This document shows positions 1 through 64,000 of a stretch of DNA of 64,000 bases, one piece after another. The stretch is from an uncultured bacterium (GTDB lineage: Bacteria > Myxococcota_A > UBA9042 > PHBI01): positions 13,513 through 77,512 of the forward strand of contig CALHXW010000039.1 of the NCBI GenBank assembly GCA_938040325.1, written 5' to 3'. How positions within the stretch are numbered: the first letter of the stretch is position 1; the number at the start of each line of letters is the position of its first letter. The translations under genes were made by a program, and so were the position numbers. The notes below the pieces were generated by a model. The model was not told the DNA's origin. It searched no databases and saw only the letters and a list, made by a program, of their open reading frames with translations.

Positions 1-859
1 AGCGGGTACCGAAGAGCCCCAGGTGCGGTCCACCGAACGAGGCCGGCACGCCGAGGCTCTGGCCTTCACCTGCGACAATGTCGGCCCCGAGGCTGCCAGG
101 AGACGCCAGCAGTCCGAAGGCAATGGCCTCCTGGAAGCCGGCAGTGAGCAACGCGCCATGGTCGTGGCAGAGCGCACTGGCGGCCGGGATGTCATCCATC
201 GTGCCGTAAAACGTCGGGTAGCCGACGATCGCGCCTGCAGCGCCGGCGTCGAGCTCGCGCTCGAGGGCTGTCAGATCGGTGGTGCCGGCCGACGTGACCG
301 GCAGCTCCACGTAAGCGGCTCCAGCGTTGCTCACGAAGAGCTCGATCACCTCGCGGTAGTGCGGGTGCAGCGCGCCGGAGACGAGCACACGTGCGTCGTT
401 GCGCTTCTTGACCCGAAGCATCATCAGCGCGGCTTCGGCGCAGGCGGACGCGCCGTCGTAGAGCGACGCGTTGACGACCTCGGTACCCAAGAGCTCACTG
501 ACCATCGTCTGGAACTCGAAGATGATCTGTAGCGTGCCTTGCGCGACTTCCGGCTGGTAGGGCGTGTACGCGGTGTAGAGCTCACCGCGCAGCAAGAGCT
601 GACTCACCGCGGTGGGGATGTGGTGACGGTAGGTGCCGCCACCAAGAAACGACGTCGCCCGCGACGCGGTCGTGTTGCGCTGGGCAAGCTGGCCCATATG
701 CGAGAGCAGGTCGGGCTCGCTCATCGCGCTCGGCACGTCCAAGAGCCCAGCAACACGAAGAGCCTCGGGGATGTCGGCAAAGAGGTCGTCGACGCAGGCG
801 ACGCCGATGGCCTCCAGCATGAACTGACGGTCGGCGTCGGTATGGGGGATGTACCGCAT
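1..859 (-). CDS. gcvPA: Glycine dehydrogenase (decarboxylating) subunit 1 (GcvPA), N-terminal part; the gene continues past the window start
   Basis: Minus-strand ATG at 859..857 overlaps the gcvH stop (TGATG). Hand translation gives [20 protein letters not shown]...TPYQPEVAQGTLQ...ASLYDGASA, typical of the GcvP alpha-subunit N-terminus. The ORF track misses it because it runs off the window edge. Position follows gcvT-gcvH as in the standard operon. Confidence 0.8.
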   Translation of the reverse strand, partial: MRYIPHTDADRQFMLEAIGVACVDDLFADIPEALRVAGLLDVPSAMSEPDLLSHMGQLAQRNTTASRATSFLGGGTYRHHIPTAVSQLLLRGELYTAYTPYQPEVAQGTLQIIFEFQTMVSELLGTEVVNASLYDGASACAEAALMMLRVKKRNDARVLVSGALHPHYREVIELFVSNAGAAYVELPVTSAGTTDLTALERELDAGAAGAIVGYPTFYGTMDDIPAASALCHDHGALLTAGFQEAIAFGLLASPGSLGADIVAGEGQSLGVPASFGGPHLGLFGTR

Positions 860-1248
860 CAGTGGTCCTCGGCCTCAAGGTGCGCCCGGTAGGCATCGGC
901 GTCGAGCAGGCCTTCGGCATCGCCTGTGACCTTGAGCTTGACGATCCAGCCGTCTCCATAGGGCGAGGCATTGACCAGCTCCGGCTCGTCCTCAAGCCGC
1001 TCGTTGATCGCAACGATCTCGCCGGAGAACGGCGCGTACAGATCGGACACGCTCTTGGGCGACTCGACGGTGCCAAACGCATCGCCCTTGTCGACCGTGT
1101 CGCCCACCTCAGGCAGCTCCACCATCACAACGTCACCAAGCTGGGCTTGGGCGAAGTCGGTGATGCCAACGGTCACAACACCGTCGTCACCGGTTTGGGC
1201 CCACTCGTGGTCGGCGGTGTAGCTCAGGTCGTTTTTCACTTCAGCCAT
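859..1248 (-). CDS. gcvH: Glycine cleavage system H protein (lipoyl carrier)
   Basis: 129 aa. Contains the conserved lipoyl-lysine region ([18 protein letters not shown]) of GcvH. Immediately downstream of gcvT. Confidence 0.92.
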
Positions 1249-1261
1249 GACAACCTCGGGA

Positions 1262-2383
1262 TTAGTCGCGGGAGAGGAAGGGTAGCTTGACCACGCGTGC
1301 GCTCTTGGTGCGCCCGCGGCAGTCGATGGTCAGTTCAGTGCCCGTGTCGCTCAGTGCGACAGGGACGTAGCCGAGCGCAATGGCGCGGCCCGTGGTGGGA
1401 GACTTCGTGCCTGATGTCACCGACCCGACGACCGCGCCAGCGTGCGCGATGGGGTAGCCAGGGCGGGGGATGCCGCGCTCGGTCAGCTCGAGTCCAACAA
1501 GCTTTCGGCTGACACCTTTGGCGGCCTGCGCCACCAGCGCGTCACGGCCTACGAAGTCGCCATCGTCGAGCCGCACGACCCACTCCAAGCCTGCTTCCAG
1601 CGGGGTCGTGGTGCGGTCGATGTCGTTGCCGTAGAGAGCGTACGCCATCTCAAGTCGCAGCGTGTCGCGCGCTCCGAGGCCGACTGGGCCAACGCCAAGG
1701 TCGGCTCCCTGCGTCATCAGCGCGTCCCACAGCGCCATCGCGACGCTGTTGGGGGCGTAGATCTCGCCACCGCGCTCGCCGGTGTAGCCGGTCGTGGCAA
1801 AGAGGACGGACGTGCCGGCAAACGTTCGCTCACGGATGCGAAACGGACGCAGCTTCGAGGTCTTGCCGATGACTCGGTCGAGCAGCTCGGTCGCATGCGG
1901 TCCCTGCACCGCGATCTGAGACCAGCTGTCGCTCTCGTCGGTCAGCTCGACATCCCCGCGAAGGTGCTCGCGCATGTGGGCGACGTCGGTGTGTCGGTTG
2001 GACGCGTTGACGCAGATGAGGACGTCGTCGTCGGCAAGGCGGTAGACGATCATGTCGTCGACGATCGTGCCGTCGGGCGCACACATCGCAGTGTACTGGG
2101 CGCGACCGTTGGCGATGCGGTTGAGGTCGTTGGTTGCAAAGCGGTTCGCAGCGGCGAGCGCGTCCTTGCCGCGCAGCCGGACCTCGCCCATGTGGGAGAC
2201 ATCAAAGAGTCCGACTGCCTCGCGCACCCGCGTGTGCTCCGCGACGATTCCGTCGTACTGGATAGGCATCTCGAAGCCTGCGAAGGGCACGAGACGCGCC
2301 TTCAACGCAACGTGGGCGTCGTAGAGCGCGGTGCGAGCGAGTTCGGACACGCTGCCTCCTCTAGGTTTCGTGAGCGGTCGCAC
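1262..2383 (-). CDS. gcvT: Aminomethyltransferase (glycine cleavage system T protein)
   Basis: 373-aa ORF with GcvT hallmarks ([32 protein letters not shown]). The listed start is GTG at 2383. A more typical start is the GTG encoding V12 at about 2350. Confidence 0.92.
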
Positions 2384-2603
2384 GCGGGACTATAGTGGTG
2401 CGTTTCAGGCTGGGCTACAGGATTCGCACGAGGCAAGCCTAGCCCTAGTTATAGATGCCGGAAGTTTGTTCCTAGGTCCCGACAGGCCGTCGTCGAGGTC
2501 GAGATCCGACGACGCCGACGTGTCGGGACCCTTCAAGAAGTCGGACCGAAGAGATCGGCGATGGACCGTCGAGGAGATAGGAACGAACTTCCGATCTCTG
2601 CAA

Positions 2604-4487
2604 CTAGCTGCCGAACTCGCGCTTGGTGGCCATGCGAAGCCTGCTGGCGAGAACGCCAGCCACCCGCCGTGACACCATGGGGTCGAGCATCGCTGCTTCG
2701 AAGTGCTCGTGCCCAAGGACCCAGCAGGAGGTCGTTCCTTTGGCACGAGCTGCAGCGGTCCGGGTGTTGCCGTCGATGAGTGCTACCTCACCGAAGCAGG
2801 ACGGTGCGTCGAGGGTGTTGAGCACGGTGTCGTTGATCGCGATCTCGATCCTGCCTGACGACAGGAGGTAGAGGGCGTTTGCCTCGTCGCCGTAGCTAAA
2901 GAGGACTTCGCCATCGGTGTAGTGCTCTTGCGACAGCGCAAGCGCCATGCTCACCAGCGCGTGGGCAGGTACATCTGCAAAGAGGCTGATCCGCTTGAGG
3001 TGCGCGATTCGCTCGAGCAGCTCGGCAACCGGACGCGGGAGCGGACGACGACCGTTGCTCGTCGCCACACGCTCGACCGCCTGCAGCCAGCGCTCATCGC
3101 CGAGGACGTCTTCGGGAGAGCTCTCCCCGGTGCCTGCGGCGGCGGCAGCAACGACGGCCTCCGGGGCAAGCTTCATCATGTCGTTCATGATCGCGACGAA
3201 CGTTGGCGCTTGGCTCTCACCTGCAGCGTTGAGGGCTCTAAAGGAGGTCCAATAGAGCTCAGCGGCGCGCGTACGGAGCCGCAGGCTGTCGAGCTTTCCG
3301 TCGAACGCACGCTCGATGGCCTGTGAGGCTGCGTCCACCGCGGCCAGTCGTCCTTCGGATGCCTCGTCGAGGAGCGGGTCGATCCGCTGGACATGGCGCG
3401 AGATCGTCTCCTCGCGGAGTCGCGCCTCGCGGCGTCCGTCGAGGTAGGCCTCGACCCCCTCGAGGAGGTCGCGGACGGAAGGCGGCCGGTCTTCTGGGCG
3501 TCGTGCCAGCGCGCGCATCGTCAGCTCGTCGAGCTCGCGAGGAATCCGTCGGTTGGGGGCGCGACGCGCCGGTGATGGGAAGTCTTCCCAGACGAAAGGG
3601 CCCCCTACGCCAGACGACGCACGCGGCATCGGCAGTTCCGTGGTGAGCAGCTCGTAGAGCAGAACACCCAGCGACCAGATGTCAGCACGCTCATCGAGGA
3701 TGTCCGGATCGGAGCCAGAGGCTTGCTCCGGCGACATGTAGCCTGGGCTGCCGCTCCAGAGCTCTCGCCGCGCCTGGGCTTTACCGCCAGCGCCGAGGAC
3801 TTTCGCGAGACCCCAGTCCGAGACCCACACCTCGCCGAGAGGACCGATGATGATGTTGGCGGGCTTGAGGTCGCAGTGGACCACGCCGCGCTCGTGGCAG
3901 AACACGATCGCACGCAAGATCTGGGCGAAGTACTCGAGGAGTCGGGGGAGGCGAGGCTCCTCAGCGCCCCGCTTTCGTCGGTCGAGGATGCGGTCGAGCG
4001 GCTCACCTTCGAGCCGCTTCATGGTGTAGTAGGGGCCAAAGACCTCGCTGCTGCCGGCGTCGTACACCGGCACGATGTTCGGGTGGTCAAGGGCGCCGGT
4101 AATGACGGCCTCCTCAACGAAAGCGCGCCGCATGATCGGCTCCGCAGCGTGGTGGTCGCGGAGCGTCTTGAGCGCCACGGTGCGGCGTAGCTGACGGTCG
4201 GCCGCTAGCTGGACGGTACCGATGCCGCCGTGGCCGATCACCGCCCCGAGGGCATAACGCTTGTCCCCCTCATCGGTGAGCTTCGGACCGTCTGGGGACA
4301 GACCCGGGTGGAGCGAGTCCCGGCTGTCGCTGATCACCGGCCGTCGCGTCTCATGTGCGCGCCGAATCGGTCGACTCCGGGAACGTTGCCCTAGGTTGCG
4401 CGTGGTGTTCGCGCGCAGGGTCGCGACGACGGAGTCAGAGTCTGAAACCCTGGGCCGTCGCAGGTTCTTTTCGTCATCGATTGCCAC
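2604..4487 (-). CDS. Ser/Thr protein kinase fused to a C-terminal cyclic-nucleotide-binding (CAP-type effector) domain
   Basis: Kinase motifs present: GHGGIGTV, an ALK-type lysine, HCDLKPANIII, DWGLAK, SPE. The C-terminal ~120 aa match a cNMP-binding domain (FGEVALIDGNTRTAAARA). GTG start at 4487. Confidence 0.85.
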   Translation of the reverse strand: MAIDDEKNLRRPRVSDSDSVVATLRANTTRNLGQRSRSRPIRRAHETRRPVISDSRDSLHPGLSPDGPKLTDEGDKRYALGAVIGHGGIGTVQLAADRQLRRTVALKTLRDHHAAEPIMRRAFVEEAVITGALDHPNIVPVYDAGSSEVFGPYYTMKRLEGEPLDRILDRRKRGAEEPRLPRLLEYFAQILRAIVFCHERGVVHCDLKPANIIIGPLGEVWVSDWGLAKVLGAGGKAQARRELWSGSPGYMSPEQASGSDPDILDERADIWSLGVLLYELLTTELPMPRASSGVGGPFVWEDFPSPARRAPNRRIPRELDELTMRALARRPEDRPPSVRDLLEGVEAYLDGRREARLREETISRHVQRIDPLLDEASEGRLAAVDAASQAIERAFDGKLDSLRLRTRAAELYWTSFRALNAAGESQAPTFVAIMNDMMKLAPEAVVAAAAAGTGESSPEDVLGDERWLQAVERVATSNGRRPLPRPVAELLERIAHLKRISLFADVPAHALVSMALALSQEHYTDGEVLFSYGDEANALYLLSSGRIEIAINDTVLNTLDAPSCFGEVALIDGNTRTAAARAKGTTSCWVLGHEHFEAAMLDPMVSRRVAGVLASRLRMATKREFGS

Positions 4488-4891
4488 CCGCTGAGTATAG
4501 ACACGTCATCAGAATCTGCGAGTCCCTTACGCAGACCGTCGTCCTGGCCGGTTGTGCTTTGTTCACGACGGCTGGTCCAAAGGCCGTCGGGCACTGGGCC
4601 GGCAGCCGCTTGTCTGACGTGCGAAGTGCCGGGGCGCTCGGCAGACTTCGGCAGCGGTCGGCCGCTCGCTGAGACGGAAGGGGGGCGTCCCAGCACCTAG
4701 CGCAAGACGTGAACGCTCGTAACCGACCTCGCGGCGTTTGGCTCCGTTTGAAGACTCTGGCGACAGTAACCAACCGTGCGGTGCTCTAGCAGCGTTCGGG
4801 GAATGCAATTCCCGATGACTTCGTGATGCGCACCACTGAGGCAACAACCTCAAGATCACCTTCCCAGAAACCGCATTGCCCGGCAACGCTG

Positions 4892-5749
4892 CTAGCCCCG
4901 CTTCGTCGCACGCTCAGCAGCCTCGACGGTGTTGGCCAAGAGCGACGCAACGGTCATCGGGCCGACACCACCCGGGACCGGCGTGATCATCGCCGCGTTT
5001 GCTGCACCGCTGTCGGCCACGTCTCCGACGATCTCGCCGTTGGGGAGTCGGTTGATTCCGACGTCGATGACAATGGCACCGGGTCGCACCCAGCTAGACG
5101 TCACCAGCCCAGGGATTCCCACCGCGGAGATGAGAATGTCAGCCTGGCGTGCGTGCGCTGCAGAGTCGAGCGTGTGGCGGTGGCAGGTCGTGACCGTCGC
5201 ATTCGCGGCCAAGAGCAACGCGCCCAGCGGTCGGCCCACGATGACGCTGCGTCCCAGAATGACCGCATGACGTCCCTCGATCGGGACGTCGTAGGCACGC
5301 AGGAGATGAAGAATCCCGCGTGGCGTGCACGGGCTCAGTCCGTCCTGGCGTCGGAGGAGGGCTGCCGCGTTGTGAGGATGAAGGCCATCGACATCTTTCG
5401 CCGGATCCAGCCCAGCGATCGTGTGCTGAACGTCGATGTGGTCTGGCAGGGGCAGCTGGACGAGGATACCGTGGACAGCGGGATCGAGATTGAGACCGAC
5501 GATGGCGGCATCCAGCTCCGCTTGGGTGATCGTTGCCGGGAGTCGCACCACCTGAGAGCGGATCGATGACTTGTGGGCCATCCGTTCCTTGATACGCACG
5601 TAGATGGCGCTCGCAGGATGGTCGCCGACCAAGACCACGGCCAGCCCAGGCACGATACCGGCGGCAGCGAGCTTACGCGCGCGGCGCCGAACATCCTTGC
5701 GGAGAGAGCGTGCCACCTGTTTTCCATCGATGATCGTCGGCATAGCCAT
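4892..5749 (-). CDS. folD: Bifunctional 5,10-methylene-THF dehydrogenase / methenyl-THF cyclohydrolase
   Basis: 285 aa. Classic FolD sequence (GLAVVLVGDHPAS..YVRIK, GILVQLPLP, PGGVGPMTVA). Confidence 0.95.
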   Translation of the reverse strand: MAMPTIIDGKQVARSLRKDVRRRARKLAAAGIVPGLAVVLVGDHPASAIYVRIKERMAHKSSIRSQVVRLPATITQAELDAAIVGLNLDPAVHGILVQLPLPDHIDVQHTIAGLDPAKDVDGLHPHNAAALLRRQDGLSPCTPRGILHLLRAYDVPIEGRHAVILGRSVIVGRPLGALLLAANATVTTCHRHTLDSAAHARQADILISAVGIPGLVTSSWVRPGAIVIDVGINRLPNGEIVGDVADSGAANAAMITPVPGGVGPMTVASLLANTVEAAERATKRG

Positions 5750-5808
5750 TCAGCTATGATCCCGGTGGCCGTCGGTCAACCACTGTGCGTCCCGGCTGTC
5801 CCAGCGGC

Positions 5809-6981
5809 TTAGGTGCGGCGATTGTGGCGACCGAATCGCTGATCCGCTTGGCGGGCGAGGGTTGGCAACAGGGCCGCGCCGATCCCGAGCCCGACGCACA
5901 GGCCGCCGAGGTGGGCGCCGTGGTCGACGCCCATGGTGCCGGCGGTTGCGGATACGAGCACGTTCGAGACGAGGATGACCCCACCCACAAGCGTGGCCGT
6001 CGTGTAGCGAAGCGGGATGCGGCCGTAGCGCCTCTGGAACCACAGGCCAACGAAGAGCGCCATGCCCGCGAGCCCGCTGATGGCACCGCTGGCCCCCACC
6101 GTGTCGACAGGCAGATCCATCACGAGACGAAACAGGATGCTGACGAGGCCGCCGCCTACCGCGCAGAGCAGATAGACGCCCAAAAACCGTGCGTGACCGA
6201 GGACTTGCTCGAGGATTTGCCCCACGAGGATCAGCGCAGCCATGTTTAACACGACGTGCTGCCACGCCGGTAAGTGCACGAACGGGTAGGTGAGCAGGGC
6301 CCATGGCCTCGCGAGGTTCGGTGGGAGCGAGAGCGTCTGGTAGATGGCACCGCTCTCGTCGACCCGCTTGAGCAGGACGAACGCTGCGAGCGTGAGGCTG
6401 ACCAAGACCCAGACGACGAACGGGTCTCGGGTGCGGAACATCGCCCGAAAGGCGCGCACCAGCGAACGTTCCGTCTGAACGTCGGCCTGCGCGTCTCGGA
6501 GAGCGACGACCTCGGCCAAAAGATCGAGCCGGTCAACGGCTGCATCCGCCCGCTCGGCGCCGGCCAAGTGGGTCAGCAGCCGACTCCGCGGACGCGTCAG
6601 CAGCGTGCGATGGTGCTTGTCGAGTCGCGCCTGGTCTGCGTCGCTCAACCCCAGGGTGGCGAGGCGCTCAGCGGCTGCCTGCCGAGCTGTGTCCGACAGG
6701 CGTGGGTTGTCCTTCGCTGCTGAGAGTGCGACCGGCGACGCGTCGTCCTTGATATAGGCGAGGACATCGGCGGCTCGACAGGCATCGACACGCTCGCCCC
6801 AGATCCCTCGGAGGTAGTAGGGAAGGCGGTCCCACAGCGCAGATGCGACCGCGGCCCCGGAGAGCCGTGTGAGCTGCGTTGTCTGGCCAGGTGCGGTCGG
6901 ACTGGCCAGTGAGCGGTGTGGTGTGTTGGAGGGAGTCCCCATGCGGCATCGATACCACTTCCCGGCGGTTTCGAAAATCAC
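5809..6981 (-). CDS. Rhomboid-family intramembrane serine protease with a ~190-aa cytoplasmic N-terminal extension
   Basis: C-terminal half has multiple TM helices, the GASGAISG catalytic serine motif and AHLGG histidine. 60 bp upstream of folD on the same strand. The exact start is uncertain (possibly MGTPSN near 6942). Confidence 0.8.
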   Translation of the reverse strand: MIFETAGKWYRCRMGTPSNTPHRSLASPTAPGQTTQLTRLSGAAVASALWDRLPYYLRGIWGERVDACRAADVLAYIKDDASPVALSAAKDNPRLSDTARQAAAERLATLGLSDADQARLDKHHRTLLTRPRSRLLTHLAGAERADAAVDRLDLLAEVVALRDAQADVQTERSLVRAFRAMFRTRDPFVVWVLVSLTLAAFVLLKRVDESGAIYQTLSLPPNLARPWALLTYPFVHLPAWQHVVLNMAALILVGQILEQVLGHARFLGVYLLCAVGGGLVSILFRLVMDLPVDTVGASGAISGLAGMALFVGLWFQRRYGRIPLRYTTATLVGGVILVSNVLVSATAGTMGVDHGAHLGGLCVGLGIGAALLPTLARQADQRFGRHNRRT

Positions 6982-7044
6982 GGCACGACGCGAGGCGGCG
7001 ATGTCACTTTACCTGCCTGGTGCCGCAGTGGTAGCACGCCAGGC

Positions 7045-7710
7045 ATGGACGGATCGTTTTGGCGGCAGCGGTGGGCAGACGGGCGGATCGGCTTTCACGC
7101 CGCGGCGGCCAACCATCATCTGCTCGCTCATGCGGACCGGTTTCTGCCGGAGACGGGCGGCCGTGTCCTTGTGCCGCTCTGCGGCAAGACCGTCGACCTC
7201 ACGTGGCTCTCGGAACGCGGGCATGACGTCGTTGGTGTCGAGCTCGTCGAGAGCGCTGCTGTCGCCTACTTCGCCGAAGCAGGCCACGTCCCGACGGTTG
7301 CCGACATCGGTCCCTACACCGCCTACAGCCATGGCCGAGTCACGATATTGGTCGGCGACTTTTTGGCTCTAACGCCTGCCATCCTTGGGCCGGTCACCCA
7401 CATCTATGACCGGGCCGCCATGATTGCGCTTCCCCCGGCGATGCGGGTTCGCTTCGTTGAGGTGATGCGTCAGCACATGACGCCTGGTGTGACGCTGCTC
7501 TTGCTCACCATGACGTACGACCAGGCCGCTCTCCCGGGCCCTCCGCACTCTGTCGACACCGCCGAGGTGATGCTCGGCTACGCGGATGGCTGCACGGTGG
7601 AGCTGCTCGCCCAAGGCGACGCCGAGTCCATGCCCCCACGTTTTGCGGCCCACACGGTCACGACCAGCGATTGGCTGGTCACCGCCGGGCCTGCCCGCGA
7701 CTTGCGCTAG
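7045..7710 (+). CDS. tpm: Thiopurine S-methyltransferase family protein (Tpm)
   Basis: FWRQRWADGRIGFH...LVPLCGKTVDLTWLSERGHDVVGVE matches the TPMT family N-terminus. The ORF track starts at 6916; I prefer the internal ATG at 7045 (MDGSFWRQRW). Confidence 0.8.
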   Translation: MDGSFWRQRWADGRIGFHAAAANHHLLAHADRFLPETGGRVLVPLCGKTVDLTWLSERGHDVVGVELVESAAVAYFAEAGHVPTVADIGPYTAYSHGRVTILVGDFLALTPAILGPVTHIYDRAAMIALPPAMRVRFVEVMRQHMTPGVTLLLLTMTYDQAALPGPPHSVDTAEVMLGYADGCTVELLAQGDAESMPPRFAAHTVTTSDWLVTAGPARDLR

Positions 7711-7761
7711 CTTTCCGCTCTTAACCGAACAACCGCCGCGATAGCGGCACTGGAGACTTCC

Positions 7762-8253
7762 ATGGCGACGATCACCCTCAAAGGCAACCCCATCGAGACC
7801 AACGGCGATCTGCCGGCCGTCGGCTCAGCAGCCCCTGACTTCAAGCTCGTGAAGACCGACCTCTCGGAGGTCTCGCTCAGCGGACTGTCGGGCAAGACCG
7901 TGCTCAACATCTTCCCAAGCATTGACACGCCGGTCTGCGCGATGAGCGTCCGAGCGTTCAATGAGCGCGCCGCCGCACTCGAGGGCGTCACGGTGCTCAA
8001 CGTGTCCGCCGATCTGCCCTTCGCTCACAAGCGATTCTGCGGCGCCGAAGGCCTCGACAAGGTCGAGTCAGCATCCACGTTCCGTGGCTCGTTCCTCAGC
8101 GACTACGGCGTCAAGATCACGACCGGGCCGCTCGCCGGCGTTGGCGCGCGTGCCGTTGTCATCGTCGCCGACGGCAAGGTCGTCTACAGCGAGCTCGTGC
8201 CTGAGATCGCACAAGAGCCCAACTACGATGCGGCGCTCGCCGTCATCTCGTAG
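7762..8253 (+). CDS. tpx: Thiol peroxidase (atypical 2-Cys peroxiredoxin, Tpx)
   Basis: 163 aa. [10 protein letters not shown]...AAPDFKLV...SIDTPVCA...RFC and C-terminal ALAVIS are a full-length Tpx match. Confidence 0.93.
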
Positions 8254-8424
8254 CGAACGCGGCTGAGGTCAGGCTGGAGCCGCTGCTTGGCGGCTTCGGT
8301 GCCTGCACCTTTGCCGACAACGCTACCAGCGCTCGCGCCGCTTCGGTGCTGTAGTCATCGGCGACGCGCACTCTTCGATGTCGGTGCTTGCCGGGCTCGC
8401 GTTGGGGCATACACTTCGACCACG

Positions 8425-9402
8425 ATGCGTCTACCCCGCCGACTCGCGAGCTCTTTGCTCGCCACGTTGCTCGTGTGCTCGACGGCTCTCGCGGCGGTTC
8501 CGGAACCGCCGCCGGCCGCGGGCGCGACCAAGCACATCAAGTTCTTCGCCGACGCCGCGGGCCGTGCCGCTGTGGAGCGCCTGCTTCCCGAAGCGGAAGA
8601 ACGCCTGATGCGCATCTGCAGCCAGCTTGGTGCGTGCGAGCGCATGCGCACGCCGATCCACATCTGGATTAGCGACGATGCCCAAGCGTTCGCTGAGGCA
8701 TTTGGGCACGAGACACCCATGGCGGAGTGGGCGGCTGGGGTCGCCTTCCTCGAGCAGAACCGGATTGCGCTCCGGGCTCACGGTACCGCTCTCTTCTCTC
8801 TCAAAGAGACCTTTGACCATGAGCTGAGTCACCTCATCGTCCACAGCTTTGGCGAGCTCTCGCGGGTTCCACGCTGGCTTAGCGAGGGGCTTGCGATCTG
8901 GCAGTCCGGCGAAGACGTGATCGGCCGACTCGACGCCGCGCACCGCGCCGCGCTGACTGGCAACCTGCTGTCGCTTGACGAGCTGACCGACCGCTTCCCC
9001 AACAAGGGGAGCCGGGTCGCGCTGTCGTATGCGATGAGCGCGCTCTTCGTCCGTCACCTCATCGACAGCGTCGGGCTGGACGTGATGCGGGCGAGCCTCA
9101 ACGACATGAGCGAAGGGCAGCCATGGCAGTCGGCGTTTGAGACCCGAGGAGACCTGTCGGTGACCGAGTCGTTCGAGGACTGGGTCGGGTCGCTCGAGGA
9201 CTCTACGTCTGTGCTGATGCTCTTTCGCGATGGAACGCTCTTTTGGATCCTCATGACGGTGCTCTTCACGATTGTGGCCATGATCGTGGTCCGGGAACGC
9301 AAGTCGCAGCTGGAAGACCTCGGCGATCGAGACGATGCCGAAGAGGCCTTCGATGAGCTACAGGCGCAGCGCGATGCGGGTCTGCCGCCGACCCTGCACT
9401 GA
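8425..9402 (+). CDS. Secreted, C-terminally membrane-anchored HExxH zincin-like protein (putative metallopeptidase, MA-clan-like)
   Basis: Signal peptide MRLPRRLASSLLATLLVCSTALAA. HELSH motif with a downstream Glu (WLSEGLA). Predicted C-terminal TM helix (LFWILMTVLFTIVAMIVV) followed by an acidic tail. The track ORF begins at TTG 8287; the ATG at 8425 gives the signal peptide. Confidence 0.6.
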   Translation: MRLPRRLASSLLATLLVCSTALAAVPEPPPAAGATKHIKFFADAAGRAAVERLLPEAEERLMRICSQLGACERMRTPIHIWISDDAQAFAEAFGHETPMAEWAAGVAFLEQNRIALRAHGTALFSLKETFDHELSHLIVHSFGELSRVPRWLSEGLAIWQSGEDVIGRLDAAHRAALTGNLLSLDELTDRFPNKGSRVALSYAMSALFVRHLIDSVGLDVMRASLNDMSEGQPWQSAFETRGDLSVTESFEDWVGSLEDSTSVLMLFRDGTLFWILMTVLFTIVAMIVVRERKSQLEDLGDRDDAEEAFDELQAQRDAGLPPTLH

Positions 9403-9616
9403 CGCGTTCGCTGGCATCGTGATGGCCGCACCGCAGGCCGGAAGCTCACTCACGGATAGCGCCCCGCGCTGAGGTTTACGCTCGCTCGCTCCCACGCGCG
9501 GGTTACCGGGTGTCGCGGAGTCTGCCTCTCGGATCAACGCCTCTACGTTTGCGTCGACGCCTCTTCGGTTGCGGTAGTGAGGTGCCGTGCCGAAGTCAGC
9601 CGGCTGCGCCGACGGT

Positions 9617-9663
9617 GACTGTCGACAGTCGCCGACAGTCGTCGACAGTCGGTTTCGACAGTC
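9617..9663. repeat. Array of five GACAGTC heptamers spaced 10, 10 and 13 bp apart. The first two form a perfect 14-bp palindrome GACTGTCGACAGTC. Putative upstream activator (enhancer-binding protein) sites
   Basis: Read directly: gGACTGTCGACAGTCgccGACAGTCgtcGACAGTCggtttcGACAGTCt. Helical-turn phasing. Lies about 260-300 bp upstream of the sigma-54-like promoter at 9920. Confidence 0.55.
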
Positions 9664-9919
9664 TGGAGCGCGCAACCGGCTACTGAAGCGACTCGTACTC
9701 GCGGTGCGGCATTCGTGTGATGGGCCGGAGAGCTGGTGCATCGATCCATGCCGTCGCGCGTCGGCAAGAAAGGCTGGATGTGTTTTTGTTTCAGTTGGTT
9801 GCGGGCCTTGCCGGTCGGCGGTCTGCCCTGCCTCCTGGAGCGCGCGACGCTCTCTTGAGGGGCACTCAATGAGCGCCCGAGCGGGCCGAGTCGGGAAGAT
9901 TCCCATTGCCTGTCGGGGT

Positions 9920-9935
9920 TGGTACACCGGTTGCA
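9920..9935 (+). promoter_or_regulatory. Sigma-54 (RpoN)-type promoter TGGTACaccggTTGCA (-24 GG / -12 GC correctly spaced)
   Basis: Matches TGGCAC-N5-TTGCW at 9 of 10 core positions. Located 35 bp upstream of the ATG at 9970, which is preceded by a GGGAGG Shine-Dalgarno. Confidence 0.5.
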
Positions 9936-9969
9936 CTGACAGTGTCGGACCACTTGTCGGGAGGCGAGC

Positions 9970-12858
9970 ATGAGAGGACCCAAGCTGATGTTGAGCAACA
10001 CGATTGAGCGCGGCGTCATGCGTTGTGTGAGAGGGCTTCTGTTGGTGGGCTTGGTGGCGTGGGTCTCCTCGACCGCGTCGGCTGGCGACCTGCGGCACGC
10101 AGCACTCATCGACGAGGTGGTCGATGGCGCTGCAAGCACGTCGATCGGGACCGAAGTCGCCATCATCAACGCGCTCAAGAAACGAGGCATCACGTTCGTC
10201 GACGCAAGCCAAAGTCAGAAGGTTCGCTCGGTCACCGATGCTGGCACGCTGATCGCTGGCACCGTGCCCGACGTGGTCACGGCCCTCGATGCCGATGTCC
10301 TGATCGCTGCGGTCTGCCGCATGGAACAGATCAAAAACGAGCTGATCGCTGGAACGGCCGTGCGGTACAGCGCTGCGGTCGACGCAAAGCTCATTCGCGT
10401 CGACACCGGCCAGGTCGTCGGTGCCTACCAAGTGCTCGGCAAAGGTCTCGGCTTTTCGAAGGCGCAGGCACAGCAGAAAGCGGCACAGGACGCCGGCAAG
10501 AAGCTGGCCGAGGAGATTGCCGCTGCGTCGAGCGGCGCCGCGGTGGACGCTTCAAGCCTCGAGCTCACGGTCCAAGGGATTCCCAACGTCAGTGCTGGTG
10601 AGGCCGTTGTCCGCGGGCTTGAGCGGGTCAAGGGGATCAAAGGTGTGCGCGCACTCCAGATGGGGCGCGGTGCCGCCAAGCTTCGGCTCACGGTGTCGGC
10701 AGGCGCGCGGGAAACCGCCGTGGCGATCGACGGTGCGAGCGGCCTCGGCTTGAGCGTCTTCGGATACTCGCGCTCGGCCATCAAGGCCGAGTACCGCGCC
10801 GAGACTGCGACGCGCTTCCCCATCGTCATCACGCGATTCTCGGGCGGCCGAAAAGCCGGCTGGCGCGGTGACGCCATGGGCAAGATTGTGGGTGCGTCAC
10901 TGAGCAACACGGGCTTCGTAGATATCGTCAACAGCGACAAGCCCGCCCGGCTTGGCCGCAAGAAATCTCGGCTCAAGAAGGTGCTCAAAGGGCTGAAGAC
11001 CGACGCAACCAACGCGCTTGTGCTTGAGGGGGCTCTCCACCGCGGCGGCGGCAAGGAAAGCGTCGTGATCTCGCTGTCGTCTGCGGCCACCGGCGCCGTC
11101 ATCGCGACCGCTCAGCGGCCGTGTACAGGCGAGCTGGCGAGCTGCGTTGCGGCTGCCGGCGATGAGCTGAGCGATGGCCTGATGGGCAACTTGCTCAAGA
11201 AGCGACACCTCTTCAAGGACGCGCTTCCTGCCCGGGCGCAAGTCGCTTCCAAAGCCAGCGGCAGCGACGCGAAGCCGCTGCGCGTGCTCTCGCTTGACGT
11301 CGACAACGTTTACCCAGCCCGCTTGAACGCCTACCGCGACCAGCCGCTTGGAATGATCAACGTGGTCAACACCTCGTCGGAGCCCCTCCAGGACGTGGTC
11401 GTGGAGGCGAAGCTCGCTGGCTTTGCTGCACCGGTCGAGAGCAAATCAACGCAGATCGCGGCCAAGGGCAAAGCGACGCTTCCCATCAAGGTGGTGCTCG
11501 ACCCTGCAACACTCCGCGACCATGACGAGAACCAGACCGCCATCCTGACGCTGGTCATTCGGTACCGGGTCGGCGAGTTCCAAGTGGAGCAGCGTCGCAC
11601 CCGCGCCGTCATGGTCTTTGACCGCAACACCGTCAACTGGAGCACCCCAGGCTCCGTTGCATCGTTTGTGACGTCGCGCTCGTCGAGCGTTGCGCGACTC
11701 TCGCGCGATATCCAAGGCGCACTGCCCCCGTCTGCGGCCAGCGACCCTGTGGCGCTCGGCGCGGCCGTCTTCGCCGGGATGCAGGAGCTGGGGCTGCGCT
11801 ACCAGCGCGATCCGGTCAACCCCTACGGTGCAGAGGTGCTCGACACGGTCCAGTTCCCCGAGCAAACCCTGACCAACAACACGGGAGACTGCGACGACCT
11901 GGCCGTCTTGTACGCCTCGCTCGCAGAGTCGCTTGGGGTTCCCGCCGCGCTGGTCCTCACACCGGAGCACGTCTTCGTCGCGACCTACACCGGCGTTCCC
12001 AGCCAGTCCGGTGACCGGCTGCTCAACCACCGGGGCATGGCCTGGCTGCCGCTGGAGACCACCTTGTTGAACAAGTCTGTTGACGCCGCATGGGACCGTG
12101 CCGCTGAGCAGGTTGCAGCCCATGGCGACGCGCTGCGGGTCATCGAGGTTCGCAGCGCTTGGTCGGAACATCCACCCGCGGCGCTGGCGGCCGCTGGTGC
12201 CAATGGCTTCCGCTACGATGCCAAGGCGCTGCGCGGGTCGGTCTCCGCTGCGGTGAAGTCGATCGGCGCAAAGCGACGGGGGCGTCTATCCGATGACGTT
12301 GCGCGCATTGATGCGCTCCTCAAAGACCAAGGCGACAAGCCGCAGCTGCGACTCCAGAAAGGCTACCTCTTAGCGCGTGCCGGCGACTTCGCTGCGGCCC
12401 AAGCGGAGTTTGATCGCCTGACCAACGCCCGCGCCTGGTCGGCGTTCGCCGTCAACAACAACGGCAACGTTCACCTCCTCGACGGTCGGCCAGCAGTTGC
12501 GCGTAAGCAATACTTGGCTGCGCTCAAGCTCCGACAAGGCGACGCTCGGATCCATGCCAATGCCGCGATCGCGTCGCACTTGCTTGGTGATGCCTCAGCA
12601 TTCGATGACCACCTCTTTGAGTGCATCGCCAACGGCGGCGACGCGCTCGTCGCCCAGATCAGCCGCAGCGGCCTCGGTGGCGCGGGCGCACGCGGTTCCG
12701 CGGCTGGCAGGTCCTCGCTTGGACAAGCGATTCGTGACGCGTACAAGCGTCGGAATGTATCGTTACCCAACGGGTTAGCAGTGGGAGGGCGGCGCGCGAC
12801 GTCCGCCGAGTCCACCGTGACGCTGGCTGCCGAGCAGCTCCAATGGTTGTGGGAATGA
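9970..12858 (+). CDS. Large secreted protein: N-terminal periplasmic domain, central transglutaminase-like cysteine-protease core, C-terminal TPR repeats
   Basis: Signal peptide (LLLVGLVAWVSSTASA). Transglutaminase-like core reads NNTGDCDDLAVLYASLAESLGVPAALVLTPEHVFVA (Cys...His). TPR-like helical repeats at the C-terminus (LLARAGDFAAAQAEFDRL...). High GC3. SD plus ATG start. Confidence 0.75.
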   Translation: MRGPKLMLSNTIERGVMRCVRGLLLVGLVAWVSSTASAGDLRHAALIDEVVDGAASTSIGTEVAIINALKKRGITFVDASQSQKVRSVTDAGTLIAGTVPDVVTALDADVLIAAVCRMEQIKNELIAGTAVRYSAAVDAKLIRVDTGQVVGAYQVLGKGLGFSKAQAQQKAAQDAGKKLAEEIAAASSGAAVDASSLELTVQGIPNVSAGEAVVRGLERVKGIKGVRALQMGRGAAKLRLTVSAGARETAVAIDGASGLGLSVFGYSRSAIKAEYRAETATRFPIVITRFSGGRKAGWRGDAMGKIVGASLSNTGFVDIVNSDKPARLGRKKSRLKKVLKGLKTDATNALVLEGALHRGGGKESVVISLSSAATGAVIATAQRPCTGELASCVAAAGDELSDGLMGNLLKKRHLFKDALPARAQVASKASGSDAKPLRVLSLDVDNVYPARLNAYRDQPLGMINVVNTSSEPLQDVVVEAKLAGFAAPVESKSTQIAAKGKATLPIKVVLDPATLRDHDENQTAILTLVIRYRVGEFQVEQRRTRAVMVFDRNTVNWSTPGSVASFVTSRSSSVARLSRDIQGALPPSAASDPVALGAAVFAGMQELGLRYQRDPVNPYGAEVLDTVQFPEQTLTNNTGDCDDLAVLYASLAESLGVPAALVLTPEHVFVATYTGVPSQSGDRLLNHRGMAWLPLETTLLNKSVDAAWDRAAEQVAAHGDALRVIEVRSAWSEHPPAALAAAGANGFRYDAKALRGSVSAAVKSIGAKRRGRLSDDVARIDALLKDQGDKPQLRLQKGYLLARAGDFAAAQAEFDRLTNARAWSAFAVNNNGNVHLLDGRPAVARKQYLAALKLRQGDARIHANAAIASHLLGDASAFDDHLFECIANGGDALVAQISRSGLGGAGARGSAAGRSSLGQAIRDAYKRRNVSLPNGLAVGGRRATSAESTVTLAAEQLQWLWE

Positions 12859-13490
12859 AAAGATCAATGCAAAGCCAGACCTCGGCGCGATGGCCCTCGG
12901 GCCTCCGCGCAGTCCTTCTCATGACGGCGCTCGCGCTTGTGACGCCGACTGGCTTTGCTGCGGAACCAGATGAGGCTCCCGGTGGCCTCAAGGTCGGCGA
13001 CTTTGCGCCTCAGTTTCTGATGAAGACGCTCAACCCCAAAGAGAGTGGGGTGGAGATGTTTTCCACCAAGCGCGTCGTGGGCAGTCAGGCCGACCAGCCA
13101 AAGGCGGGTCTGGTCGTGACGTTCGCTGCGTCGTGGTGCAAGCCATGCAAGCGCGAGCTCCCAGAGATCAAAAAGCTCGCCGATCGCTACGCCGACAAAG
13201 GAATTGCCACGGTTGTCGTCGTTGTCGACCGTGAGCCGGCAGCCACCGAGACCATGCGATCCCTGCTTGTCGACGAGCTCAAGTTCAGCCATCCGGTTCT
13301 CACCGATCGGTTCGGGGTTGTCGGACGTCGATACTTCGCCGAAGAGCTGCCGATGACGGTCGTCGTCGATGCCGATGCAAAGATTGTCTGGCTTCGCTCC
13401 GGATACGATGAAAAGACGGCTCGTGACCTTGAGCGCGAGCTGAAAGAGCTCGCCAAGAAGGCCGCAAACAGGCCATCCAAGGGCAAGTAG
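12855..13490 (+). CDS. TlpA-like thiol:disulfide oxidoreductase (thioredoxin fold, WCKPC), secreted
   Basis: Signal peptide, then FAASWCKPCKRELPEI. The ATG at 12855 overlaps the upstream stop (ATGA), implying translational coupling with the 9970 gene. Confidence 0.85.
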   Translation: MKRSMQSQTSARWPSGLRAVLLMTALALVTPTGFAAEPDEAPGGLKVGDFAPQFLMKTLNPKESGVEMFSTKRVVGSQADQPKAGLVVTFAASWCKPCKRELPEIKKLADRYADKGIATVVVVVDREPAATETMRSLLVDELKFSHPVLTDRFGVVGRRYFAEELPMTVVVDADAKIVWLRSGYDEKTARDLERELKELAKKAANRPSKGK

Positions 13491-13564
13491 TTCCGCGACG
13501 CGGAAAGCCTCGCTGCCAGCGTTGCCAGGAACGTGCATGCCGGACTTCGACAGCAGCTGCGTCC

Positions 13565-15589
13565 CTAGCGGCGGAACGAGTACGTTAGCGTGCCTCGAGA
13601 GCCCGACTTCAGCGCTGGCAGTCCAGCGCGTGACAGCAGCTGCTTGGCGCACGCGTCAAAGGCTGCGTCTTTGGGGCGTGACCCAATGCGAGTGACCGCG
13701 CCGTCCGACTTGACGAGCGCATGCGCCTGGAGGTCCTTTCCGGCCTTGCCCAAGCTGCTCTTGCGGTAGCAGCTCTTAAGCCTGACGCCGAAGCTCTTGG
13801 CAGCTTGCTTTCCGCGGCTGCTGAAGTCAGCGCTCGCCCGGACCGACACCCGGCTCGACGACGTCTTTCGCTTCACCGTCTTTGGAGCGGTGGTGGGGGG
13901 CCTGGTCGCTGCAGCCGCGCTTGGGGACGCACCGACAACCACCGGCGCCCTGATGGTGCTTGGGGCGCCGACCGGCGCCTTGACGGTACTTGGGGCCACG
14001 TCCGGCGCGGTGCTTGCGGTGACAACCGGCGACTCGATGACGCGCGCGCTCGTGGCGGGAGGTTCATCGGTCCCTGTCGCGCTGGTGCGCGCGCTCGGGG
14101 CTTCAGGGGCGGCGAGCTTGGCGGTGTCTGACGTCTTGCCGGTGGCCACCCGGATATCGCTGGAAGTTGCGGTGCCTGCCTTTATCGGTGGGCTCTTCGC
14201 GTCTTCGACGCCAAGCGGCCCCGCGTCTGGTTGGAGCGTGCTGGCTTCCCCCTGGGGTTGGGGGGTCGTGGCTGCCATATCCGGCGTTGAAGACCCGTCG
14301 TCGCCGGTCAAGGTCTCCACGAGCAGGTAGCTACCGAGGAGCACGGAGGCCGCAACAAAGAGCCACCGAAGCATGCTCGACCGCGACCGCTGTGGTGGCG
14401 TGCTGCCGAGCGTCTTGGCCGTCTCAGTCACGGGTGCCGCGCGGCCAATGCTGGGAGCCGCGACCTGATGCGTGGTGTGGCTCTGCGGCGCCGTCGAGGG
14501 CACGGCCGCTGGGTCCAAGGTGTCTTCTCCGCCAGGCCGCGACGCTGGTCGACCGGGCTGTGTCGCAGGCGAACCAGGGACCGTCACGTCGCCCGCCGTG
14601 TCGATACCAGCTGGGCTGCGGCGGTAGGACGCTGGATCGTTGTCGGTGAGCGTCAGCGCTTCGAGTGCAAGGTAGAGCTCATCGGTCGAGGCATAGCGGG
14701 CGTCTGGCGCCTTCGCCAAGCACCGGGTGATGACGGCGCCGAGCGCACGCGAGCTAGGCGTATCGGCGATGACCTCGGAGAGCACTGGCGGTTTGGCCGA
14801 CAGGTGCTTGAACATCAGCGCGACCTTCGTCTCAGCATCGAAGGGCAGGCGGTCAGCGGCAATATCGAAGAGCGTGCAGCCGAGCGAGTAGATGTCGGCC
14901 GCCGGACCTACGGCTTTGCCGTCGATCTGCTCGGGGCTCATGTAGGCAATGCTTCCCACTGCGGCGTTGGTTGCCGTCAGCCGGGTTGAGCCGTCGTCGA
15001 CAAGCTTGACGATGCCGAAGTCGAGGACCTTGGTGTGTAGAGCGCCCGTGGTCTCACGCTCCAACATCAGGTTGGAGGGCTTCAGGTCTCGGTGAACCAG
15101 CCCTGCGCGGTGAGCCTCGCTCAGAGACTTGCAGACGTGCATACCCACGGTGCGCACGGTGGTCAGCGGCAGCGGTCCCTTTGTCGAGACCATCTCGTCG
15201 AGCGCGGTGCCGTCGAGGAGCTCCATCACAAGGTAGAGAGCGCCATCACTGAGCTCACCGAAGTCAAAGACCGTGACCGTGTGCGGGCTCTTAAGAGCCG
15301 CAGTCGCGCGGGCTTCACGAATGAATCGCTTGCGGAGCATGGCGTCGCGTGCGGCGCCGGGCATCAACGTCTTAAGCGCGACGTTGCGGCCCATGGCCAG
15401 CTGGTACGCACGGTAGACAACGCCCATCCCGCCGTGGCCGATGACGGTGGTGAGCAGGTACCGGTCGCTGACGATGGTGCCGATCCTCGGGTCGCCCACG
15501 CCGAGCACCAGCAGCTCGGACTCGTCTTCGGTGCAGACGAACTCGCTGCCTTCGTAGCGACGCAGACACTGAGGGCAGACGCTCGTCAT
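13565..15589 (-). CDS. Transmembrane Ser/Thr protein kinase: N-terminal zinc-ribbon-like CxxC..C, Pro/Thr/Ala-rich linker, TM, extracytoplasmic C-terminal domain
   Basis: GHGGMGVVY, VALK, HRDLKPSNLML, DFGIVK, SPEQ. Hydrophobic TM segment WLFVAASVLLGSYLLV. C-terminal ~80 aa have two conserved Cys and resemble the C-terminus of the 18441 lipoprotein. Confidence 0.9.
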   Translation of the reverse strand: MTSVCPQCLRRYEGSEFVCTEDESELLVLGVGDPRIGTIVSDRYLLTTVIGHGGMGVVYRAYQLAMGRNVALKTLMPGAARDAMLRKRFIREARATAALKSPHTVTVFDFGELSDGALYLVMELLDGTALDEMVSTKGPLPLTTVRTVGMHVCKSLSEAHRAGLVHRDLKPSNLMLERETTGALHTKVLDFGIVKLVDDGSTRLTATNAAVGSIAYMSPEQIDGKAVGPAADIYSLGCTLFDIAADRLPFDAETKVALMFKHLSAKPPVLSEVIADTPSSRALGAVITRCLAKAPDARYASTDELYLALEALTLTDNDPASYRRSPAGIDTAGDVTVPGSPATQPGRPASRPGGEDTLDPAAVPSTAPQSHTTHQVAAPSIGRAAPVTETAKTLGSTPPQRSRSSMLRWLFVAASVLLGSYLLVETLTGDDGSSTPDMAATTPQPQGEASTLQPDAGPLGVEDAKSPPIKAGTATSSDIRVATGKTSDTAKLAAPEAPSARTSATGTDEPPATSARVIESPVVTASTAPDVAPSTVKAPVGAPSTIRAPVVVGASPSAAAATRPPTTAPKTVKRKTSSSRVSVRASADFSSRGKQAAKSFGVRLKSCYRKSSLGKAGKDLQAHALVKSDGAVTRIGSRPKDAAFDACAKQLLSRAGLPALKSGSRGTLTYSFRR

Positions 15590-15604
15590 CGGGGAACTCC
15601 CGAG

Positions 15605-16909
15605 CTACCGCCGTGGCATGACGGAGCTCGTTGCCGAAGGCCGCTGGATGTTGATGTTGATCTGGCCATCGTCGACCTCTTGGTTGGCCAAGATGAAGGC
15701 TGTGGCTGTGCCGGCGGCGACAACGCCACCGATAATCGCCCACGTCCACCATTCCTCGTACCACTCATTGGGCTGTTCGATCAGCTGCATCTGAAGCGGC
15801 GTCGTCTGGCCGTCGAGCACATAGGCTTCCTTGTACAGTGGGTAGTAACCGTCTGACGCGAGCGTCATTCCGTACTTACCCACGGGGAGGCTCTTCAGTG
15901 TCGTCGTCTCGGAGAACTCGCGCACGTTGTCTGCCATCGTGATCTGGCCGTCGCCGATGTTTGAGCGGACGCGGATGGAGCCTGTTCCGTCGAGCGGCCG
16001 GCCCAGTAGACGCCAGGTGGCGAACCTCAGCGTAAACGCTAGCTCGGCAGCGTCGGCTCGAACCGACTCCGAGACGCGGCTGGCAACCGTGGCGCGGTGA
16101 ACGTCCATGAGCTTGAGGGTCACCACGAACGAGTCGCCGAGCTTTCCGACGCTTCCGGTGACCAGGTAGTCGACCCCAAGGGCGCCGCCGATCTCGACGA
16201 GACACGATGTGTCGTCGTCGCAGCTGAGGGCGCTCTTCTCGGCTTGAAACCGAAGCATCGTCTTGATCTCTTCTCGGCTGATGACGCCAAGGCCCTCGAA
16301 CTTCTTGAGCTCAAGGGTGAGAAGCTCCGTCAGGTTCTGTGCGATCGCACCATCGACGCCATGGGGCTTCAGGTCGACGACCGCTGCTTTGGTCCCCTCG
16401 GGAGCGACCTTCAACACGAACTTTGGGGCACCCGAGCCGGCGTCACCCAGCAGGCGATCGGCTGCAGCCTTCACGCCGGCGATCAAGTCCTCGGTGTTGT
16501 CGGCCTCGGCGCCCTCAACGCCCACCACGAGCGCTCTGTCGGCGTCGGCGAGCTTCAGCGTCACCACGTAGGTCGAGCCCAGCTTGCCGAGGTGTCCGCT
16601 GACCACCTTGTTGGCTTCGATCATCGTCTGAAGGTTGGCGAGACACTTGGTGTCGCTCTCACAGCCGAGGACCTGCTTGTCTTGCTCGTGACCGAGCATC
16701 ACTTGGATCTCGGCTTCACCAAGCACGGTGATCTTGTCTTTGCGCCCAAGGTGCAAGAGTAGTGCGTCGTTGACCTGAGCGGCCGCGGCAGCAAGCTCGG
16801 AGGTCGACTTCAGTTTGTAGACAACCACGCGTGTGCGCTCAGCGGCGGAGGCTCCACCGGGGAGGGCAACAACAATGGCTAGGAGGGCGGCGAGTGTGAG
16901 GCGCAACAT
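15605..16909 (-). CDS. Secreted membrane-anchored protein with two tandem ~110-aa repeat domains (each with a CxxxxC pair), a PEGA domain and a C-terminal TM helix
   Basis: Signal peptide MLRLTLAALLAIVVALPGGASA. Internal repeat VTGxxGKLGxxxVVTLKLxDxxRAxVxxxV occurs twice. PEGA-like YGMTLASDGYYPLYKEAYV. 16 bp upstream of the kinase at 15589 on the same strand. Start set at ATG 16909 (the track ORF extends to 16990). Confidence 0.8.
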   Translation of the reverse strand: MLRLTLAALLAIVVALPGGASAAERTRVVVYKLKSTSELAAAAAQVNDALLLHLGRKDKITVLGEAEIQVMLGHEQDKQVLGCESDTKCLANLQTMIEANKVVSGHLGKLGSTYVVTLKLADADRALVVGVEGAEADNTEDLIAGVKAAADRLLGDAGSGAPKFVLKVAPEGTKAAVVDLKPHGVDGAIAQNLTELLTLELKKFEGLGVISREEIKTMLRFQAEKSALSCDDDTSCLVEIGGALGVDYLVTGSVGKLGDSFVVTLKLMDVHRATVASRVSESVRADAAELAFTLRFATWRLLGRPLDGTGSIRVRSNIGDGQITMADNVREFSETTTLKSLPVGKYGMTLASDGYYPLYKEAYVLDGQTTPLQMQLIEQPNEWYEEWWTWAIIGGVVAAGTATAFILANQEVDDGQININIQRPSATSSVMPRR

Positions 16910-16986
16910 GGTCGGAACCCTAACAGGTCTGACGTTTCTGGTCGCACGAAAGTGGCAGCCTTGAGGCTGACGAGCCTGGGCCCCGA

Positions 16987-17727
16987 TCACCGCTGGATTC
17001 GTTGGATGAGCACCGTGGCGCCCTCAGGGGCGGTGTTGACGACCGGACGGTTGCACGTCCCGTCGGTCCCCTTTGCGGATGCAGACCAGCCGTCTGTTGA
17101 GAGCTGGACCGGTGCGCTGGTCAGTACCGCGACGAGCCACTGACACTCCCCGTCCATCGGGGCTGGCGTGAGGCGGATCAGCTCCGAGCTGAGTACGCGG
17201 TTGGCCTCTTGAAGGTGAGGCGCGGTGGTCTCCGACAGGACGACAGCGTTGAGCGTCGACGCCCCGCCCGCGGCGACGGTCACCCGGCCGCTCTTGGCGT
17301 CCCATCCGACACGGGCGACGGCCGCTCCGCCCACGGCTGCACCCATGGTCGGCGCACGGTCCTCGCTGGCCTTTTCGGCGGACGGAATCAAGTACATGGC
17401 TCCGAGCGTGGCCATCGCGACGGCCGCGACAGCGTAAAGCCAACGCCGTGGAGCGCGCGGCGCGGCCGCTTGCTGCCGCCGGTCGCCGATACGAACGACA
17501 TTGCCAGCGTCCTGGTGCGAGAGCTCGCGCATCGCGGCCGCGAGGCTCGGGTCGGATGCGACCAGCGAGCGAGCCACCGCCAGCTCGTCATCGGCCGCGT
17601 CACCGTCGAGCATCCGCGCGACCGGCTCGAGCTTACCGTCGATGGGGGCTGCCTCATCTTGGCCGTTGTAGCGCTGAGTCAGCAATCGCGCGATGGGGTC
17701 GTTAGGGTCGACTTGCTCGTCAATCAT
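16987..17727 (-). CDS. Bitopic membrane protein with anti-sigma-factor-like topology (cytoplasmic N-domain, one TM, periplasmic C-domain)
   Basis: ATG at 17727 has a GGAGG Shine-Dalgarno 6 nt upstream. TM helix WLYAVAAVAMATLGAMYLI. The stop overlaps the start of the 15605-16909 gene. The track ORF extends to 18213 but that part overlaps the plus-strand gene at 17869 and is rejected. Confidence 0.65.
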   Translation of the reverse strand: MIDEQVDPNDPIARLLTQRYNGQDEAAPIDGKLEPVARMLDGDAADDELAVARSLVASDPSLAAAMRELSHQDAGNVVRIGDRRQQAAAPRAPRRWLYAVAAVAMATLGAMYLIPSAEKASEDRAPTMGAAVGGAAVARVGWDAKSGRVTVAAGGASTLNAVVLSETTAPHLQEANRVLSSELIRLTPAPMDGECQWLVAVLTSAPVQLSTDGWSASAKGTDGTCNRPVVNTAPEGATVLIQRIQR

Positions 17728-17868
17728 GGGTGCCTCCGAGGACGTGTCTCCGTAAGTGGGGACCCGGGCGCAGCGACAGGTAAACCGCGACGGCTGTTTT
17801 TTGTCCATGTCGCGTGCCATCGCGCGCGACAGTGGCATTGAGCGCGGCGATTGCGCTAAACGATCGGC

Positions 17869-18444
17869 ATGCTGCTTCCTCGACGCCTCGGCTGGCTTGC
17901 CACCTCTCTCTTTGTCGCTGTCATCGGCCTGTCGGGCCTCTGCGGGTTCTCGGATGCCATGGCTGGGCCGCCCGACAGCTACAAGACCCGCACGCTCCGG
18001 CTCAAGCACATGACCGCGGAGCGCGCCGTCGCTTTGCACGAGCGAGTCGTTGGGTCGCAGGGCGAGAGCTCTATCGTTGCGCGGCCAGACGGACGCTCGG
18101 TCATCGTCCATGACACCGCACCCCGGCTGCGACGCTTCCGGACGCTCCTCAGAGAGCTGGACGTTGCCGATGATGGCGGCGAGCGACGACTCTACGTGCG
18201 TCCAGTGCTTCACGTGACGCCCTCACGCTTGGCCGAGCTTGCGCTCGACGTGTTCGACCAACAAAAGGGTGCCGACGCGCTCAAGATCATTGCCGATGAC
18301 CGTGCCGGCGTGCTTGTGGTGAGCACGACATACCCGACGTACCTCAAGCTCGACCGGTTGCTGCGGCGACTCGACTCGAGCCCCTATCGCGGCCGCCGTG
18401 CGATCCGCGTCACTCCTGCGCCTCCCGGAGACGTCTTCCGATGA
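17869..18444 (+). CDS. Periplasmic protein with two secretin-N (GspD/PilQ N-domain-like) short domains
   Basis: N-terminal TM/signal segment. Two repeats fit the beta-alpha-beta-beta-alpha pattern of secretin N domains (YKTRTLRLKHMTAERAVALHERVVG...SIVARPDGRSVIVHDTAPRLRRFRTLLRELD, and LYVRPVLHVTPSRLAELALDVF...KIIADDRAGVLVVSTTYPTYLKLDRLLRRLD). Confidence 0.6.
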   Translation: MLLPRRLGWLATSLFVAVIGLSGLCGFSDAMAGPPDSYKTRTLRLKHMTAERAVALHERVVGSQGESSIVARPDGRSVIVHDTAPRLRRFRTLLRELDVADDGGERRLYVRPVLHVTPSRLAELALDVFDQQKGADALKIIADDRAGVLVVSTTYPTYLKLDRLLRRLDSSPYRGRRAIRVTPAPPGDVFR

Positions 18445-19100
18445 ACAGGTCCTCGCGCTTCGTCGCACTCCTTGCCCTGCTGCTCGCCGGTGGTTGCGGC
18501 CCAAGCCTTCAAACAGCCGAGCGCGGTCCGCGCATCGGTACCGCTAGCGATCCCGTGCTCGTTGCCGTCGTCGATGGCCGGGCTCCCCAGGGCATGCGGG
18601 CGGTAAGCCTTAGCGTGTGGGACGTCCACCCCTCAGACGCGCTGCCGGAGACGGCCCCCAGGGACGTTGTCGAGTCGATGCGCGCGGAGGCTGCCGAGCG
18701 AGGTGCGACTCACCTTCACGTCCAGCGAACAGAGTCACCATGGCGGAAAGCCTTCTATGGCCGTGGGCTCGCGCCACTGCCCGCCAACAACGTCAAGCCG
18801 GCGAGCGCTCAGTGTGAGGGCGGGGCGTTCACGGCCGGTCTGGCCGCAGCCAACAAACAAGCCGCTCGCTGCATCAAGGGCCTGCTCCAGGAGCGACCCG
18901 CGCTCAAAGGCAACGTCGAGGTGCTCTTTGAGGTCGATAGCTTCGGCCGGACCCTCTACGCGACACCAAGTGCCGGTTCAAGCCGAGACGGCCAGGTTCA
19001 GTCCTGCGCACTCGACGCACTCTTCGATGCCGACCTCGGCGAGCCGACAGCGCTGACGTGTCGCGGTCGGTTCTCGATGCCGTTTCCGATGGGGCACTAA
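18441..19100 (+). CDS. Lipoprotein (lipobox LLAGGC) with a conserved two-Cys C-terminal domain
   Basis: ATGA overlap with the previous gene. Signal peptide plus lipobox. C-terminus reads NVEVLFEVDSFGRTL...QSCALDALF. Confidence 0.7.
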   Translation: MNRSSRFVALLALLLAGGCGPSLQTAERGPRIGTASDPVLVAVVDGRAPQGMRAVSLSVWDVHPSDALPETAPRDVVESMRAEAAERGATHLHVQRTESPWRKAFYGRGLAPLPANNVKPASAQCEGGAFTAGLAAANKQAARCIKGLLQERPALKGNVEVLFEVDSFGRTLYATPSAGSSRDGQVQSCALDALFDADLGEPTALTCRGRFSMPFPMGH

Positions 19101-19160
19101 GCGCCGCTGCGATGGCCTACGGCGGCTGGCCAGCTGCTCTCTCGACGATGAGGTATCGCG

Positions 19161-20261
19161 ATGTCTGCACAGACTCAAACAGACCAAGAGTTTGCCGGTG
19201 CCCATGGGGTGCCGGTCGAAGCAGTCCAGCTGCTACGGCGCGCTGAGCTCATCGATCTTCACATCGACACGTTCATCCCGCCGCGCTTGATGGGCTACAA
19301 CCTCCATAAGCGGCACGGGCTTGGCCTCTTGCGTGGGCGCTTCTTCGGGCACTTGGACTTGCCGCGTGTGGAGGAGGGGGGCCTGACGGGCGCCATGTGG
19401 TCGATCACGACCAACCCCTTTCGAACGCGCGCCGGTCGCTGGCGTACGTTCACCAAAAACCTCAAGCGCTTTCGCAACTTCATCGACAGCACGGACGGAC
19501 GTCTGCGGATCGTTGGAGACGCCGCCGAGTATGCGGCCGCGCGGCAGGCCGGCGCCCATGCGGTGCTACCCAGCGTTCAGGGCGGCAATGCCTTCGAAGG
19601 CGCGCCGGATGGTTGGCTCTCGATCGCTGACAACCCCATCGTGCGGGTGACGCTGGTTCACCTCACCAACTCGGCCTACGGCATCACATCCAGTCCGTTT
19701 AAGGGCTGGAAGGGCAAGCGTGGCCTGACGGATGCCGGGCGTGACTTTGTCAAAGAGCTCAACCACCACCGCGTGTTCGTCGACCTGGCCCACGTGAACC
19801 CACGCACGTTCTGGGACGCCGTCGAGGTCCACGACAAGACCCAGCCGCTCCTCGCCACTCACACTGGCGTCAACGGTGTGAAGAAGCACTGGCGCAACCT
19901 CGACGACGACCAGCTCAAGGCGATCGCTGACACCGGCGGCGTGATCGGCATCATCTTCTCGCAGGCGTTCCTCAAGGTGCGTGGCGGGCCTCGTGACTCC
20001 GGCATGGTGGTCGACCATATGGAGCACGTCATCGACGTGGTCGGCGAAGATCATGTGGCCGTTGGAAGCGACTACGACGGCGCCATCGTGCCACCACCGG
20101 ATCTGCGCAGCGGTACCAACTACGTGCGGCTTGTTGCAGCGATGCTCGCGCGCGGCTGGTCGGCCGAGCGTGTCGAGAAGGTCTTGGGGGGCAACGCGCT
20201 GAGGGTGCTGGCCGAGCTCCGGCCCGGCAAGGTCCAGAGCGCGTCTGCTGGAGCGGCGTAG
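19161..20261 (+). CDS. Membrane (renal-type) dipeptidase, peptidase family M19
   Basis: 366 aa. DLHIDT, LVHLTNSAYG, VDLAHV, GSDYDG and the VLGGNALRV C-terminus are characteristic of M19 dipeptidases. Confidence 0.85.
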   Translation: MSAQTQTDQEFAGAHGVPVEAVQLLRRAELIDLHIDTFIPPRLMGYNLHKRHGLGLLRGRFFGHLDLPRVEEGGLTGAMWSITTNPFRTRAGRWRTFTKNLKRFRNFIDSTDGRLRIVGDAAEYAAARQAGAHAVLPSVQGGNAFEGAPDGWLSIADNPIVRVTLVHLTNSAYGITSSPFKGWKGKRGLTDAGRDFVKELNHHRVFVDLAHVNPRTFWDAVEVHDKTQPLLATHTGVNGVKKHWRNLDDDQLKAIADTGGVIGIIFSQAFLKVRGGPRDSGMVVDHMEHVIDVVGEDHVAVGSDYDGAIVPPPDLRSGTNYVRLVAAMLARGWSAERVEKVLGGNALRVLAELRPGKVQSASAGAA

Positions 20262-20429
20262 CGCCGAGTGCTTGGGTCGGCCGCACTCGGACCGATGACG
20301 AGGCTTGGCGTCGCCGAGCACGCTCAGAGCGGGGCCCATTGCCGCGTGCGGCTTGGAGCCGAGGGCTAACTGTGGTCTACTGACCCCAGCACCCAACATT
20401 CCTCTCCTCGGACCACCTTCGGAGCTCTC

Positions 20430-22034
20430 ATGGCTGAGAAGTCACGCCCTGTACGTCCTGCAGTCCCGCTCGCAACCCGCATTCGTGCAGCGTTGGACGA
20501 AAAGAAAGCGACAGTCGCTGCAGAGCTTTTGGAGGCGCATGGCAACGAGCTGCTCCTCGATGGCGAGTCTGCCCAGCTGCGCAGCTGGGTCGATGAGACC
20601 ATCGCGCTCGACCCTGAGACGAACGCTCGGCCGCGGCTGGCGTTGGTGCATGCGTGGGCGCTGGTCGATGCAGAGCAATACGGTGCCGCGTCTGCCCGAG
20701 TAGCGGTCGCCGAGCGGGCGGCGCGGGCGGCGTCGATGACAAGCGCCGCTGAGAGGGACGACGACCTCATGCGTCGAGCGGCAGGAATGCGCGCTCACTT
20801 GGCTTGGGTGAACGGCGTGGTTGGGGGGACATCGGCGGCGATGCTGCACCCAGACTCCGACGACCACCCCGTGTGGCGCGCCGCAGCATTGCTGCGCTAT
20901 GGCCGCTGCCAGCAGCTCGCCGGGAGGCCACGCCTGGCGAGCGATGCGCTCTCGGCCGCCATCGCTGGGGCGAGCGTGTCCAACCGGCGGCTCGCAAAGG
21001 TCGTGGTCGGGCGAGCACTGGTCGTGCGTGGGCGGGCGCTAGAAGCGCTGGGGAGCCTCGATGACGCGTCGGCCCTCTACACGCGGGCTGCCAAGGTTGC
21101 CAACGAGACCCCGGATGATGCGACGCTCTGCGATGTGGCCGATGCCGCGCGGGTCGGCCTTGCCCGCCTTGCGACTGCGCTGGGCGACCACGAGTCCGCG
21201 TCGACGCTTCTGAGCAAAGCGCTCACGCGCGCCGACCAGACGCCGGAAGCGGTTCAGGCGCTGACGGTGCAGCTCGATGGGCGCTTGCTGGCGTTGTCGC
21301 TGGCAGCGCTCGGAGACGATGTGTCCGCCGGGAAAGCGGCGGTCGACGCTGCGGAGCGCTTCGTGACGCAGACCGGACGCCGCTGGGCACTGCCGCTGCT
21401 CGGCGCGGCACGGGCGCGTCTAGCGCTCGACCAAGGGGACCTTGGCGCCGCGAAACGCTGGGCTCAGCAGCGCTCAATGGCGCCAGCGCAGGCCCCATCG
21501 CCGACCGTCGTCGGCGAGCTGTTGCTCCTGGCGCGGCTGAAACATGCCGGCTGTCACGTCACCGTTGCGCCGTCCGAGGTCGAAGCAAACCTCAAGGCAG
21601 CTCAGGCTGATGGGCGCGTTGTGGACGTTGGACGGCTGCTCGCGGCCAAGGCGTGCGTCGCGCTCTCCGCTGGCGAGCGCAAGGAAGCGGCGGACCTCGC
21701 CATCGCCGCCAAGAAGGCCGCCGGCGCAGCTCAGCTGCTCATCGCGCGAGAGCTTCCGGACCTGCGTCCGCCACCGGTGGCGAGCGTCGAGCAAGAGCCC
21801 AAAGCCGCTGTCGAGACCACCGGCTTTCCTCCCGCGCAGCCACGTCCCGTGCCGACGCCAGAGCCGGCATCCTCGCCCGAGACGCCTGCCGGCACGTCCA
21901 GCGACGTCGTCGCATCCACGGGCCCGCCGAAGTCGCCGACAACGTCGAACGCAGCGTCTCAGCGGGTAGCGGCTGCCGGCACGCCGGACACCACGCGCAC
22001 CGAGGACGTCGCGACCGAGTCTGCGAGCGCTTGA
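20430..22034 (+). CDS. Hypothetical Ala-rich alpha-helical (TPR/MalT-C-like) protein with a Pro/Thr/Ser-rich C-terminal tail
   Basis: 534-aa ORF with high GC3. Helical-repeat character, no catalytic motif recognised. Preceded by GGACCACCTTCGGAG then ATG. Confidence 0.6.
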   Translation: MAEKSRPVRPAVPLATRIRAALDEKKATVAAELLEAHGNELLLDGESAQLRSWVDETIALDPETNARPRLALVHAWALVDAEQYGAASARVAVAERAARAASMTSAAERDDDLMRRAAGMRAHLAWVNGVVGGTSAAMLHPDSDDHPVWRAAALLRYGRCQQLAGRPRLASDALSAAIAGASVSNRRLAKVVVGRALVVRGRALEALGSLDDASALYTRAAKVANETPDDATLCDVADAARVGLARLATALGDHESASTLLSKALTRADQTPEAVQALTVQLDGRLLALSLAALGDDVSAGKAAVDAAERFVTQTGRRWALPLLGAARARLALDQGDLGAAKRWAQQRSMAPAQAPSPTVVGELLLLARLKHAGCHVTVAPSEVEANLKAAQADGRVVDVGRLLAAKACVALSAGERKEAADLAIAAKKAAGAAQLLIARELPDLRPPPVASVEQEPKAAVETTGFPPAQPRPVPTPEPASSPETPAGTSSDVVASTGPPKSPTTSNAASQRVAAAGTPDTTRTEDVATESASA

Positions 22035-22040
22035 GCGGCC

Positions 22041-22655
22041 TCAGTCGAGAAAGTCGACCGGGCCCTTGCCGGCGCGGACGAGCTCCGGTGGCTCGACGGT
22101 AAAGTCGATGACGGTCGACGGGTGGGGCTCAAGCGGCCCCTGGTCCAAGACGAATGCCGGGCGGACATACAGCTTTTTGGCAATCTCGACAGGGTCGATG
22201 GGAACGCCCTGTTCCCAGCCGGGCACACTCGACACGAGGAGCGGGGTCCCGAGGCCCTCGACCAGCGCTTGCGGAACCGGGTGGTCTGGGATTCGGATGC
22301 CGATGGTCTTGCGCTTGCCGGTCGCCTGTTTCGGCAGGTCGCGGCTAGCCTTAAGCAGCATCGTGTAGGGACCTGGCAAGTGGTCCCGGCAGAAGCGGAA
22401 TGCGTCGTCGCTGAACCCGCGGACCAAGGCGCCGACCTCTTTCATGCTCTCACACATCACGCTGCAGGCTTTCGTCCTGTCCATCTGCTTGGCGGTGTAG
22501 AGCTTTGAGACGGCGCGGTTATCCCAAGGGGACACGCCGATCGCGTAGATCGAGTCCGTCGGAAAAAGGACGAGTTCACCCTTTCTCAGTGCCTCGATTG
22601 CGGGGCCGAGTGTCCACGTCTCTGGAACGTCGCGGTCGAGCGAGATGACCTTCAT
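22041..22655 (-). CDS. tsaC: L-threonylcarbamoyladenylate synthase (TsaC/YrdC family)
   Basis: 204 aa. LVLFPTDSIYAIG, KACSVM, TIGIRIPDHP and TSVIDFT are YrdC-domain signatures. Confidence 0.9.
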   Translation of the reverse strand: MKVISLDRDVPETWTLGPAIEALRKGELVLFPTDSIYAIGVSPWDNRAVSKLYTAKQMDRTKACSVMCESMKEVGALVRGFSDDAFRFCRDHLPGPYTMLLKASRDLPKQATGKRKTIGIRIPDHPVPQALVEGLGTPLLVSSVPGWEQGVPIDPVEIAKKLYVRPAFVLDQGPLEPHPSTVIDFTVEPPELVRAGKGPVDFLD

Positions 22656-23551
22656 GCGACGGAGGAATGCCCCAGAGCGCCTGCGTAAGCAAGCGTGACG
22701 TTTGCTTCAGTGCCATCGAGGTGCGGGCCAATGTCGACCGACAACGCCGTCGCGCAAGCCAGCAGCGCAAGTGACGTGGTGTCGACGATGCCCCGAGCGT
22801 CGTCTCCGATCGCGGGGTCGTCGGCCGCCTTGGCGAGCCATGTCTCCGCGTGGAGCTCGCCGTGACGCTCGATGGCAGCGAGGGTGCCCGCTGCGTCGCG
22901 CGCGCGGATCGCTGCGAGCGCGTCGATCGCAGCCGCAACCCGGCCCAGCCCGCCACGGGCGCCGCGGAGCGTGCCGAACTCGGCGTCTCGGATCACGGTC
23001 GCGAGGGCCACCGAGGCTGCAAAAGACTCAAGCGACGTCATCGCGATGGCGGACAGAGCTAGGCAGTAGCAGACTGCAAGCGTACCGGCGACGTCGGCTG
23101 CATCGACCAGTCGGCCGCCGCGGAAGTGGGGCGTGAGCGCCGAGATCTCAGCGCCAACGGCGTCGCTCTCCACACCTGCCAGAACCGTCATGGCGTCGAG
23201 CCCCAGCACGTCGCCGACACGCGAGACAACGTCTGCGTCACCCGCGGCGATCGCCACCTCAAGGCCGGTGAGCCGGCGCCTTCGGAGCTGATGGTGGGGC
23301 CACTTCGCGAGAAAGATCTCGCCGTGATCACCGTAACAGCGGCTCGCCATCCATAGCTCGCGCAAGACGTCCTCGGCCGGTTGTCCGAGGGCGAAGCGGG
23401 CATCGGCTCGCTGCTGGAAAACCGGCAGATAGCTCATATGGGTTTCGTTGATGTATACCCGCAGCGTCTCGTCGGATTCGGCGAGCACTCGTTCGAGCGC
23501 AGCGGGGTTCGCATTTTCAGCGAGCCATGGACGTAAGGAGAGAGCGCACAT
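22652..23551 (-). CDS. Hypothetical protein (no recognisable family)
   Basis: High GC3 throughout. Stop overlaps the tsaC start. The ATG at 23551..23549 overlaps the divergent pentapeptide-repeat start, forming the palindrome CATG. The track ORF starts at 23671, but the first 40 residues overlap the other gene's upstream region. A later start (MSYLPVF near 23437) is possible. Confidence 0.55.
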   Translation of the reverse strand: MCALSLRPWLAENANPAALERVLAESDETLRVYINETHMSYLPVFQQRADARFALGQPAEDVLRELWMASRCYGDHGEIFLAKWPHHQLRRRRLTGLEVAIAAGDADVVSRVGDVLGLDAMTVLAGVESDAVGAEISALTPHFRGGRLVDAADVAGTLAVCYCLALSAIAMTSLESFAASVALATVIRDAEFGTLRGARGGLGRVAAAIDALAAIRARDAAGTLAAIERHGELHAETWLAKAADDPAIGDDARGIVDTTSLALLACATALSVDIGPHLDGTEANVTLAYAGALGHSSVA

Positions 23552-23951
23552 GAGCAAAGGATCGCACAAGTCGGGCGACGACGCGACGGGTCTGGTGGCC
23601 ATCGTCGATGGCGAGCTGGCAAACACGCAGTTTATCGACACGAGCCTGGCCGGCGCTCGGTTCGTCGACACCGATCTCTCCGGTGCACACTTTCACGACT
23701 CGGCGCTCATCGGGGCGACGATCACCGACTGCGATCTCCGCGGTGCCCACTTCGAAGACGTGAGCCTTCGTGGCGCCAACCTGGTCGACGTCGACGTCAC
23801 TGGCTGCACGATCAACGGGGTCGCGATCGGGCCGCTGATCGACCGTGTGCTCGCCGCCGTGATGGCTGAGAGCGAAGAGTCAGGCGAGAAGCCGGCGAAG
23901 AAGCCCAAGAAGTCGGCCAAGAAGTCAGCCAAGAAGAGCAAGGACAGCTGA
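23550..23951 (+). CDS. Pentapeptide-repeat protein with a Lys-rich (histone H1-like) C-terminal tail
   Basis: Consecutive A(D/N)LxG pentapeptides (DTSLAGARFVDTDLSGAHFHDSALIGATITDCDLRGAHFEDVSLRGANLVDVDV). Tail is KPAKKPKKSAKKSAKKSKDS. I prefer the ATG at 23550 over the track start at 23448. Confidence 0.8.
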   Translation: MSKGSHKSGDDATGLVAIVDGELANTQFIDTSLAGARFVDTDLSGAHFHDSALIGATITDCDLRGAHFEDVSLRGANLVDVDVTGCTINGVAIGPLIDRVLAAVMAESEESGEKPAKKPKKSAKKSAKKSKDS

Positions 23952-23958
23952 GCTTTCC

Positions 23959-24987
23959 CTACTTCCTGTCGATGAGCATGCGCAGGTGGGCTGCAGCAGC
24001 CTCTGGCGGCGTCGGGTTGATCGGCGTCTCGGTGGCGAGCTCGTAGCCGGCGCCGGGCAGGACTCTGGGCGTCAGCTCGATCCGCCAGTGGTGGCTCGCC
24101 TCGAGCTGCTCAAGCCCCTGGCGCCCATGCTCGAACGAATCGGTGGTGGGAGCGTCGACGATGACGAGGTTGTAGCCGGCTCGGGCCGTTGCCGCCTGAA
24201 GTGGCCCTAAGATTGCCTCAAGCGTCGCGGCGACCGCTGAGAGGCTGCTCGGGCTGGCATCACGAAACGAAGCCGCGTGCTCAGTCGGAAGCACCCACGT
24301 CTCGAACGGCTGGCGACTGGCGAAGGGCGCGACGGCGACGGCACCGCCTGCATCGAAGACCAGCCGTGTGCGCTCGTCCCGCTCCTGAGCGATGACCGCG
24401 CAGCTCAGACACTCGTGATGGCAGGTGAAATGCGCAGTTGCGAGCGCCAGCTCACGCATCACGCGTGCTGGGCGGATCGAGCTCGCGATGAGCTGGCTGT
24501 GTGGGTGGGACTTGGTGGCGCCTGCTTGGCGCCCGCAGTTCTTAAAGACTTGGACATGCTGCAGTCGGCGGTCGCCGACCAGATCGCGGCTTCGTGCTTG
24601 CCAGACCTCCAAGAGAGCCGCCAGGTGATCGCGGGTTGCCTGCTCAAGCAAGCGGTCGTGGAAGCGCGACTCGACGATGACCTCGTGGGCTCCGGTCGCC
24701 GCTCGCGCGACGTAGAGTCCGCGCTCGCGGGTCTCGGGCTCAGGCTCGATTCGCAACGCCGGGTAGAGGTTGGGCACGACCGTGATGCGGTCGTTGCCCA
24801 CTGCGCGCTCTGCAAGGACGTGGGGCTGAGCTGTCTCAAGGTCGCAGAACGGACACGATGGGGCGCTACTCGCGACCGGCGTGACCGTCGGCGCAAAGTC
24901 CGACGGACGCCTGCCTCGCGTGGTCGCGATGACGACCCAGCCGCCACGCAGCGGGTCCCAACGTAGCTCGTCAGCGTCTGGCGTCAT
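23959..24987 (-). CDS. Galactose-1-phosphate uridylyltransferase family protein (GalT-like, HIT-superfamily nucleotidyltransferase)
   Basis: CPFCD zinc-site motif and HPHSQ (HxHxQ) active-site motif. 5 bp downstream of the GH57 gene on the same strand. Confidence 0.85.
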   Translation of the reverse strand: MTPDADELRWDPLRGGWVVIATTRGRRPSDFAPTVTPVASSAPSCPFCDLETAQPHVLAERAVGNDRITVVPNLYPALRIEPEPETRERGLYVARAATGAHEVIVESRFHDRLLEQATRDHLAALLEVWQARSRDLVGDRRLQHVQVFKNCGRQAGATKSHPHSQLIASSIRPARVMRELALATAHFTCHHECLSCAVIAQERDERTRLVFDAGGAVAVAPFASRQPFETWVLPTEHAASFRDASPSSLSAVAATLEAILGPLQAATARAGYNLVIVDAPTTDSFEHGRQGLEQLEASHHWRIELTPRVLPGAGYELATETPINPTPPEAAAAHLRMLIDRK

Positions 24988-24991
24988 CGCA

Positions 24992-27019
24992 TCATCCTCG
25001 TGGCCAACCCGTCATGGCATTGCTGGTCAAGCGCACGGTTGCCGGTGTCGCGCCGGGAAACGTCTCGACGGCATCTCCGTGAGCGTTAACGAGCACCAGT
25101 CGGAGCGCGACGTCTGCCCCAAGCGGTCGTGGCACCGCGACCTCCAGCACATCGGCGAGGGCGCATAGGGTCGTGTTGTTGCCTGGCCACAGCTGCTGGC
25201 GTTGACCATCGACCTCCAGCTCGACGCGGTGCGTGCCGAGGGAGGCACGAGGCTCGGGGCCCAGGTCGACCCGCAGGTAGAGGGTGTCGGCGTCCACGGT
25301 GTAGTGCAGCCGCTCGATCAGCCGGGCGGCACGGTGGTCGGCGCCGGCCGCTGGCGAGACGACGCCTGCTCCGTGCCACTTGAAAAACCACGCGCTGTGT
25401 CCGTCCACGGCCGGTGAGAAGGTCTCGCACGGCGCTTCCCGCAGCGCCGGCGTTGGCTGCGCCAGCGGCGAGCGAAGGGCGTCTGGCACCGGTTCGCCGA
25501 TACGCTGGTAGATCGCTTGGAGGTGACGGCGGAAGAGGTGGTCGAAGGCGCTGTCATAGGGGCTCGAGTGTCCCTCGCCAAACCACCACCACCAGTCGGA
25601 CGACTCGGCCGCGAGCAGCAGCTGGGCGAGCTCTGGGTCGCCAGCCTCGATCGCTGAGAAGTCTGCATAGTGCGCATGCACGGCTGCTCGTGCGTCGCTG
25701 AGCAAGTCCCAGCCTCGGTTCTTGACCGGATCGCCGATCCACGTCCGCAGGGTGCCGTCGATCCATGAGCCGGTCGCCATCGCTGGCAGCGGTCGCGCTG
25801 GCACCCTCGCGAGAGCGCTCGAGATCGTCGCGAGCTCGACGCCACTGAGCGCCTCGATGGCCTTGTAGAGTCCTGGAAGAAAGCCTGCGATGCCGCTGGG
25901 GTAGCGCTCCCAGCAGTTCTCACCGTCGAGGGCGACAAGAAGAACGCCGTCGCGTTCGGTCCCACCAAGCGCATCGCGACGGTTCGCCACGGCGTCAGCA
26001 AAGTCGGCGTAGGCGCGCTCCGGCTGCCAGTCTGCGTAGACGAAGCCGATCCGGTCGGACAGGTCGTGGTCACGGTAGACCAGCTTGACCCCTTCGAACT
26101 CCCAAGGCGACAGCCGCTCGGACGCTGTCGCTCGCCGGCCTAGACTCTTGTCGAGTAGGGCTTCGTCGGTGGCCAGCCACTGCACCCCAGCGGCTGCGAA
26201 CACCTGGAGGGCCGCAGGCGACACTGCGCCCTCGGCAGGCCACATGCCAATGGCGGGTGTCCCAAAGGTCTCCGTGTGGGCGGCAAGACCGGCTCGAACA
26301 TGCGCAGCGGCGTCGCCGGGTGCATGGAGCCGGCGCGCGGGCAGTGGCGTGGCGGGATCGGCAGCAGTTGCGGCATGCGTGTCGAGCAGAAGCGGGAGGA
26401 TGGGGTGTGCGTACGGCGTTGTCGAAAGCTCGACAGATCCGCTCCGCGCGAGGGCGCCCCACACGTCTGGCAAGTCTGCAAGCCCGTGACAGATCGCTTC
26501 ATGCAGGGCGTGCTTGTCGGCCTCTGAGAAGTTGCTGCCTTGCGCGAAGAGCCGCTGGGCGACGGTCTCGCTGCGGACAACGTGGCCGCACCAGGCGAGG
26601 GTGTGCCAGACCTGAAGATCACGCCGCTCGGCTTCGGTGAGCGGCTTGTCGGCCGTCACCTTGTCGCGGATGGCGCGATAGCCGGCATGGGGTTCGAGCA
26701 GGGTCGGCTGGTGGATGCTAAAGAAGTGCTGTCGCAGGTAGGCGACGTCGTCGTCGGTGAGGCTTGAGGCGTCCTTGAGTGCCACCGACAAGAACGCGTC
26801 CCGGTGGTCCAGGTTGGCCGCGTCGGCAAGCTGCTGCATCAGGCTTGGCACCCAGTTCACCGTCGCACGGGCGCTCGGGACCTGTTGGTGGACCCAGGCA
26901 AGGTCGCGGTAGTCCTTGGTGCCATGGAGCCTGACCCACGGCATCGTCGCGACCCGCGTGATCGGGTCTTGATAGAAGGGCTGATGCATGTGCCAGAGGA
27001 ACGCGACGTGCAGAGTCAC
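24992..27019 (-). CDS. Glycoside hydrolase family 57 protein (alpha-1,4-glucan branching enzyme / amylase-type)
   Basis: N-terminal LWHMHQPFY GH57 signature. 675 aa with a helical C-terminal region, as in GH57 branching enzymes. Confidence 0.88.
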   Translation of the reverse strand: MTLHVAFLWHMHQPFYQDPITRVATMPWVRLHGTKDYRDLAWVHQQVPSARATVNWVPSLMQQLADAANLDHRDAFLSVALKDASSLTDDDVAYLRQHFFSIHQPTLLEPHAGYRAIRDKVTADKPLTEAERRDLQVWHTLAWCGHVVRSETVAQRLFAQGSNFSEADKHALHEAICHGLADLPDVWGALARSGSVELSTTPYAHPILPLLLDTHAATAADPATPLPARRLHAPGDAAAHVRAGLAAHTETFGTPAIGMWPAEGAVSPAALQVFAAAGVQWLATDEALLDKSLGRRATASERLSPWEFEGVKLVYRDHDLSDRIGFVYADWQPERAYADFADAVANRRDALGGTERDGVLLVALDGENCWERYPSGIAGFLPGLYKAIEALSGVELATISSALARVPARPLPAMATGSWIDGTLRTWIGDPVKNRGWDLLSDARAAVHAHYADFSAIEAGDPELAQLLLAAESSDWWWWFGEGHSSPYDSAFDHLFRRHLQAIYQRIGEPVPDALRSPLAQPTPALREAPCETFSPAVDGHSAWFFKWHGAGVVSPAAGADHRAARLIERLHYTVDADTLYLRVDLGPEPRASLGTHRVELEVDGQRQQLWPGNNTTLCALADVLEVAVPRPLGADVALRLVLVNAHGDAVETFPGATPATVRLTSNAMTGWPRG

Positions 27020-27022
27020 CGC

Positions 27023-27952
27023 TTAGCCCCCGACGTTGAACTTCGCCAGTCCAAGTCGCTCGCCATTGGAGCCGACGACCTCGCACGACCATGGCCCGGT
27101 CCACTTCGTCTTGGTTCGCTGCCGCGACCATGTGCGCCACTTCGGGCTCTTGCCGACCTTCAGCTCGACCTTGCTAACAAGACGTGTGCCGCGTCGCCAG
27201 ATGTGGGTGACGGTGGCTTCCTGCATCGTGTTCTTGAAGATCGTGAAGCAGTAAAAGAGCTCCGGGATGACCGGGAACGACGCTGCAGCACCCTGGATCT
27301 GACGCGACTCGACGCCTGTGCCGATCACGAGATCGACGAGCTCGGTCTGGCCGGTCGTGTTCCACATGGTGACGCCCTCGCGTCCAACGCGGGGGCTCGT
27401 TGAGACAGCGCCGCTCGAGGCCACGCTGGGTTGGATCGGGGTCACCGGCACCGGGACCGGCTGAACCACCCGGATCGAGGCCGGGTCGTCGGCGGCGGCG
27501 GCAAGGTCGGCTTGGGTGAGGTTCGTCGCGCTGACCGGTCGCCCCTGAGGCTGAGCGTTGGGCTGCACACGATTGACGCTCGGCGGCACAGTGCCCGGCG
27601 AGACCACTGGAGGCACGTTGCCGCGGAGCTGAGGGCTGCCTCCAACAGGCTGAGGCGCGCGCGCGGTGTTGCCGGCAGCAGGGGCGTTGGCGATGTCGCG
27701 ATTGTTGACGCGTGCCTCGGCGATCGCGGCGCGCTCGCGCGCGGTGAGCGACGGCCCCTCGGCGGCGGTGATCGTCCGTCGCGGGCGCATGTCGCTGCGG
27801 AGCTCTTCGAGCAGCTCGGCACGGAGCTCAGCTTTGAGCTGGCTGCGGAGCTCCGGCGAGATCGACTCGTCCTTGCTGTCGCAGGCAAACAAGCTTGTGC
27901 TGATGGCGATCAGGCACAGCAGGGAAAGGCGGTGATGAGGCAGGCAAACCAT
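27023..27952 (-). CDS. Lipoprotein (lipobox LFAC) with a Pro/Gln-rich linker and a conserved C-terminal domain (tentatively DUF2914-like)
   Basis: Signal peptide plus lipobox. C-terminal ~120 aa: MWNTTGQTELVDLVIG...YCFTIFKN...THIWRRG...WSCEVV. 3 bp upstream of the GH57 gene. The domain name is from memory and should be confirmed. Confidence 0.65.
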   Translation of the reverse strand: MVCLPHHRLSLLCLIAISTSLFACDSKDESISPELRSQLKAELRAELLEELRSDMRPRRTITAAEGPSLTARERAAIAEARVNNRDIANAPAAGNTARAPQPVGGSPQLRGNVPPVVSPGTVPPSVNRVQPNAQPQGRPVSATNLTQADLAAAADDPASIRVVQPVPVPVTPIQPSVASSGAVSTSPRVGREGVTMWNTTGQTELVDLVIGTGVESRQIQGAAASFPVIPELFYCFTIFKNTMQEATVTHIWRRGTRLVSKVELKVGKSPKWRTWSRQRTKTKWTGPWSCEVVGSNGERLGLAKFNVGG

Positions 27953-28283
27953 GGGTGAGATCTACGCCGATTGTTCACGCGCGTCGAGCAGCAACTCGGC
28001 GTTTCCCGTCGAGGTTTGGGCCGCGTTCGAGGTGGCGTCCGGGCCGTTGATGGACCGGCGGGTGGGGAGGCGACGGCCAGCCTCGCGACTCGCGCTTCGG
28101 ACAGGCATCGTCGTCCGCTGCGCAAGCCCGCCTGCCCAAAGCGCGAGCTCGCCGCGGGCAGGGCCATGTCGCCGTGTGCCGCCGGTGCCTGCGAGTTTGC
28201 TCACTCAGGCGGCCGAACGAGGGCGGTTTTTTCGACAGACACTTAGAGCAGACCTAGGGTCGGGCGGCACTGGAGGAAGTCCC

Positions 28284-31200
28284 ATGGTTGAGCCTGTGAT
28301 CGATAGCCTAGACCCCGGCTTGAAGATGGTCTGTCCTGCTTGCAACGTGACGTTTGAGGCGTCTGTGCAGGTCTGCGTGACCTGCGGTGCAGGCCTCCTT
28401 GAGGTGCCGGACTCCCCCTTGCTCTCAGGTCAGCTGCTCGACGGGCGCTACCAGATCGGCGGCGTCGTCGGCAGTGGCGGGATGGGCACCGTCTACCGGG
28501 CCGAGCAGGTCGGCATGGAGCGCGCGGTCGCGATCAAGGTCATGCACGCTCACTACGCGCACGACCCGCGTGCAGTGAAGCGCTTCTTCCGCGAGGCACA
28601 GGCCGCGAGTCGGCTGATCCACCCCAATATCGTCACGGTCTACGACTTCGGGCGCTCCGAAGACGGGCATCTCTACATGGTGATGGAGCTCCTTGAGGGA
28701 TGGACCCTCGGCGATCTGATTCACTACCGCGCCCCCCTTGAGCCCTCGCTGGCGATCGCCATCGCGTCCCAGGTTTGCGACGCGCTCGACGAGGCCCACA
28801 AGCGCCGCATCGTTCACCGCGACCTCAAGCCCGACAACATCCTCGTCTCGCTCGTTCGTGGCAGCGTATGGGCGAAGGTGCTCGACTTCGGGATCGCTCG
28901 TGCGATGCGAGACCGCGATGCCGGGCTGATGGTCCACCAGTCGACGGTCGAGATCGCAGGCACGCCTGCCTACATGAGCCCCGAGCAGATCCTGGGCCAA
29001 GACCTCGACCCGAGGTCGGACCTCTACTCGCTCGGCGTGATCCTCTACGAGATGCTCACCCGGCAGCGGCCCTTCGACGACGAGAACTCCGTCACGCTGT
29101 GCATGAAGCAGCTCAACGACGAGCCCGTCGCGCTCAACACCTTTCGCGAGGATGTGCGTCGGCTCGACGAGGTCGTTCATGGCCTTCTCCACAAGTCCGT
29201 CGACGGTCGGCCGTCAACCGCTGGCGACACGAAGCGGCGCCTGCTGGCCTGCCCACAGGCAGCAGCCCCCGTCGTGCTCGAGCCCATCGATCCCGGCGCT
29301 GCCCGTGGTCTTGGCGCCAAGACCACACGCGGCAACGCCGCGGCCCTCATGGCGCAGCCGACGCTCAACGTGGCCTACGAAGCAGCTCAGTCGCAGCGCT
29401 TGCACACGCCAGCACTCGGCGGCGTGGCGCTCCCAGAGCTGAGCTTTCCTGGCATGTCCGCCGCCGTCGCTCCGAAGGTCGATGTGCCGCAGGAGGTCCA
29501 GGTTGCCGCGGTCGCGCGAGTGGTCGCCGAGAGCCAGGACGTGATCAGCCATGTGGTTGTTTGCGGCTGGATCGAAGCCCGTGAGGCCGAGGGCTGGGAG
29601 GTCGACGTGGACGGCGATGCCCTCGACGTTTACGTGCCTGCCGTTGCTGGACACGACGCGTTCGGCGCGTTGCTCAACGAGCTGTCGGCGCTACAAGGCG
29701 CTGCGCTGGACGCCAACCTCGCGCTGAGGACCGGCGCGGCAAGCTGTGCAGATGGCTACGGGACGCGCGCCCTCGACCTTGCGCGGCGACTCGCCGCGTC
29801 CGCACCCCACGGTCGTGTCGTCACCACCAAGGGGGCAGGGGCCGAGCGCGGGCATCGTGAGGTGCCGAGGACCTCGGTGTTTCTCCCTGGTGGCGCCGCG
29901 CTCGCCGCCGTGTCGATCGCGCCCGCGAGCCCCAGTGGCGGGGCACTGGTCGACGATGGTGAGCTGCTCTGGGGCAGAAGCATTCCGCTGCGTCGGCTTG
30001 GGCAGATCGCCGACGAAGCGCGACGGACGGGGCTACAGCGTGCCCTGCTGGTCGGCGCGGCTGGCTTTGGCAAGAGCGCCGCCCTTCGGTCCTTCGTTCG
30101 GGGCCGCCGCCACGTCATGGTTCGGGTCGCACCCGCTGCCGAGCTCTGGCCAGGGCACACCGTCGCGCGACTGGTCGCTGCGAGCCTCGGGCTCGATAAG
30201 CTCACCGGTCGCATCTCGGATCTCGCCGGCCTGTCGGTGCCGTCGCTGCACCTCCCGACGCTGCACCTCCTGCTCTGTGACAAGCGCCCGGATGACGCGC
30301 CGTCGCTGCGAAGTCTCGCAGCACTTGTCGGCTATGCTCTCGAGCAGCGGGCACTCGGCGGCCCTCTCGTCATCGCGATCGACGATGCCGATGGGGTGGA
30401 CGAGGCCAGCCGGCTCATCCTTGAGGCCGCGCTCGCCGCGCACAGCGACCAGCCATGGCTGCTGGTCGCATCGACGCGCACCCTCAAGCCACAGCTCCTG
30501 TGCGCCGAGGGGCATCGGGTTGAGCTCAGGCCGCTCGGTATGCGCTCGGCCAACTCGCTGCTCGACGCCTACGACGTGCCACCGCGGCGTCGGCACAGCA
30601 TGATCGCGGCGGCCCAGGGCAACCCGCGAGCGCTGCAGCTGCTGGCGCGCACAACGGAAGATGCCGTGCCCAACGTCTACGGCGAGCGCATCATCAACGT
30701 GCTGCTGCCGGAGCACCTGCGGGGCGCCGAGCCCAAGGTCGCGGACAGCTCTTGGGTTGCCGCAGCGACGGGCGACGCCGCTGACGAGCCGCTGAGCGTG
30801 CAGGCGGCAAAGCTCTACCTCCAGGTTGGGCTGGACCCGGCGCTTGCCTCGTGGCTCGCTGGCCGCCTTCGGCACGAGGGGCCGATCGCGTCGTGGTTGG
30901 CCTCAGCGTGGGTCGATGCAGAGCCCGACGGGCCGCAACGCCGCGCTGAGCGCTGCGAGCGCCTAGGCATGTGGCGACTCGCCGCGACCGCCTACGAGAC
31001 GTCGCTCGCCTTGGTCTCCGACGAAGCTCGGCCCAGCCTCCAGCTGCGTGCAGCCACCATGCGGGCCTGTGCCGGCGATGTTGCCCGCGCCGTGACGTCG
31101 TTCGATGCGTCTGTGCGCTGCGGCATGAGCCGACACCGCGCAACAGAGCTCTTGGCGTTCGCGACGCTCATGCTCGAGAACGGCGAGATTCAGCGGGCCC

Positions 31201-32057
31201 AGGCGATCCTCGACGGGGTTCGGAGTGTCCCTCAGTACGCATCGGCGCCGAAGGCTTGCGCGGGCTCTGCGATCCTCGCGGCACGCGCCGCCGTGCGCAG
31301 GAGCGACGGCGTGTCGGCCATGAGCGAGCTCGCGCGAGCGCGGGCGTCGCTGGCTCAGCTGCGTCGGACAGATGCCCGTGGCGCGCGAGCACTCGAGGGC
31401 TTGGCACAAGAGGCCCGCGCAGAGGTGGCGCTTCTTGAGGGCGACCTCGATAGCGCCCAGATGAACCTTCAGCAGTCCCACGCCAGCTTCCGCGATCTCG
31501 GCATGATCCGTGACGCCGTGCGATGTCTCATCCAGCTCGGTCGGCGGGAGTTGGACGCCAAGCACCCGCGACGCGCGCTTGCGACGTTCAAGGCTGCGCA
31601 CGATATCGCGATCGCGCATGGCTACGGACTGGCGGCGATCGACGCCGAGACAGGGAGGGGCGATGCGAGCGTCGCGCTCTCTGAGCTCGAAGACGGCGCG
31701 CGTCTGCTGCGCTCGGCGCTCAAGGCGTCGGTGGCGTCCGGCTACAAAGAGGGCGTCGCGCGCGCCAGCCTCGGGCTTGGGCGCACGACGCTGGCACGCG
31801 GCATGTGGGCCGATGCGGTCCGGCATGCTGAGCGGGCTGTCGCCGAGAGCGACGATGCGGCGCTGACGTGCGACGCGTGGCTTCTTCAAGCTGATGCTCT
31901 GGTCACCGGGTCCCAAGGTCGGCGTGCCCAGCGCTGCATCGAGCAGGCTCACAGCCAGCTCGGTTCGATCTGGGACGGCACCCTGGCGGCAACCCTTCGA
32001 TCGCGCGCTCTCGGCCACCAGCCCGAGACGACGCCAGCGCACCTGGCAGGACAGTGA
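28284..32057 (+). CDS. STAND-type Ser/Thr protein kinase: N-terminal zinc ribbon (CPAC..CVTC), kinase domain, P-loop NTPase (GAAGFGKSA) and C-terminal TPR repeats
   Basis: Kinase motifs GSGGMGTVYRA, AIK, HRDLKPDNILV, DFGIARA, SPEQ. P-loop LLVGAAGFGKSAAL. Long TPR-like C-terminus. GGAGGAAG Shine-Dalgarno before the ATG at 28284. The track ORF start at 27951 is rejected. Confidence 0.88.
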   Translation: MVEPVIDSLDPGLKMVCPACNVTFEASVQVCVTCGAGLLEVPDSPLLSGQLLDGRYQIGGVVGSGGMGTVYRAEQVGMERAVAIKVMHAHYAHDPRAVKRFFREAQAASRLIHPNIVTVYDFGRSEDGHLYMVMELLEGWTLGDLIHYRAPLEPSLAIAIASQVCDALDEAHKRRIVHRDLKPDNILVSLVRGSVWAKVLDFGIARAMRDRDAGLMVHQSTVEIAGTPAYMSPEQILGQDLDPRSDLYSLGVILYEMLTRQRPFDDENSVTLCMKQLNDEPVALNTFREDVRRLDEVVHGLLHKSVDGRPSTAGDTKRRLLACPQAAAPVVLEPIDPGAARGLGAKTTRGNAAALMAQPTLNVAYEAAQSQRLHTPALGGVALPELSFPGMSAAVAPKVDVPQEVQVAAVARVVAESQDVISHVVVCGWIEAREAEGWEVDVDGDALDVYVPAVAGHDAFGALLNELSALQGAALDANLALRTGAASCADGYGTRALDLARRLAASAPHGRVVTTKGAGAERGHREVPRTSVFLPGGAALAAVSIAPASPSGGALVDDGELLWGRSIPLRRLGQIADEARRTGLQRALLVGAAGFGKSAALRSFVRGRRHVMVRVAPAAELWPGHTVARLVAASLGLDKLTGRISDLAGLSVPSLHLPTLHLLLCDKRPDDAPSLRSLAALVGYALEQRALGGPLVIAIDDADGVDEASRLILEAALAAHSDQPWLLVASTRTLKPQLLCAEGHRVELRPLGMRSANSLLDAYDVPPRRRHSMIAAAQGNPRALQLLARTTEDAVPNVYGERIINVLLPEHLRGAEPKVADSSWVAAATGDAADEPLSVQAAKLYLQVGLDPALASWLAGRLRHEGPIASWLASAWVDAEPDGPQRRAERCERLGMWRLAATAYETSLALVSDEARPSLQLRAATMRACAGDVARAVTSFDASVRCGMSRHRATELLAFATLMLENGEIQRAQAILDGVRSVPQYASAPKACAGSAILAARAAVRRSDGVSAMSELARARASLAQLRRTDARGARALEGLAQEARAEVALLEGDLDSAQMNLQQSHASFRDLGMIRDAVRCLIQLGRRELDAKHPRRALATFKAAHDIAIAHGYGLAAIDAETGRGDASVALSELEDGARLLRSALKASVASGYKEGVARASLGLGRTTLARGMWADAVRHAERAVAESDDAALTCDAWLLQADALVTGSQGRRAQRCIEQAHSQLGSIWDGTLAATLRSRALGHQPETTPAHLAGQ

Positions 32058-32065
32058 GGCGAGCG

Positions 32066-32638
32066 ATGCAGGCTCAGCGCCCAACCACTCGACCGCGTGG
32101 CCAGCTCAAGACGGTCGCAACCCTGCTGATGGCGACGGCGTTAGCGGCATGCCTCACGACCCGAGGCGTCGATCGACCGGTGGGTGGCGACGCGCCGGCG
32201 TTCGCTTTGACCGCTCACACCGGCGAGATCGTGCGCTTAGAGGACTACGCCGGCAAGGCGTCGGTCGTGGTCGTCTTCTACCGAGGACATTGGTGACCGT
32301 TCTGCCGCACTCAGCTCGGTGAGCTGAGCCGATTCTTCCCTCAGATCCAAGAGCGCAACGGCACCGTCGTCGCGATCAGCGTCGACGAGACGGCCGCGTC
32401 TCGGGACCTAGCCGAGCGCATGGGCCTTCCGTTTTTGCTGCTGTCGGATCCTGGCGCCAAGACCGCCGAAGCCTGGGGCGTTGCCATGGAAGGGGGCGAC
32501 GATCCCTTGGCGGTGCCAGCGCTCTTTGTGGTCGACTCCCAGGGCGGCATTCGGTTCCGCCACGTCGGTGAGCGGATGGATGACCGCGCCTACATGGGCG
32601 ACATCCTGAGCGCGTTGTCCGCCGCCAGCGGGCCATGA
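32066..32638 (+). CDS. Predicted selenocysteine-containing peroxiredoxin/thioredoxin-fold (AhpC-TSA/redoxin family) lipoprotein. In-frame UGA at 32294-32296 in the motif GHW-U-PFC
   Basis: Two track ORFs (32054..32296 and 32420..32638) share a frame and are separated by a single TGA with no other stop. The joined 190-aa product is a full-length redoxin (VVVVFYRGHW[U]PFCRTQLGEL...VVAISVDE...LPFLLLSDPG...ALFVVDSQGGIRFRHVG). N-terminal lipoprotein signal (LLMATALAAC). The start overlaps the kinase stop (GTGA). Confidence 0.7.
32310..32328 (+). other. bSECIS-like hairpin CTCAGCTC-ggu-GAGCTGAG beginning 13 nt 3' of the in-frame UGA
   Basis: Perfect 8-bp stem with a GGU apical loop (GG in the loop, as in bacterial SECIS elements). 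Loop G sits about 22 nt from the UGA. Confidence 0.5.
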
Positions 32639-32662
32639 GCTGCTGCGGCTGGAGCCCGCCGC

Positions 32663-33109
32663 TTAGCGCGCGACGGCGATAGGTCCGAGCGCGAGGGTTG
32701 GCGTCCCCGCAAAGAGATCTGCGACCGACATGTGCCGGATCGGCCGCATCATCGCGTCATTGAGGATCGCGAGCGGGCCCTTGATGTCGCAGTGTGGGCC
32801 CTGTTGGCAGGAACAGGCCTCGTCCCCGATGCACTCGACCAGCCGTGACTGTTCACGGCAGAGCGCAAAGAGGGTCACCAGCGAGATCTCGGTGAGCGGT
32901 TGCGCGAGTGCGTAGCCGCCTTGTGCGCCTTGAGTCGCCGTGACGATCGAGCCTGTTCGCAGCGTCTGGAGGACCTTGGCGAGAAGCGTCTCCGGGATGT
33001 TGTAGCTGGTCGCAATCGAGCGCGTGGTTGCACACTCGGCCGGCTTGAGTCGGCTGAGGTAGCGGAGTGCGAGCAGCGCGTACTCGGTTTTTTTGTGAAG
33101 CTTCAACAC
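32663..33109 (-). CDS. Rrf2-family transcriptional regulator (IscR/NsrR-like, three-Cys Fe-S ligand set)
   Basis: MLKLHKKTEYALLALRYL HTH region. Cys cluster CIGDEACSCQQGPHC. Confidence 0.88.
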   Translation of the reverse strand: MLKLHKKTEYALLALRYLSRLKPAECATTRSIATSYNIPETLLAKVLQTLRTGSIVTATQGAQGGYALAQPLTEISLVTLFALCREQSRLVECIGDEACSCQQGPHCDIKGPLAILNDAMMRPIRHMSVADLFAGTPTLALGPIAVAR

Positions 33110-33154
33110 CGTGCGGTCTTGTTAAGCAGTCGCGCTTGCGCCGTCAAGGTGCGG

Positions 33155-33691
33155 TCAACGGTCCTGGGCCTGCTTAAGCAGCGCCCAGCTGACGTGGCTT
33201 GGGTCGGCGTCCGAACATCGGCCGTCGACGAGGCGGCTCGCGTCAAACGCAAGAAGACGGTAGTTGCCGCCGTCGATCACGACGTCAGCGGACGCGCCTG
33301 GCGCAGCGCGCGTGACGCCTCGACGCGTCTCCACGAAGACCGTGTGGTGCTCCAGGACCGCTTGGCAGAGGTTGGCGAGCCGTCGGGACTCCGTGTAGAC
33401 GAGCTGGCTTGCCTCGAAGGCACCGCCGACGCTCAGGTCCGTTGGCAAGACGCCGGTAGGCAACCCGTCATCGCGCACGACAACGGCGATGAGGCGACCG
33501 ACTTCCGTGGCGACCACGATGGCCTCGCCCGCAGCGGACCGATAGGTGCGGACTTTGATGGTGTCACCAGCGGCGACTGGCAGACGCTCGCCGGCACGGA
33601 GGCGATAGCGCACGACGGCAGCCGGTCCGTCGACCAGCGAGAGGCTGAGGTGCGTCGTGCCGTCTGGACGGACCGCCTGGTGGTCGTCCAC
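33155..33691 (-). CDS. Hypothetical secreted/lipoprotein. The frame stays open upstream through a lipoprotein signal peptide, but no canonical start codon is present
   Basis: The track ORF starts at GTG 33691. Extending the same frame upstream gives RARLLLVATTLSPLLGC (n-region, h-region, lipobox) at about 33820-33870, with no ATG, GTG or TTG before the rpmB stop. Confidence 0.5.
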   Translation of the reverse strand: MDDHQAVRPDGTTHLSLSLVDGPAAVVRYRLRAGERLPVAAGDTIKVRTYRSAAGEAIVVATEVGRLIAVVVRDDGLPTGVLPTDLSVGGAFEASQLVYTESRRLANLCQAVLEHHTVFVETRRGVTRAAPGASADVVIDGGNYRLLAFDASRLVDGRCSDADPSHVSWALLKQAQDR

Positions 33692-33900
33692 AGACGCGAT
33701 CCACCACCGGCCGCTGAGCGCAGCACGGGGTGTGGTCTCGAACCGTGGAGGCGGATCGGCTCGATGCCCGCTGGAAGCGGGCCGAAGTTCGGTCGGCCCC
33801 GAGTGGATGAACGGGGCCGGGGGGCAGCCAAGGAGCGGAGAGAGCGTTGTCGCGACGAGCAGCAGCCGGGCGCGCGTGAGCGCCTGGCTGGCACGCCGAG

Positions 33901-34155
33901 CTATGCCCCGAGCTTCTTGGCGATCATGCGCTTGTAGTCGACGCCGTTCTTCTTGCAGAAGGCCGGCAGGCCGATCTTGTTGATGCTGCGGATCGCACGG
34001 GTCGACAGCTTCATCTTCACGTGGCGGCCTGCCTCGGGGATGAAGATACGCTTCGTCTGAATGTTGGGGTTCTGACGTTTCTTCGTCTTGTTGTGCGCGT
34101 GCGACACGTTGTTGGCCATGTTGGCGCGCTTTCCCGTAATTTCACAAACTCGCAT
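33901..34155 (-). CDS. rpmB: 50S ribosomal protein L28
   Basis: MRVCEITGKR...NNVSHAHNKTKKR...RIFIPE is the L28 N-terminal signature. Start set at the internal ATG 34155 (track ORF starts at 34209). Confidence 0.85.
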   Translation of the reverse strand: MRVCEITGKRANMANNVSHAHNKTKKRQNPNIQTKRIFIPEAGRHVKMKLSTRAIRSINKIGLPAFCKKNGVDYKRMIAKKLGA

Positions 34156-34315
34156 CTGCGTTCTCCGTTTGGGGCCGCGTTTGCTAACAAGGGACCCCGA
34201 TCGCGTCAACCAATGATTCGCTTAAGCCCCACGTGACTCGTCGAATGCACACATGTTCGCGACGCGGCCGCGTGCGCACCGTTCGGATTTTCGTCAACGC
34301 TGCTACCCTACGGCC

Positions 34316-35167
34316 ATGGACGTCATGAACCCCGACACGCTCACTTACGCGACCCCGACGCTGACGGTCTGGCCGTTCCGGACGCCAACGCTCCCGCCGG
34401 CCACGCACACCAACATGGTCCTCGTCGGCGCTGAGCGCATCTGGATCGTCGACCCGGCGACCCCGTGGCAAGACGAGCGCGAACGCATGGCGTCTGAGCT
34501 GACGGCCGTGCTCACGAGCGATCGAGCGCTCGCTGGCATCGTGTTGACCCACCATCATGCCGACCACGTGGGCGGAGCTGCATGGCTGGCAGAGCGCTTC
34601 GGCCTGGAGGTCTGGGCTCATCCGGCGACCCAGGGACTCGTCGGCGAAAAGCTGCAGGTTCAACACGTCCTCAACGAAGGCGATGTCCTCGAGGGCTCTA
34701 GCGCCGCCAACGACCGGTGGCATGTGCTGCACACCCCGGGCCACGCATCCGATCATGTCGTGCTCTGGGAGCCTGTCGGCAAGCGGGTCGTCGGCGGCGA
34801 CATGATGGCGTCGGTCGGCACGATCGTCATCGACCCGGCGGACGGGGACATGGCGATCTACTTGGAGCAGCTGCGTCGACTTCGAGCGCTGGCTCCGACC
34901 GAGTGGGTGCCGTCTCATGGAGCGGTCATCACAGACCCCGTGGGTCGTCTCGACCACTACATACAGCACCGGCTGGCGCGTGAGGCGAAAGTGCTGGCAG
35001 CGCTGACCGCTGATGACGAGCCGCTCCTCGCCGTCACGCGCCGGGCGTACCCAGAGCTCGATCCGCGGCTCTATCCACTGGCAGCTCGGTCTGCGCTGGC
35101 GCATCTCATCAAGCTCCGCCAAGACGGGCGGGCCCTTGGCGACACGCACTGGCGGCGCAGAGAGTGA
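34316..35167 (+). CDS. MBL-fold metallo-hydrolase
   Basis: LTHHHADHVGG metal-binding motif, plus a downstream HTPGHASDH. Start set at ATG 34316 (MDVMNPD). Confidence 0.8.
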   Translation: MDVMNPDTLTYATPTLTVWPFRTPTLPPATHTNMVLVGAERIWIVDPATPWQDERERMASELTAVLTSDRALAGIVLTHHHADHVGGAAWLAERFGLEVWAHPATQGLVGEKLQVQHVLNEGDVLEGSSAANDRWHVLHTPGHASDHVVLWEPVGKRVVGGDMMASVGTIVIDPADGDMAIYLEQLRRLRALAPTEWVPSHGAVITDPVGRLDHYIQHRLAREAKVLAALTADDEPLLAVTRRAYPELDPRLYPLAARSALAHLIKLRQDGRALGDTHWRRRE

Positions 35168-35970
35168 GTAGCGCAGAGAGCGTCGGTCGCGTTGGCGAGC
35201 GCTACGCGGGCGGCGAGCTGGACGCGCGGACCGAGCAGCTCGTGTCGGAACAACCGCTGGAGATCGTCGTCAACGGGACCGCGCTTGCGGTGTTGATGCG
35301 GACACCGGGGCGCGACCTGGATCTGGTCGCCGGGTTTCTGTGGACCGAAGGCGTGATCGAGAGCGCCCGCGACCTCGACGCGCTCGCTCACTGCGACGAT
35401 CCGCGCCGCCCCAACCGTGAGAACCTGGTCCGTGCCGCGCTTGCTGCGGGGTGTGCGGTGGAGCCCGCTCGCCGGACCTTCACGACCGGATCGAGCTGCG
35501 GCCTCTGTGGCAAAACGCAGCTGCAAGACTTGGCGCAGGTCGTCCGCACGCGGGCGAACCCAACGCGGATTCCCGAGGATGCTGTCAACATCGTGGCCGC
35601 CGAGGTCGCCGGCCGTCAGCCCGTGTTCGAGCGCACGGGCGGGTTGCATGCTGCGTGCCGGTTCCACACCGCTTCAGGTGCCGTGCTGGATGTCGCCGAA
35701 GACATCGGGCGCCACAACGCCACTGACAAGGTGCTGGGTGCGGCCCTCCGTGCTGGGGCAGACGACCTTGCGGGGCAGTCGCTATGGGTCAGTGGCCGCG
35801 TGAGCTTTGAGATCGTGCAGAAGGCCGCGGTCGCCGGTCTCGACGGGATCGTCGCCGTCGGTGCCGTGAGTGCGCTGGCAGCCGATCTTGCGGGCGAGGT
35901 TGGCCTCGACCTCATCGGGTTCGCGCGTGCCGGGCGGTTCACGCGCTACCACGGCGAGTCGAGCGGCTGA
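35164..35970 (+). CDS. fdhD: Formate dehydrogenase accessory sulfurtransferase FdhD
   Basis: LEIVVNG, SSCGLCGK catalytic cysteine motif and GRHNA are FdhD hallmarks. 4-bp overlap with the MBL gene. Confidence 0.88.
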   Translation: MSSAESVGRVGERYAGGELDARTEQLVSEQPLEIVVNGTALAVLMRTPGRDLDLVAGFLWTEGVIESARDLDALAHCDDPRRPNRENLVRAALAAGCAVEPARRTFTTGSSCGLCGKTQLQDLAQVVRTRANPTRIPEDAVNIVAAEVAGRQPVFERTGGLHAACRFHTASGAVLDVAEDIGRHNATDKVLGAALRAGADDLAGQSLWVSGRVSFEIVQKAAVAGLDGIVAVGAVSALAADLAGEVGLDLIGFARAGRFTRYHGESSG

Positions 35971-36025
35971 GCAGACGCGTGTCCACTGGTGCGCGTCACG
36001 CAAACCGCAGTTCCCGGCAACCCTG

Positions 36026-36598
36026 TTAGGGGGTATCAGCCAGGGACGCGATGAGGGCGGCGTGGTCTTGTGGGGTGTCGAAGTCTCGGCAGCGGGCACG
36101 CATGCCTTCGGGCAGCGTGTCGAGGTCGAGCCACCCGCACTCGAGTCCGTCAACAACGCGCATGAGCCTGCGCTCACCGGCTTCGTGAGCAGCGACGAGT
36201 GCGGCTTTACCGCCAGCATCGTAGCGGGCCAGCAGCGGTTGCGGACGGGCGTCTAAGCGAGCGATCAACGCGTCGTGGTGGCTGCCGCTCTGGGTCGCCA
36301 GCCTGACCAGCACCTGCTGCGGGACCAGCGGCACGTCGCACGCGACCACGAGGAGTGAGCGCGCCGGGTAGGCTAGGGCGGCGGTCGCGAGGGCTTGGAC
36401 CGGCCCGCCGTTCGGCTCAAGGTCCGCCAGCGCGCCGTGGGGGCCGCCCACGATGACCACCTCGTCGACCACCAGCCGCAGCGTCGCTTGAACTCGGCTG
36501 AGGCTCGTCTGACCGTCGATGTCGGCGCTGGCCTTGTCGGCGCCGAACCGTGTCGAACGACCGCCTGACAGGATGATGCCGATCGGTGATAGGGTCAT
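36026..36598 (-). CDS. mobA: Molybdenum cofactor guanylyltransferase MobA
   Basis: N-terminal GIILSGGRSTRFG...DK nucleotide-binding motif. 190 aa. Confidence 0.85.
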   Translation of the reverse strand: MTLSPIGIILSGGRSTRFGADKASADIDGQTSLSRVQATLRLVVDEVVIVGGPHGALADLEPNGGPVQALATAALAYPARSLLVVACDVPLVPQQVLVRLATQSGSHHDALIARLDARPQPLLARYDAGGKAALVAAHEAGERRLMRVVDGLECGWLDLDTLPEGMRARCRDFDTPQDHAALIASLADTP

Positions 36599-36613
36599 CG
36601 CTTCAGTGAGGAG

Positions 36614-38851
36614 GTGCGGTTGAAAAAGGTCAAGTGGGGCTGGCGTCCATCACTTTGGGCAAGCTGGAAGCCATTCGGGATCGGCGAGCAGCGACCGAAC
36701 AACTACCTCGAGTTCACCAAGGCGTTTCGCGCGACGAAGGGCAATCGGCGCTATGCGTGGCGGATCCTCAAGAAGGGTGTCTGCGACGGCTGCGCGCTCG
36801 GAACGACGGGGATGCGCGACTGGACGCGGGATGGCGTGCACCTGTGCAACATCCGCTTGCGCTTGCTCTCGCTCAACACGGCCAAGGCGTTCGATCCGAG
36901 CCTTCTTGCAGACGTCGAGCGCCTCCAGGACATGCGCAACGGTGAGCTCCAGGAGATGGGCCGGCTGCCGACGCCGATGATCCGGCGCCGCGGCGACAAG
37001 GGCTTCACGCCGGTGTCATGGGACGATGCGCTTAGCGTCCTTGCTGACCGGCTCCGCGGGGTCGAACCGCAGCGGCTGGCGTTCTACCTGACAAGCCGCG
37101 GTCTCCCGAACGAGACCTACTACAGTGCTCAGAAGGCCGTGCGCGGGCTTGGCTCCAACAACATCGACAACGCCGCGCGCATCTGCCACTCGCCGTCGAC
37201 GTCTGGGCTCAAGCGTGGGCTTGGCGTGGCCGCGACGACGTGCTCCTACACCGATTGGATCGGCACCGATCTGGTCGTCTTCTTCGGCTCGAACGTCGCC
37301 AACAATCAGCCAGTGGCGACGAAGTACCTATATGCGGCACGGAAAGCCGGCACCAAGGTCGCGATCGTCAACAGCTACCGAGAACCCGGGATGGAGCGCT
37401 ACTGGATCCCGTCGATCTCCGACAGCGCGCTCTTTGGGACGAAGCTTGCGACCGACTTCTTCCTCGTCAACATCGGCGGCGACATCGCGTTCATCATGGG
37501 GGCGCTCAAGCAGCTCATCGCAGACGACGCTGTGGACCAGGACTTCATTGCCAACAAGACGAACGGGTTCGAGGCGCTCAAAGCACGCGTCGAAGCGACG
37601 CCCTGGGAGACGCTTGAGAGCCTCAGCGGGGTCTCGCGCGAGGAGATGGCCGGGTTCGCTGGCCTCGTTGCTGAGGCCGAGCGCGCGGTGTTCGTGTGGA
37701 GCATGGGGATCACCCAGCACACGTTCGGCGAGGACGCGGTGAGCGCCATCATCAACCTAGCGCTGACCAAAGGCTTTGTGGGGCGTGAGGGCTGCGGCCT
37801 GATGCCCATCCGCGGACACTCGGGCGTCCAAGGAGGCGCCGAGATGGGCGCCTACGCGACCGCGCTCCCAGGCGGGCGGCCCGTGAACCCTGAGGCTGCG
37901 GCGGAGCTCGCTGAGAGCTGGGGCTTTGAGGTGCCGTCGTGGCCGGGGCTCACCGCACCACAGATGATGGATGCAGCAGACCGCGGGGACCTCGAGGCGC
38001 TCTGGTCGGTTGGCGGGAACTGGCTCGACGTCGTGCCAGAGCCAGGCTGGGCCAAGCGCGCGCTCGAGAACGTGCCGGTGCGTGTTCACCACGACATCGT
38101 GATTGGCCGGCAGATGCTGCTTGAGCCGACCGAGCTGACGGTCCTGCTTCCGGCGGTGACGCGCTACGAGATCGCCGAGGGCTGCACCGAGACATCCACC
38201 GAGCGTCGCATCATCTTCAGCCCCGAGATCAAAGGGCCGCGCATCCCAGATGCCCGCCATGAGGGCGAAGTCCTCTACGAGCTTGCGCGGCGCGTTCGCC
38301 CGGAGCTTGAGGACGCGCTGGCGTGGCCCGGGACGCCGCAGCTGCGCAAGGAGATCGAGCGCGATGTCTCGTTCTATGCGGGGATCGGCGAGCTCTCCAA
38401 GCAAGGCGACAACGTGCAGTACGGCGGGCCGCACCTCTGCGCAGACGGTGTCTTTCCGACGCCGACAGGGCGCGCAAGCTTCGCTGACGTGCCGCTGCCT
38501 GCGACAGGTGCGCCCGACGGACAGTTCGTTGTCACGACCCGACGCGGAAAGCAGTTCAACAGCATCATCCACGAAGACAAGGATGCGATCACAGGCGCGC
38601 GGCGAGACGCGGTGCTGATGTCCCAGGACGACGCGACGCGCCTTGGCCTTGCCGATGGGGACCCTGTGTCGCTGTCCAACAGCCTCGGGCGCTATGACGG
38701 TCGTGTGCGGATCGCTCGGGTTCGCCCTGGAAATCTTCAGGTCCACTGGCCCGAAGGCAACGTTCTCATCGCCCGCGATCGGCGCTCACCCAACGCTCAG
38801 ATCTTCGACTACAACGCTGTCGTCTCCGTCGAGCGGCGCGCTGCCACCTGA
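36614..38851 (+). CDS. Molybdopterin oxidoreductase, FdhF/YdeP family (formate-dehydrogenase-like alpha subunit). Cys, not Sec, at the active-site position
   Basis: Family-typical N-terminus (GVCDGCALGTTGMRDWT). Active-site region NAARICHSPSTSGL corresponds to the SVUHGPS region of FdhF but carries Cys. 745 aa. Confidence 0.85.
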   Translation: MRLKKVKWGWRPSLWASWKPFGIGEQRPNNYLEFTKAFRATKGNRRYAWRILKKGVCDGCALGTTGMRDWTRDGVHLCNIRLRLLSLNTAKAFDPSLLADVERLQDMRNGELQEMGRLPTPMIRRRGDKGFTPVSWDDALSVLADRLRGVEPQRLAFYLTSRGLPNETYYSAQKAVRGLGSNNIDNAARICHSPSTSGLKRGLGVAATTCSYTDWIGTDLVVFFGSNVANNQPVATKYLYAARKAGTKVAIVNSYREPGMERYWIPSISDSALFGTKLATDFFLVNIGGDIAFIMGALKQLIADDAVDQDFIANKTNGFEALKARVEATPWETLESLSGVSREEMAGFAGLVAEAERAVFVWSMGITQHTFGEDAVSAIINLALTKGFVGREGCGLMPIRGHSGVQGGAEMGAYATALPGGRPVNPEAAAELAESWGFEVPSWPGLTAPQMMDAADRGDLEALWSVGGNWLDVVPEPGWAKRALENVPVRVHHDIVIGRQMLLEPTELTVLLPAVTRYEIAEGCTETSTERRIIFSPEIKGPRIPDARHEGEVLYELARRVRPELEDALAWPGTPQLRKEIERDVSFYAGIGELSKQGDNVQYGGPHLCADGVFPTPTGRASFADVPLPATGAPDGQFVVTTRRGKQFNSIIHEDKDAITGARRDAVLMSQDDATRLGLADGDPVSLSNSLGRYDGRVRIARVRPGNLQVHWPEGNVLIARDRRSPNAQIFDYNAVVSVERRAAT

Positions 38852-38955
38852 TGGATCGCCGGGAGCATTTTGCCGGACCCGTGGGTTTCCCATAGAGTGC
38901 TGAGACGCACAGTTTTGGTGAGCGATGACGACAGCGTGGTCCGACGGGAGTTCCG

Positions 38956-39879
38956 GTGAGCAAGTTTCTGGTCAATGTGGTCGCAGGAGCCTTTGTGGTG
39001 GCCGCGCTGCTCACAACAGCGACGAGCGCGACGGCTGCGGAAGGGGCTGCTGACCGCGCCGAGCGCCTTGCGAGCGACGCTCGCGACAAATACAAAGCGG
39101 GCGACTTCGAGGGCGCTGTCGCGCTCTACATGGAAGCCTACGAGACAGCCTCGACCGCTGAGTTGCTCTACAACATCGCCTACATCTACGACAAAAAGCT
39201 CGGCGACAGTGAGCTTGCCCTCGACTACTACCGCCGCGTTCGGTCGGCGGAAGGTGTTGACGCAACGCTGCGGAAGAAGGCCTCGACGCGCATCGATGCG
39301 CTGGAGGAGCGCTTGGCACGTACCAAGCCCGACCCTGGCGGAGGGACGAACACGGGCGGTGGCAGCGGGAACTGGGGTCACCTGAGCCCGAGCGGCGGGG
39401 GCAATGCCAGCGCAGGCGGCGGGGGCAATGGCAGCGCAGGCGGCGGCGACAACGGAACGACGGGCGGGGGCAACACAACGGGCGGCGGCAACGCGACCGG
39501 CGGCGGCAACGTCTGGCAGGGCCATCGACCCGTACCGGGCGATGACGGCGGCGCAGGCGCAGGGGCGTGGATCTTGATCGGGACGGGCAGCGCGCTCTTG
39601 GCCGGCGGCGTCGTGTTTGCGGTGACTGCAAAGTCGACGCACGACGAGTTTCTTAGCGCTGCAAGCGCTTCTGAGAAGCGCGAGCTCAAAGAGTCCGGCG
39701 AGACGGAGGCGCTTGTCGGCGACATCCTCATGGGAGCCGGCGGCGTCGCGCTCATCACCGGCATCATCCTTGCGGCGTCGGCCGGGAGCAGCTCAAGGTC
39801 GAGCCAGTCGTCAAACTTCGAGCTACGCCCGGCGTTGATGCCTGGCGGAGCTGGGCTCGTGCTGGGAGGCAGCCTGTGA
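38956..39879 (+). CDS. Secreted membrane protein: one TPR-like motif, a Gly/Asn/Thr-rich low-complexity region and two C-terminal TM helices
   Basis: Signal peptide. TPR-like AYETASTAELLYNIAYIYDKKLGDSELALDYYRRV. GGGNxTGGGN repeats. TM segments WILIGTGSALLAGGVVFAV and GGVALITGIILAAS. Confidence 0.6.
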   Translation: MSKFLVNVVAGAFVVAALLTTATSATAAEGAADRAERLASDARDKYKAGDFEGAVALYMEAYETASTAELLYNIAYIYDKKLGDSELALDYYRRVRSAEGVDATLRKKASTRIDALEERLARTKPDPGGGTNTGGGSGNWGHLSPSGGGNASAGGGGNGSAGGGDNGTTGGGNTTGGGNATGGGNVWQGHRPVPGDDGGAGAGAWILIGTGSALLAGGVVFAVTAKSTHDEFLSAASASEKRELKESGETEALVGDILMGAGGVALITGIILAASAGSSSRSSQSSNFELRPALMPGGAGLVLGGSL

Positions 39880-41405
39880 GCGCACGCGGGATGGGCGCCT
39901 TCGCCTTCGTCTTTGCAGTGACCCTGGGAGGGTGCTCGTTCGCGCTCGACTTCCAGGAAGAGTGTTCGTCCGACAACGACTGCGCCAATCGCGGCGCGAG
40001 CTTTTTCTGCGACGCTGGGTTCTGTGAGCAACGCCAAGTCATCTCGGCGAGCGGTCCATGCACCAAGATCTACGGTGCCGACCCGCGCCAAGCGCTGCCA
40101 AACACGGTCTTTACGATCGGTATTGCCCTACCCAAGAGCGGTCTGCTCGCCGACGCTGGGCAGCGAATGGATGAGGCGGTCGCACTGGCCGTCAGCGAGA
40201 TGAATCAGCTCTCCGGTGTGCTGGGCGTCGCGCTCGCCGCCGTCTCATGCGACACCAAGACCACCAACGAGGGAGCGCTCGAGGCCGTCGACCACCTCGT
40301 GAACGTGGTCGGTGTCGACGCGATCATCGGCGCCGGTGCGAGCTCGTTCACCATCAACGCCTTCACGAACATCGCCGCTCCGGCCGGCGTGCTGATGATC
40401 TCGCCGTCAGCGACGTCGCCGGCGCTGACCGGGATTCCCGATCAGTCATTGCTTTGGCGTACCGTCGCAAGCGACGCGATCCAAGGGCTCGCGATTGCGC
40501 GCCTCATCGACCAAGTGCAGCTCGGCAAGGTGGCGGTGATCCACCAGAGCGATGCGTACGGCACGGGGCTCTCGATCGAGGTCAACAACCTCCTCTGCTC
40601 CGAGACGACGGCGTTCACCTGCGACAACGAGAACTTCAAGCTCTACAACTACCCGGTCGACGACCCGATCGTGCGCGACCAAGCGTTTGCGACGATCGTC
40701 ACTCAGCTCGTCTCATCGCCCCCGGACGTGATCGTGTTGATCGGGTTTCCGGCAGACGGCTCAGCCTTCATCAACCAGGCGTCGGCGGCTGGTGTAGCCC
40801 CTCAGTACATCCTGACCGATGGCCTGCGCGCACCCGCGTTGCTCGGTCAAGAAGAGGGCGTTGAGCCCATTAGCGACGTCAACATCCTGGAGTGCGTCGT
40901 CGGTACGAACCCTGCGTCGCCCTCGGGAGAGCTCTTTGAGACGTTCGAGGATCGCTGGCTTGGACAGTTTGCCCAGCCGCCTCATCCATTCTCAGCCAAC
41001 GCGTACGATGCAACGTACCTCCTCGCCTTTGCGCTTGCGGCGGCTCGCGGGGCCGGCGTCGATAGCCTCGACTCACTCCGCGGTCAGGACCTCGCTGCCG
41101 GACTCGCCCGCATGTCCAGCGGTGACCGTGTCGAGGTCGGCTTTCAGAACTTCACGAACGCGGTTCGAATCCTCAGCGAAAGTCCGACGTCGACGATCGA
41201 CGTCGTCGGCATCTCCGGACCGCTCGACTTCGACAGCACCACGGGCGAGGCCCCGTCCGGGATCGAGCTCTGGCGTTTCGCGCCGTCGGCGGGCGAAATT
41301 GTCAACCTCGGTGTCGTGTTGGACGACCAAAACGTGTATAAGGGAGGGGAGCTTGTGCCTTCGCAGCCCGCTGCGGAGTGCTTGGGTCGCCGCGAATGGC
41401 CCTGA
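39876..41405 (+). CDS. Periplasmic-binding-protein type I (Leu/Ile/Val-binding / ANF-receptor-like) lipoprotein with an N-terminal Cys-rich module
   Basis: Lipobox LGGC. PBP1-like alternating beta-alpha pattern (VFTIGIALPKSGLLA..., VDAIIGAGASS, VAVIHQSDAYG). 4-bp overlap with the upstream gene. 45 bp upstream of the kinase at 41450. Confidence 0.75.
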   Translation: MSARGMGAFAFVFAVTLGGCSFALDFQEECSSDNDCANRGASFFCDAGFCEQRQVISASGPCTKIYGADPRQALPNTVFTIGIALPKSGLLADAGQRMDEAVALAVSEMNQLSGVLGVALAAVSCDTKTTNEGALEAVDHLVNVVGVDAIIGAGASSFTINAFTNIAAPAGVLMISPSATSPALTGIPDQSLLWRTVASDAIQGLAIARLIDQVQLGKVAVIHQSDAYGTGLSIEVNNLLCSETTAFTCDNENFKLYNYPVDDPIVRDQAFATIVTQLVSSPPDVIVLIGFPADGSAFINQASAAGVAPQYILTDGLRAPALLGQEEGVEPISDVNILECVVGTNPASPSGELFETFEDRWLGQFAQPPHPFSANAYDATYLLAFALAAARGAGVDSLDSLRGQDLAAGLARMSSGDRVEVGFQNFTNAVRILSESPTSTIDVVGISGPLDFDSTTGEAPSGIELWRFAPSAGEIVNLGVVLDDQNVYKGGELVPSQPAAECLGRREWP

Positions 41406-41449
41406 CACGCTCGCGCTAGGTCGCACGCACACGAGGTCTTGCCCTCACG

Positions 41450-43525
<2,076 letters not shown>

Positions 43526-43816
43526 CAGCGTTGCCGGGAAATACGAAATCCGATGACTTTGCGATGCGCTCAACGGGTCTCAGGGGCGCAGCTCCTGTTG
43601 ACCTCGAGATCACCTTGTCCCGAGGTCAGGTCGATTCATCGGTGCGGCGACGTCTGACGTGACCCAAGACGCGAGGGTGCAGGACTGGCGACCCCACTGC
43701 AGCCCGCGGAACCCAGAAGCTCGCTGGACGCCGTTGGCGTCTCAAGCGGACCGCGTGCCGCTATTGTAGGCCTCGACGACCGATAGCCATTCGACGCTCA
43801 AGCTAGGTCACCCACT

Positions 43817-43849
43817 CATACTGGGTGGCGTTGTGAAACGGCCAACGCC
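43817..43849 (+). terminator. Hairpin GGCGTTG-tgaaacggc-CAACGCC followed by TCTGTTTGGG. Candidate intrinsic terminator or sRNA 3' end in the long convergent intergenic region
   Basis: Read directly. Preceded by a second hairpin CACCCA-ctcatac-TGGGTG at 43800-43820. Confidence 0.35.
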
Positions 43850-44061
43850 TCTGTTTGGGACGACGTGTCCCGGGTCGACCGCTCGCTCAGCTGTAGGCTT
43901 CCCGGAGCTCGCTCGGAGGCGTTGGAGGCCGCCCGGCGACGGGAGAGCTCTGTCTAGCCTCGGCGAGGCGATTCGGCGGTTGGCGGCTTAGACGAAAATG
44001 GTGCGTGCCCATGTTCCTGCTCGCGTGCAAGCGCTACGCAGCTGGCCGTGACGCACGGACG

Positions 44062-44095
44062 GCAAACAAAAGGGGCCGCACGTCTGTGCGGCCCC
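44062..44095 (-). terminator. Rho-independent terminator of the 44119-45639 gene: GGGGCCGCAC-agac-GTGCGGCCCC followed by TTTTGTTTG on the minus strand
   Basis: 10-bp GC-rich stem, 4-nt loop, U-tract. 23 nt downstream of the TAG stop. Confidence 0.7.
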
Positions 44096-44118
44096 TTCCT
44101 ACTCTTACGAGTTTGACG

Positions 44119-45639
44119 CTACTGCGGTCCGAGCTGCCCGTCGTCGAGCCAAGCTTGGATCAAGTCCTGCTCGGCTTGGGTGAGGCAGTTGGTGCTGTCG
44201 TCAGCCGCGGGGCTTCCGTCGCACGTGCCCAACGGGCGCGGCATCTCGCCCGCCTGGATGAGGACGAGCGCGTAGGAGCCAACGGTCTCGCCAGCCGTCG
44301 GGGCCGGGGTCAGCGCCGAGTCAGCGATGAGCTGCGAGTCAGCGTACGCCGCGTTCACGTCCGTCTGGCCGATCGAGTGACCGCCGCTGGAGCCAGCCGT
44401 GTGGCAGCCGCCGCAGTTGGCCATGAAGATGCCGTGGACCTGGTCGAAGGTGACCGGGGCCGGCGTGGTGTCCATGGGCATCGCCGTGTCGGTCGAGCCG
44501 GCATCCATCGCCTCGTCAGCAGGGGCCTCCGGCTCCGGCTCCGGACCAGGCTCGGGGCCCGGCTCGGCGACGTTCGGAACGTCGAAGGTGTAGTTGGAGC
44601 AGTCGAGCAGGAACTCGGAGGCAGGGTCTTCCTCGGTGAAGCCGCAGTAGTACCAAGCGTTGTCCGGGTCCCAGCCGCATCCGTCGCCGCCGCAGTCTTC
44701 CTCGATGATCTCGTTGTTGGCGCAGTAGTAGGTGGTGCTACCCGTGCAGCAGCCAACGATCGTCAGGTCGCCACAGGCGTTCGGGACGCACTCACGGTCG
44801 GCGTTGCAGAACTCGCCGTCGGCGCACTCGCCGCAGTTGCCGCCGCACTTGTCGGCGCAGTCTTCGCAGGCACCCTCAGCGCTGCACTCCTGGCCGGCAT
44901 CGCACGTGCCGCACTCTTGGCCGCAGTCGAAGCCGCAGGCCTGGTTCGAGCAAGCATCAGCGCAAGCCTCGCCGGGGCAGAGGTAGTCGAAGTTGCCAGA
45001 CGTGTCGGGCAGCTCCTCGTCGATGCACCAGAAGTAGCTCTCGGTGCCAAGCCAACCGCAGACGCCGCCAACATTGTTGGTGGGGCCGTCGGTGGGGCAG
45101 TCGAACGACTGGAGGACACCCTCTTCGTCGCACCAGGTGACAACGCCGTTGGCGCCGCAGCAGCCCTCGAAGGTGATGTCGCCGCAGCCGCCAGGCCCGC
45201 CAGCCGAGCACTCACCGGTCGCGGTGCAGATCTCGCCGTCGGGGCACTCACCGCAGCTGTTGCCGCAGGAGTCGCTACCGCACTGAGCCGTGCCGCAGTC
45301 GGGGAGCGTTGGTGAGCCGCCGCCACAGGTGCCGGCCTGGCACTGCTGGTCTTCAACGCATGCGTTGCCGGTGCTGCAGGCGGTGCCGTCAGCTGCGTTG
45401 GCAACCTCGCAGGCGCCCGACGTGGTGTTGCACGAAGCGACCTGGCACGGATTGGCGGGCTGGGTGCAGCTGGAGTCATCGGTGCAGCCAGTGGTGCCCG
45501 TGTCCGTGGAGCTGTCCGTGCCCGTGTTGGTGTCTTCGGTCGTGCCGTTGTCGGGGTTGTCGTTGGTGTCGTCATCACCGCAAGCAACCAACAGGCTACC
45601 TGCTGCGAGGACAGTGAAAAGCAAGCGTGTAGTACGCAA
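44119..45639 (-). CDS. Cys-rich-repeat lipoprotein (myxobacterial CxxC..C repeats) with a C-terminal cytochrome-c-like (CGGCH; PSCyt1-like) domain
   Basis: Lipobox LLVACG. About 8 repeats of CGxCxxGxxC type. C-terminal FDQVHGIFMANCGGCH...GEMPRP...LIQAWLDDG resembles the planctomycete-type cytochrome c domain. GC3-rich. Has the terminator above. Confidence 0.8.
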   Translation of the reverse strand: MRTTRLLFTVLAAGSLLVACGDDDTNDNPDNGTTEDTNTGTDSSTDTGTTGCTDDSSCTQPANPCQVASCNTTSGACEVANAADGTACSTGNACVEDQQCQAGTCGGGSPTLPDCGTAQCGSDSCGNSCGECPDGEICTATGECSAGGPGGCGDITFEGCCGANGVVTWCDEEGVLQSFDCPTDGPTNNVGGVCGWLGTESYFWCIDEELPDTSGNFDYLCPGEACADACSNQACGFDCGQECGTCDAGQECSAEGACEDCADKCGGNCGECADGEFCNADRECVPNACGDLTIVGCCTGSTTYYCANNEIIEEDCGGDGCGWDPDNAWYYCGFTEEDPASEFLLDCSNYTFDVPNVAEPGPEPGPEPEPEAPADEAMDAGSTDTAMPMDTTPAPVTFDQVHGIFMANCGGCHTAGSSGGHSIGQTDVNAAYADSQLIADSALTPAPTAGETVGSYALVLIQAGEMPRPLGTCDGSPAADDSTNCLTQAEQDLIQAWLDDGQLGPQ

Positions 45640-45952
45640 CGTCGGCTCCTGTGAGAGGTTGTCCGGTGAAAGTACCGGGCCGCCGAGGTGGCTGCAAGCA
45701 CCACGAGTCGACGGTCAAGGGGGGATGCCGAGATTCTGCGCGGTTGTCAATGCATTACCAACGGTTAACCCGCACGCTCGCTATGGTTTCCATCGATGCT
45801 GCCGACGCGGCGAGGGGCTCAAGCTCGTTTGTCGAGCCGCAAGCCGGTGCGATCCGCCGTCACGCCGCGAGTTGGAGCGCTCTGCGCCCGCGAAGCAGCG
45901 GTTCGGCAGGCTGGCTGGCGCGCGGCGTTGCTCCCGCCGGACGTTGGTATGG

Positions 45953-47164
45953 CTACACGCAGTGCTGATCGTCGCGTGGGCACTTGAAGCGGATGTGGAT
46001 GTGGTTGGAGTGGCCAGGCTCATGGCGGATCAGGCCGCGCATTGCGCGCTTGCCGCGCGGGTACTGGAACATCCGCTCGAGCAGATAGGCGTCTTCACCG
46101 CGCTTTTTCGCCCAGTTGTAGAATCGCTTCTGCACGTCGTAGCTGATGAACATGTAGTCGACACGCGACTCGGCATCGCTCGAGCCCGCCAGCGCTTTCA
46201 AGAACGTCCACGTCGTCTCAAAGTCAACGGGATGGCGGCTCGTTCGATAGAAAGCACGAGGCCCCTGGCGCGACAGGTTCTTGAAGTAGAAGCCGACGTC
46301 CGCGTCCCGGCCGTTCTGGTGGGAGACATGTTTGGCGAGCTTGCCGCCATGCTCGGCGCTGAGGTCCCCAATCGCGAGGTCATGAGCGTTGGGGTGGTAG
46401 CTGCGGACCACATCGATGGCATCGAGAAGCGCATCGATGGTCTCGGCCGTGCCCCACGAACGCTCTGGGCGCCGTCGGTAGTAGCCGGGGCCCGTGGGCA
46501 TCTGGACGCCGTTGACCAGCTTTCCGGCTTGGGGCTTACCTTCGGCCTCAGAGTGGCTGTAGGTAGACTCTTGCAGGATGGTCAGCTGGTCGCCGATCCG
46601 AAGCCTGGTCGACTTCTTCTTCGGATTCCACTTCTTGAGCTGCTCGAGCGTGACACCGTGGGCGCGAGCGATGCGCGTGAGGTTGTCGCCAGCACTGATG
46701 CGGTAGAGCAGCTTCGTCTTCGGCTTCACCCGTCGGGTCGGCTGAAGCTGTAGGTGGTCGCCCGCCTTCATCGACCACTTGCTCTTGTAGCGCCGGCCGC
46801 GCTTGCGGCGCCGCTTGAGCTGCGGGTTCATCTCTTTGACGTGGGCAATGGTGACGCCGTAGGTCTCACAGATGCTGGCCAGGGTGTCTCCGCCCTCGAC
46901 CGTGTGGTGGATCACCGGGAGGTGACCTTCGCCGGTGATCACTGGCGGTGCAGCCCCGCAGATTCTGGGGATTGTCAGCTTTTGCTTGAGCCTGACGAGG
47001 TCGCGCGTGAGACCGTTCGCCTGACGGATTGCGTCCACAGTGCAGTCAAAGCGCTTGGCAATCTTGGTGAGGTTATCGCCTCGCTTGACGACGTACGTCT
47101 CGGCCTGGGCGTCACCAGCAACAAGGCCGGTGGCGATCAGCGCCATACATAGCCACTTGAACAT
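45953..47164 (-). CDS. Secreted murein endopeptidase: three LysM domains plus a C-terminal penicillin-insensitive murein endopeptidase (MepA / peptidase M74-like) domain
   Basis: Signal peptide MFKWLCMALIATGLVAGDAQA. Three LysM units (YVVKRGDNLTKIAKRF, HTVEGGDTLASICETYG, YRISAGDNLTRIARAHG). MepA-like motifs HVSHQNGRDADVGFYF and GHSNHIHIRF. Confidence 0.8.
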   Translation of the reverse strand: MFKWLCMALIATGLVAGDAQAETYVVKRGDNLTKIAKRFDCTVDAIRQANGLTRDLVRLKQKLTIPRICGAAPPVITGEGHLPVIHHTVEGGDTLASICETYGVTIAHVKEMNPQLKRRRKRGRRYKSKWSMKAGDHLQLQPTRRVKPKTKLLYRISAGDNLTRIARAHGVTLEQLKKWNPKKKSTRLRIGDQLTILQESTYSHSEAEGKPQAGKLVNGVQMPTGPGYYRRRPERSWGTAETIDALLDAIDVVRSYHPNAHDLAIGDLSAEHGGKLAKHVSHQNGRDADVGFYFKNLSRQGPRAFYRTSRHPVDFETTWTFLKALAGSSDAESRVDYMFISYDVQKRFYNWAKKRGEDAYLLERMFQYPRGKRAMRGLIRHEPGHSNHIHIRFKCPRDDQHCV

Positions 47165-47520
47165 GTCCGTATCCTTCGTTCGTGCCCGCGTTTGAGCGAA
47201 CTGGCATAGGGGACCCGACATTCCCTTCGCCGCCGTCAGATTCCACACCGGTCGGCCGATTGTCCACTTTCGAACCTTGGACTTGTAAGGCTCACGTCGA
47301 GTCGTGAGGGTCCCCCCGGTTCAAGTGCCTGTCTAAGTGGCCGCAAATGGTCTCGGTTTTCCGCTGGCTAGCCACTTGGCGTTGAGCAAGTAGCCAGTGC
47401 ACGTGTCGCATCGATTCGTCTGGATGTGACTGTTAAGCCACTTTACATGGCCGCTGTGACTCATTAGCGTGGCGGCTATGTCCGTCCGTCCATCCGCCCG
47501 CACGCGCCGCGAGACCTGAG

Positions 47521-52422
<4,902 letters not shown>

Positions 52423-52499
52423 ACGGCAGCGCCGGAATGCGACGCCATCGCGATGCCGTTAGTCCGCTGAGTGTCCGCGGAGACGCCGGAGTCGTTCAG

Positions 52500-53513
52500 A
52501 TGCAAGAACACAGACCGCCACGAACAAGGCGCCGACGAGGTGGATACCGAGCGACCCTCGTCCTGCTCTTCGCTGGGGCTGTCGGGCTCTTCGCGCTGGC
52601 GCCATCCGACGCCCTCGCAGAGTCTCCTCGCTCGGTCGGCGAGGTAGAGCCCATCACGTTTGCCAGCCCGTCGGTCGGCAAGCGGCGGGTCAAGGCGATG
52701 GTGTACCTGCCGGCGGGCTACCAGACGTCCGGCGAGCGATACCCTGTCCTCTATGCGCTGCACGGTCTCGGGGGGCACGGTCGCGACTGGTTCGACTCGA
52801 AGAAGGGCAACCTCGAGGGCAAGCTCGACGGCCTGATCGCCGCTGGCGTCATCCCGCCCATGATCGTGGTCGCGCCTGACGGCGGCAACCAATACTGGAC
52901 CAACCACCTCGGCGCGGAGAAGCGCCGCTTCGGCGACCTTGTCAGCGTCGACTTGGTTCGCCACATCGAGGCGACCTACCGGGTACGGGCCGAGCGCAGC
53001 GGCCGAGCGCTCGTCGGCATCTCGGCGGGTGGACACGGCGCCGTCTCGATTGCGCTCAGACACACGGATGACTACTGCGCGGTTGTCAGCCTCGGCGGCG
53101 CGCTCTTTCGCGAGGCGCCAACGCACCGCAAGATCTATCGCCGCGTCTGGGGTGAACCCGGGCCAGGCAACGACGGCACTCACTGGCGAGCGACCAGCCC
53201 GGTCGCGCTGGTCGCCAGTGCGTCGCCAGAGACGCGCTGGCCGGCCGTGTTTCTGAGCGCAGGACGGGACGACAACAAGGGCAAAGCAAAGTTCGTGGAG
53301 CTCGCGCGCGCCTTCTCAGCTCAGCTCACCGCACGTGGCGTTCGCCATGAGATGGTCGAAGCGGAAGGCGGCCACCAGTGGTCGGCGTGGATGGAGCCGG
53401 TCGACCAGTGGCTCGCCTTCATCGGCAAGTCGTTTCAAACACCAGACGCCGTCGCGCCCGAGCCTGCGGGGCCAACCGGCAACCTCGACGCGCGGCCCGC
53501 ACCAGCGCCCTGA
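52500..53513 (+). CDS. Secreted esterase (putative esterase / enterochelin-esterase-like alpha/beta hydrolase)
   Basis: Signal peptide with RRRRGG n-region. YPVLYALHGLGG, GISAGGHGA (GxSxG) and C-terminal EGGHQWSAW. Start uncertain: the track ORF begins at 52410 overlapping the previous gene, and 52500 (MQEHR) gives a plausible signal peptide. Confidence 0.75.
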   Translation: MQEHRPPRTRRRRGGYRATLVLLFAGAVGLFALAPSDALAESPRSVGEVEPITFASPSVGKRRVKAMVYLPAGYQTSGERYPVLYALHGLGGHGRDWFDSKKGNLEGKLDGLIAAGVIPPMIVVAPDGGNQYWTNHLGAEKRRFGDLVSVDLVRHIEATYRVRAERSGRALVGISAGGHGAVSIALRHTDDYCAVVSLGGALFREAPTHRKIYRRVWGEPGPGNDGTHWRATSPVALVASASPETRWPAVFLSAGRDDNKGKAKFVELARAFSAQLTARGVRHEMVEAEGGHQWSAWMEPVDQWLAFIGKSFQTPDAVAPEPAGPTGNLDARPAPAP

Positions 53514-53564
53514 GCGCGCTCCCCGTGTGGAGACAGTGCTGCCAGGGTGATGGCCGGCACGGCG

Positions 53565-56500
53565 TCAGGCGTCAGCAAGCCGGTCGGCATGTGCCGGAAT
53601 GGCCTCAAACGAGCGCCTGAGCTTGTCGCTCTCAAAGGCCGCAGCGCAGCGCTTGAGCGCCGCTGTCGTCATGCGCTGAAGGTCGTCGGCTTCGTTCCAC
53701 CGGTTCATCGCAACGAGCGTCGCGGCTAGCGCGTTGAGGGTCTCGGTGTGGTGGACGATCTCAGCGCCAGACAGATCGGGTACGACCGCTAGGGCGCGGC
53801 TGACGTGGTCTTCCGCGGCGCTTGCATGATGGCTTGCCCATGCAGCCGTTGCGCACAGGGCCGAGGCACGCAGCGCCATGGTCGGCGAGAGCGCGTCGAG
53901 CTTGGACACGAGCTGGATGAGCGTGTCCGTCGTCTCTGCAGACGCGGTGACGTCTCCGTCGTTCCAAAGGCGGCTGCGAAGCTCGAGGAGTGCGACCGCA
54001 TGCGCCTGGGTGGGGCTCTTGACGGTGGGCAAGAGCCGCCAGGCTTCCCGGAGGTAGGGCAGGGCTCGCTTGGGTAGCCGCTGGTCGAGGCAGAGGCTTG
54101 CGAGCTCCACCAGGCGTGCGATGACGCGGTCGTTGTCGGCCTCGGCGTAGGTGTCTTTGAGCGCTTGTCGCAGCAGCCCCTCGGCTTCCTCGAAGCGGCC
54201 GCAGGCGCGCAAGCAGTCGCCGACATTACCGACGGCGAGGGTCGCGTAGCGCTGCAGGCCCCGGCGCTGAGAGAGCAGCATGGCCTCGCGGGATGCCTCG
54301 AGCGCTCGCTCAAAGCGCCCGGCGTAGTAGGCGGCCATCGAGAGGTTGATGAGGAGGCTGACCTCCATCTCGACGAGGCCTTCGTTGCGCGCGACCTCAA
54401 GCCCCCATGCTGCCCAGTCGATCCCCTTGTTGGGGGCAGCGCTCGATGTGTAGCTGTAGCTGAGCGTGACCGCGATCCGCGCGCGCACCTCACCCAGCTC
54501 GGGATCGTCGCCAGCGACCTCCAGGGCACGCTTGAGGTCCGCCAGACCGGCGCCAGCGCCGTCACGGTCGCGCTTGATGCTGCCGATGAGCCGAAGCGCC
54601 ATCGCCTGGTCGCGTCGGCTCTCGCGCTCGACGGCGGCTTGGTGGCCTCGCTCAGCGTAGGCCAGAGCGTCCTCGAAGCGCCGCGCGTCGATCATGACCA
54701 GCGCCAGCCGGTCGATGGCGGTAGCGCAGACGGTCTCGTTCTCGAGGTCCTCGCCGATCGCCAGCAGACGCGCGAAGTGGGTCTCGGCCGCCACGAGGTC
54801 ACCGGCCGCGCGGCTCGTGGCTCCCAGGTGCTCGCGCAGGGTCGCCTCGTGACGGAGGCGGCGGATCACGCCGAGCCCGGCCTTGGGCAGTGTCTCGAGC
54901 GCCGCTTCGTACCAGACGACCGCTCGGCGCGTGTCACCGGCGACTCGGCACTGGTCGGCAGCGTCCGTGAGGTAGGTGAGGGCCACATCCGGCCGCCCGC
55001 CGAGGTTCCAGTGGTGGGCGAGGGCAGCGGTGTCGTCGTCGCCCCCCTGTTGCGCCTCAAGCCACTCGGCGGCTTCGCGATGTCGGCGCTCGCGGTTCGT
55101 CGCGCTCAGGCTGCGAAGCGTCGCCTCCCGGATGCCCTCATTGCCAAACGTGAGGCAAACCTCCGGGCCCATGAAACAGCGCGTGAGCAGCTCGCGTTCG
55201 ATGAGCCCGCGGACCGCCGTGGCGGCGCCCGTCTCCCGTGACTCAAGTCCGTCGATGAAGAGCGCCGGCACCGGGTTTGCGAAGACACATAACGCCTCCA
55301 AGACCGACCGCGCCTGCGGGCCTAAGACCGCAAGCCGCTCGTTCAGCGCTGCCTCCACCGAGGCTGGCAGCGGCACGTCCACCCCGGCCCGGAGACGCCA
55401 GCCGTCGCCTGTGTTGGAGAGATCGCCGCGCTCCATGAGCGTGTAGAGAACGTCCTGGATATGGCCTGGGTTGCCGTCGGTGACCCGCTGAAGGGCTTGG
55501 AGCTTGTCCGGCGGCAGCGGCTGCTCGCCGAACACCGCGCGCAGCATGGCGGCTGTGCCGTCCACGTCCATCCCGGTGAGCCGCAGCCAGCGGGTCTGGG
55601 GCATTGCCTCGAGGGCTTCGGCATCTGCTGTCTGCAGGGAGCTTCGGCGCAGGCTCAAGACCAAGAGGAGCGGCGGCGTGTCGCTCTCGTCCAGCTCGTC
55701 GAGTGGCGACAGCACGCGACTCACGCGGTTGACGACCTCAAGGGTGGCGCGGTCGAGTAAGTGGACGTTGGTGAGGATGACCACCGACGGTCGGGTCACC
55801 CCCTGGACGAGCAGGCGGGCCACCTCAACGGGGGCCACGGGCTCGGCGGACTCATCGACCGTTCCGGCCAACACGCGCTCGCAGAGCAGCTGGTCGCGTC
55901 GGCTGAGGGACGAGCCGATCGCGGAGTTCTTGCGCGCGGCGAGCCACGGGAAGAGCGGTGCCAGCGGGCGCTGTGTGGGCGCCGCAGGAATGCCTTCGAT
56001 CACAAAGACGCCGTCGAGCTGTGCCGTGCGCTTGAGCTCGCCCAGTAGACGCTGCTTTCCAACGCCCGCCGGGCCCTCGATGAGCCACACGCGCGCGGCC
56101 CGGGAACCAGGCTCGATCGCAGCGCGATAGCCGGCGATGAGGGCATCGAGGTGCTCAGGACGGCCTGCCCATTGGGCGCTCGAGAACCTGCCGAAGCGCG
56201 TGTCGGCGGTCTCGATCGGATAGGGCGGCACCACCACCGTGTTGATGGCCCGGATCAAGGCATCTGCGCCGCTCGGTCGGTCGCTGGGCCGCTTGGCGAG
56301 AAGCGCCAGCACGGCGTCGGCAACGGCGCGATGGATCTCGGGGCGGAGCTTGCCAAGGTCAGGAGGGGGCTCGTGCTGGTGAGCGGCTCGGAGCGTCTCG
56401 CTGGTTCGTGCCGTGAACGGGCGCCTCCCTGTCAGCAGCTCAAACGCGATAACGCCCAGCGAGTAGAGATCGGCGGAGGGCCCGGCCACGAGGCCTGCGA

Positions 56501-58217
56501 GCGTCTCGGGGGCCGCGTACGGCAGGCACGTGCGCTCGCCCCGTTGGATCGACCGGAGCTTCTCGGTGGGGTTTCCGGGGTCGGTGATGACCACCCGTGC
56601 AGCGCCCGCCTCGCCTGTGGTCACAATGATGTTTTCCGGCTTAAGCGAGAGGTGGGGGCGCTGGGTGTGCGTGTGCAAAAAGACGAGGCCGCGCGCCACC
56701 TGCACGAGGAGCTCGTAGATGTCCTCAACGCCTTTGCCCTCAATCGCCCCTCGTATCGACGGCCCCTCGATGTAGTCGAGGGTGTAAAACGCACGCGGCG
56801 GCGCATCGACGTTTGCGTGCTCGTTGGGCAGCAGCCCGAAGTCGTGAATCGCCACGAGGTTGGGGTGCTTTAGGCGCGCCAGGTCGCGAAACTCCGCCTT
56901 GAACTCGTCAATGCTGGCGCCCTGGCTTGGCTCGAAGATCTTGAGCGCGACGGCCGCGCCGTCGCCGAGGCGGTCATGGGCCAACCACTTCTCGCCAAAC
57001 GCCCCGGTACCGAGCTTCCGGGCCAGCTCGAACCGACCGAGCAGCGCGTGAGGTTGTCTCGACGCCTCGCGCGCCCGGTTTCTCGGGACCGTGGAGCGCA
57101 GGCGCTGCTCGAGCGCATCGTGCGGGACCGTGGCGTTGGTGCGATCGACGTCTGCGGGGTCCAGCGTCTGGGCGGCTGGCAGTGCACCGGTGTCGGCCAG
57201 GGCGGTGGGGCCGGTGTCGGCGGTCGGCGTTCGTCCTGGCATGAGCGGGCGAGCGTGTTCATCGGTGCGCGGCGCGCGCTCGCGCGGCAAGAGCTCTCGC
57301 GGTACGCGAGGGACGTCCTCGGGCTCTGGAGCCGGTTGGCCCAAGAGCGCTGAGAAGGCTTCCGCCATGGCCGTCGCCGTTCGGTAGCGCTGGTCGGGGT
57401 CGACGAGCAGCGCTCGGTCCACCACAGCGGCCAGTCCGCTCGAGAGGTCGGGGCGTCGGGTCGCCAAGCTCGGAAAGTCGCCGCGGGCGATCGACGCCAC
57501 GGTCTCGTGGGTGCTGACGCCTTCCACAAGGCACGAGCCGGTCGCAAGCGTGTAGAGCGTGGCGCCGAGGGAAAACACGTCGACTCGCTGGTCGACCTGG
57601 CGGCCCATGGACTGCTCCGGCGCCATGTAAGCGGGGGTCCCCACAACCTCGAAGCGGCCAGAGCGCTGGTCCTGGTCAAAGAGGCGGCGCGAGATCCCGA
57701 AGTCGGTCAGCTTGAGCCGACCGTCGACGCTCAGGAGGATGTTCTCCGGCTTTAGGTCCTGGTGGATGATCCCGTGGGCGTGCGCGTAGGCCAGCACGCC
57801 GGAGACCGCCCGGCCGATGTGGGTGACGAGGGTCTCATCGAGTGGCGTCCCCGCCGGAGCCAGGTCGCCAAGGTTTTTGCCAGCGACGTACTCCATGACG
57901 AGGTAGAGGCGGTTGGAGTAGAGGCCGCTGTAGTCAAAGATCTGGACGATGCCAGGGTGGTTGAGGCCCGCGAGGTTGCGCGCCTCCTGCTGGAAGAGCC
58001 CGGCGAGGCGATCACCGCTGGCGGTCACCATCGATCGGTCGACGACCTTCAGAGCGACCTCACGGTCGAGCAGCGTGTCGTAGGCAAGGTAGACGATCCC
58101 CATACCGCCACGCCCCAGCACGCGCAGGAGGTGGTAGCGGTCGATGCTCGCCGGTGCGGTTTGGTTGCGGGGTTTCCTCACGGCGACACGGTACATCGGG
58201 CCGACCGAATGCGTCAC
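53565..58217 (-). CDS. Giant tandem kinase: active Ser/Thr kinase, pseudokinase (HRD to HLS, DFG to DPG), STAND P-loop NTPase and TPR
   Basis: Domain 1: LGRGGMGIVYLA, ALKVV, HQDLKPENILL, DFGISRR, APEQ. Domain 2: LGTGAFGEKW, ALKIF, HLSLKPENIIV, ITDPGNP. P-loop LIEGPAGVGKQRLL. C-terminal half is TPR-like. Confidence 0.88.
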   Translation of the reverse strand: MTHSVGPMYRVAVRKPRNQTAPASIDRYHLLRVLGRGGMGIVYLAYDTLLDREVALKVVDRSMVTASGDRLAGLFQQEARNLAGLNHPGIVQIFDYSGLYSNRLYLVMEYVAGKNLGDLAPAGTPLDETLVTHIGRAVSGVLAYAHAHGIIHQDLKPENILLSVDGRLKLTDFGISRRLFDQDQRSGRFEVVGTPAYMAPEQSMGRQVDQRVDVFSLGATLYTLATGSCLVEGVSTHETVASIARGDFPSLATRRPDLSSGLAAVVDRALLVDPDQRYRTATAMAEAFSALLGQPAPEPEDVPRVPRELLPRERAPRTDEHARPLMPGRTPTADTGPTALADTGALPAAQTLDPADVDRTNATVPHDALEQRLRSTVPRNRAREASRQPHALLGRFELARKLGTGAFGEKWLAHDRLGDGAAVALKIFEPSQGASIDEFKAEFRDLARLKHPNLVAIHDFGLLPNEHANVDAPPRAFYTLDYIEGPSIRGAIEGKGVEDIYELLVQVARGLVFLHTHTQRPHLSLKPENIIVTTGEAGAARVVITDPGNPTEKLRSIQRGERTCLPYAAPETLAGLVAGPSADLYSLGVIAFELLTGRRPFTARTSETLRAAHQHEPPPDLGKLRPEIHRAVADAVLALLAKRPSDRPSGADALIRAINTVVVPPYPIETADTRFGRFSSAQWAGRPEHLDALIAGYRAAIEPGSRAARVWLIEGPAGVGKQRLLGELKRTAQLDGVFVIEGIPAAPTQRPLAPLFPWLAARKNSAIGSSLSRRDQLLCERVLAGTVDESAEPVAPVEVARLLVQGVTRPSVVILTNVHLLDRATLEVVNRVSRVLSPLDELDESDTPPLLLVLSLRRSSLQTADAEALEAMPQTRWLRLTGMDVDGTAAMLRAVFGEQPLPPDKLQALQRVTDGNPGHIQDVLYTLMERGDLSNTGDGWRLRAGVDVPLPASVEAALNERLAVLGPQARSVLEALCVFANPVPALFIDGLESRETGAATAVRGLIERELLTRCFMGPEVCLTFGNEGIREATLRSLSATNRERRHREAAEWLEAQQGGDDDTAALAHHWNLGGRPDVALTYLTDAADQCRVAGDTRRAVVWYEAALETLPKAGLGVIRRLRHEATLREHLGATSRAAGDLVAAETHFARLLAIGEDLENETVCATAIDRLALVMIDARRFEDALAYAERGHQAAVERESRRDQAMALRLIGSIKRDRDGAGAGLADLKRALEVAGDDPELGEVRARIAVTLSYSYTSSAAPNKGIDWAAWGLEVARNEGLVEMEVSLLINLSMAAYYAGRFERALEASREAMLLSQRRGLQRYATLAVGNVGDCLRACGRFEEAEGLLRQALKDTYAEADNDRVIARLVELASLCLDQRLPKRALPYLREAWRLLPTVKSPTQAHAVALLELRSRLWNDGDVTASAETTDTLIQLVSKLDALSPTMALRASALCATAAWASHHASAAEDHVSRALAVVPDLSGAEIVHHTETLNALAATLVAMNRWNEADDLQRMTTAALKRCAAAFESDKLRRSFEAIPAHADRLADA

Positions 58218-58405
58218 GCGGGTCGATCAACTCTTCGGTGATTGGCGTTGTTGGCAGCGAGCTTCACGCCACATTGGGTGCTGGTGGAGCAGCCGGTACG
58301 CTTGATGGACAACGCGGCCTTGGCTATGACGGACGTATAGCGCGGCCGGTCGGTCGCCGTCCGCAAACCGCATCGCGCTGTCTTGTCGGCGCTCAGGAGC
58401 GACCC

Positions 58406-59341
58406 ATGGCCCATTCCGCACGCGTACGCGAGATCCTCAGCTGGTACCGAAGCGAGAACCCCGGCGTTCTCACCAACCTGGGTCGGCTCTTCAACCACGG
58501 GCGACTCGCCGGAACCGGCCGCTTGGTGATCCTGCCGGTCGACCAGGGCTGGGAGCACGGTCCCGCACGGAGCTTTGCGGTCAACGCAGATGGCTACGAT
58601 CCTCGCTATCACTTCCAGCTGGCCATTGACGCTGGTTGCAGCGCCTACGCCGCTCCGCTCGGCGCGCTTGAGGCCGGTGCGGCGGACTTTGCCGGTGAGA
58701 TTCCGCTCATCCTCAAGGTCAACCACAACAACTCGCTCTATGCGGTCAAAAACCCCAACCAAGCCGTTGTCGCCAGCGTCGACGACGCACTGCGGTTGGG
58801 ATGCGTGGGCGTCGGCTTCACGGTCTACCCGGGAAGCGCGAACGCCCAGGATCAGTTCGAAGAGTTCCGCGCGCTTGCCAAGGAGGCCAAGGCGAAGGGC
58901 TTGGTCGTCGTCCTCTGGGCCTACGCCCGTGGCGAGCAGATCTCGAAGGCGGGCGAGACGGCCATCGACGTGATCTCCTACGCCGCCCACATGAGCGCCC
59001 AGCTCGGTGCTCACATCATCAAGGTCAAGCCGCCGACGGCTCACCTCGAGCTCGCGTCGGCGAAGAAAGCCTACGAGGACAATGGACGCGCCGTCGGCAC
59101 GCTCACAGAGCGTATCGCCGACGTGGTTCAGTCGTGCTTCAACGGGCGTCGCGTCGTGATCTTCAGCGGTGGCGCCGCTAAGGACACGGCCAGCGTGCTC
59201 GCTGAGGTCAAAGAGATCGCAGCCGGTGGCGGGTTTGGCTCGATCATGGGCCGCAACGCGTTCCAGCGACCGAAAGCCGAAGCCGTCAAGCTGCTCAACG
59301 ACGTGATGGACGTCTTCGCGGCGAGTGTCCCGTCTAGCTAG
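58406..59341 (+). CDS. Class I fructose-bisphosphate aldolase (DhnA / archaeal-type)
   Basis: VILPVDQGWEHGP, Schiff-base lysine context IIKVKPP, GGAAKDTASVLAEV, MGRNAFQ. Start set at ATG 58406 (the track ORF begins at 58154 with low-complexity residues). Confidence 0.8.
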   Translation: MAHSARVREILSWYRSENPGVLTNLGRLFNHGRLAGTGRLVILPVDQGWEHGPARSFAVNADGYDPRYHFQLAIDAGCSAYAAPLGALEAGAADFAGEIPLILKVNHNNSLYAVKNPNQAVVASVDDALRLGCVGVGFTVYPGSANAQDQFEEFRALAKEAKAKGLVVVLWAYARGEQISKAGETAIDVISYAAHMSAQLGAHIIKVKPPTAHLELASAKKAYEDNGRAVGTLTERIADVVQSCFNGRRVVIFSGGAAKDTASVLAEVKEIAAGGGFGSIMGRNAFQRPKAEAVKLLNDVMDVFAASVPSS

Positions 59342-59360
59342 CGCTAGTGCTAGTGCTAGT
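59337..59360. repeat. Hexamer microsatellite GCTAGC-GCTAGT-GCTAGT-GCTAGT overlapping the aldolase stop codon. Five CTAG tetramers fall within 27 bp
   Basis: Read directly at 59334-59360. Confidence 0.6.
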
Positions 59361-59497
59361 CCAGGCGCCATTTTTGAGCGAGGCGAACGCGATGTGCTCG
59401 GCGTCGCTCCCCTCGAACTGTCCCGCCAATCCTGCGGGTTTCGCTGCTTGACCTCGGCGCATCTGTGACCACCAAACCCCTCGGCTTGGCCGCTGCC

Positions 59498-60673
59498 TTA
59501 CTCGCCGGGCTTGCGGCCTGGGCTTAGGCGCTCGAGCGCCGTTCGCCGCGACCACGTATCCTCGATCGTCTGCGCGATCTCGCGTGCTGCCTCGCTATCG
59601 CCGATGGCGAGCAGCATCTCGACAAGGTGGATGCGCGCGTCGTCGGCTTGAGGACCGCCCGCATGGATGAGCGTCATCAGCGTCATGCGTGCTCCTCGGC
59701 GGTCGCCGGCGCGCCAGCGAACACCGGCGTCCACGAGGCTCGCGCCGTCAGCAATCATGGCGTCAGGGCTGGTTCGGGCGGTCGCGACCAGCGCACGGGC
59801 CTCGTCCAGCTGCTCGAGGTGCAGGTGGGCCTCCGCGCCAACCAGCGCTTGGCGCGGATCGCTCAGATCGCCAAGCGCGGCGAGCGCATCGGCGGGATGA
59901 CCGGCGAGAACAAAGGCCTGGGCGATGTCTGTGGGGTCCACGTCGAGCCGATGGAGCGCTGCTGCTGGGCTACGACGGATGGCTAGGACGGCTTCGCCCG
60001 CCAGCGCGCCCTCGGAGAGCGCCACGACCGGTGAGAGAGCCCGGGCTGCGGCGAAGACGGACTCGATGTCGACCGGCACGATGCCGCCGCCCCCGGGGTG
60101 CGGGCCAACGACCGCCAGGTCCACGACGAGGACCTGTCGCGTACGACGCCAGAGCAGCTTGAGCGCCGCCAACACCTGGGCCTGGTGATCGTCGTGCCAG
60201 GCCACGTTGAGTGCGCCAGAGCAGAGCACGAGATCGTGAGGTGTGGCGACGGCGAGGCTATCGACGCAGCGGAACGTGGCGTTGGCATCGCTCTGGTGAA
60301 GCTCGGAGGCTGTCGCGCGCTCGATCATCGGCTCGAGGATGTCCTCACCGACGTACTTGCCGTCATACCCCGCCTGGCGCAGGCGCTTGAGGAGCACGCC
60401 CTCGCCACAGCCGATGTCGACAACGCTATTGACGGCTGAGAGATCCGGGGCCGCCTCGAGCAGCAGTGCGTGTCGGATCTGTTGGAGGGCATCGGACTCC
60501 CACCCGACCCGTCGACCGGCCGTGGAGGCTGTGGCGAGCGGCCCGTAGAAGCTCTGGGCGGCGGCAACGCGGTCTTGGCTGAGGGGTGCATCTGTTGAAG
60601 AGCGGATAGGGACGTCCTTAGAGGAGAGGCGAGAGCAGGCCCGCCGTGGAGTAGAGGATCCGTCGGCCATAGC
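59498..60673 (-). CDS. Class I SAM-dependent methyltransferase with a C-terminal TPR-like helical domain
   Basis: SAM motif I VVDIGCGEGVL. C-terminal helical repeats. Start uncertain: ATG at 60673 overlaps the cls 3' end by about 55 bp, and no alternative start lies before motif I. The first 107 residues of the track ORF (Ser/Thr-rich) are rejected. Confidence 0.65.
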   Translation of the reverse strand, partial: AMADGSSTPRRACSRLSSKDVPIRSSTDAPLSQDRVAAAQSFYGPLATASTAGRRVGWESDALQQIRHALLLEAAPDLSAVNSVVDIGCGEGVLLKRLRQAGYDGKYVGEDILEPMIERATASELHQSDANATFRCVDSLAVATPHDLVLCSGALNVAWHDDHQAQVLAALKLLWRRTRQVLVVDLAVVGPHPGGGGIVPVDIESVFAAARALSPVVALSEGALAGEAVLAIRRSPAAALHRLDVDPTDIAQAFVLAGHPADALAALGDLSDPRQALVGAEAHLHLEQLDEARALVATARTSPDAMIADGASLVDAGVRWRAGDRRGARMTLMTLIHAGGPQADDARIHLVEMLLAIGDSEAAREIAQTIEDTWSRRTALERLSPGRKPGE

Positions 60674-62093
60674 TCTGCTTGAGTTCCCAGTCGGCCGACA
60701 CTGGACTGGCGCCGTCGAGGTCGCCCTCAAACTGGCCAGCCAGCTCGGCGCAAAAGGCGGCACCGTAGACGAAAGCGTTGAGCTCGTAGTTGATGTGGAA
60801 CGACCGGTTGTCCATGTTCGCCGAGCCGATGGTGCCAAACCAGTCGTCGACGACGAGCGTCTTGGCGTGGACAAAGCCACGGTCATATTCCCAGACGGCG
60901 ACCCCGGCTTCGAGCAGCTCGGCATAGTAGCTGCGCGATGCGAGGTCGACGAGCCAGTTGTCGGTGCGCTTGGGCACGAGCAAGCGCACGTCAACGCCGC
61001 GGAGCGACGCCGTCACGAGCGCTTCTTGGATGATGCGGTCGGGGATGAAGTAGGGACTGGTGATCCAGACGCGGTCACGGGCCTCGGTGATCGCTTGGAA
61101 GTAGAGGCGGTGGATGAGCGACCAGGGACGGTCTGGACCGGACGCCACGATCTGAACGATCGCATCGTCGTCGGTCGCTGGCGTCTCGGCCTGCGCGGTC
61201 GACGGACTCAGGGTGCCTGTCGGAAAGTAGGCGCTGTGGTCAAGCAAGCGATCGGTAGCGACCAGCCAGTCCTCAACGAAGACCTCCTGGAGCGCGAGGA
61301 CAGCGGGCCCGTCGATGCGGACGTGCGTGTCGCGCCACTCGCCGACGTCCGGGTCGAGGCCCAAGTACTCGCGGCCTACGTTGATGCCGCCCGTGAAGCC
61401 AACCTGGCCGTCAACGACCACGATCTTTCGGTGATTTCGGTAGTTGATGCGGTCGCGTCGGCGAAAGCGCGCGAGCAGCCTGACAGGCGAGAAGTACGCG
61501 AACTCACCGCCGTGAGCCTCGAGCGGCGCCCAGAAGTCTGCGGGCAACGACCAGCTGCCGACGGCATCGCAGAGCACGCGGACCTCGACACCCTCCGCCG
61601 CCCGCGCGACGAGCAGCTCACGCAGCGCTTGGCCCGTTTCGTCGGGCTGGATGATGTAGAACTCAACGTGGATGTGGTGTTTGGCCGCGTGGATGGCGTC
61701 GACCAGGGCTCGGTACGTGTTCGCTGCGTTGTGTAAGATCGTGGCCCGGTTGTTCTGGCTGGCGCGGATGCCGGATGCGTTCTCGGCAAGCTTGGTCAGC
61801 GACTTGGCTCGGCCGGCGACCGGCTGGGGCTGAAAGACGGCCGGCGTCAGTCCTTGGGCGACCAGGGCCTCGTCAACCCGTGCTGCGCTGCGCTCGCTCG
61901 TCTTGGTCCGGCGTCGCTTGGTCCGGAGCCCGAAGAAGAGATAGAGCAAGACGCCGACCACAGGCAGCAGCATCACGGAGAGGATCCAGGCAAGGGTCGC
62001 GGCGGGGTCGCGACGCTCGAGCAGGACAAAGCCAAAGATGATGACGAGCTGCAGGGTCAGCAGCGCCAGCAGGACAATGACGCCGATGCTCAT
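60618..62093 (-). CDS. cls: Cardiolipin synthase (PLD superfamily, two HKD motifs)
   Basis: Two N-terminal TM helices. HRKIVVVDG and HAKTLVVD HKD motifs. 491 aa. Confidence 0.92.
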   Translation of the reverse strand: MSIGVIVLLALLTLQLVIIFGFVLLERRDPAATLAWILSVMLLPVVGVLLYLFFGLRTKRRRTKTSERSAARVDEALVAQGLTPAVFQPQPVAGRAKSLTKLAENASGIRASQNNRATILHNAANTYRALVDAIHAAKHHIHVEFYIIQPDETGQALRELLVARAAEGVEVRVLCDAVGSWSLPADFWAPLEAHGGEFAYFSPVRLLARFRRRDRINYRNHRKIVVVDGQVGFTGGINVGREYLGLDPDVGEWRDTHVRIDGPAVLALQEVFVEDWLVATDRLLDHSAYFPTGTLSPSTAQAETPATDDDAIVQIVASGPDRPWSLIHRLYFQAITEARDRVWITSPYFIPDRIIQEALVTASLRGVDVRLLVPKRTDNWLVDLASRSYYAELLEAGVAVWEYDRGFVHAKTLVVDDWFGTIGSANMDNRSFHINYELNAFVYGAAFCAELAGQFEGDLDGASPVSADWELKQSYGRRILYSTAGLLSPLL

Positions 62094-62556
62094 GAGAGCC
62101 CTGCCTGCGCGGTGCGAGGCTTGGAGCGTCCCGACACGTCGAGCGGTTGAGCGTCTCTTAGCTCGGGTACGCCACCTCGGCGCGGGTCTTCGGGCGGAGA
62201 TCCATGGTGACCAACCGCTCGGTGCCGCGCTCGGGCGATCAGCAGCGGCCGTTTAGCTCGCGGCGTCGCTCGGTGGATTCGATGACCAACGAGCGACGAC
62301 ACAGTGCGCTGCAGGTCCAAAGTGAGGAGCACAGTCACTCCTCTTGGGGGCTCTAGCAGCGTGCGGGAAAATGCGGACTCAAAGACGAAGTGAGGTTTGC
62401 CGCTGGGGCAGCGAACGAGAGGAAACCGCATTTCCCCCACCGCTGCTCGCGCTCTGATCGGGGACTCGGGCATGGCGTGACACTGCGTGCGCCAGTCAGG
62501 CCTGTCAAACTGGCGTCGTCACCGAGCGTTGGGCACTCGTGTTGAGCCCGCGGCCG

Positions 62557-63459
62557 TCACAAGCAGAGCCCCGCCGGACACATCGCCGCCATCGACGTTG
62601 CCGTCACCTCGTCGCCGCGTGCGTACCAGCCCGCGGGTGGGCGGGTGTGCGCCTGCTCGCTTGAGTCGCCGTACTCCAGCAGCAAGCGGTTGCCGTCGAC
62701 CCAATACACAGCGCGCGCCTCCCCGAAGCAGCCGTTGAGGGTCAGTCCCCCATGAATGGACGAGTCGCAGCCAAGGTTCCACGTGCCGGTGTCGCAGAGC
62801 TCATCGCTTCCCTCGGGACCGCTGCGCGCCATCACGTGCGACTCACCGAGGACCAGCTGCGCCTCGGTCGCGAGATGGATCCAGTGGACCCCCTCAAGGC
62901 CTGCAGCCACCGTGGCGGGGTCACAGCCAGGCTCGCCGTCGCCAGGGCAATCACATACGTCGGCGATGGCCTCCACATCAGAGCAGGTCTGGGCGTTGAT
63001 GGCCGGGCACTCGGCGTCGTGAAGCGCGCTTGCATTCGCCTGCTCATAGATACTGCCAAAGCACGCCTCTTTGCAGCGGTCGAGATAGGTCGTTTGGGAA
63101 CCGATCGCGCTTGCAGGACACATCGCCCCAAGGCAAGCGACGAGCCGCTGGCAGTAGGATTCGCACTCCTCGACCTGCCAGCCTGGCAGGTCCGGAGGCG
63201 CCGGCGTGCCAGACGCGGTGTCCGCGGCTGTCACGTCCGAGCTTGCATCCGGGGCCACGTCGCCCGAGCCGATGTCACTAGAGCTCTGGTCGGTGCCCGC
63301 CGCCGCCTCGTCTGCCGCGCCTTCGGCGCTGAACGCCGTTCCTTCGCGGTCGTCGCTGACGCAGCTAGGCCCGAGCGTGAGTGCGAGCACCAGCACGCCG
63401 AGGCGTGGCCCGGCCCACGCGCGGAGGTCACACGCTGTGACGTTTGCTTGGTGCATCAT
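62557..63459 (-). CDS. Cys-rich secreted lipoprotein, member of a tandem paralogous pair
   Basis: Signal peptide/lipobox LVLALTLGPSC. C-terminal domain shared with the next gene (GVHW...LNGC...MAAMCPAGLC). Start set at ATG 63459, which overlaps the upstream stop (ATGA). The first 73 residues of the track ORF are rejected. Confidence 0.7.
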   Translation of the reverse strand: MMHQANVTACDLRAWAGPRLGVLVLALTLGPSCVSDDREGTAFSAEGAADEAAAGTDQSSSDIGSGDVAPDASSDVTAADTASGTPAPPDLPGWQVEECESYCQRLVACLGAMCPASAIGSQTTYLDRCKEACFGSIYEQANASALHDAECPAINAQTCSDVEAIADVCDCPGDGEPGCDPATVAAGLEGVHWIHLATEAQLVLGESHVMARSGPEGSDELCDTGTWNLGCDSSIHGGLTLNGCFGEARAVYWVDGNRLLLEYGDSSEQAHTRPPAGWYARGDEVTATSMAAMCPAGLCL

Positions 63460-64000
63460 GGGCAGCTCCCAGCCGGACACATGGCAGCCAGCGACTCGGT
63501 GGTCGGCGCGTCCGTTCGAGTCAGCCAGTAGTACTCGGCGATGCCGTCGTCGCCGGGCTGCGGGTCGCTGATCATCTGAAGCGTGTCTTGAAACACAATG
63601 AAGGTGAAGCTCGTGCTGCTGGTGCAACCGTTGAGCAGGATCCGGCCTTGGGTAGCCGTGCGGCAGGTCAGGCTCCACGAGCCGCCGTCGCAGGTATCGC
63701 CGCCCTCGACACTCCGCAGCATCGTGCCGTCGGCGTTGAGCACCAAGCCGTTGACGAAGCCGGGGAGGACGTCGTCTGCGACCCAGTGGACGCCAGTGAC
63801 CGTCGCCGCGACGGCGGCGTCTTCACACGGCGGGACGCGCACGGTACCGCCGCTGCAGTCGCAGCCTTGAGCGACCTCCGGAAACGCTTGGCAGGAGGCC
63901 GCATTCACGGTGTCACAGGCAGCGTCTTCCAGCGCTTCAGCCCGGTCTTGAAGCGAGACGCTCTCGTGACAGCGGCGGCTACACAGCTCCGAGAACGCCG
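63456..64000 (-). CDS. Cys-rich secreted protein, paralog of the 62557-63459 gene (5' end beyond the window)
   Basis: Frame is open to the window end. Hand translation upstream of the track ORF gives ...CSRRCHESVSLQDRAEALEDAACDTVNAASCQ..., parallel to the neighbour's ...AECPAINAQTCSDVEAIADVCDCPG. Ends LAAMCPAGSCP versus MAAMCPAGLCL. Confidence 0.65.
   Translation of the reverse strand, partial: AFSELCSRRCHESVSLQDRAEALEDAACDTVNAASCQAFPEVAQGCDCSGGTVRVPPCEDAAVAATVTGVHWVADDVLPGFVNGLVLNADGTMLRSVEGGDTCDGGSWSLTCRTATQGRILLNGCTSSTSFTFIVFQDTLQMISDPQPGDDGIAEYYWLTRTDAPTTESLAAMCPAGSCP

Follow-up and report, generated by a model that had tools for sequence, protein, structure and literature searches.

In an uncultured myxobacterium, the gene for a secreted transglutaminase-like/TPR protein (TG) and the overlapping redoxin gene are probably driven by a sigma-54 promoter, which would be switched by an enhancer-binding protein (EBP) acting on an array of the palindrome CGACNGTCG. 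Both elements sit in a 567-bp non-coding gap (9403–9969) of the window, the whole 64,000-nucleotide stretch of DNA that was analysed, and the locus is regarded as a real regulatory switch of an ordinary type. The observations behind this reading are the sequence elements themselves (Table 1), which are statistically rare and are conserved jointly, and an EBP gene adjacent to the array at the orthologous locus L006. The TG protein has a signal-peptide-like N-terminus and an invariant GDCDD motif, and a redoxin gene is also found downstream of the TG gene in L004, L006, L082, L207 and L208.

Table 1. Features of the TG locus, in window coordinates except where a locus is named.
Feature	Position	Strand	Details
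CGACNGTCG palindrome array, putative EBP enhancer (UAS)	9608–9664	.	Homologous arrays: L006 5706–5736, L004 927–952
Array units	9616–9664		tGACTGTCG 9616–9624; CGACAGTCG 9623–9631, 9633–9641, 9643–9651; CGACAGTCt 9656–9664
Degenerate array unit	9610–9618		CGACGGTga
Weak hairpin and T-rich tract	9761–9801	+	tgtgtttttgtttcag; about halfway between array and promoter
TGTCGG motifs flanking promoter	9909–9960	+	9911–16, 9943–48, 9955–60
Sigma-54 (-24/-12) promoter	9920–9935	+	TGGTACaccggTTGCA (= TGGTACACCGGTTGCA); GG 9921–22, GC 9933–34
Shine-Dalgarno sequence and start codon	9960–9972	+	GGAGG 9960–64; ATG 9970
Regulated gene, 962-aa secreted protein with transglutaminase-like core and TPR repeats	9970–12858	+	Transglut_core, 24 bits
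ResA/TlpA-like thiol-disulfide oxidoreductase (redoxin), second operon gene	12843–13490	+	Overlaps TG gene

The first-pass annotation had proposed a match to the RpoN -24/-12 consensus with one mismatch, placed about 35 bp before an ATG preceded by a Shine-Dalgarno sequence, and both parts of this proposal were confirmed. A good fit to YTGGCACGrNNNTTGCW with the GG and GC 10 bases apart was taken as the criterion for a sigma-54 promoter. The element fits 10 of the 11 core positions, has a single mismatch relative to TGGCAC and carries 10 bases between its GG and GC. No other perfect TGGYAC-N5-TTGCW occurs in the window, where shuffles of the 64 kb give an expectation of 0.08, and the element lies in the non-coding gap, in the orientation of the TG gene and 34 nt from its ATG. 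Within high-GC comparison DNA (438 kb on both strands, 875 kb strand length) just two matches reached 10/11 or better, one 5' of the TG gene in the window and the other 5' of that in L004. On these grounds the -24/-12 element is judged to be a genuine sigma-54 promoter, with a predicted transcription start near 9946. A fortuitous match, with the TG gene instead read through from the peptidase gene or transcribed from an unrecognised sigma-70-type promoter, is very unlikely given this rarity and the conservation around the element, where 21 of 22 positions, spacer included, are identical between the window and L006. This is despite the one mismatch to TGGCAC and the nature of the search for alternatives: no sigma-70-like consensus was found in 9403–9969, by consensus scans that are crude for such elements, and the sigma-A promoters of myxobacteria are poorly modelled. 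No RpoN box was found within the 64-kb window. Myxococcota generally carry rpoN, and use of sigma-54 by the window organism is indirectly supported by the GAFTGA-bearing EBP encoded at 47521–52422.

Five GACAGTC heptamers some 260–300 bp upstream of the promoter, together with a 14-bp palindrome, had likewise been annotated and were recovered here. The copies are located at 9617 on the minus strand and at 9624, 9634, 9644 and 9657 on the plus strand, account for five of the seven in the 64 kb, and have spacings of 7, 10, 10 and 13 bp within 9617–9663; the palindrome GACTGTCGACAGTC spans 9617–9630. Although the copies are present, GACAGTC specifically does not hold as the repeat unit, the recognisable unit on sequence comparison being a 9-bp palindrome, CGACNGTCG, whose central base is free. 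The five units lie 257–303 bp upstream of the window's promoter (middle about 280 bp). Pairs of CGACNGTCG phased at 10–11 bp, allowing at most one mismatch per 9-mer, occur in the window only within the array, compared with 0.13 pairs expected. An EBP dimer usually binds a 17–20-bp dyad, with which a 9-bp palindrome every 10–11 bp is in no obvious register. Of the 45 short tandem repeats that Tandem Repeats Finder lists across the window, the array is just one (10 bp × 2.9, score 51), so the weight given to it comes from comparison with other loci and not from the window alone.

Array and promoter recur together at two orthologous TG loci. At L006, three CGACSGTCG units with a period of 11 bp are followed by TGGTACACCGGTTGCT (5830–5845), which is identical to the window promoter at 15 of 16 positions, with the array about 95–125 bp upstream. 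At L004, two units and one degenerate unit are followed by GGGCACAGGGGTTGCA (1042–1057), which fits 10 of the 11 core positions, with the array about 90–115 bp upstream. Some 280 bp separate array and promoter in the window, a longer interval than the roughly 105 bp of L004 and L006, and all three arrays lie within the span of about 80–300+ bp 5' of a sigma-54 promoter that is expected of EBP enhancers. The TG proteins of the three loci have a mutual identity of only about 40% and are no closer to one another than to those of loci without the elements. Because the array and the sigma-54 promoter are both missing at about 17 other orthologous loci, the sigma-54 element at TG loci is read as lineage-restricted. 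The three upstream regions have 40 9-mers in common, compared with 11 in shuffles, and these cluster in three places: the array, the promoter and a CYTGTCGGG motif close to the promoter. By a rough estimate, the recurrence of both elements at 2 of 19 loci by chance has a probability of about 5e-9. Joint recurrence beside proteins of such low identity supports the earlier suggestion of a sigma-54 promoter with an upstream enhancer.

These comparisons also bear on an alternative in which the sigma-54 promoter is genuine, the array arose as a neutral 10-bp slippage repeat that has no part in regulation, and the activator binds elsewhere. The number of short repeats in the window is in keeping with such a repeat, as is the lack of an array at the majority of orthologous loci and EBP loci. 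When metagenomes were scanned for three CGACNGTCG units, at least 120 matches were additionally returned from unrelated contigs. Most were coding repeats with a 12-bp period or unrelated repeats low in GC; none was near TG or EBP homologues, and sigma-54 promoters were not enriched among them. Since arrays of this kind found elsewhere in metagenomes are tandem repeats with no relation to the locus here, the CGACNGTCG motif alone is not diagnostic; with regard to a regulon the scan is uninformative. Against a neutral origin, however, L004 and L006 carry the palindrome again, 5' of the equivalent promoter, despite the divergence of the proteins, and 933 kb of background contains only 2 phased pairs. 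Furthermore, the central base, spacer and period of the units differ among the window, L006 and L004 and only the palindromic core is kept, a pattern that resembles site selection. A neutral repeat is considered quite improbable, and the array is probably the EBP enhancer of the sigma-54 promoter.

Across 9403–9969 the third-position GC signal was absent, and a small gene within the gap was rejected on this basis, the 128-aa ORF at 9587–9973 being Cys/Arg-rich junk. A small RNA was also rejected, with no Rfam match (gathering threshold or E ≤ 1) and a fold z of -0.31. The hairpin and T-rich tract may represent an intrinsic bend or an IHF-like site; it showed no conservation in L004 or L006, and an IHF site in the interval from array to promoter was discarded, the one IHF-like match, at 9789, having two mismatches. 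TGTCGG occurs three times in the 370-bp region 9600–9969, with every copy inside a 50-bp span surrounding the promoter (P about 0.004). CCTGTCGGG adjoins the -24 element in the window and, inverted, in L004, and in L006 CTTGTCGGG lies 22 bp 5' of the -24 element. The further motif annotated just 3' of the -12 element, GACAGTGTC, is present at 9940–9948 but is not conserved as such, though TGTCGG recurs three times at the promoter.

The clustering of TGTCGG at the promoter would suit an arrangement in which the array binds a non-EBP regulator (a repressor, a read-through roadblock or a direct-repeat response regulator) and the promoter is activated from other sites, such as TGTCGG itself. Short repeats with a 10–11 bp period are typical of winged-helix response regulators, and the gene 5' of the array is co-directional both in the window, where it encodes a peptidase, and in L004. 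However, among the orthologous loci the array is found only where the sigma-54 promoter is, such promoters strictly require an EBP, and the L006 array is directly in front of an EBP gene. Binding of a non-EBP regulator is thus thought unlikely, and an EBP is preferred as the protein acting on the array.

The gene divergent from the array at L006, on the opposite strand and starting 42 bp from it, encodes a sigma-54 EBP (Sigma54_activat and HTH_8). No EBP gene adjoins the array in the window or L004, and the cognate EBP is absent from the window. A full-length homologue of the L006 EBP, P0073, is encoded on another contig (13.6 kb) from run ERR9287624, which is shared with the window organism. 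The helix-turn-helix (HTH) of P0073, WKIAPTAAALGIARASLYDLI, is almost identical to WKIGPTAAALGIARPSLYDLI of the L006 EBP. Its GC3 of 0.69, below the 0.71–0.84 of the window genes, counts against an origin in the same genome. The window organism probably encodes a member of this family elsewhere, and P0073, which may belong to that genome, is a better candidate activator than the EBP at 47521–52422. The latter, a 1633-aa kinase-TPR-EBP fusion with a GAFTGA loop and an HTH_8 domain, is the only EBP of the window and had been pointed to in the first-pass annotation; no support was obtained for it as the activator of the array. The HTH it carries, NKSAVARDLGLSRAGLNMKLKRL, shows no relation to the one found in the L006 family, and the fusion is not an orthologue of the L006 EBP, which is matched over the AAA+ domain only (44% identity). 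It is also 37 kb away and near no TG orthologue, and as the cognate activator it is extremely unlikely.

Proteins of the candidate EBP family, to which the L006 protein and P0073 belong, carry an FHA-like beta-sandwich as their N-domain and two helix-turn-helix-like bundles at the C-terminus, together with an AAA+ domain whose loop reads GAFSGA. The N-domain had no match in Pfam, nor was a GAF domain found, and a PDB profile search returned only 3gqs_A (E = 0.03). Foldseek matches to the whole EBP model were dominated by the AAA+ domain. No array was found beside the other family members at L082, L083, L085 and L210; at L082, the nearest locus to L006 and likewise one with a divergent EBP, the -12 TTGC is missing as well as the array.

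We infer EBP binding to the array, looping and activation, the start site and an inducing signal, such that the TG/TPR gene and the overlapping redoxin gene would be transcribed from the promoter at 9920–9935, starting near 9946. The promoter would stay silent until an EBP assembles on the CGACNGTCG array 260–300 bp upstream, from where it would loop to the closed complex and open it with ATP. The likely activator would come from the EBP family encoded divergently beside the L006 array, with P0073 as the candidate in the window organism. A broader and tentative proposal, about which we are doubtful, is that this family, widespread in Myxococcota and Acidobacteriota and having an FHA-like sensor domain and two tandem C-terminal HTH bundles in each monomer, reads CGACNGTCG arrays one helical turn apart, unlike the 17–20-bp dyad per dimer, and couples Ser/Thr-kinase signalling to an operon of TG/TPR and thiol-oxidoreductase genes.

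To our knowledge, sigma-54 regulons are large in Myxococcota and the DNA site or target is known for few of the EBPs. The EBP family described here is uncharacterised, and neither the activator protein nor the CGACNGTCG motif has been described previously. The locus brings together three conserved parts, namely the CGACNGTCG enhancer motif, the promoter and a candidate EBP family whose C-terminus carries an unusual double HTH, and this set could serve regulon prediction in uncultured lineages. As the regulatory logic is textbook, the value of the locus lies in annotation and hypothesis-building, with no new concept.

In enterics, NtrC acts at glnAp2 from several dimer sites 100–150 bp 5' of a -24/-12 promoter, through oligomerisation and looping, and the locus here is similar in having multiple sites upstream of such a promoter. 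However, NtrC binds 17-bp dyads (TGCACCA-N3-TGGTGCA) and its activation is triggered by receiver-domain phosphorylation, whereas the sites here are the 9-bp CGACNGTCG. In Myxococcus xanthus, the PexR enhancer of katB/ahpC consists of at least three tandem dyad-symmetric repeats 5' of a sigma-54 promoter that are bound by the EBP, three being sufficient; the targets are redox-related and the EBP gene is adjacent in some genomes (PMC12754779). The present locus shares the tandem palindromes 5' of a sigma-54 promoter, a redox-related gene and, at L006, an EBP gene adjacent to the array. The PexR site, CACCG-n6-CGGTG, is however a 16-bp interrupted sequence, compared with an uninterrupted 9-bp CGACNGTCG every 10–11 bp, and PexR has a GAF sensor in place of the beta-sandwich (FHA-like) N-domain and second C-terminal helical bundle of the candidate EBP. 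Membership of the PexR regulon was rejected on the basis of the motif and the lack of a GAF match in the EBP N-domain. Nla28 of M. xanthus recognises a palindromic 8-bp half-site, CTSCGSAG, present in 2–5 tandem copies within about 500 bp 5' of sigma-54 promoters (PMC9765219). These are also short self-palindromic units arranged in tandem upstream of a sigma-54 promoter, but they differ in sequence and in their looser spacing (mean about 25 bp), their promoters are often intragenic and the EBP is of the response-regulator type (PMC9765219). CT(C/G)CG(C/G)AG is absent from 9600–9670, and membership of the Nla28 regulon was also rejected. With PexR and Nla28 as precedents, tandem short palindromes can be myxobacterial enhancers.

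Upstream of the gene for the 962-aa secreted transglutaminase-like/TPR protein (the TG gene), the window, of 66% GC, contains a 567-bp gap in which third-position GC bias was not seen. A 128-aa ORF within the gap was rejected, its translation being Cys/Arg-rich junk. An Rfam search of the gap gave zero matches at either threshold, and its RNA folding energy was ordinary (z = -0.31). The sigma-54 match reported ahead of an SD-preceded ATG in the first-pass annotation was confirmed, and is the sole perfect TGGYAC-N5-TTGCW within the window, where 0.08 would be expected. No sigma-70-like consensus was found in 9000–10400. The sigma-54 promoter very likely works as such. The TG coding region contains a second sigma-54-like sequence, which probably arose by chance. 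Three TGTCGG motifs surround the promoter, one related sequence, CCTGTCGGG, adjoining the -24 element both in the window and, in inverted orientation, at the TG-orthologue locus L004, and another, CTTGTCGGG, being common to the window and locus L006. Such motifs may represent half-sites close to the promoter that are related to the unit of the array.

The five upstream GACAGTC heptamers and the 14-bp palindrome previously described are present, and account for five of the seven GACAGTC copies in the 64 kb. With flanks included, the repeated unit is a 9-bp palindrome, CGACNGTCG. Pairs of this unit phased at 10–11 bp, with one mismatch allowed in each, occur within the window in this array only (0.13 expected). 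The array is not compelling on the window alone; TRF scores 45 short tandem repeats there, of which this is one. Halfway from the array to the promoter there is a weak hairpin with a T-rich tract, and the best candidate in a search of this interval for an IHF site was an IHF-like match with two mismatches.

Features of the window and of the comparison loci
Locus	Feature	Position	Remarks
Window	Rhomboid gene	5809–6981	
Window	Peptidase_MA_2 gene	ends at 9402	bounds gap 9403–9969 upstream
Window	GACAGTC copies	9617(-), 9624, 9634, 9644, 9657(+)	
Window	Palindrome GACTGTCGACAGTC	9617–9630	
Window	T-rich tract	9761–9801	
Window	TGTCGG motifs	9911, 9943, 9955	region 9909–9960
Window	Promoter TGGTACACCGGTTGCA	9920–9935	GGAGG 9960–9964, ATG 9970
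Window	TG gene, 962-aa ORF	9970–12858 (+)	weak Transglut_core match, TPR repeats
Window	Sigma-54-like TGGCACGCTGATCGCT	10242–10257	one mismatch
Window	ResA/TlpA-like redoxin gene	12843–13490	overlaps end of TG gene
Window	Kinase-EBP fusion gene	47521–52422	1633 aa
L006	EBP gene	4036–5664	542 aa
L006	Array CGACCGTCG, CGACGGTCG, CGACGGTCG	5706–5736	11-bp period
L006	CTTGTCGGG	5798–5807	
L006	Promoter TGGTACACCGGTTGCT	5830	15/16 identical to window, spacer included; ATG 5917
L004	Array CGACTGTCG, CGACCGTCG	927–945	one-mismatch unit added at 944–952
L004	CCTGTCGGG, inverted	1030–1039	
L004	Promoter GGGCACAGGGGTTGCA	1042	ATG 1105
L082	Gap to TG orthologue	5897–6000	104 bp
L206	P0073 gene	72–1772	
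P0073 model	Part 1, beta-sandwich N-domain		
P0073 model	Part 2, AAA+ core		
P0073 model	Part 3, three-helix bundle	480–514	
P0073 model	Part 4, second three-helix bundle	526–560	weakly HTH_8-like, E = 0.06
L209	FHA-domain protein gene	2327–3004	225 aa
L146	Dispersed array/palindrome copies	6240, 9301	
L133	Dispersed array/palindrome copies	12098	
L121	Dispersed array/palindrome copies	807, 1012, 1239	

Relatives of the TG protein are few, none exceeds 41% identity, and every one belongs to uncultured Myxococcota, which assigns the window to a Myxococcota MAG. Residues 462–730, around the transglutaminase-like core, weakly resemble the N-terminal part of anti-phage ProA (NF058533; score 63 bits, cutoff 1500), which is a domain resemblance only. 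The window's contig is also present as an independent contig, L001, in run ERR9287624. The array is unchanged there, and the gap differs by four SNPs, all clustered at 9795–9812.

Upstream regions were compared across about 20 orthologous loci. Two of these, L006 and L004, have the same architecture of array and promoter, and the remainder have neither element. The proteins of the window, L004 and L006 are about 40% identical pairwise, no nearer to one another than to orthologues without the elements, and at such divergence neutral DNA is expected to be randomised. A scan of both strands of 438 kb of high-GC comparison sequence gave only two sigma-54 matches that reached 10/11 or better, each upstream of a TG gene (window and L004), and phased GACNGTC pairs occurred elsewhere only twice in 933 kb. 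The joint chance of two further loci with both elements is crudely estimated at ~5e-9. Shared 9-mers number 40 for the three upstream regions, compared with 11 after shuffling, and fall mainly in the array, promoter and promoter-adjacent CYTGTCGGG motif. The joint recurrence at L006 and L004 supports the earlier reading of a sigma-54 promoter with an upstream enhancer.

Within the array only the palindromic core is conserved. Spacers vary, the central base of the unit is A/T in the window versus C/G in L006, and units recur every 10 bp in one locus and every 11 bp in the other. Because conservation stops at the core, the array bears the signature of a putative protein-binding site rather than of an inherited repeat. 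Some data run contrary. The distance from array to promoter is ~280 bp in the window versus ~105 bp in L004 and L006. At L082, the closest relative of L006, TTGGTACATCGG is kept, the -12 TTGC is missing and the array is absent; this promoter looks degenerate or rewired. Other EBP loci examined also lack arrays.

When metagenomes were scanned for three CGACNGTCG units, at least 120 matches came back. Most were coding repeats with a 12-bp period or unrelated repeats of low GC. No TG or EBP homologue was near any of them and there was no enrichment of sigma-54 sites, so the array motif alone is not diagnostic. Fourfold ACGACAGTCG arrays are dispersed on unrelated metagenome contigs of 66–70% GC, and a contig of 40% GC has a palindromic element of 39 bp built of the same unit; these, on L146, L133 and L121, are repeat families.

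At L006, a divergent gene whose start is 42 bp from the array encodes a sigma-54 EBP with Sigma54_activat, AAA_lid_14 and HTH_8 domains and a GAFSGA loop. A rhomboid gene follows, and this gene pair is conserved in L006, L082 (where the EBP gene is also divergent), L083 and L210, with TG and redoxin genes adjoining it in L006 and L082. In the window the rhomboid gene is kept and the pair is broken, the place of the EBP gene (5809–9402 region) holding genes for TPMT, a 163-aa redoxin and Peptidase_MA_2; at L082, L083 and L210 the 163-aa redoxin gene, which the window likewise retains, is found on the far side of the rhomboid gene. The first-pass annotation had pointed to the EBP module at 47521–52422, a fusion of Ser/Thr kinase, AAA_16/TPR region and sigma-54 EBP with a GAFTGA loop and HTH_8. 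The window encodes no second EBP, and tblastn with the L006 EBP found no orthologue there, matching solely the AAA+ domain of the fusion (44% identity). With an HTH unrelated to that of the L006 family, the fusion is not supported as the activator of the array.

The L006 EBP family is broad, with full-length homologues 48–61% identical in Myxococcota and Acidobacteriota. Run ERR9287624, the source of L001, also yielded a member of this family, P0073, whose first HTH almost matches the one in the L006 EBP (WKIAPTAAALGIARASLYDLI versus WKIGPTAAALGIARPSLYDLI). Its GC3 of 0.69 is slightly under that of the window genes, and an origin in the same genome is plausible. An AlphaFold model of P0073 (pLDDT 84) has four parts. 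The best match of the N-domain in a PDB profile search was 3gqs_A (E = 0.03), which we take to be an FHA domain; an FHA-like nature of this domain in the family is a lead. At L209, a gene for an FHA-domain protein precedes the TG gene with overlapping stop and start codons, which again links the TG operon to phospho-threonine signalling. The family combines a beta-sandwich N-domain and GAFSGA loop with two consecutive C-terminal three-helix bundles, and the double C-terminal HTH is conserved in homologues from both phyla. The array probably serves the promoter as its enhancer, with a member of the L006/P0073 EBP family as the protein that would bind it. Two adjacent units together form a 19–20-bp dyad; a dimeric EBP might read the 9-bp palindromes at 10–11 bp in this way, with the double HTH as an alternative possibility.

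For the annotation of sigma-54 regulons of uncultured myxobacteria this locus is of use; conceptually it is ordinary, the proposed logic being that of the classical sigma-54 enhancer bound by NtrC at glnAp2. The closest precedents within Myxococcota are PexR, whose binding sites ahead of katB and ahpC are three CACCG-n6-CGGTG repeats in tandem (PMC12754779), and Nla28, whose 8-bp half-site CTSCGSAG is itself palindromic and occurs in 2–5 tandem copies (PMC9765219). The array motif described here matches neither site, and the sensor domain of the candidate EBP is different.

Follow-up and report, generated by a model that had tools for sequence, protein, structure and literature searches.

A predicted Prx-like selenoprotein gene, read as two fragments by gene callers, with an in-frame TGA and a downstream SECIS-like hairpin

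The "Prx-like thiol:disulfide oxidoreductase" family of selenoproteins is defined by a pfam00578 domain carrying a UxxC or UxxU motif. Kryukov and Gladyshev first predicted it in Geobacter in 2004, and the GOS ocean survey names it "Prx-like 1" (PMC1794560, PMC2398784, PMC9312934, PMC13188914). Its published reference protein is WP_010940744.1 of Geobacter sulfurreducens. A 2026 review rates the family no higher than "predicted with high confidence" (PMC13188914). The gene discussed here lies in a 64-kb stretch of DNA, called the window throughout, and shares with this family the AhpC/TSA domain, a selenocysteine (Sec) in the first position of UxxC, and a hairpin immediately after the UGA. Also shared are the great excess of Cys homologues over Sec forms and a function that is presumed to be redox. 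The window gene stands apart in its predicted lipoprotein signal, in a GC-rich genome of myxobacterial look, and in a SECIS element of the less frequent type, whose GGN loop lies 22 nt past the UGA, the common loop being AGUUG or AGUUA at +17. The predicted selenoprotein gene is a further member of this family known by prediction since 2004; the assignment follows the domain and Sec motif rule of the literature (PMC9312934). A preliminary description of this DNA had already pointed to the known UxxC Prx-like class, and the domain, the motif and the downstream hairpin all agree with it.

Three other groups of proteins come close. The nearest solved sequences, and the nearest folds to the model of the Cys homologue P0001, are those of BCP/PrxQ and AhpE (PDB 1xvw/1xxu; also Sulfolobus solfataricus Bcp4, 3hjp), in whose peroxidatic column the second Cys of the window motif falls; they differ in that their PxxxTxxC motif is replaced by RGHWUPFC and their catalytic Arg by Pro, the window protein having a thioredoxin-type CxxC in the form UxxC. 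PrxU of Eubacterium acidaminophilum (TxxU; NCBIfam NF040737) is likewise a selenoprotein built on the Prx fold, but there Sec replaces the peroxidatic Cys, whereas in the window it stands three residues earlier; with 36.6 bits against a cut-off of 270 for NF040737, the window protein is not a PrxU. Finally, TlpA, ResA and DsbE (CcmG) are membrane-anchored or lipoprotein thioredoxin folds that carry W-C-x-x-C and fall into the AhpC-TSA and Redoxin families of Pfam, and it is these that the window protein likely resembles in its mode of action, although their nucleophile is Cys and that of the window is a predicted Sec. Its scores against their models fall well short of the cut-offs (ResA NF002854, 51.6 against 170; DsbE TIGR00385, 34.5 against 123; TlpA NF047696, 26 against 230). 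In the NCBIfam scan no model reached its cut-off, the best being a SelL-related redox protein model at 58 bits against 120.

We estimate at roughly 86% the probability that positions 32066-32638 encode one selenoprotein of 190 residues and not two small proteins. This reading is directly supported by a single domain, a TGA in a Cys column, the recurrence of that TGA with an open frame, covarying hairpins specific to TGA forms, and the linkage of the family to selA, selB and tRNA-Sec elsewhere. The features of the locus are collected in Table 1.

Table 1. Features of the predicted selenoprotein gene (positions in the 64-kb window)
Feature	Position	Strand	Remarks
Complete selenoprotein coding sequence (predicted)	32066..32638	+	190 codons including Sec77; stop TGA 32636-32638
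Predicted lipoprotein signal peptide, MQAQRPTTRPRGQLKTVATLLMATALAA followed by C	32066..32152	+	Lipobox L-A-A-C; Cys29 = TGC 32150-32152, read from the translation
AhpC/TSA (Prx-fold) domain spanning the TGA	32180..32557	+	Pfam PF00578 match
In-frame TGA, predicted selenocysteine codon (Sec77), W-U-P-F-C motif	32294..32296	+	Aligned with Cys of homologues; recurs across genomes
TGC, Cys80, partner Cys of UxxC	32303..32305	+	Occupies the Prx peroxidatic Cys column; aligned with the TPGC/TGIC Cys of BCP and AhpE
SECIS-like hairpin	32310..32328	+	CTCAGCTC-GGT-GAGCTGAG; 8-bp stem 32310-32317/32321-32328; GGU apical loop 32318-32320

On the forward strand, the reading frames 32054/32066-32296 and 32297-32638 are one and the same frame, whose sole interruption is the TGA at 32294-32296 and which then stays open for 113 codons. 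Gene callers make two ORFs of it, one of 76 and one of 72 amino acids, the latter beginning only 41 codons past the TGA and in the middle of the domain. The preliminary description had seen a single gene split by an in-frame TGA, and the shared frame, together with the domain that spans the TGA, bears this out; its 41-residue translation of the bridge between the two called ORFs is correct, and every element that it described is present at the coordinates it gave. ATG 32066 is more likely to be the start than GTG 32054: it is preceded by a GAGG, it is the start picked by gene callers on the Logan contig L010 (giving the 76-aa product), and the alternative would overlap the stop of an upstream kinase gene. 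TGA is the normal stop of many genes in the window, and the genetic code is therefore not reassigned. A scan of the window for other TGA-split genes returned shadow ORFs only and no second candidate. A nearby molybdoenzyme of the FdhF/YdeP family, considered as another selenoprotein, was ruled out, having no in-frame TGA.

The joined protein matches PF00578 with E=1.1e-30 (106.5 bits against a cut-off of 26) over profile positions 1-123 of 124, corresponding to residues 43-168 in the numbering from the GTG start, and Redoxin (PF08534) with E=5e-23. Since one AhpC-TSA domain runs across the TGA, each half alone would be an incomplete fold, and the complete AhpC-TSA/redoxin-fold protein of the preliminary description is thus recovered. 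The nearest solved relative, by sequence comparison with the PDB, is AhpE of Mycobacterium tuberculosis (E=8e-13). The AlphaFold model of the nearest Cys homologue, P0001 (pLDDT 85.5), which stands in for the window protein in the fold comparison, superposes on Bcp4 and AhpE with TM scores of 0.84-0.89 and is nearer in fold to Prx than to ResA.

When the joined protein is aligned with the Cys homologues P0001-P0007, the TGA falls, as the preliminary description anticipated, on a Cys, namely the first Cys of an otherwise identical FYRGHW-C-PFC. Its exact role had nevertheless been misplaced: the TGA was thought to replace the resolving or peroxidatic Cys, but the Sec column is that of the N-terminal Cys of CxxC (the Thr position of the Prx TxxC), and it is the second Cys that stands in the peroxidatic column. 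The Prx signature itself is lacking. Where BCP has P-K-D-D-T-P-G-C the window has R-G-H-W-U-P-F-C, so that Pro is exchanged for Arg and Thr for Sec, and the catalytic Arg116 of AhpE (IANRGTFVVD) is faced in the alignment by the Pro of LAVPALFVVD. With Pro, Thr and Arg all missing, "peroxiredoxin" names a fold and not a demonstrated activity; of the label "peroxiredoxin-like" that had been given to the protein, the fold stands and the catalytic signature does not. Upstream of the domain, a basic and hydrophobic N-terminus read from the translation precedes the lipobox LAAC, and the homologue of Polyangium sp. has an equivalent signal ending in AAGC. Both agree with the lipoprotein signal proposed earlier, and export with lipidation at Cys29 is predicted from these sequence features.

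The stem of the hairpin begins 13 nt past the TGA and its GGU loop lies at +22 to +24. Like the SECIS of E. coli fdhF and the bSECISearch consensus, it is a stem-loop that lies inside the gene immediately 3' of the UGA, carries an apical G/GU and has its loop about 22 nt from the UGA. It differs from the fdhF type in its perfect 8-bp stem, its 3-nt loop, the absence of a bulged U and a spacer of 13 nt instead of 11 nt. Folded alone, positions 32310-32328 reach -11.2 kcal/mol. Folding energy by itself was dropped as evidence for the window hairpin, being not beyond chance at the 66% GC of the sequence: a 66-nt fold has z=+0.2, and the 45 nt past the TGA have z=-1.3, with 10% of shuffles folding equally well. 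What is beyond chance is the fixed position of the hairpin, which is visible solely through comparison with relatives. When codons are resampled synonymously with the codon usage of the window, about 0.16% of the trials give a stem of 8 bp or more at this position and about 39% one of 5 bp or more, to which the peptide T-Q-L-G-E-L-S predisposes; the outer pairs come from the rare Thr codon ACT (3% usage). An Rfam scan of the whole window at gathering scores matched no family, hairpin included; general models are known to capture bacterial SECIS elements poorly (PMC12013277).

Relatives were found with a hand-built degenerate DNA pattern, FYRG[HY]W-TGA-P, which matched at least 120 genomes. Among the 120 matches listed, the frame stays open past the TGA in 118 (for 59 codons or more, 110-150 in most, with an invariant U-P-x-C), and in the same listed matches the Cys at +3 of the TGA is invariant, being present in 113 of 113 non-redundant TGA-form genes; the two remaining matches, L061 and L079, reach a stop soon after the TGA. 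These at least 118 species-level genomes belong to Acidobacteriota, Gemmatimonadota, Dehalococcoidia, Proteobacteria, Binatia, Methylomirabilota and Myxococcota. The best available relatives of the window protein have 41-45% identity to it, and none exceeds 50%.

It is the comparison of TGA with TGY (Cys) genes that gives the hairpin its weight. At either of two fixed positions, 92 of 114 non-redundant TGA genes carry a hairpin of 5 bp or more, against 2 of 71 TGY genes (p=2e-28), and the contrast persists when only genes with the [QE]-L residues are compared (87 of 103 against 2 of 28, p=2e-14). Over the 45 nt past the codon, the mean fold energy is -13.0 kcal/mol in TGA genes and -8.7 in TGY genes (p=2e-12), with shuffle z-scores of -1.10 and -0.10, respectively (p=2e-9). 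The particular position seen in the window is common to 16 other non-redundant genomes (17 in all). Within this class, 6 of the 8 pairs have changed on both sides, and 89.7% of cells are paired, a share that falls to 24-51% with the partner shifted along. The outer two pairs, C-G and U-A in the window, are G-C and C-G in Polyangium sp., a compensatory exchange. A cultured relative, Polyangium sp. y55x31 (NZ_JARZHG010000029.1, locus L034), has the gene with a hairpin of this class, and its motif reads GHW-U-PYCR against GHW-U-PFCR in the window protein. A covariance model trained without the window finds positions 32294-32341 with 42.6 bits (E=4.7e-10), the runner-up scoring 13.7 bits. The SECIS-like hairpin of the preliminary description, 8 bp long and at the right distance from the TGA, is in this way confirmed as belonging to hairpins specific to TGA forms.

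The selenocysteine machinery accompanies the family in other genomes. Pfam searches place selA and selB beside family genes in L020 and L074, and tblastn adds L028, L050, L051, L055 and L085, making seven other genomes in total, with tRNA-Sec present in four; across the 118 loci scanned, 4 of the 12 tRNA genes found are tRNA-Sec. Taken together, the constant position of the hairpins, their specificity for TGA forms and the linkage of the family to selA, selB and tRNA-Sec point to SelB-dependent decoding. Within the 64-kb window, no selA, selB or selD was found, either by Pfam on about 45 ORFs or by tblastn with the SelA and SelB of L020 and L074, and no tRNA-Sec, ARAGORN detecting no tRNA. The window and the Polyangium locus have no conserved gene neighbourhood, and the context therefore offers no functional clue. 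A literature search on selenoproteins in myxobacteria returned nothing relevant.

That the machinery is not seen in the window speaks for a relic gene, either a Cys form struck by a nonsense mutation (TGC or TGT to TGA) or a former selenoprotein left behind after the loss of the Sec machinery, of which only a 76-residue fragment would be made. Cys-form homologues with the same motif do exist, and L061 and L079 show that termination soon after the TGA occurs in the family; a recent loss of the machinery would also be compatible with 64 kb of sequence. A relic would however hardly keep 113 codons intact past the TGA with a GC3 of 0.81, similar to that of neighbouring genes, and a full-length domain match, nor would it share its TGA with at least 118 genomes, build its hairpin on a rare codon with compensatory changes relative to Polyangium, and match the covariance model at E=5e-10. 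We consider this explanation unlikely. A full-length but selenium-free protein could also arise if the UGA were read through without selenocysteine, by near-cognate Trp or Cys or by Cys-tRNA(Sec): UGA is the leakiest of the stop codons, and a sequence is in itself no proof of selenium incorporation. The TGA-specific hairpins at fixed positions and the family linkage to selA, selB and tRNA-Sec speak against it, as does the use of TGA to terminate many normal genes of the window, and such read-through appears very improbable.

Even smaller is the chance of a sequencing or assembly error, the true codon being TGC or TGT. A single base separates TGA from a Cys codon, and a metagenome-assembled genome is the probable source of the window; against this, neither the TGA nor the hairpin differs in L010, a separate Logan assembly of run ERR9287624, although this sole second copy of the sequence, from a single sequencing run, may derive from the very reads that underlie the window. 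An error would moreover not coincide with a SECIS hairpin peculiar to TGA-form relatives. That gene callers annotate ORFs of 76 and 72 amino acids is all that speaks for two separate genes with an incidental hairpin or an attenuator between them, a possibility close to negligible given that neither half is a complete domain, that the Pfam profile crosses the junction from 1 to 123, that the 72-aa ORF starts inside the conserved domain, and that full-length Cys homologues are collinear with the joined protein.

Under the selenoprotein reading, SelB binding, Sec insertion in this organism and redox chemistry can be inferred as follows. By analogy with the bacterial SelB/SECIS system, the ribosome would reach the UGA at codon 77 while the mRNA 13 nt downstream folds into the 8-bp hairpin with its GGU loop. 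The hairpin would recruit SelB-GTP with Sec-tRNA(Sec), selenocysteine would be inserted, and 113 further codons would be translated. The product, judging from its signal, would be a prolipoprotein, cleaved and lipidated at Cys29, whose mature Prx-fold domain would be tethered to the membrane on the periplasmic side. There, Sec77 would take the position of the N-terminal nucleophile of a thioredoxin-type CxxC, with Cys80 in the Prx peroxidatic-Cys column. Since none of the three residues Pro, Thr and Arg of the Prx signature is present, a thiol:disulfide (selenol:disulfide) oxidoreductase chemistry is the likeliest: the selenolate of Sec77 may attack an oxidised substrate, which could be a disulfide or a sulfenic acid and perhaps a peroxide, Cys80 may resolve the adduct to give an intramolecular Se-S bond, and a periplasmic thiol relay may then re-reduce this bond.

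The concepts of the field are unchanged by these results, and their practical value is the correction of an annotation, ORF callers yielding two meaningless fragments of 76 and 72 amino acids in place of one protein. The same splitting is visible in public protein databases, where the "short" homologues P0011 and P0013 are merely what follows this TGA in genes that it divides, their C-terminal halves. The contrast between TGA and TGY genes yields a SECIS signature that is clean, specific to the family and located at either of two positions; it could improve the prediction of bacterial selenoproteins. A more tentative proposal, and one about which we remain doubtful, is that the window hairpin represents a distinct second SECIS class within one family, with a perfect stem of 6-8 bp and a 3-nt GGN loop centred 22-24 nt past the UGA, occurring in Myxococcota, Gemmatimonadota, Methylomirabilota and some Acidobacteriota; if true, the SelB of these largely aerobic soil lineages would accept a different geometry, and Polyangia-type myxobacteria, which are not noted for selenoproteins, would be employing a Sec-dependent, lipid-anchored redox protein in the periplasm. 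With at least 118 species-level genomes, the family is much wider than the eight sequences known in 2006, a further sign that aerobic bacteria of soil and water commonly use selenocysteine.

The two ORFs into which the gene is annotated do lie in one frame and are parted only by the TGA at 32294-32296, as the preliminary description had it. Past this codon the frame stays open for 113 codons, up to a TGA at 32636-32638 (+), and the bridging peptide had been translated correctly. At the 5′ end, the ATG at 32066 is the likelier start, being preceded by GAGG and also picked by gene callers on L010, a Logan contig from run ERR9287624 that holds a second copy of the gene. Read with Cys at the TGA, the joined product is, as claimed, a complete AhpC-TSA protein with one domain (residues 43-168, profile positions 1-123 of 124, E=1.1e-30). 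This domain spans the TGA, so that neither half makes a complete fold. A genuine selenoprotein gene that was mis-split in annotation is the reading that we favor, at a probability of roughly 0.86, with the remaining doubt centred on the Sec machinery of this genome; the earlier claim of an unannotated selenoprotein was right in substance. A reassigned genetic code is ruled out, because TGA terminates many ordinary genes of the window. The TGA and the hairpin beyond it are identical in L010, which argues against an assembly artefact, with the proviso that the reads may be shared. A scan of the 64-kb window for further TGA-split genes gave no candidates.

A database search for homologues of the window protein found 13. 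P0001-P0007 carry FYRGHW-C-PFC, and in the alignment with the joined ORF the first Cys of this motif stands opposite the window TGA. At the same place, the BCP-type peroxiredoxins P0008 and P0009 read T-P-G-C, and the closest solved structure, Mycobacterium tuberculosis AhpE (E=8e-13), reads T-G-I-C. Judged from these alignments, the TGA takes the place of the N-terminal Cys in a thioredoxin-type CxxC, a column filled by Thr in peroxiredoxins (Prx). The proposal that it occupies a redox Cys column therefore stands for the CxxC motif; the peroxidatic column, which had also been offered, is that of the second motif Cys, Cys80. The window protein differs from Prx in two further respects: the Prx Pro is replaced by Arg, and the catalytic Arg of AhpE (IANRGTFVVD) by Pro (LAVPALFVVD). 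An AlphaFold model of P0001, which is the closest Cys homologue and not the window protein itself, has a mean pLDDT of 85.5 and finds its best PDB matches in Bcp4 and AhpE (TM 0.84-0.89). The predicted scaffold is thus a Prx fold, with a catalytic signature that is not a peroxiredoxin's.

P0011 and P0013, two "short" homologues (108 aa), start directly past the redox motif. Their contigs read FYRGYW-TGA-PFC and FYRGYW-TGA-PSC with a same-frame ORF upstream, and both are C-terminal halves of genes broken at the same TGA. When one genome per species was scanned over 185,579 species, the pattern TTYTAYCGNGGNYAYTGGTGACC was found at no fewer than 120 loci, where by our rough estimate a handful would be expected by chance. 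In 118 of the 120 matches listed the frame is open for at least 59 codons past the TGA, mostly 110-150, and every member of the non-redundant TGA set drawn from these matches has Pro at +1 and Cys at +3. The hosts listed comprise Acidobacteriota, Gemmatimonadota, Dehalococcoidia, Alpha-, Beta- and Gammaproteobacteria, Binatia, Methylomirabilota and others, including the isolate Polyangium sp. y55x31 (L034), whose protein, among the matches listed, comes closest to that of the window, aligns over nearly its full length and is likewise a predicted lipoprotein (lipobox AAGC). The only listed matches with an early stop are L061 and L079, in which the frame ends 2-3 codons past the 23-nt FYRG[HY]W-TGA-P; these are chance matches or decayed copies, and L079 (Tectomicrobia), where the upstream peptide resembles the family, may be a genuine pseudogene. 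At L026 and L082 the frame runs 273-290 codons past the TGA, against about 115 elsewhere, which suggests a UxxC domain fused to an additional C-terminal domain.

The SECIS-like hairpin reported 13 nt downstream of the TGA is present, and folds alone at -11.2 kcal/mol. At the 66% GC of this sequence such stability is unremarkable (z=+0.2 for a 66-nt fold; z=-1.3 for the 45 nt past the TGA, with 10% of shuffles folding at least as well), and the SECIS case must therefore rest on relatives. When synonymous codons are resampled, about 0.16% of trials produce a stem of 8 bp or longer and about 39% one of 5 bp or longer, the latter because the encoded Q-L-G-E-L is nearly palindromic. The outer pairs rely on the Thr codon ACT, whose usage in window genes is 3%. 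No Rfam family was matched in the 64-kb window.

As a Cys-form control, 120 loci with the same motif and TGY for TGA were collected from metagenomes; removing redundancy gave 114 TGA genes (from the matches listed) and 71 TGY genes. The mean fold energy of the 45 nt past the codon is -13.0 kcal/mol in TGA genes vs. -8.7 in TGY genes (p=2e-12), and the mean shuffle z-score -1.10 vs. -0.10 (p=2e-9). Hairpins of 5 bp or more at a fixed position occur in 92/114 vs. 2/71 genes (p=2e-28), and in 87/103 vs. 2/28 when only genes with [QE]-L at +6/+7 are compared (p=2e-14). Among the matches listed, type A hairpins (75 genes) start their stem 10-12 nt past the UGA and carry the loop AGUUG, AGUUA or AGUU at +17; 85 of the 114 TGA genes use TTG or TTA for the Leu in the loop. 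Type B hairpins (17 genes: the window, Polyangium, Gemmatimonadota, Methylomirabilota, Acidobacteriota and others) start at 14-16 nt, with a loop, mostly GGN, at +22 to +24; another 22 TGA genes have neither type. Both sides have changed in six of the eight pairs of the type B alignment, and 89.7% of its cells are paired, a figure biased by the choice of this set for pairing, vs. 24-51% after shifting the 3′ partner by 1-3 columns. That choice accounts less readily for the compensatory changes: from the window to Polyangium, the two outer pairs C-G and U-A become G-C and C-G. A SECIS search with a covariance model trained on the 16 other type B sequences, the window left out, matches 32294-32341 with a score of 42.6 bits (E=4.7e-10); over 128 kb (both strands), the runner-up scores 13.7 bits.

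ARAGORN found 12 tRNA genes in 118 family loci among the matches listed, four of them tRNA-Sec (L020, L074, L028 and L050). The adjoining ORFs of L020 and L074 encode SelA (E=1e-160 and 3e-157, respectively) and a SelB with GTP_EFTU, SelB beta-barrel and SelB winged-helix domains, and tblastn places SelA or SelB in the flanks of L028, L050, L051, L055 and L085 as well. In some lineages the family gene is therefore clustered with selA-selB-selC, and its position immediately next to them in several proteobacterial MAGs suggests a small Sec "island" made of the machinery and one Prx-like UxxC selenoprotein. Within the 64-kb window, a tRNA scan found no tRNA genes, and neither a Pfam search covering about 45 ORFs nor tblastn with SelA and SelB as queries turned up SelA, SelB or SelD; in a genome of several Mb, this absence carries no information.

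The gene follows that of a 1368-aa Ser/Thr kinase with AAA_16 and TPR domains, whose stop codon (32055-32057) overlaps the possible GTG start; downstream lies a convergent Rrf2-family regulator on the opposite strand. No neighbors are conserved between the window and the Polyangium locus, so the context gives no functional clue. The window is unusually dense in Ser/Thr kinases, one of them a fusion with a sigma-54 activator and HTH_8. The Tpx-type peroxidase and the TlpA-like protein of the window are both Cys-based, and the nearby, formate-dehydrogenase-like FdhF/YdeP-family oxidoreductase was rejected as a second selenoprotein, its ORF having no in-frame TGA.

Coordinates of the features discussed (window positions unless a locus is named)
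Feature	Position	Strand	Remarks
Probable selenoprotein gene, 5′ ORF	GTG 32054 to TGA 32294-32296	+	Frame inspection
SECIS-like hairpin CTCAGCTC-GGT-GAGCTGAG	32310-32328	+	13 nt after TGA; fold
Giant Ser/Thr kinase genes	27951-32057; 47437-52422; 53565-58226	+; +; -	1368-1662 aa, AAA_16 + TPR
Other Ser/Thr kinase genes	2604-4505; 13565-15604; 41420-43525	-; -; +	
TPMT thiopurine/selenium-type methyltransferase, then directly Tpx-type thiol peroxidase	6913-8253	+	TPMT E=7e-58; Tpx SIDTPVC
TlpA-like exported thioredoxin-fold protein	12738-13490	+	WCKPC; 19 kb upstream of selenoprotein gene
FdhD, MobA, FdhF/YdeP-family molybdopterin oxidoreductase	35017-38848	FdhD +; MobA -	Oxidoreductase TIGR01701, 633 bits
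selA-selB beside family gene	L020 3159-6659; L074 1858-5066		
Polyangium family gene	L034 5771-6391	-	

By analogy with SelB/SECIS systems, the hairpin would recruit SelB-GTP with Sec-tRNA(Sec), leading to the insertion of Sec77. The signal peptide is predicted to be cut at the lipobox Cys29, which would leave the mature Prx-fold domain lipid-anchored and facing the periplasm. Its site would be W-U-P-F-C, set in a Prx scaffold that lacks the Prx Thr and Arg. There an oxidised substrate would be attacked by the selenolate of Sec77, the nucleophile, and Cys80 would resolve the adduct to an Se-S bond, to be re-reduced by a thiol relay. On this inferred chemistry, the protein would work as a thiol:disulfide-type oxidoreductase and not as a classical peroxidase. 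The Polyangium protein carries SRRLFFLG, twin-arginine-like, ahead of its lipobox, and an RR pair is absent from the window protein; the two may be exported by different routes. Acidobacteriota members (L001-L009, L012 and others) have about 100 additional N-terminal residues with two hydrophobic segments that look like membrane anchors. In many proteobacterial members, as read from the sequence, just 47-60 codons separate the preceding in-frame stop from the Sec codon. An N-terminal signal or anchor would have little space there, and a cytoplasmic location is possible for these proteins. Localisation does not seem to be uniform across the family.

Prokaryotic selenoproteins are classed in the literature by conserved domain and Sec motif, a rule under which pfam00578 with UxxC defines the "Prx-like thiol:disulfide oxidoreductase" family (PMC9312934); the class was, as the preliminary description held, already known. 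In 2006 the family counted eight sequences, from Geobacter, Syntrophus and Desulfotalea (PMC1794560), the GOS ocean data gave 225 "Prx-like 1" proteins vs. 2,740 Cys homologues (PMC2398784), and 32 genes in 28 organisms were counted in 2016 (PMC5029168). In 2026 the family was still graded "predicted with high confidence" rather than verified (PMC13188914). No NCBIfam model reaches its cut-off for the window protein, the best being SelL-related redox protein (58 vs. 120), ResA (52 vs. 170) and PrxU (37 vs. 270). The window gene shows the domain and motif of the Prx-like UxxC family and a SECIS-like hairpin, and by the domain and Sec motif rule it belongs to this known, computationally defined family. 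What is mildly novel is the predicted lipoprotein form in a myxobacterial-looking genome, the range of aerobic soil phyla in which the family occurs, and the presence of two alternative SECIS positions inside one protein family.
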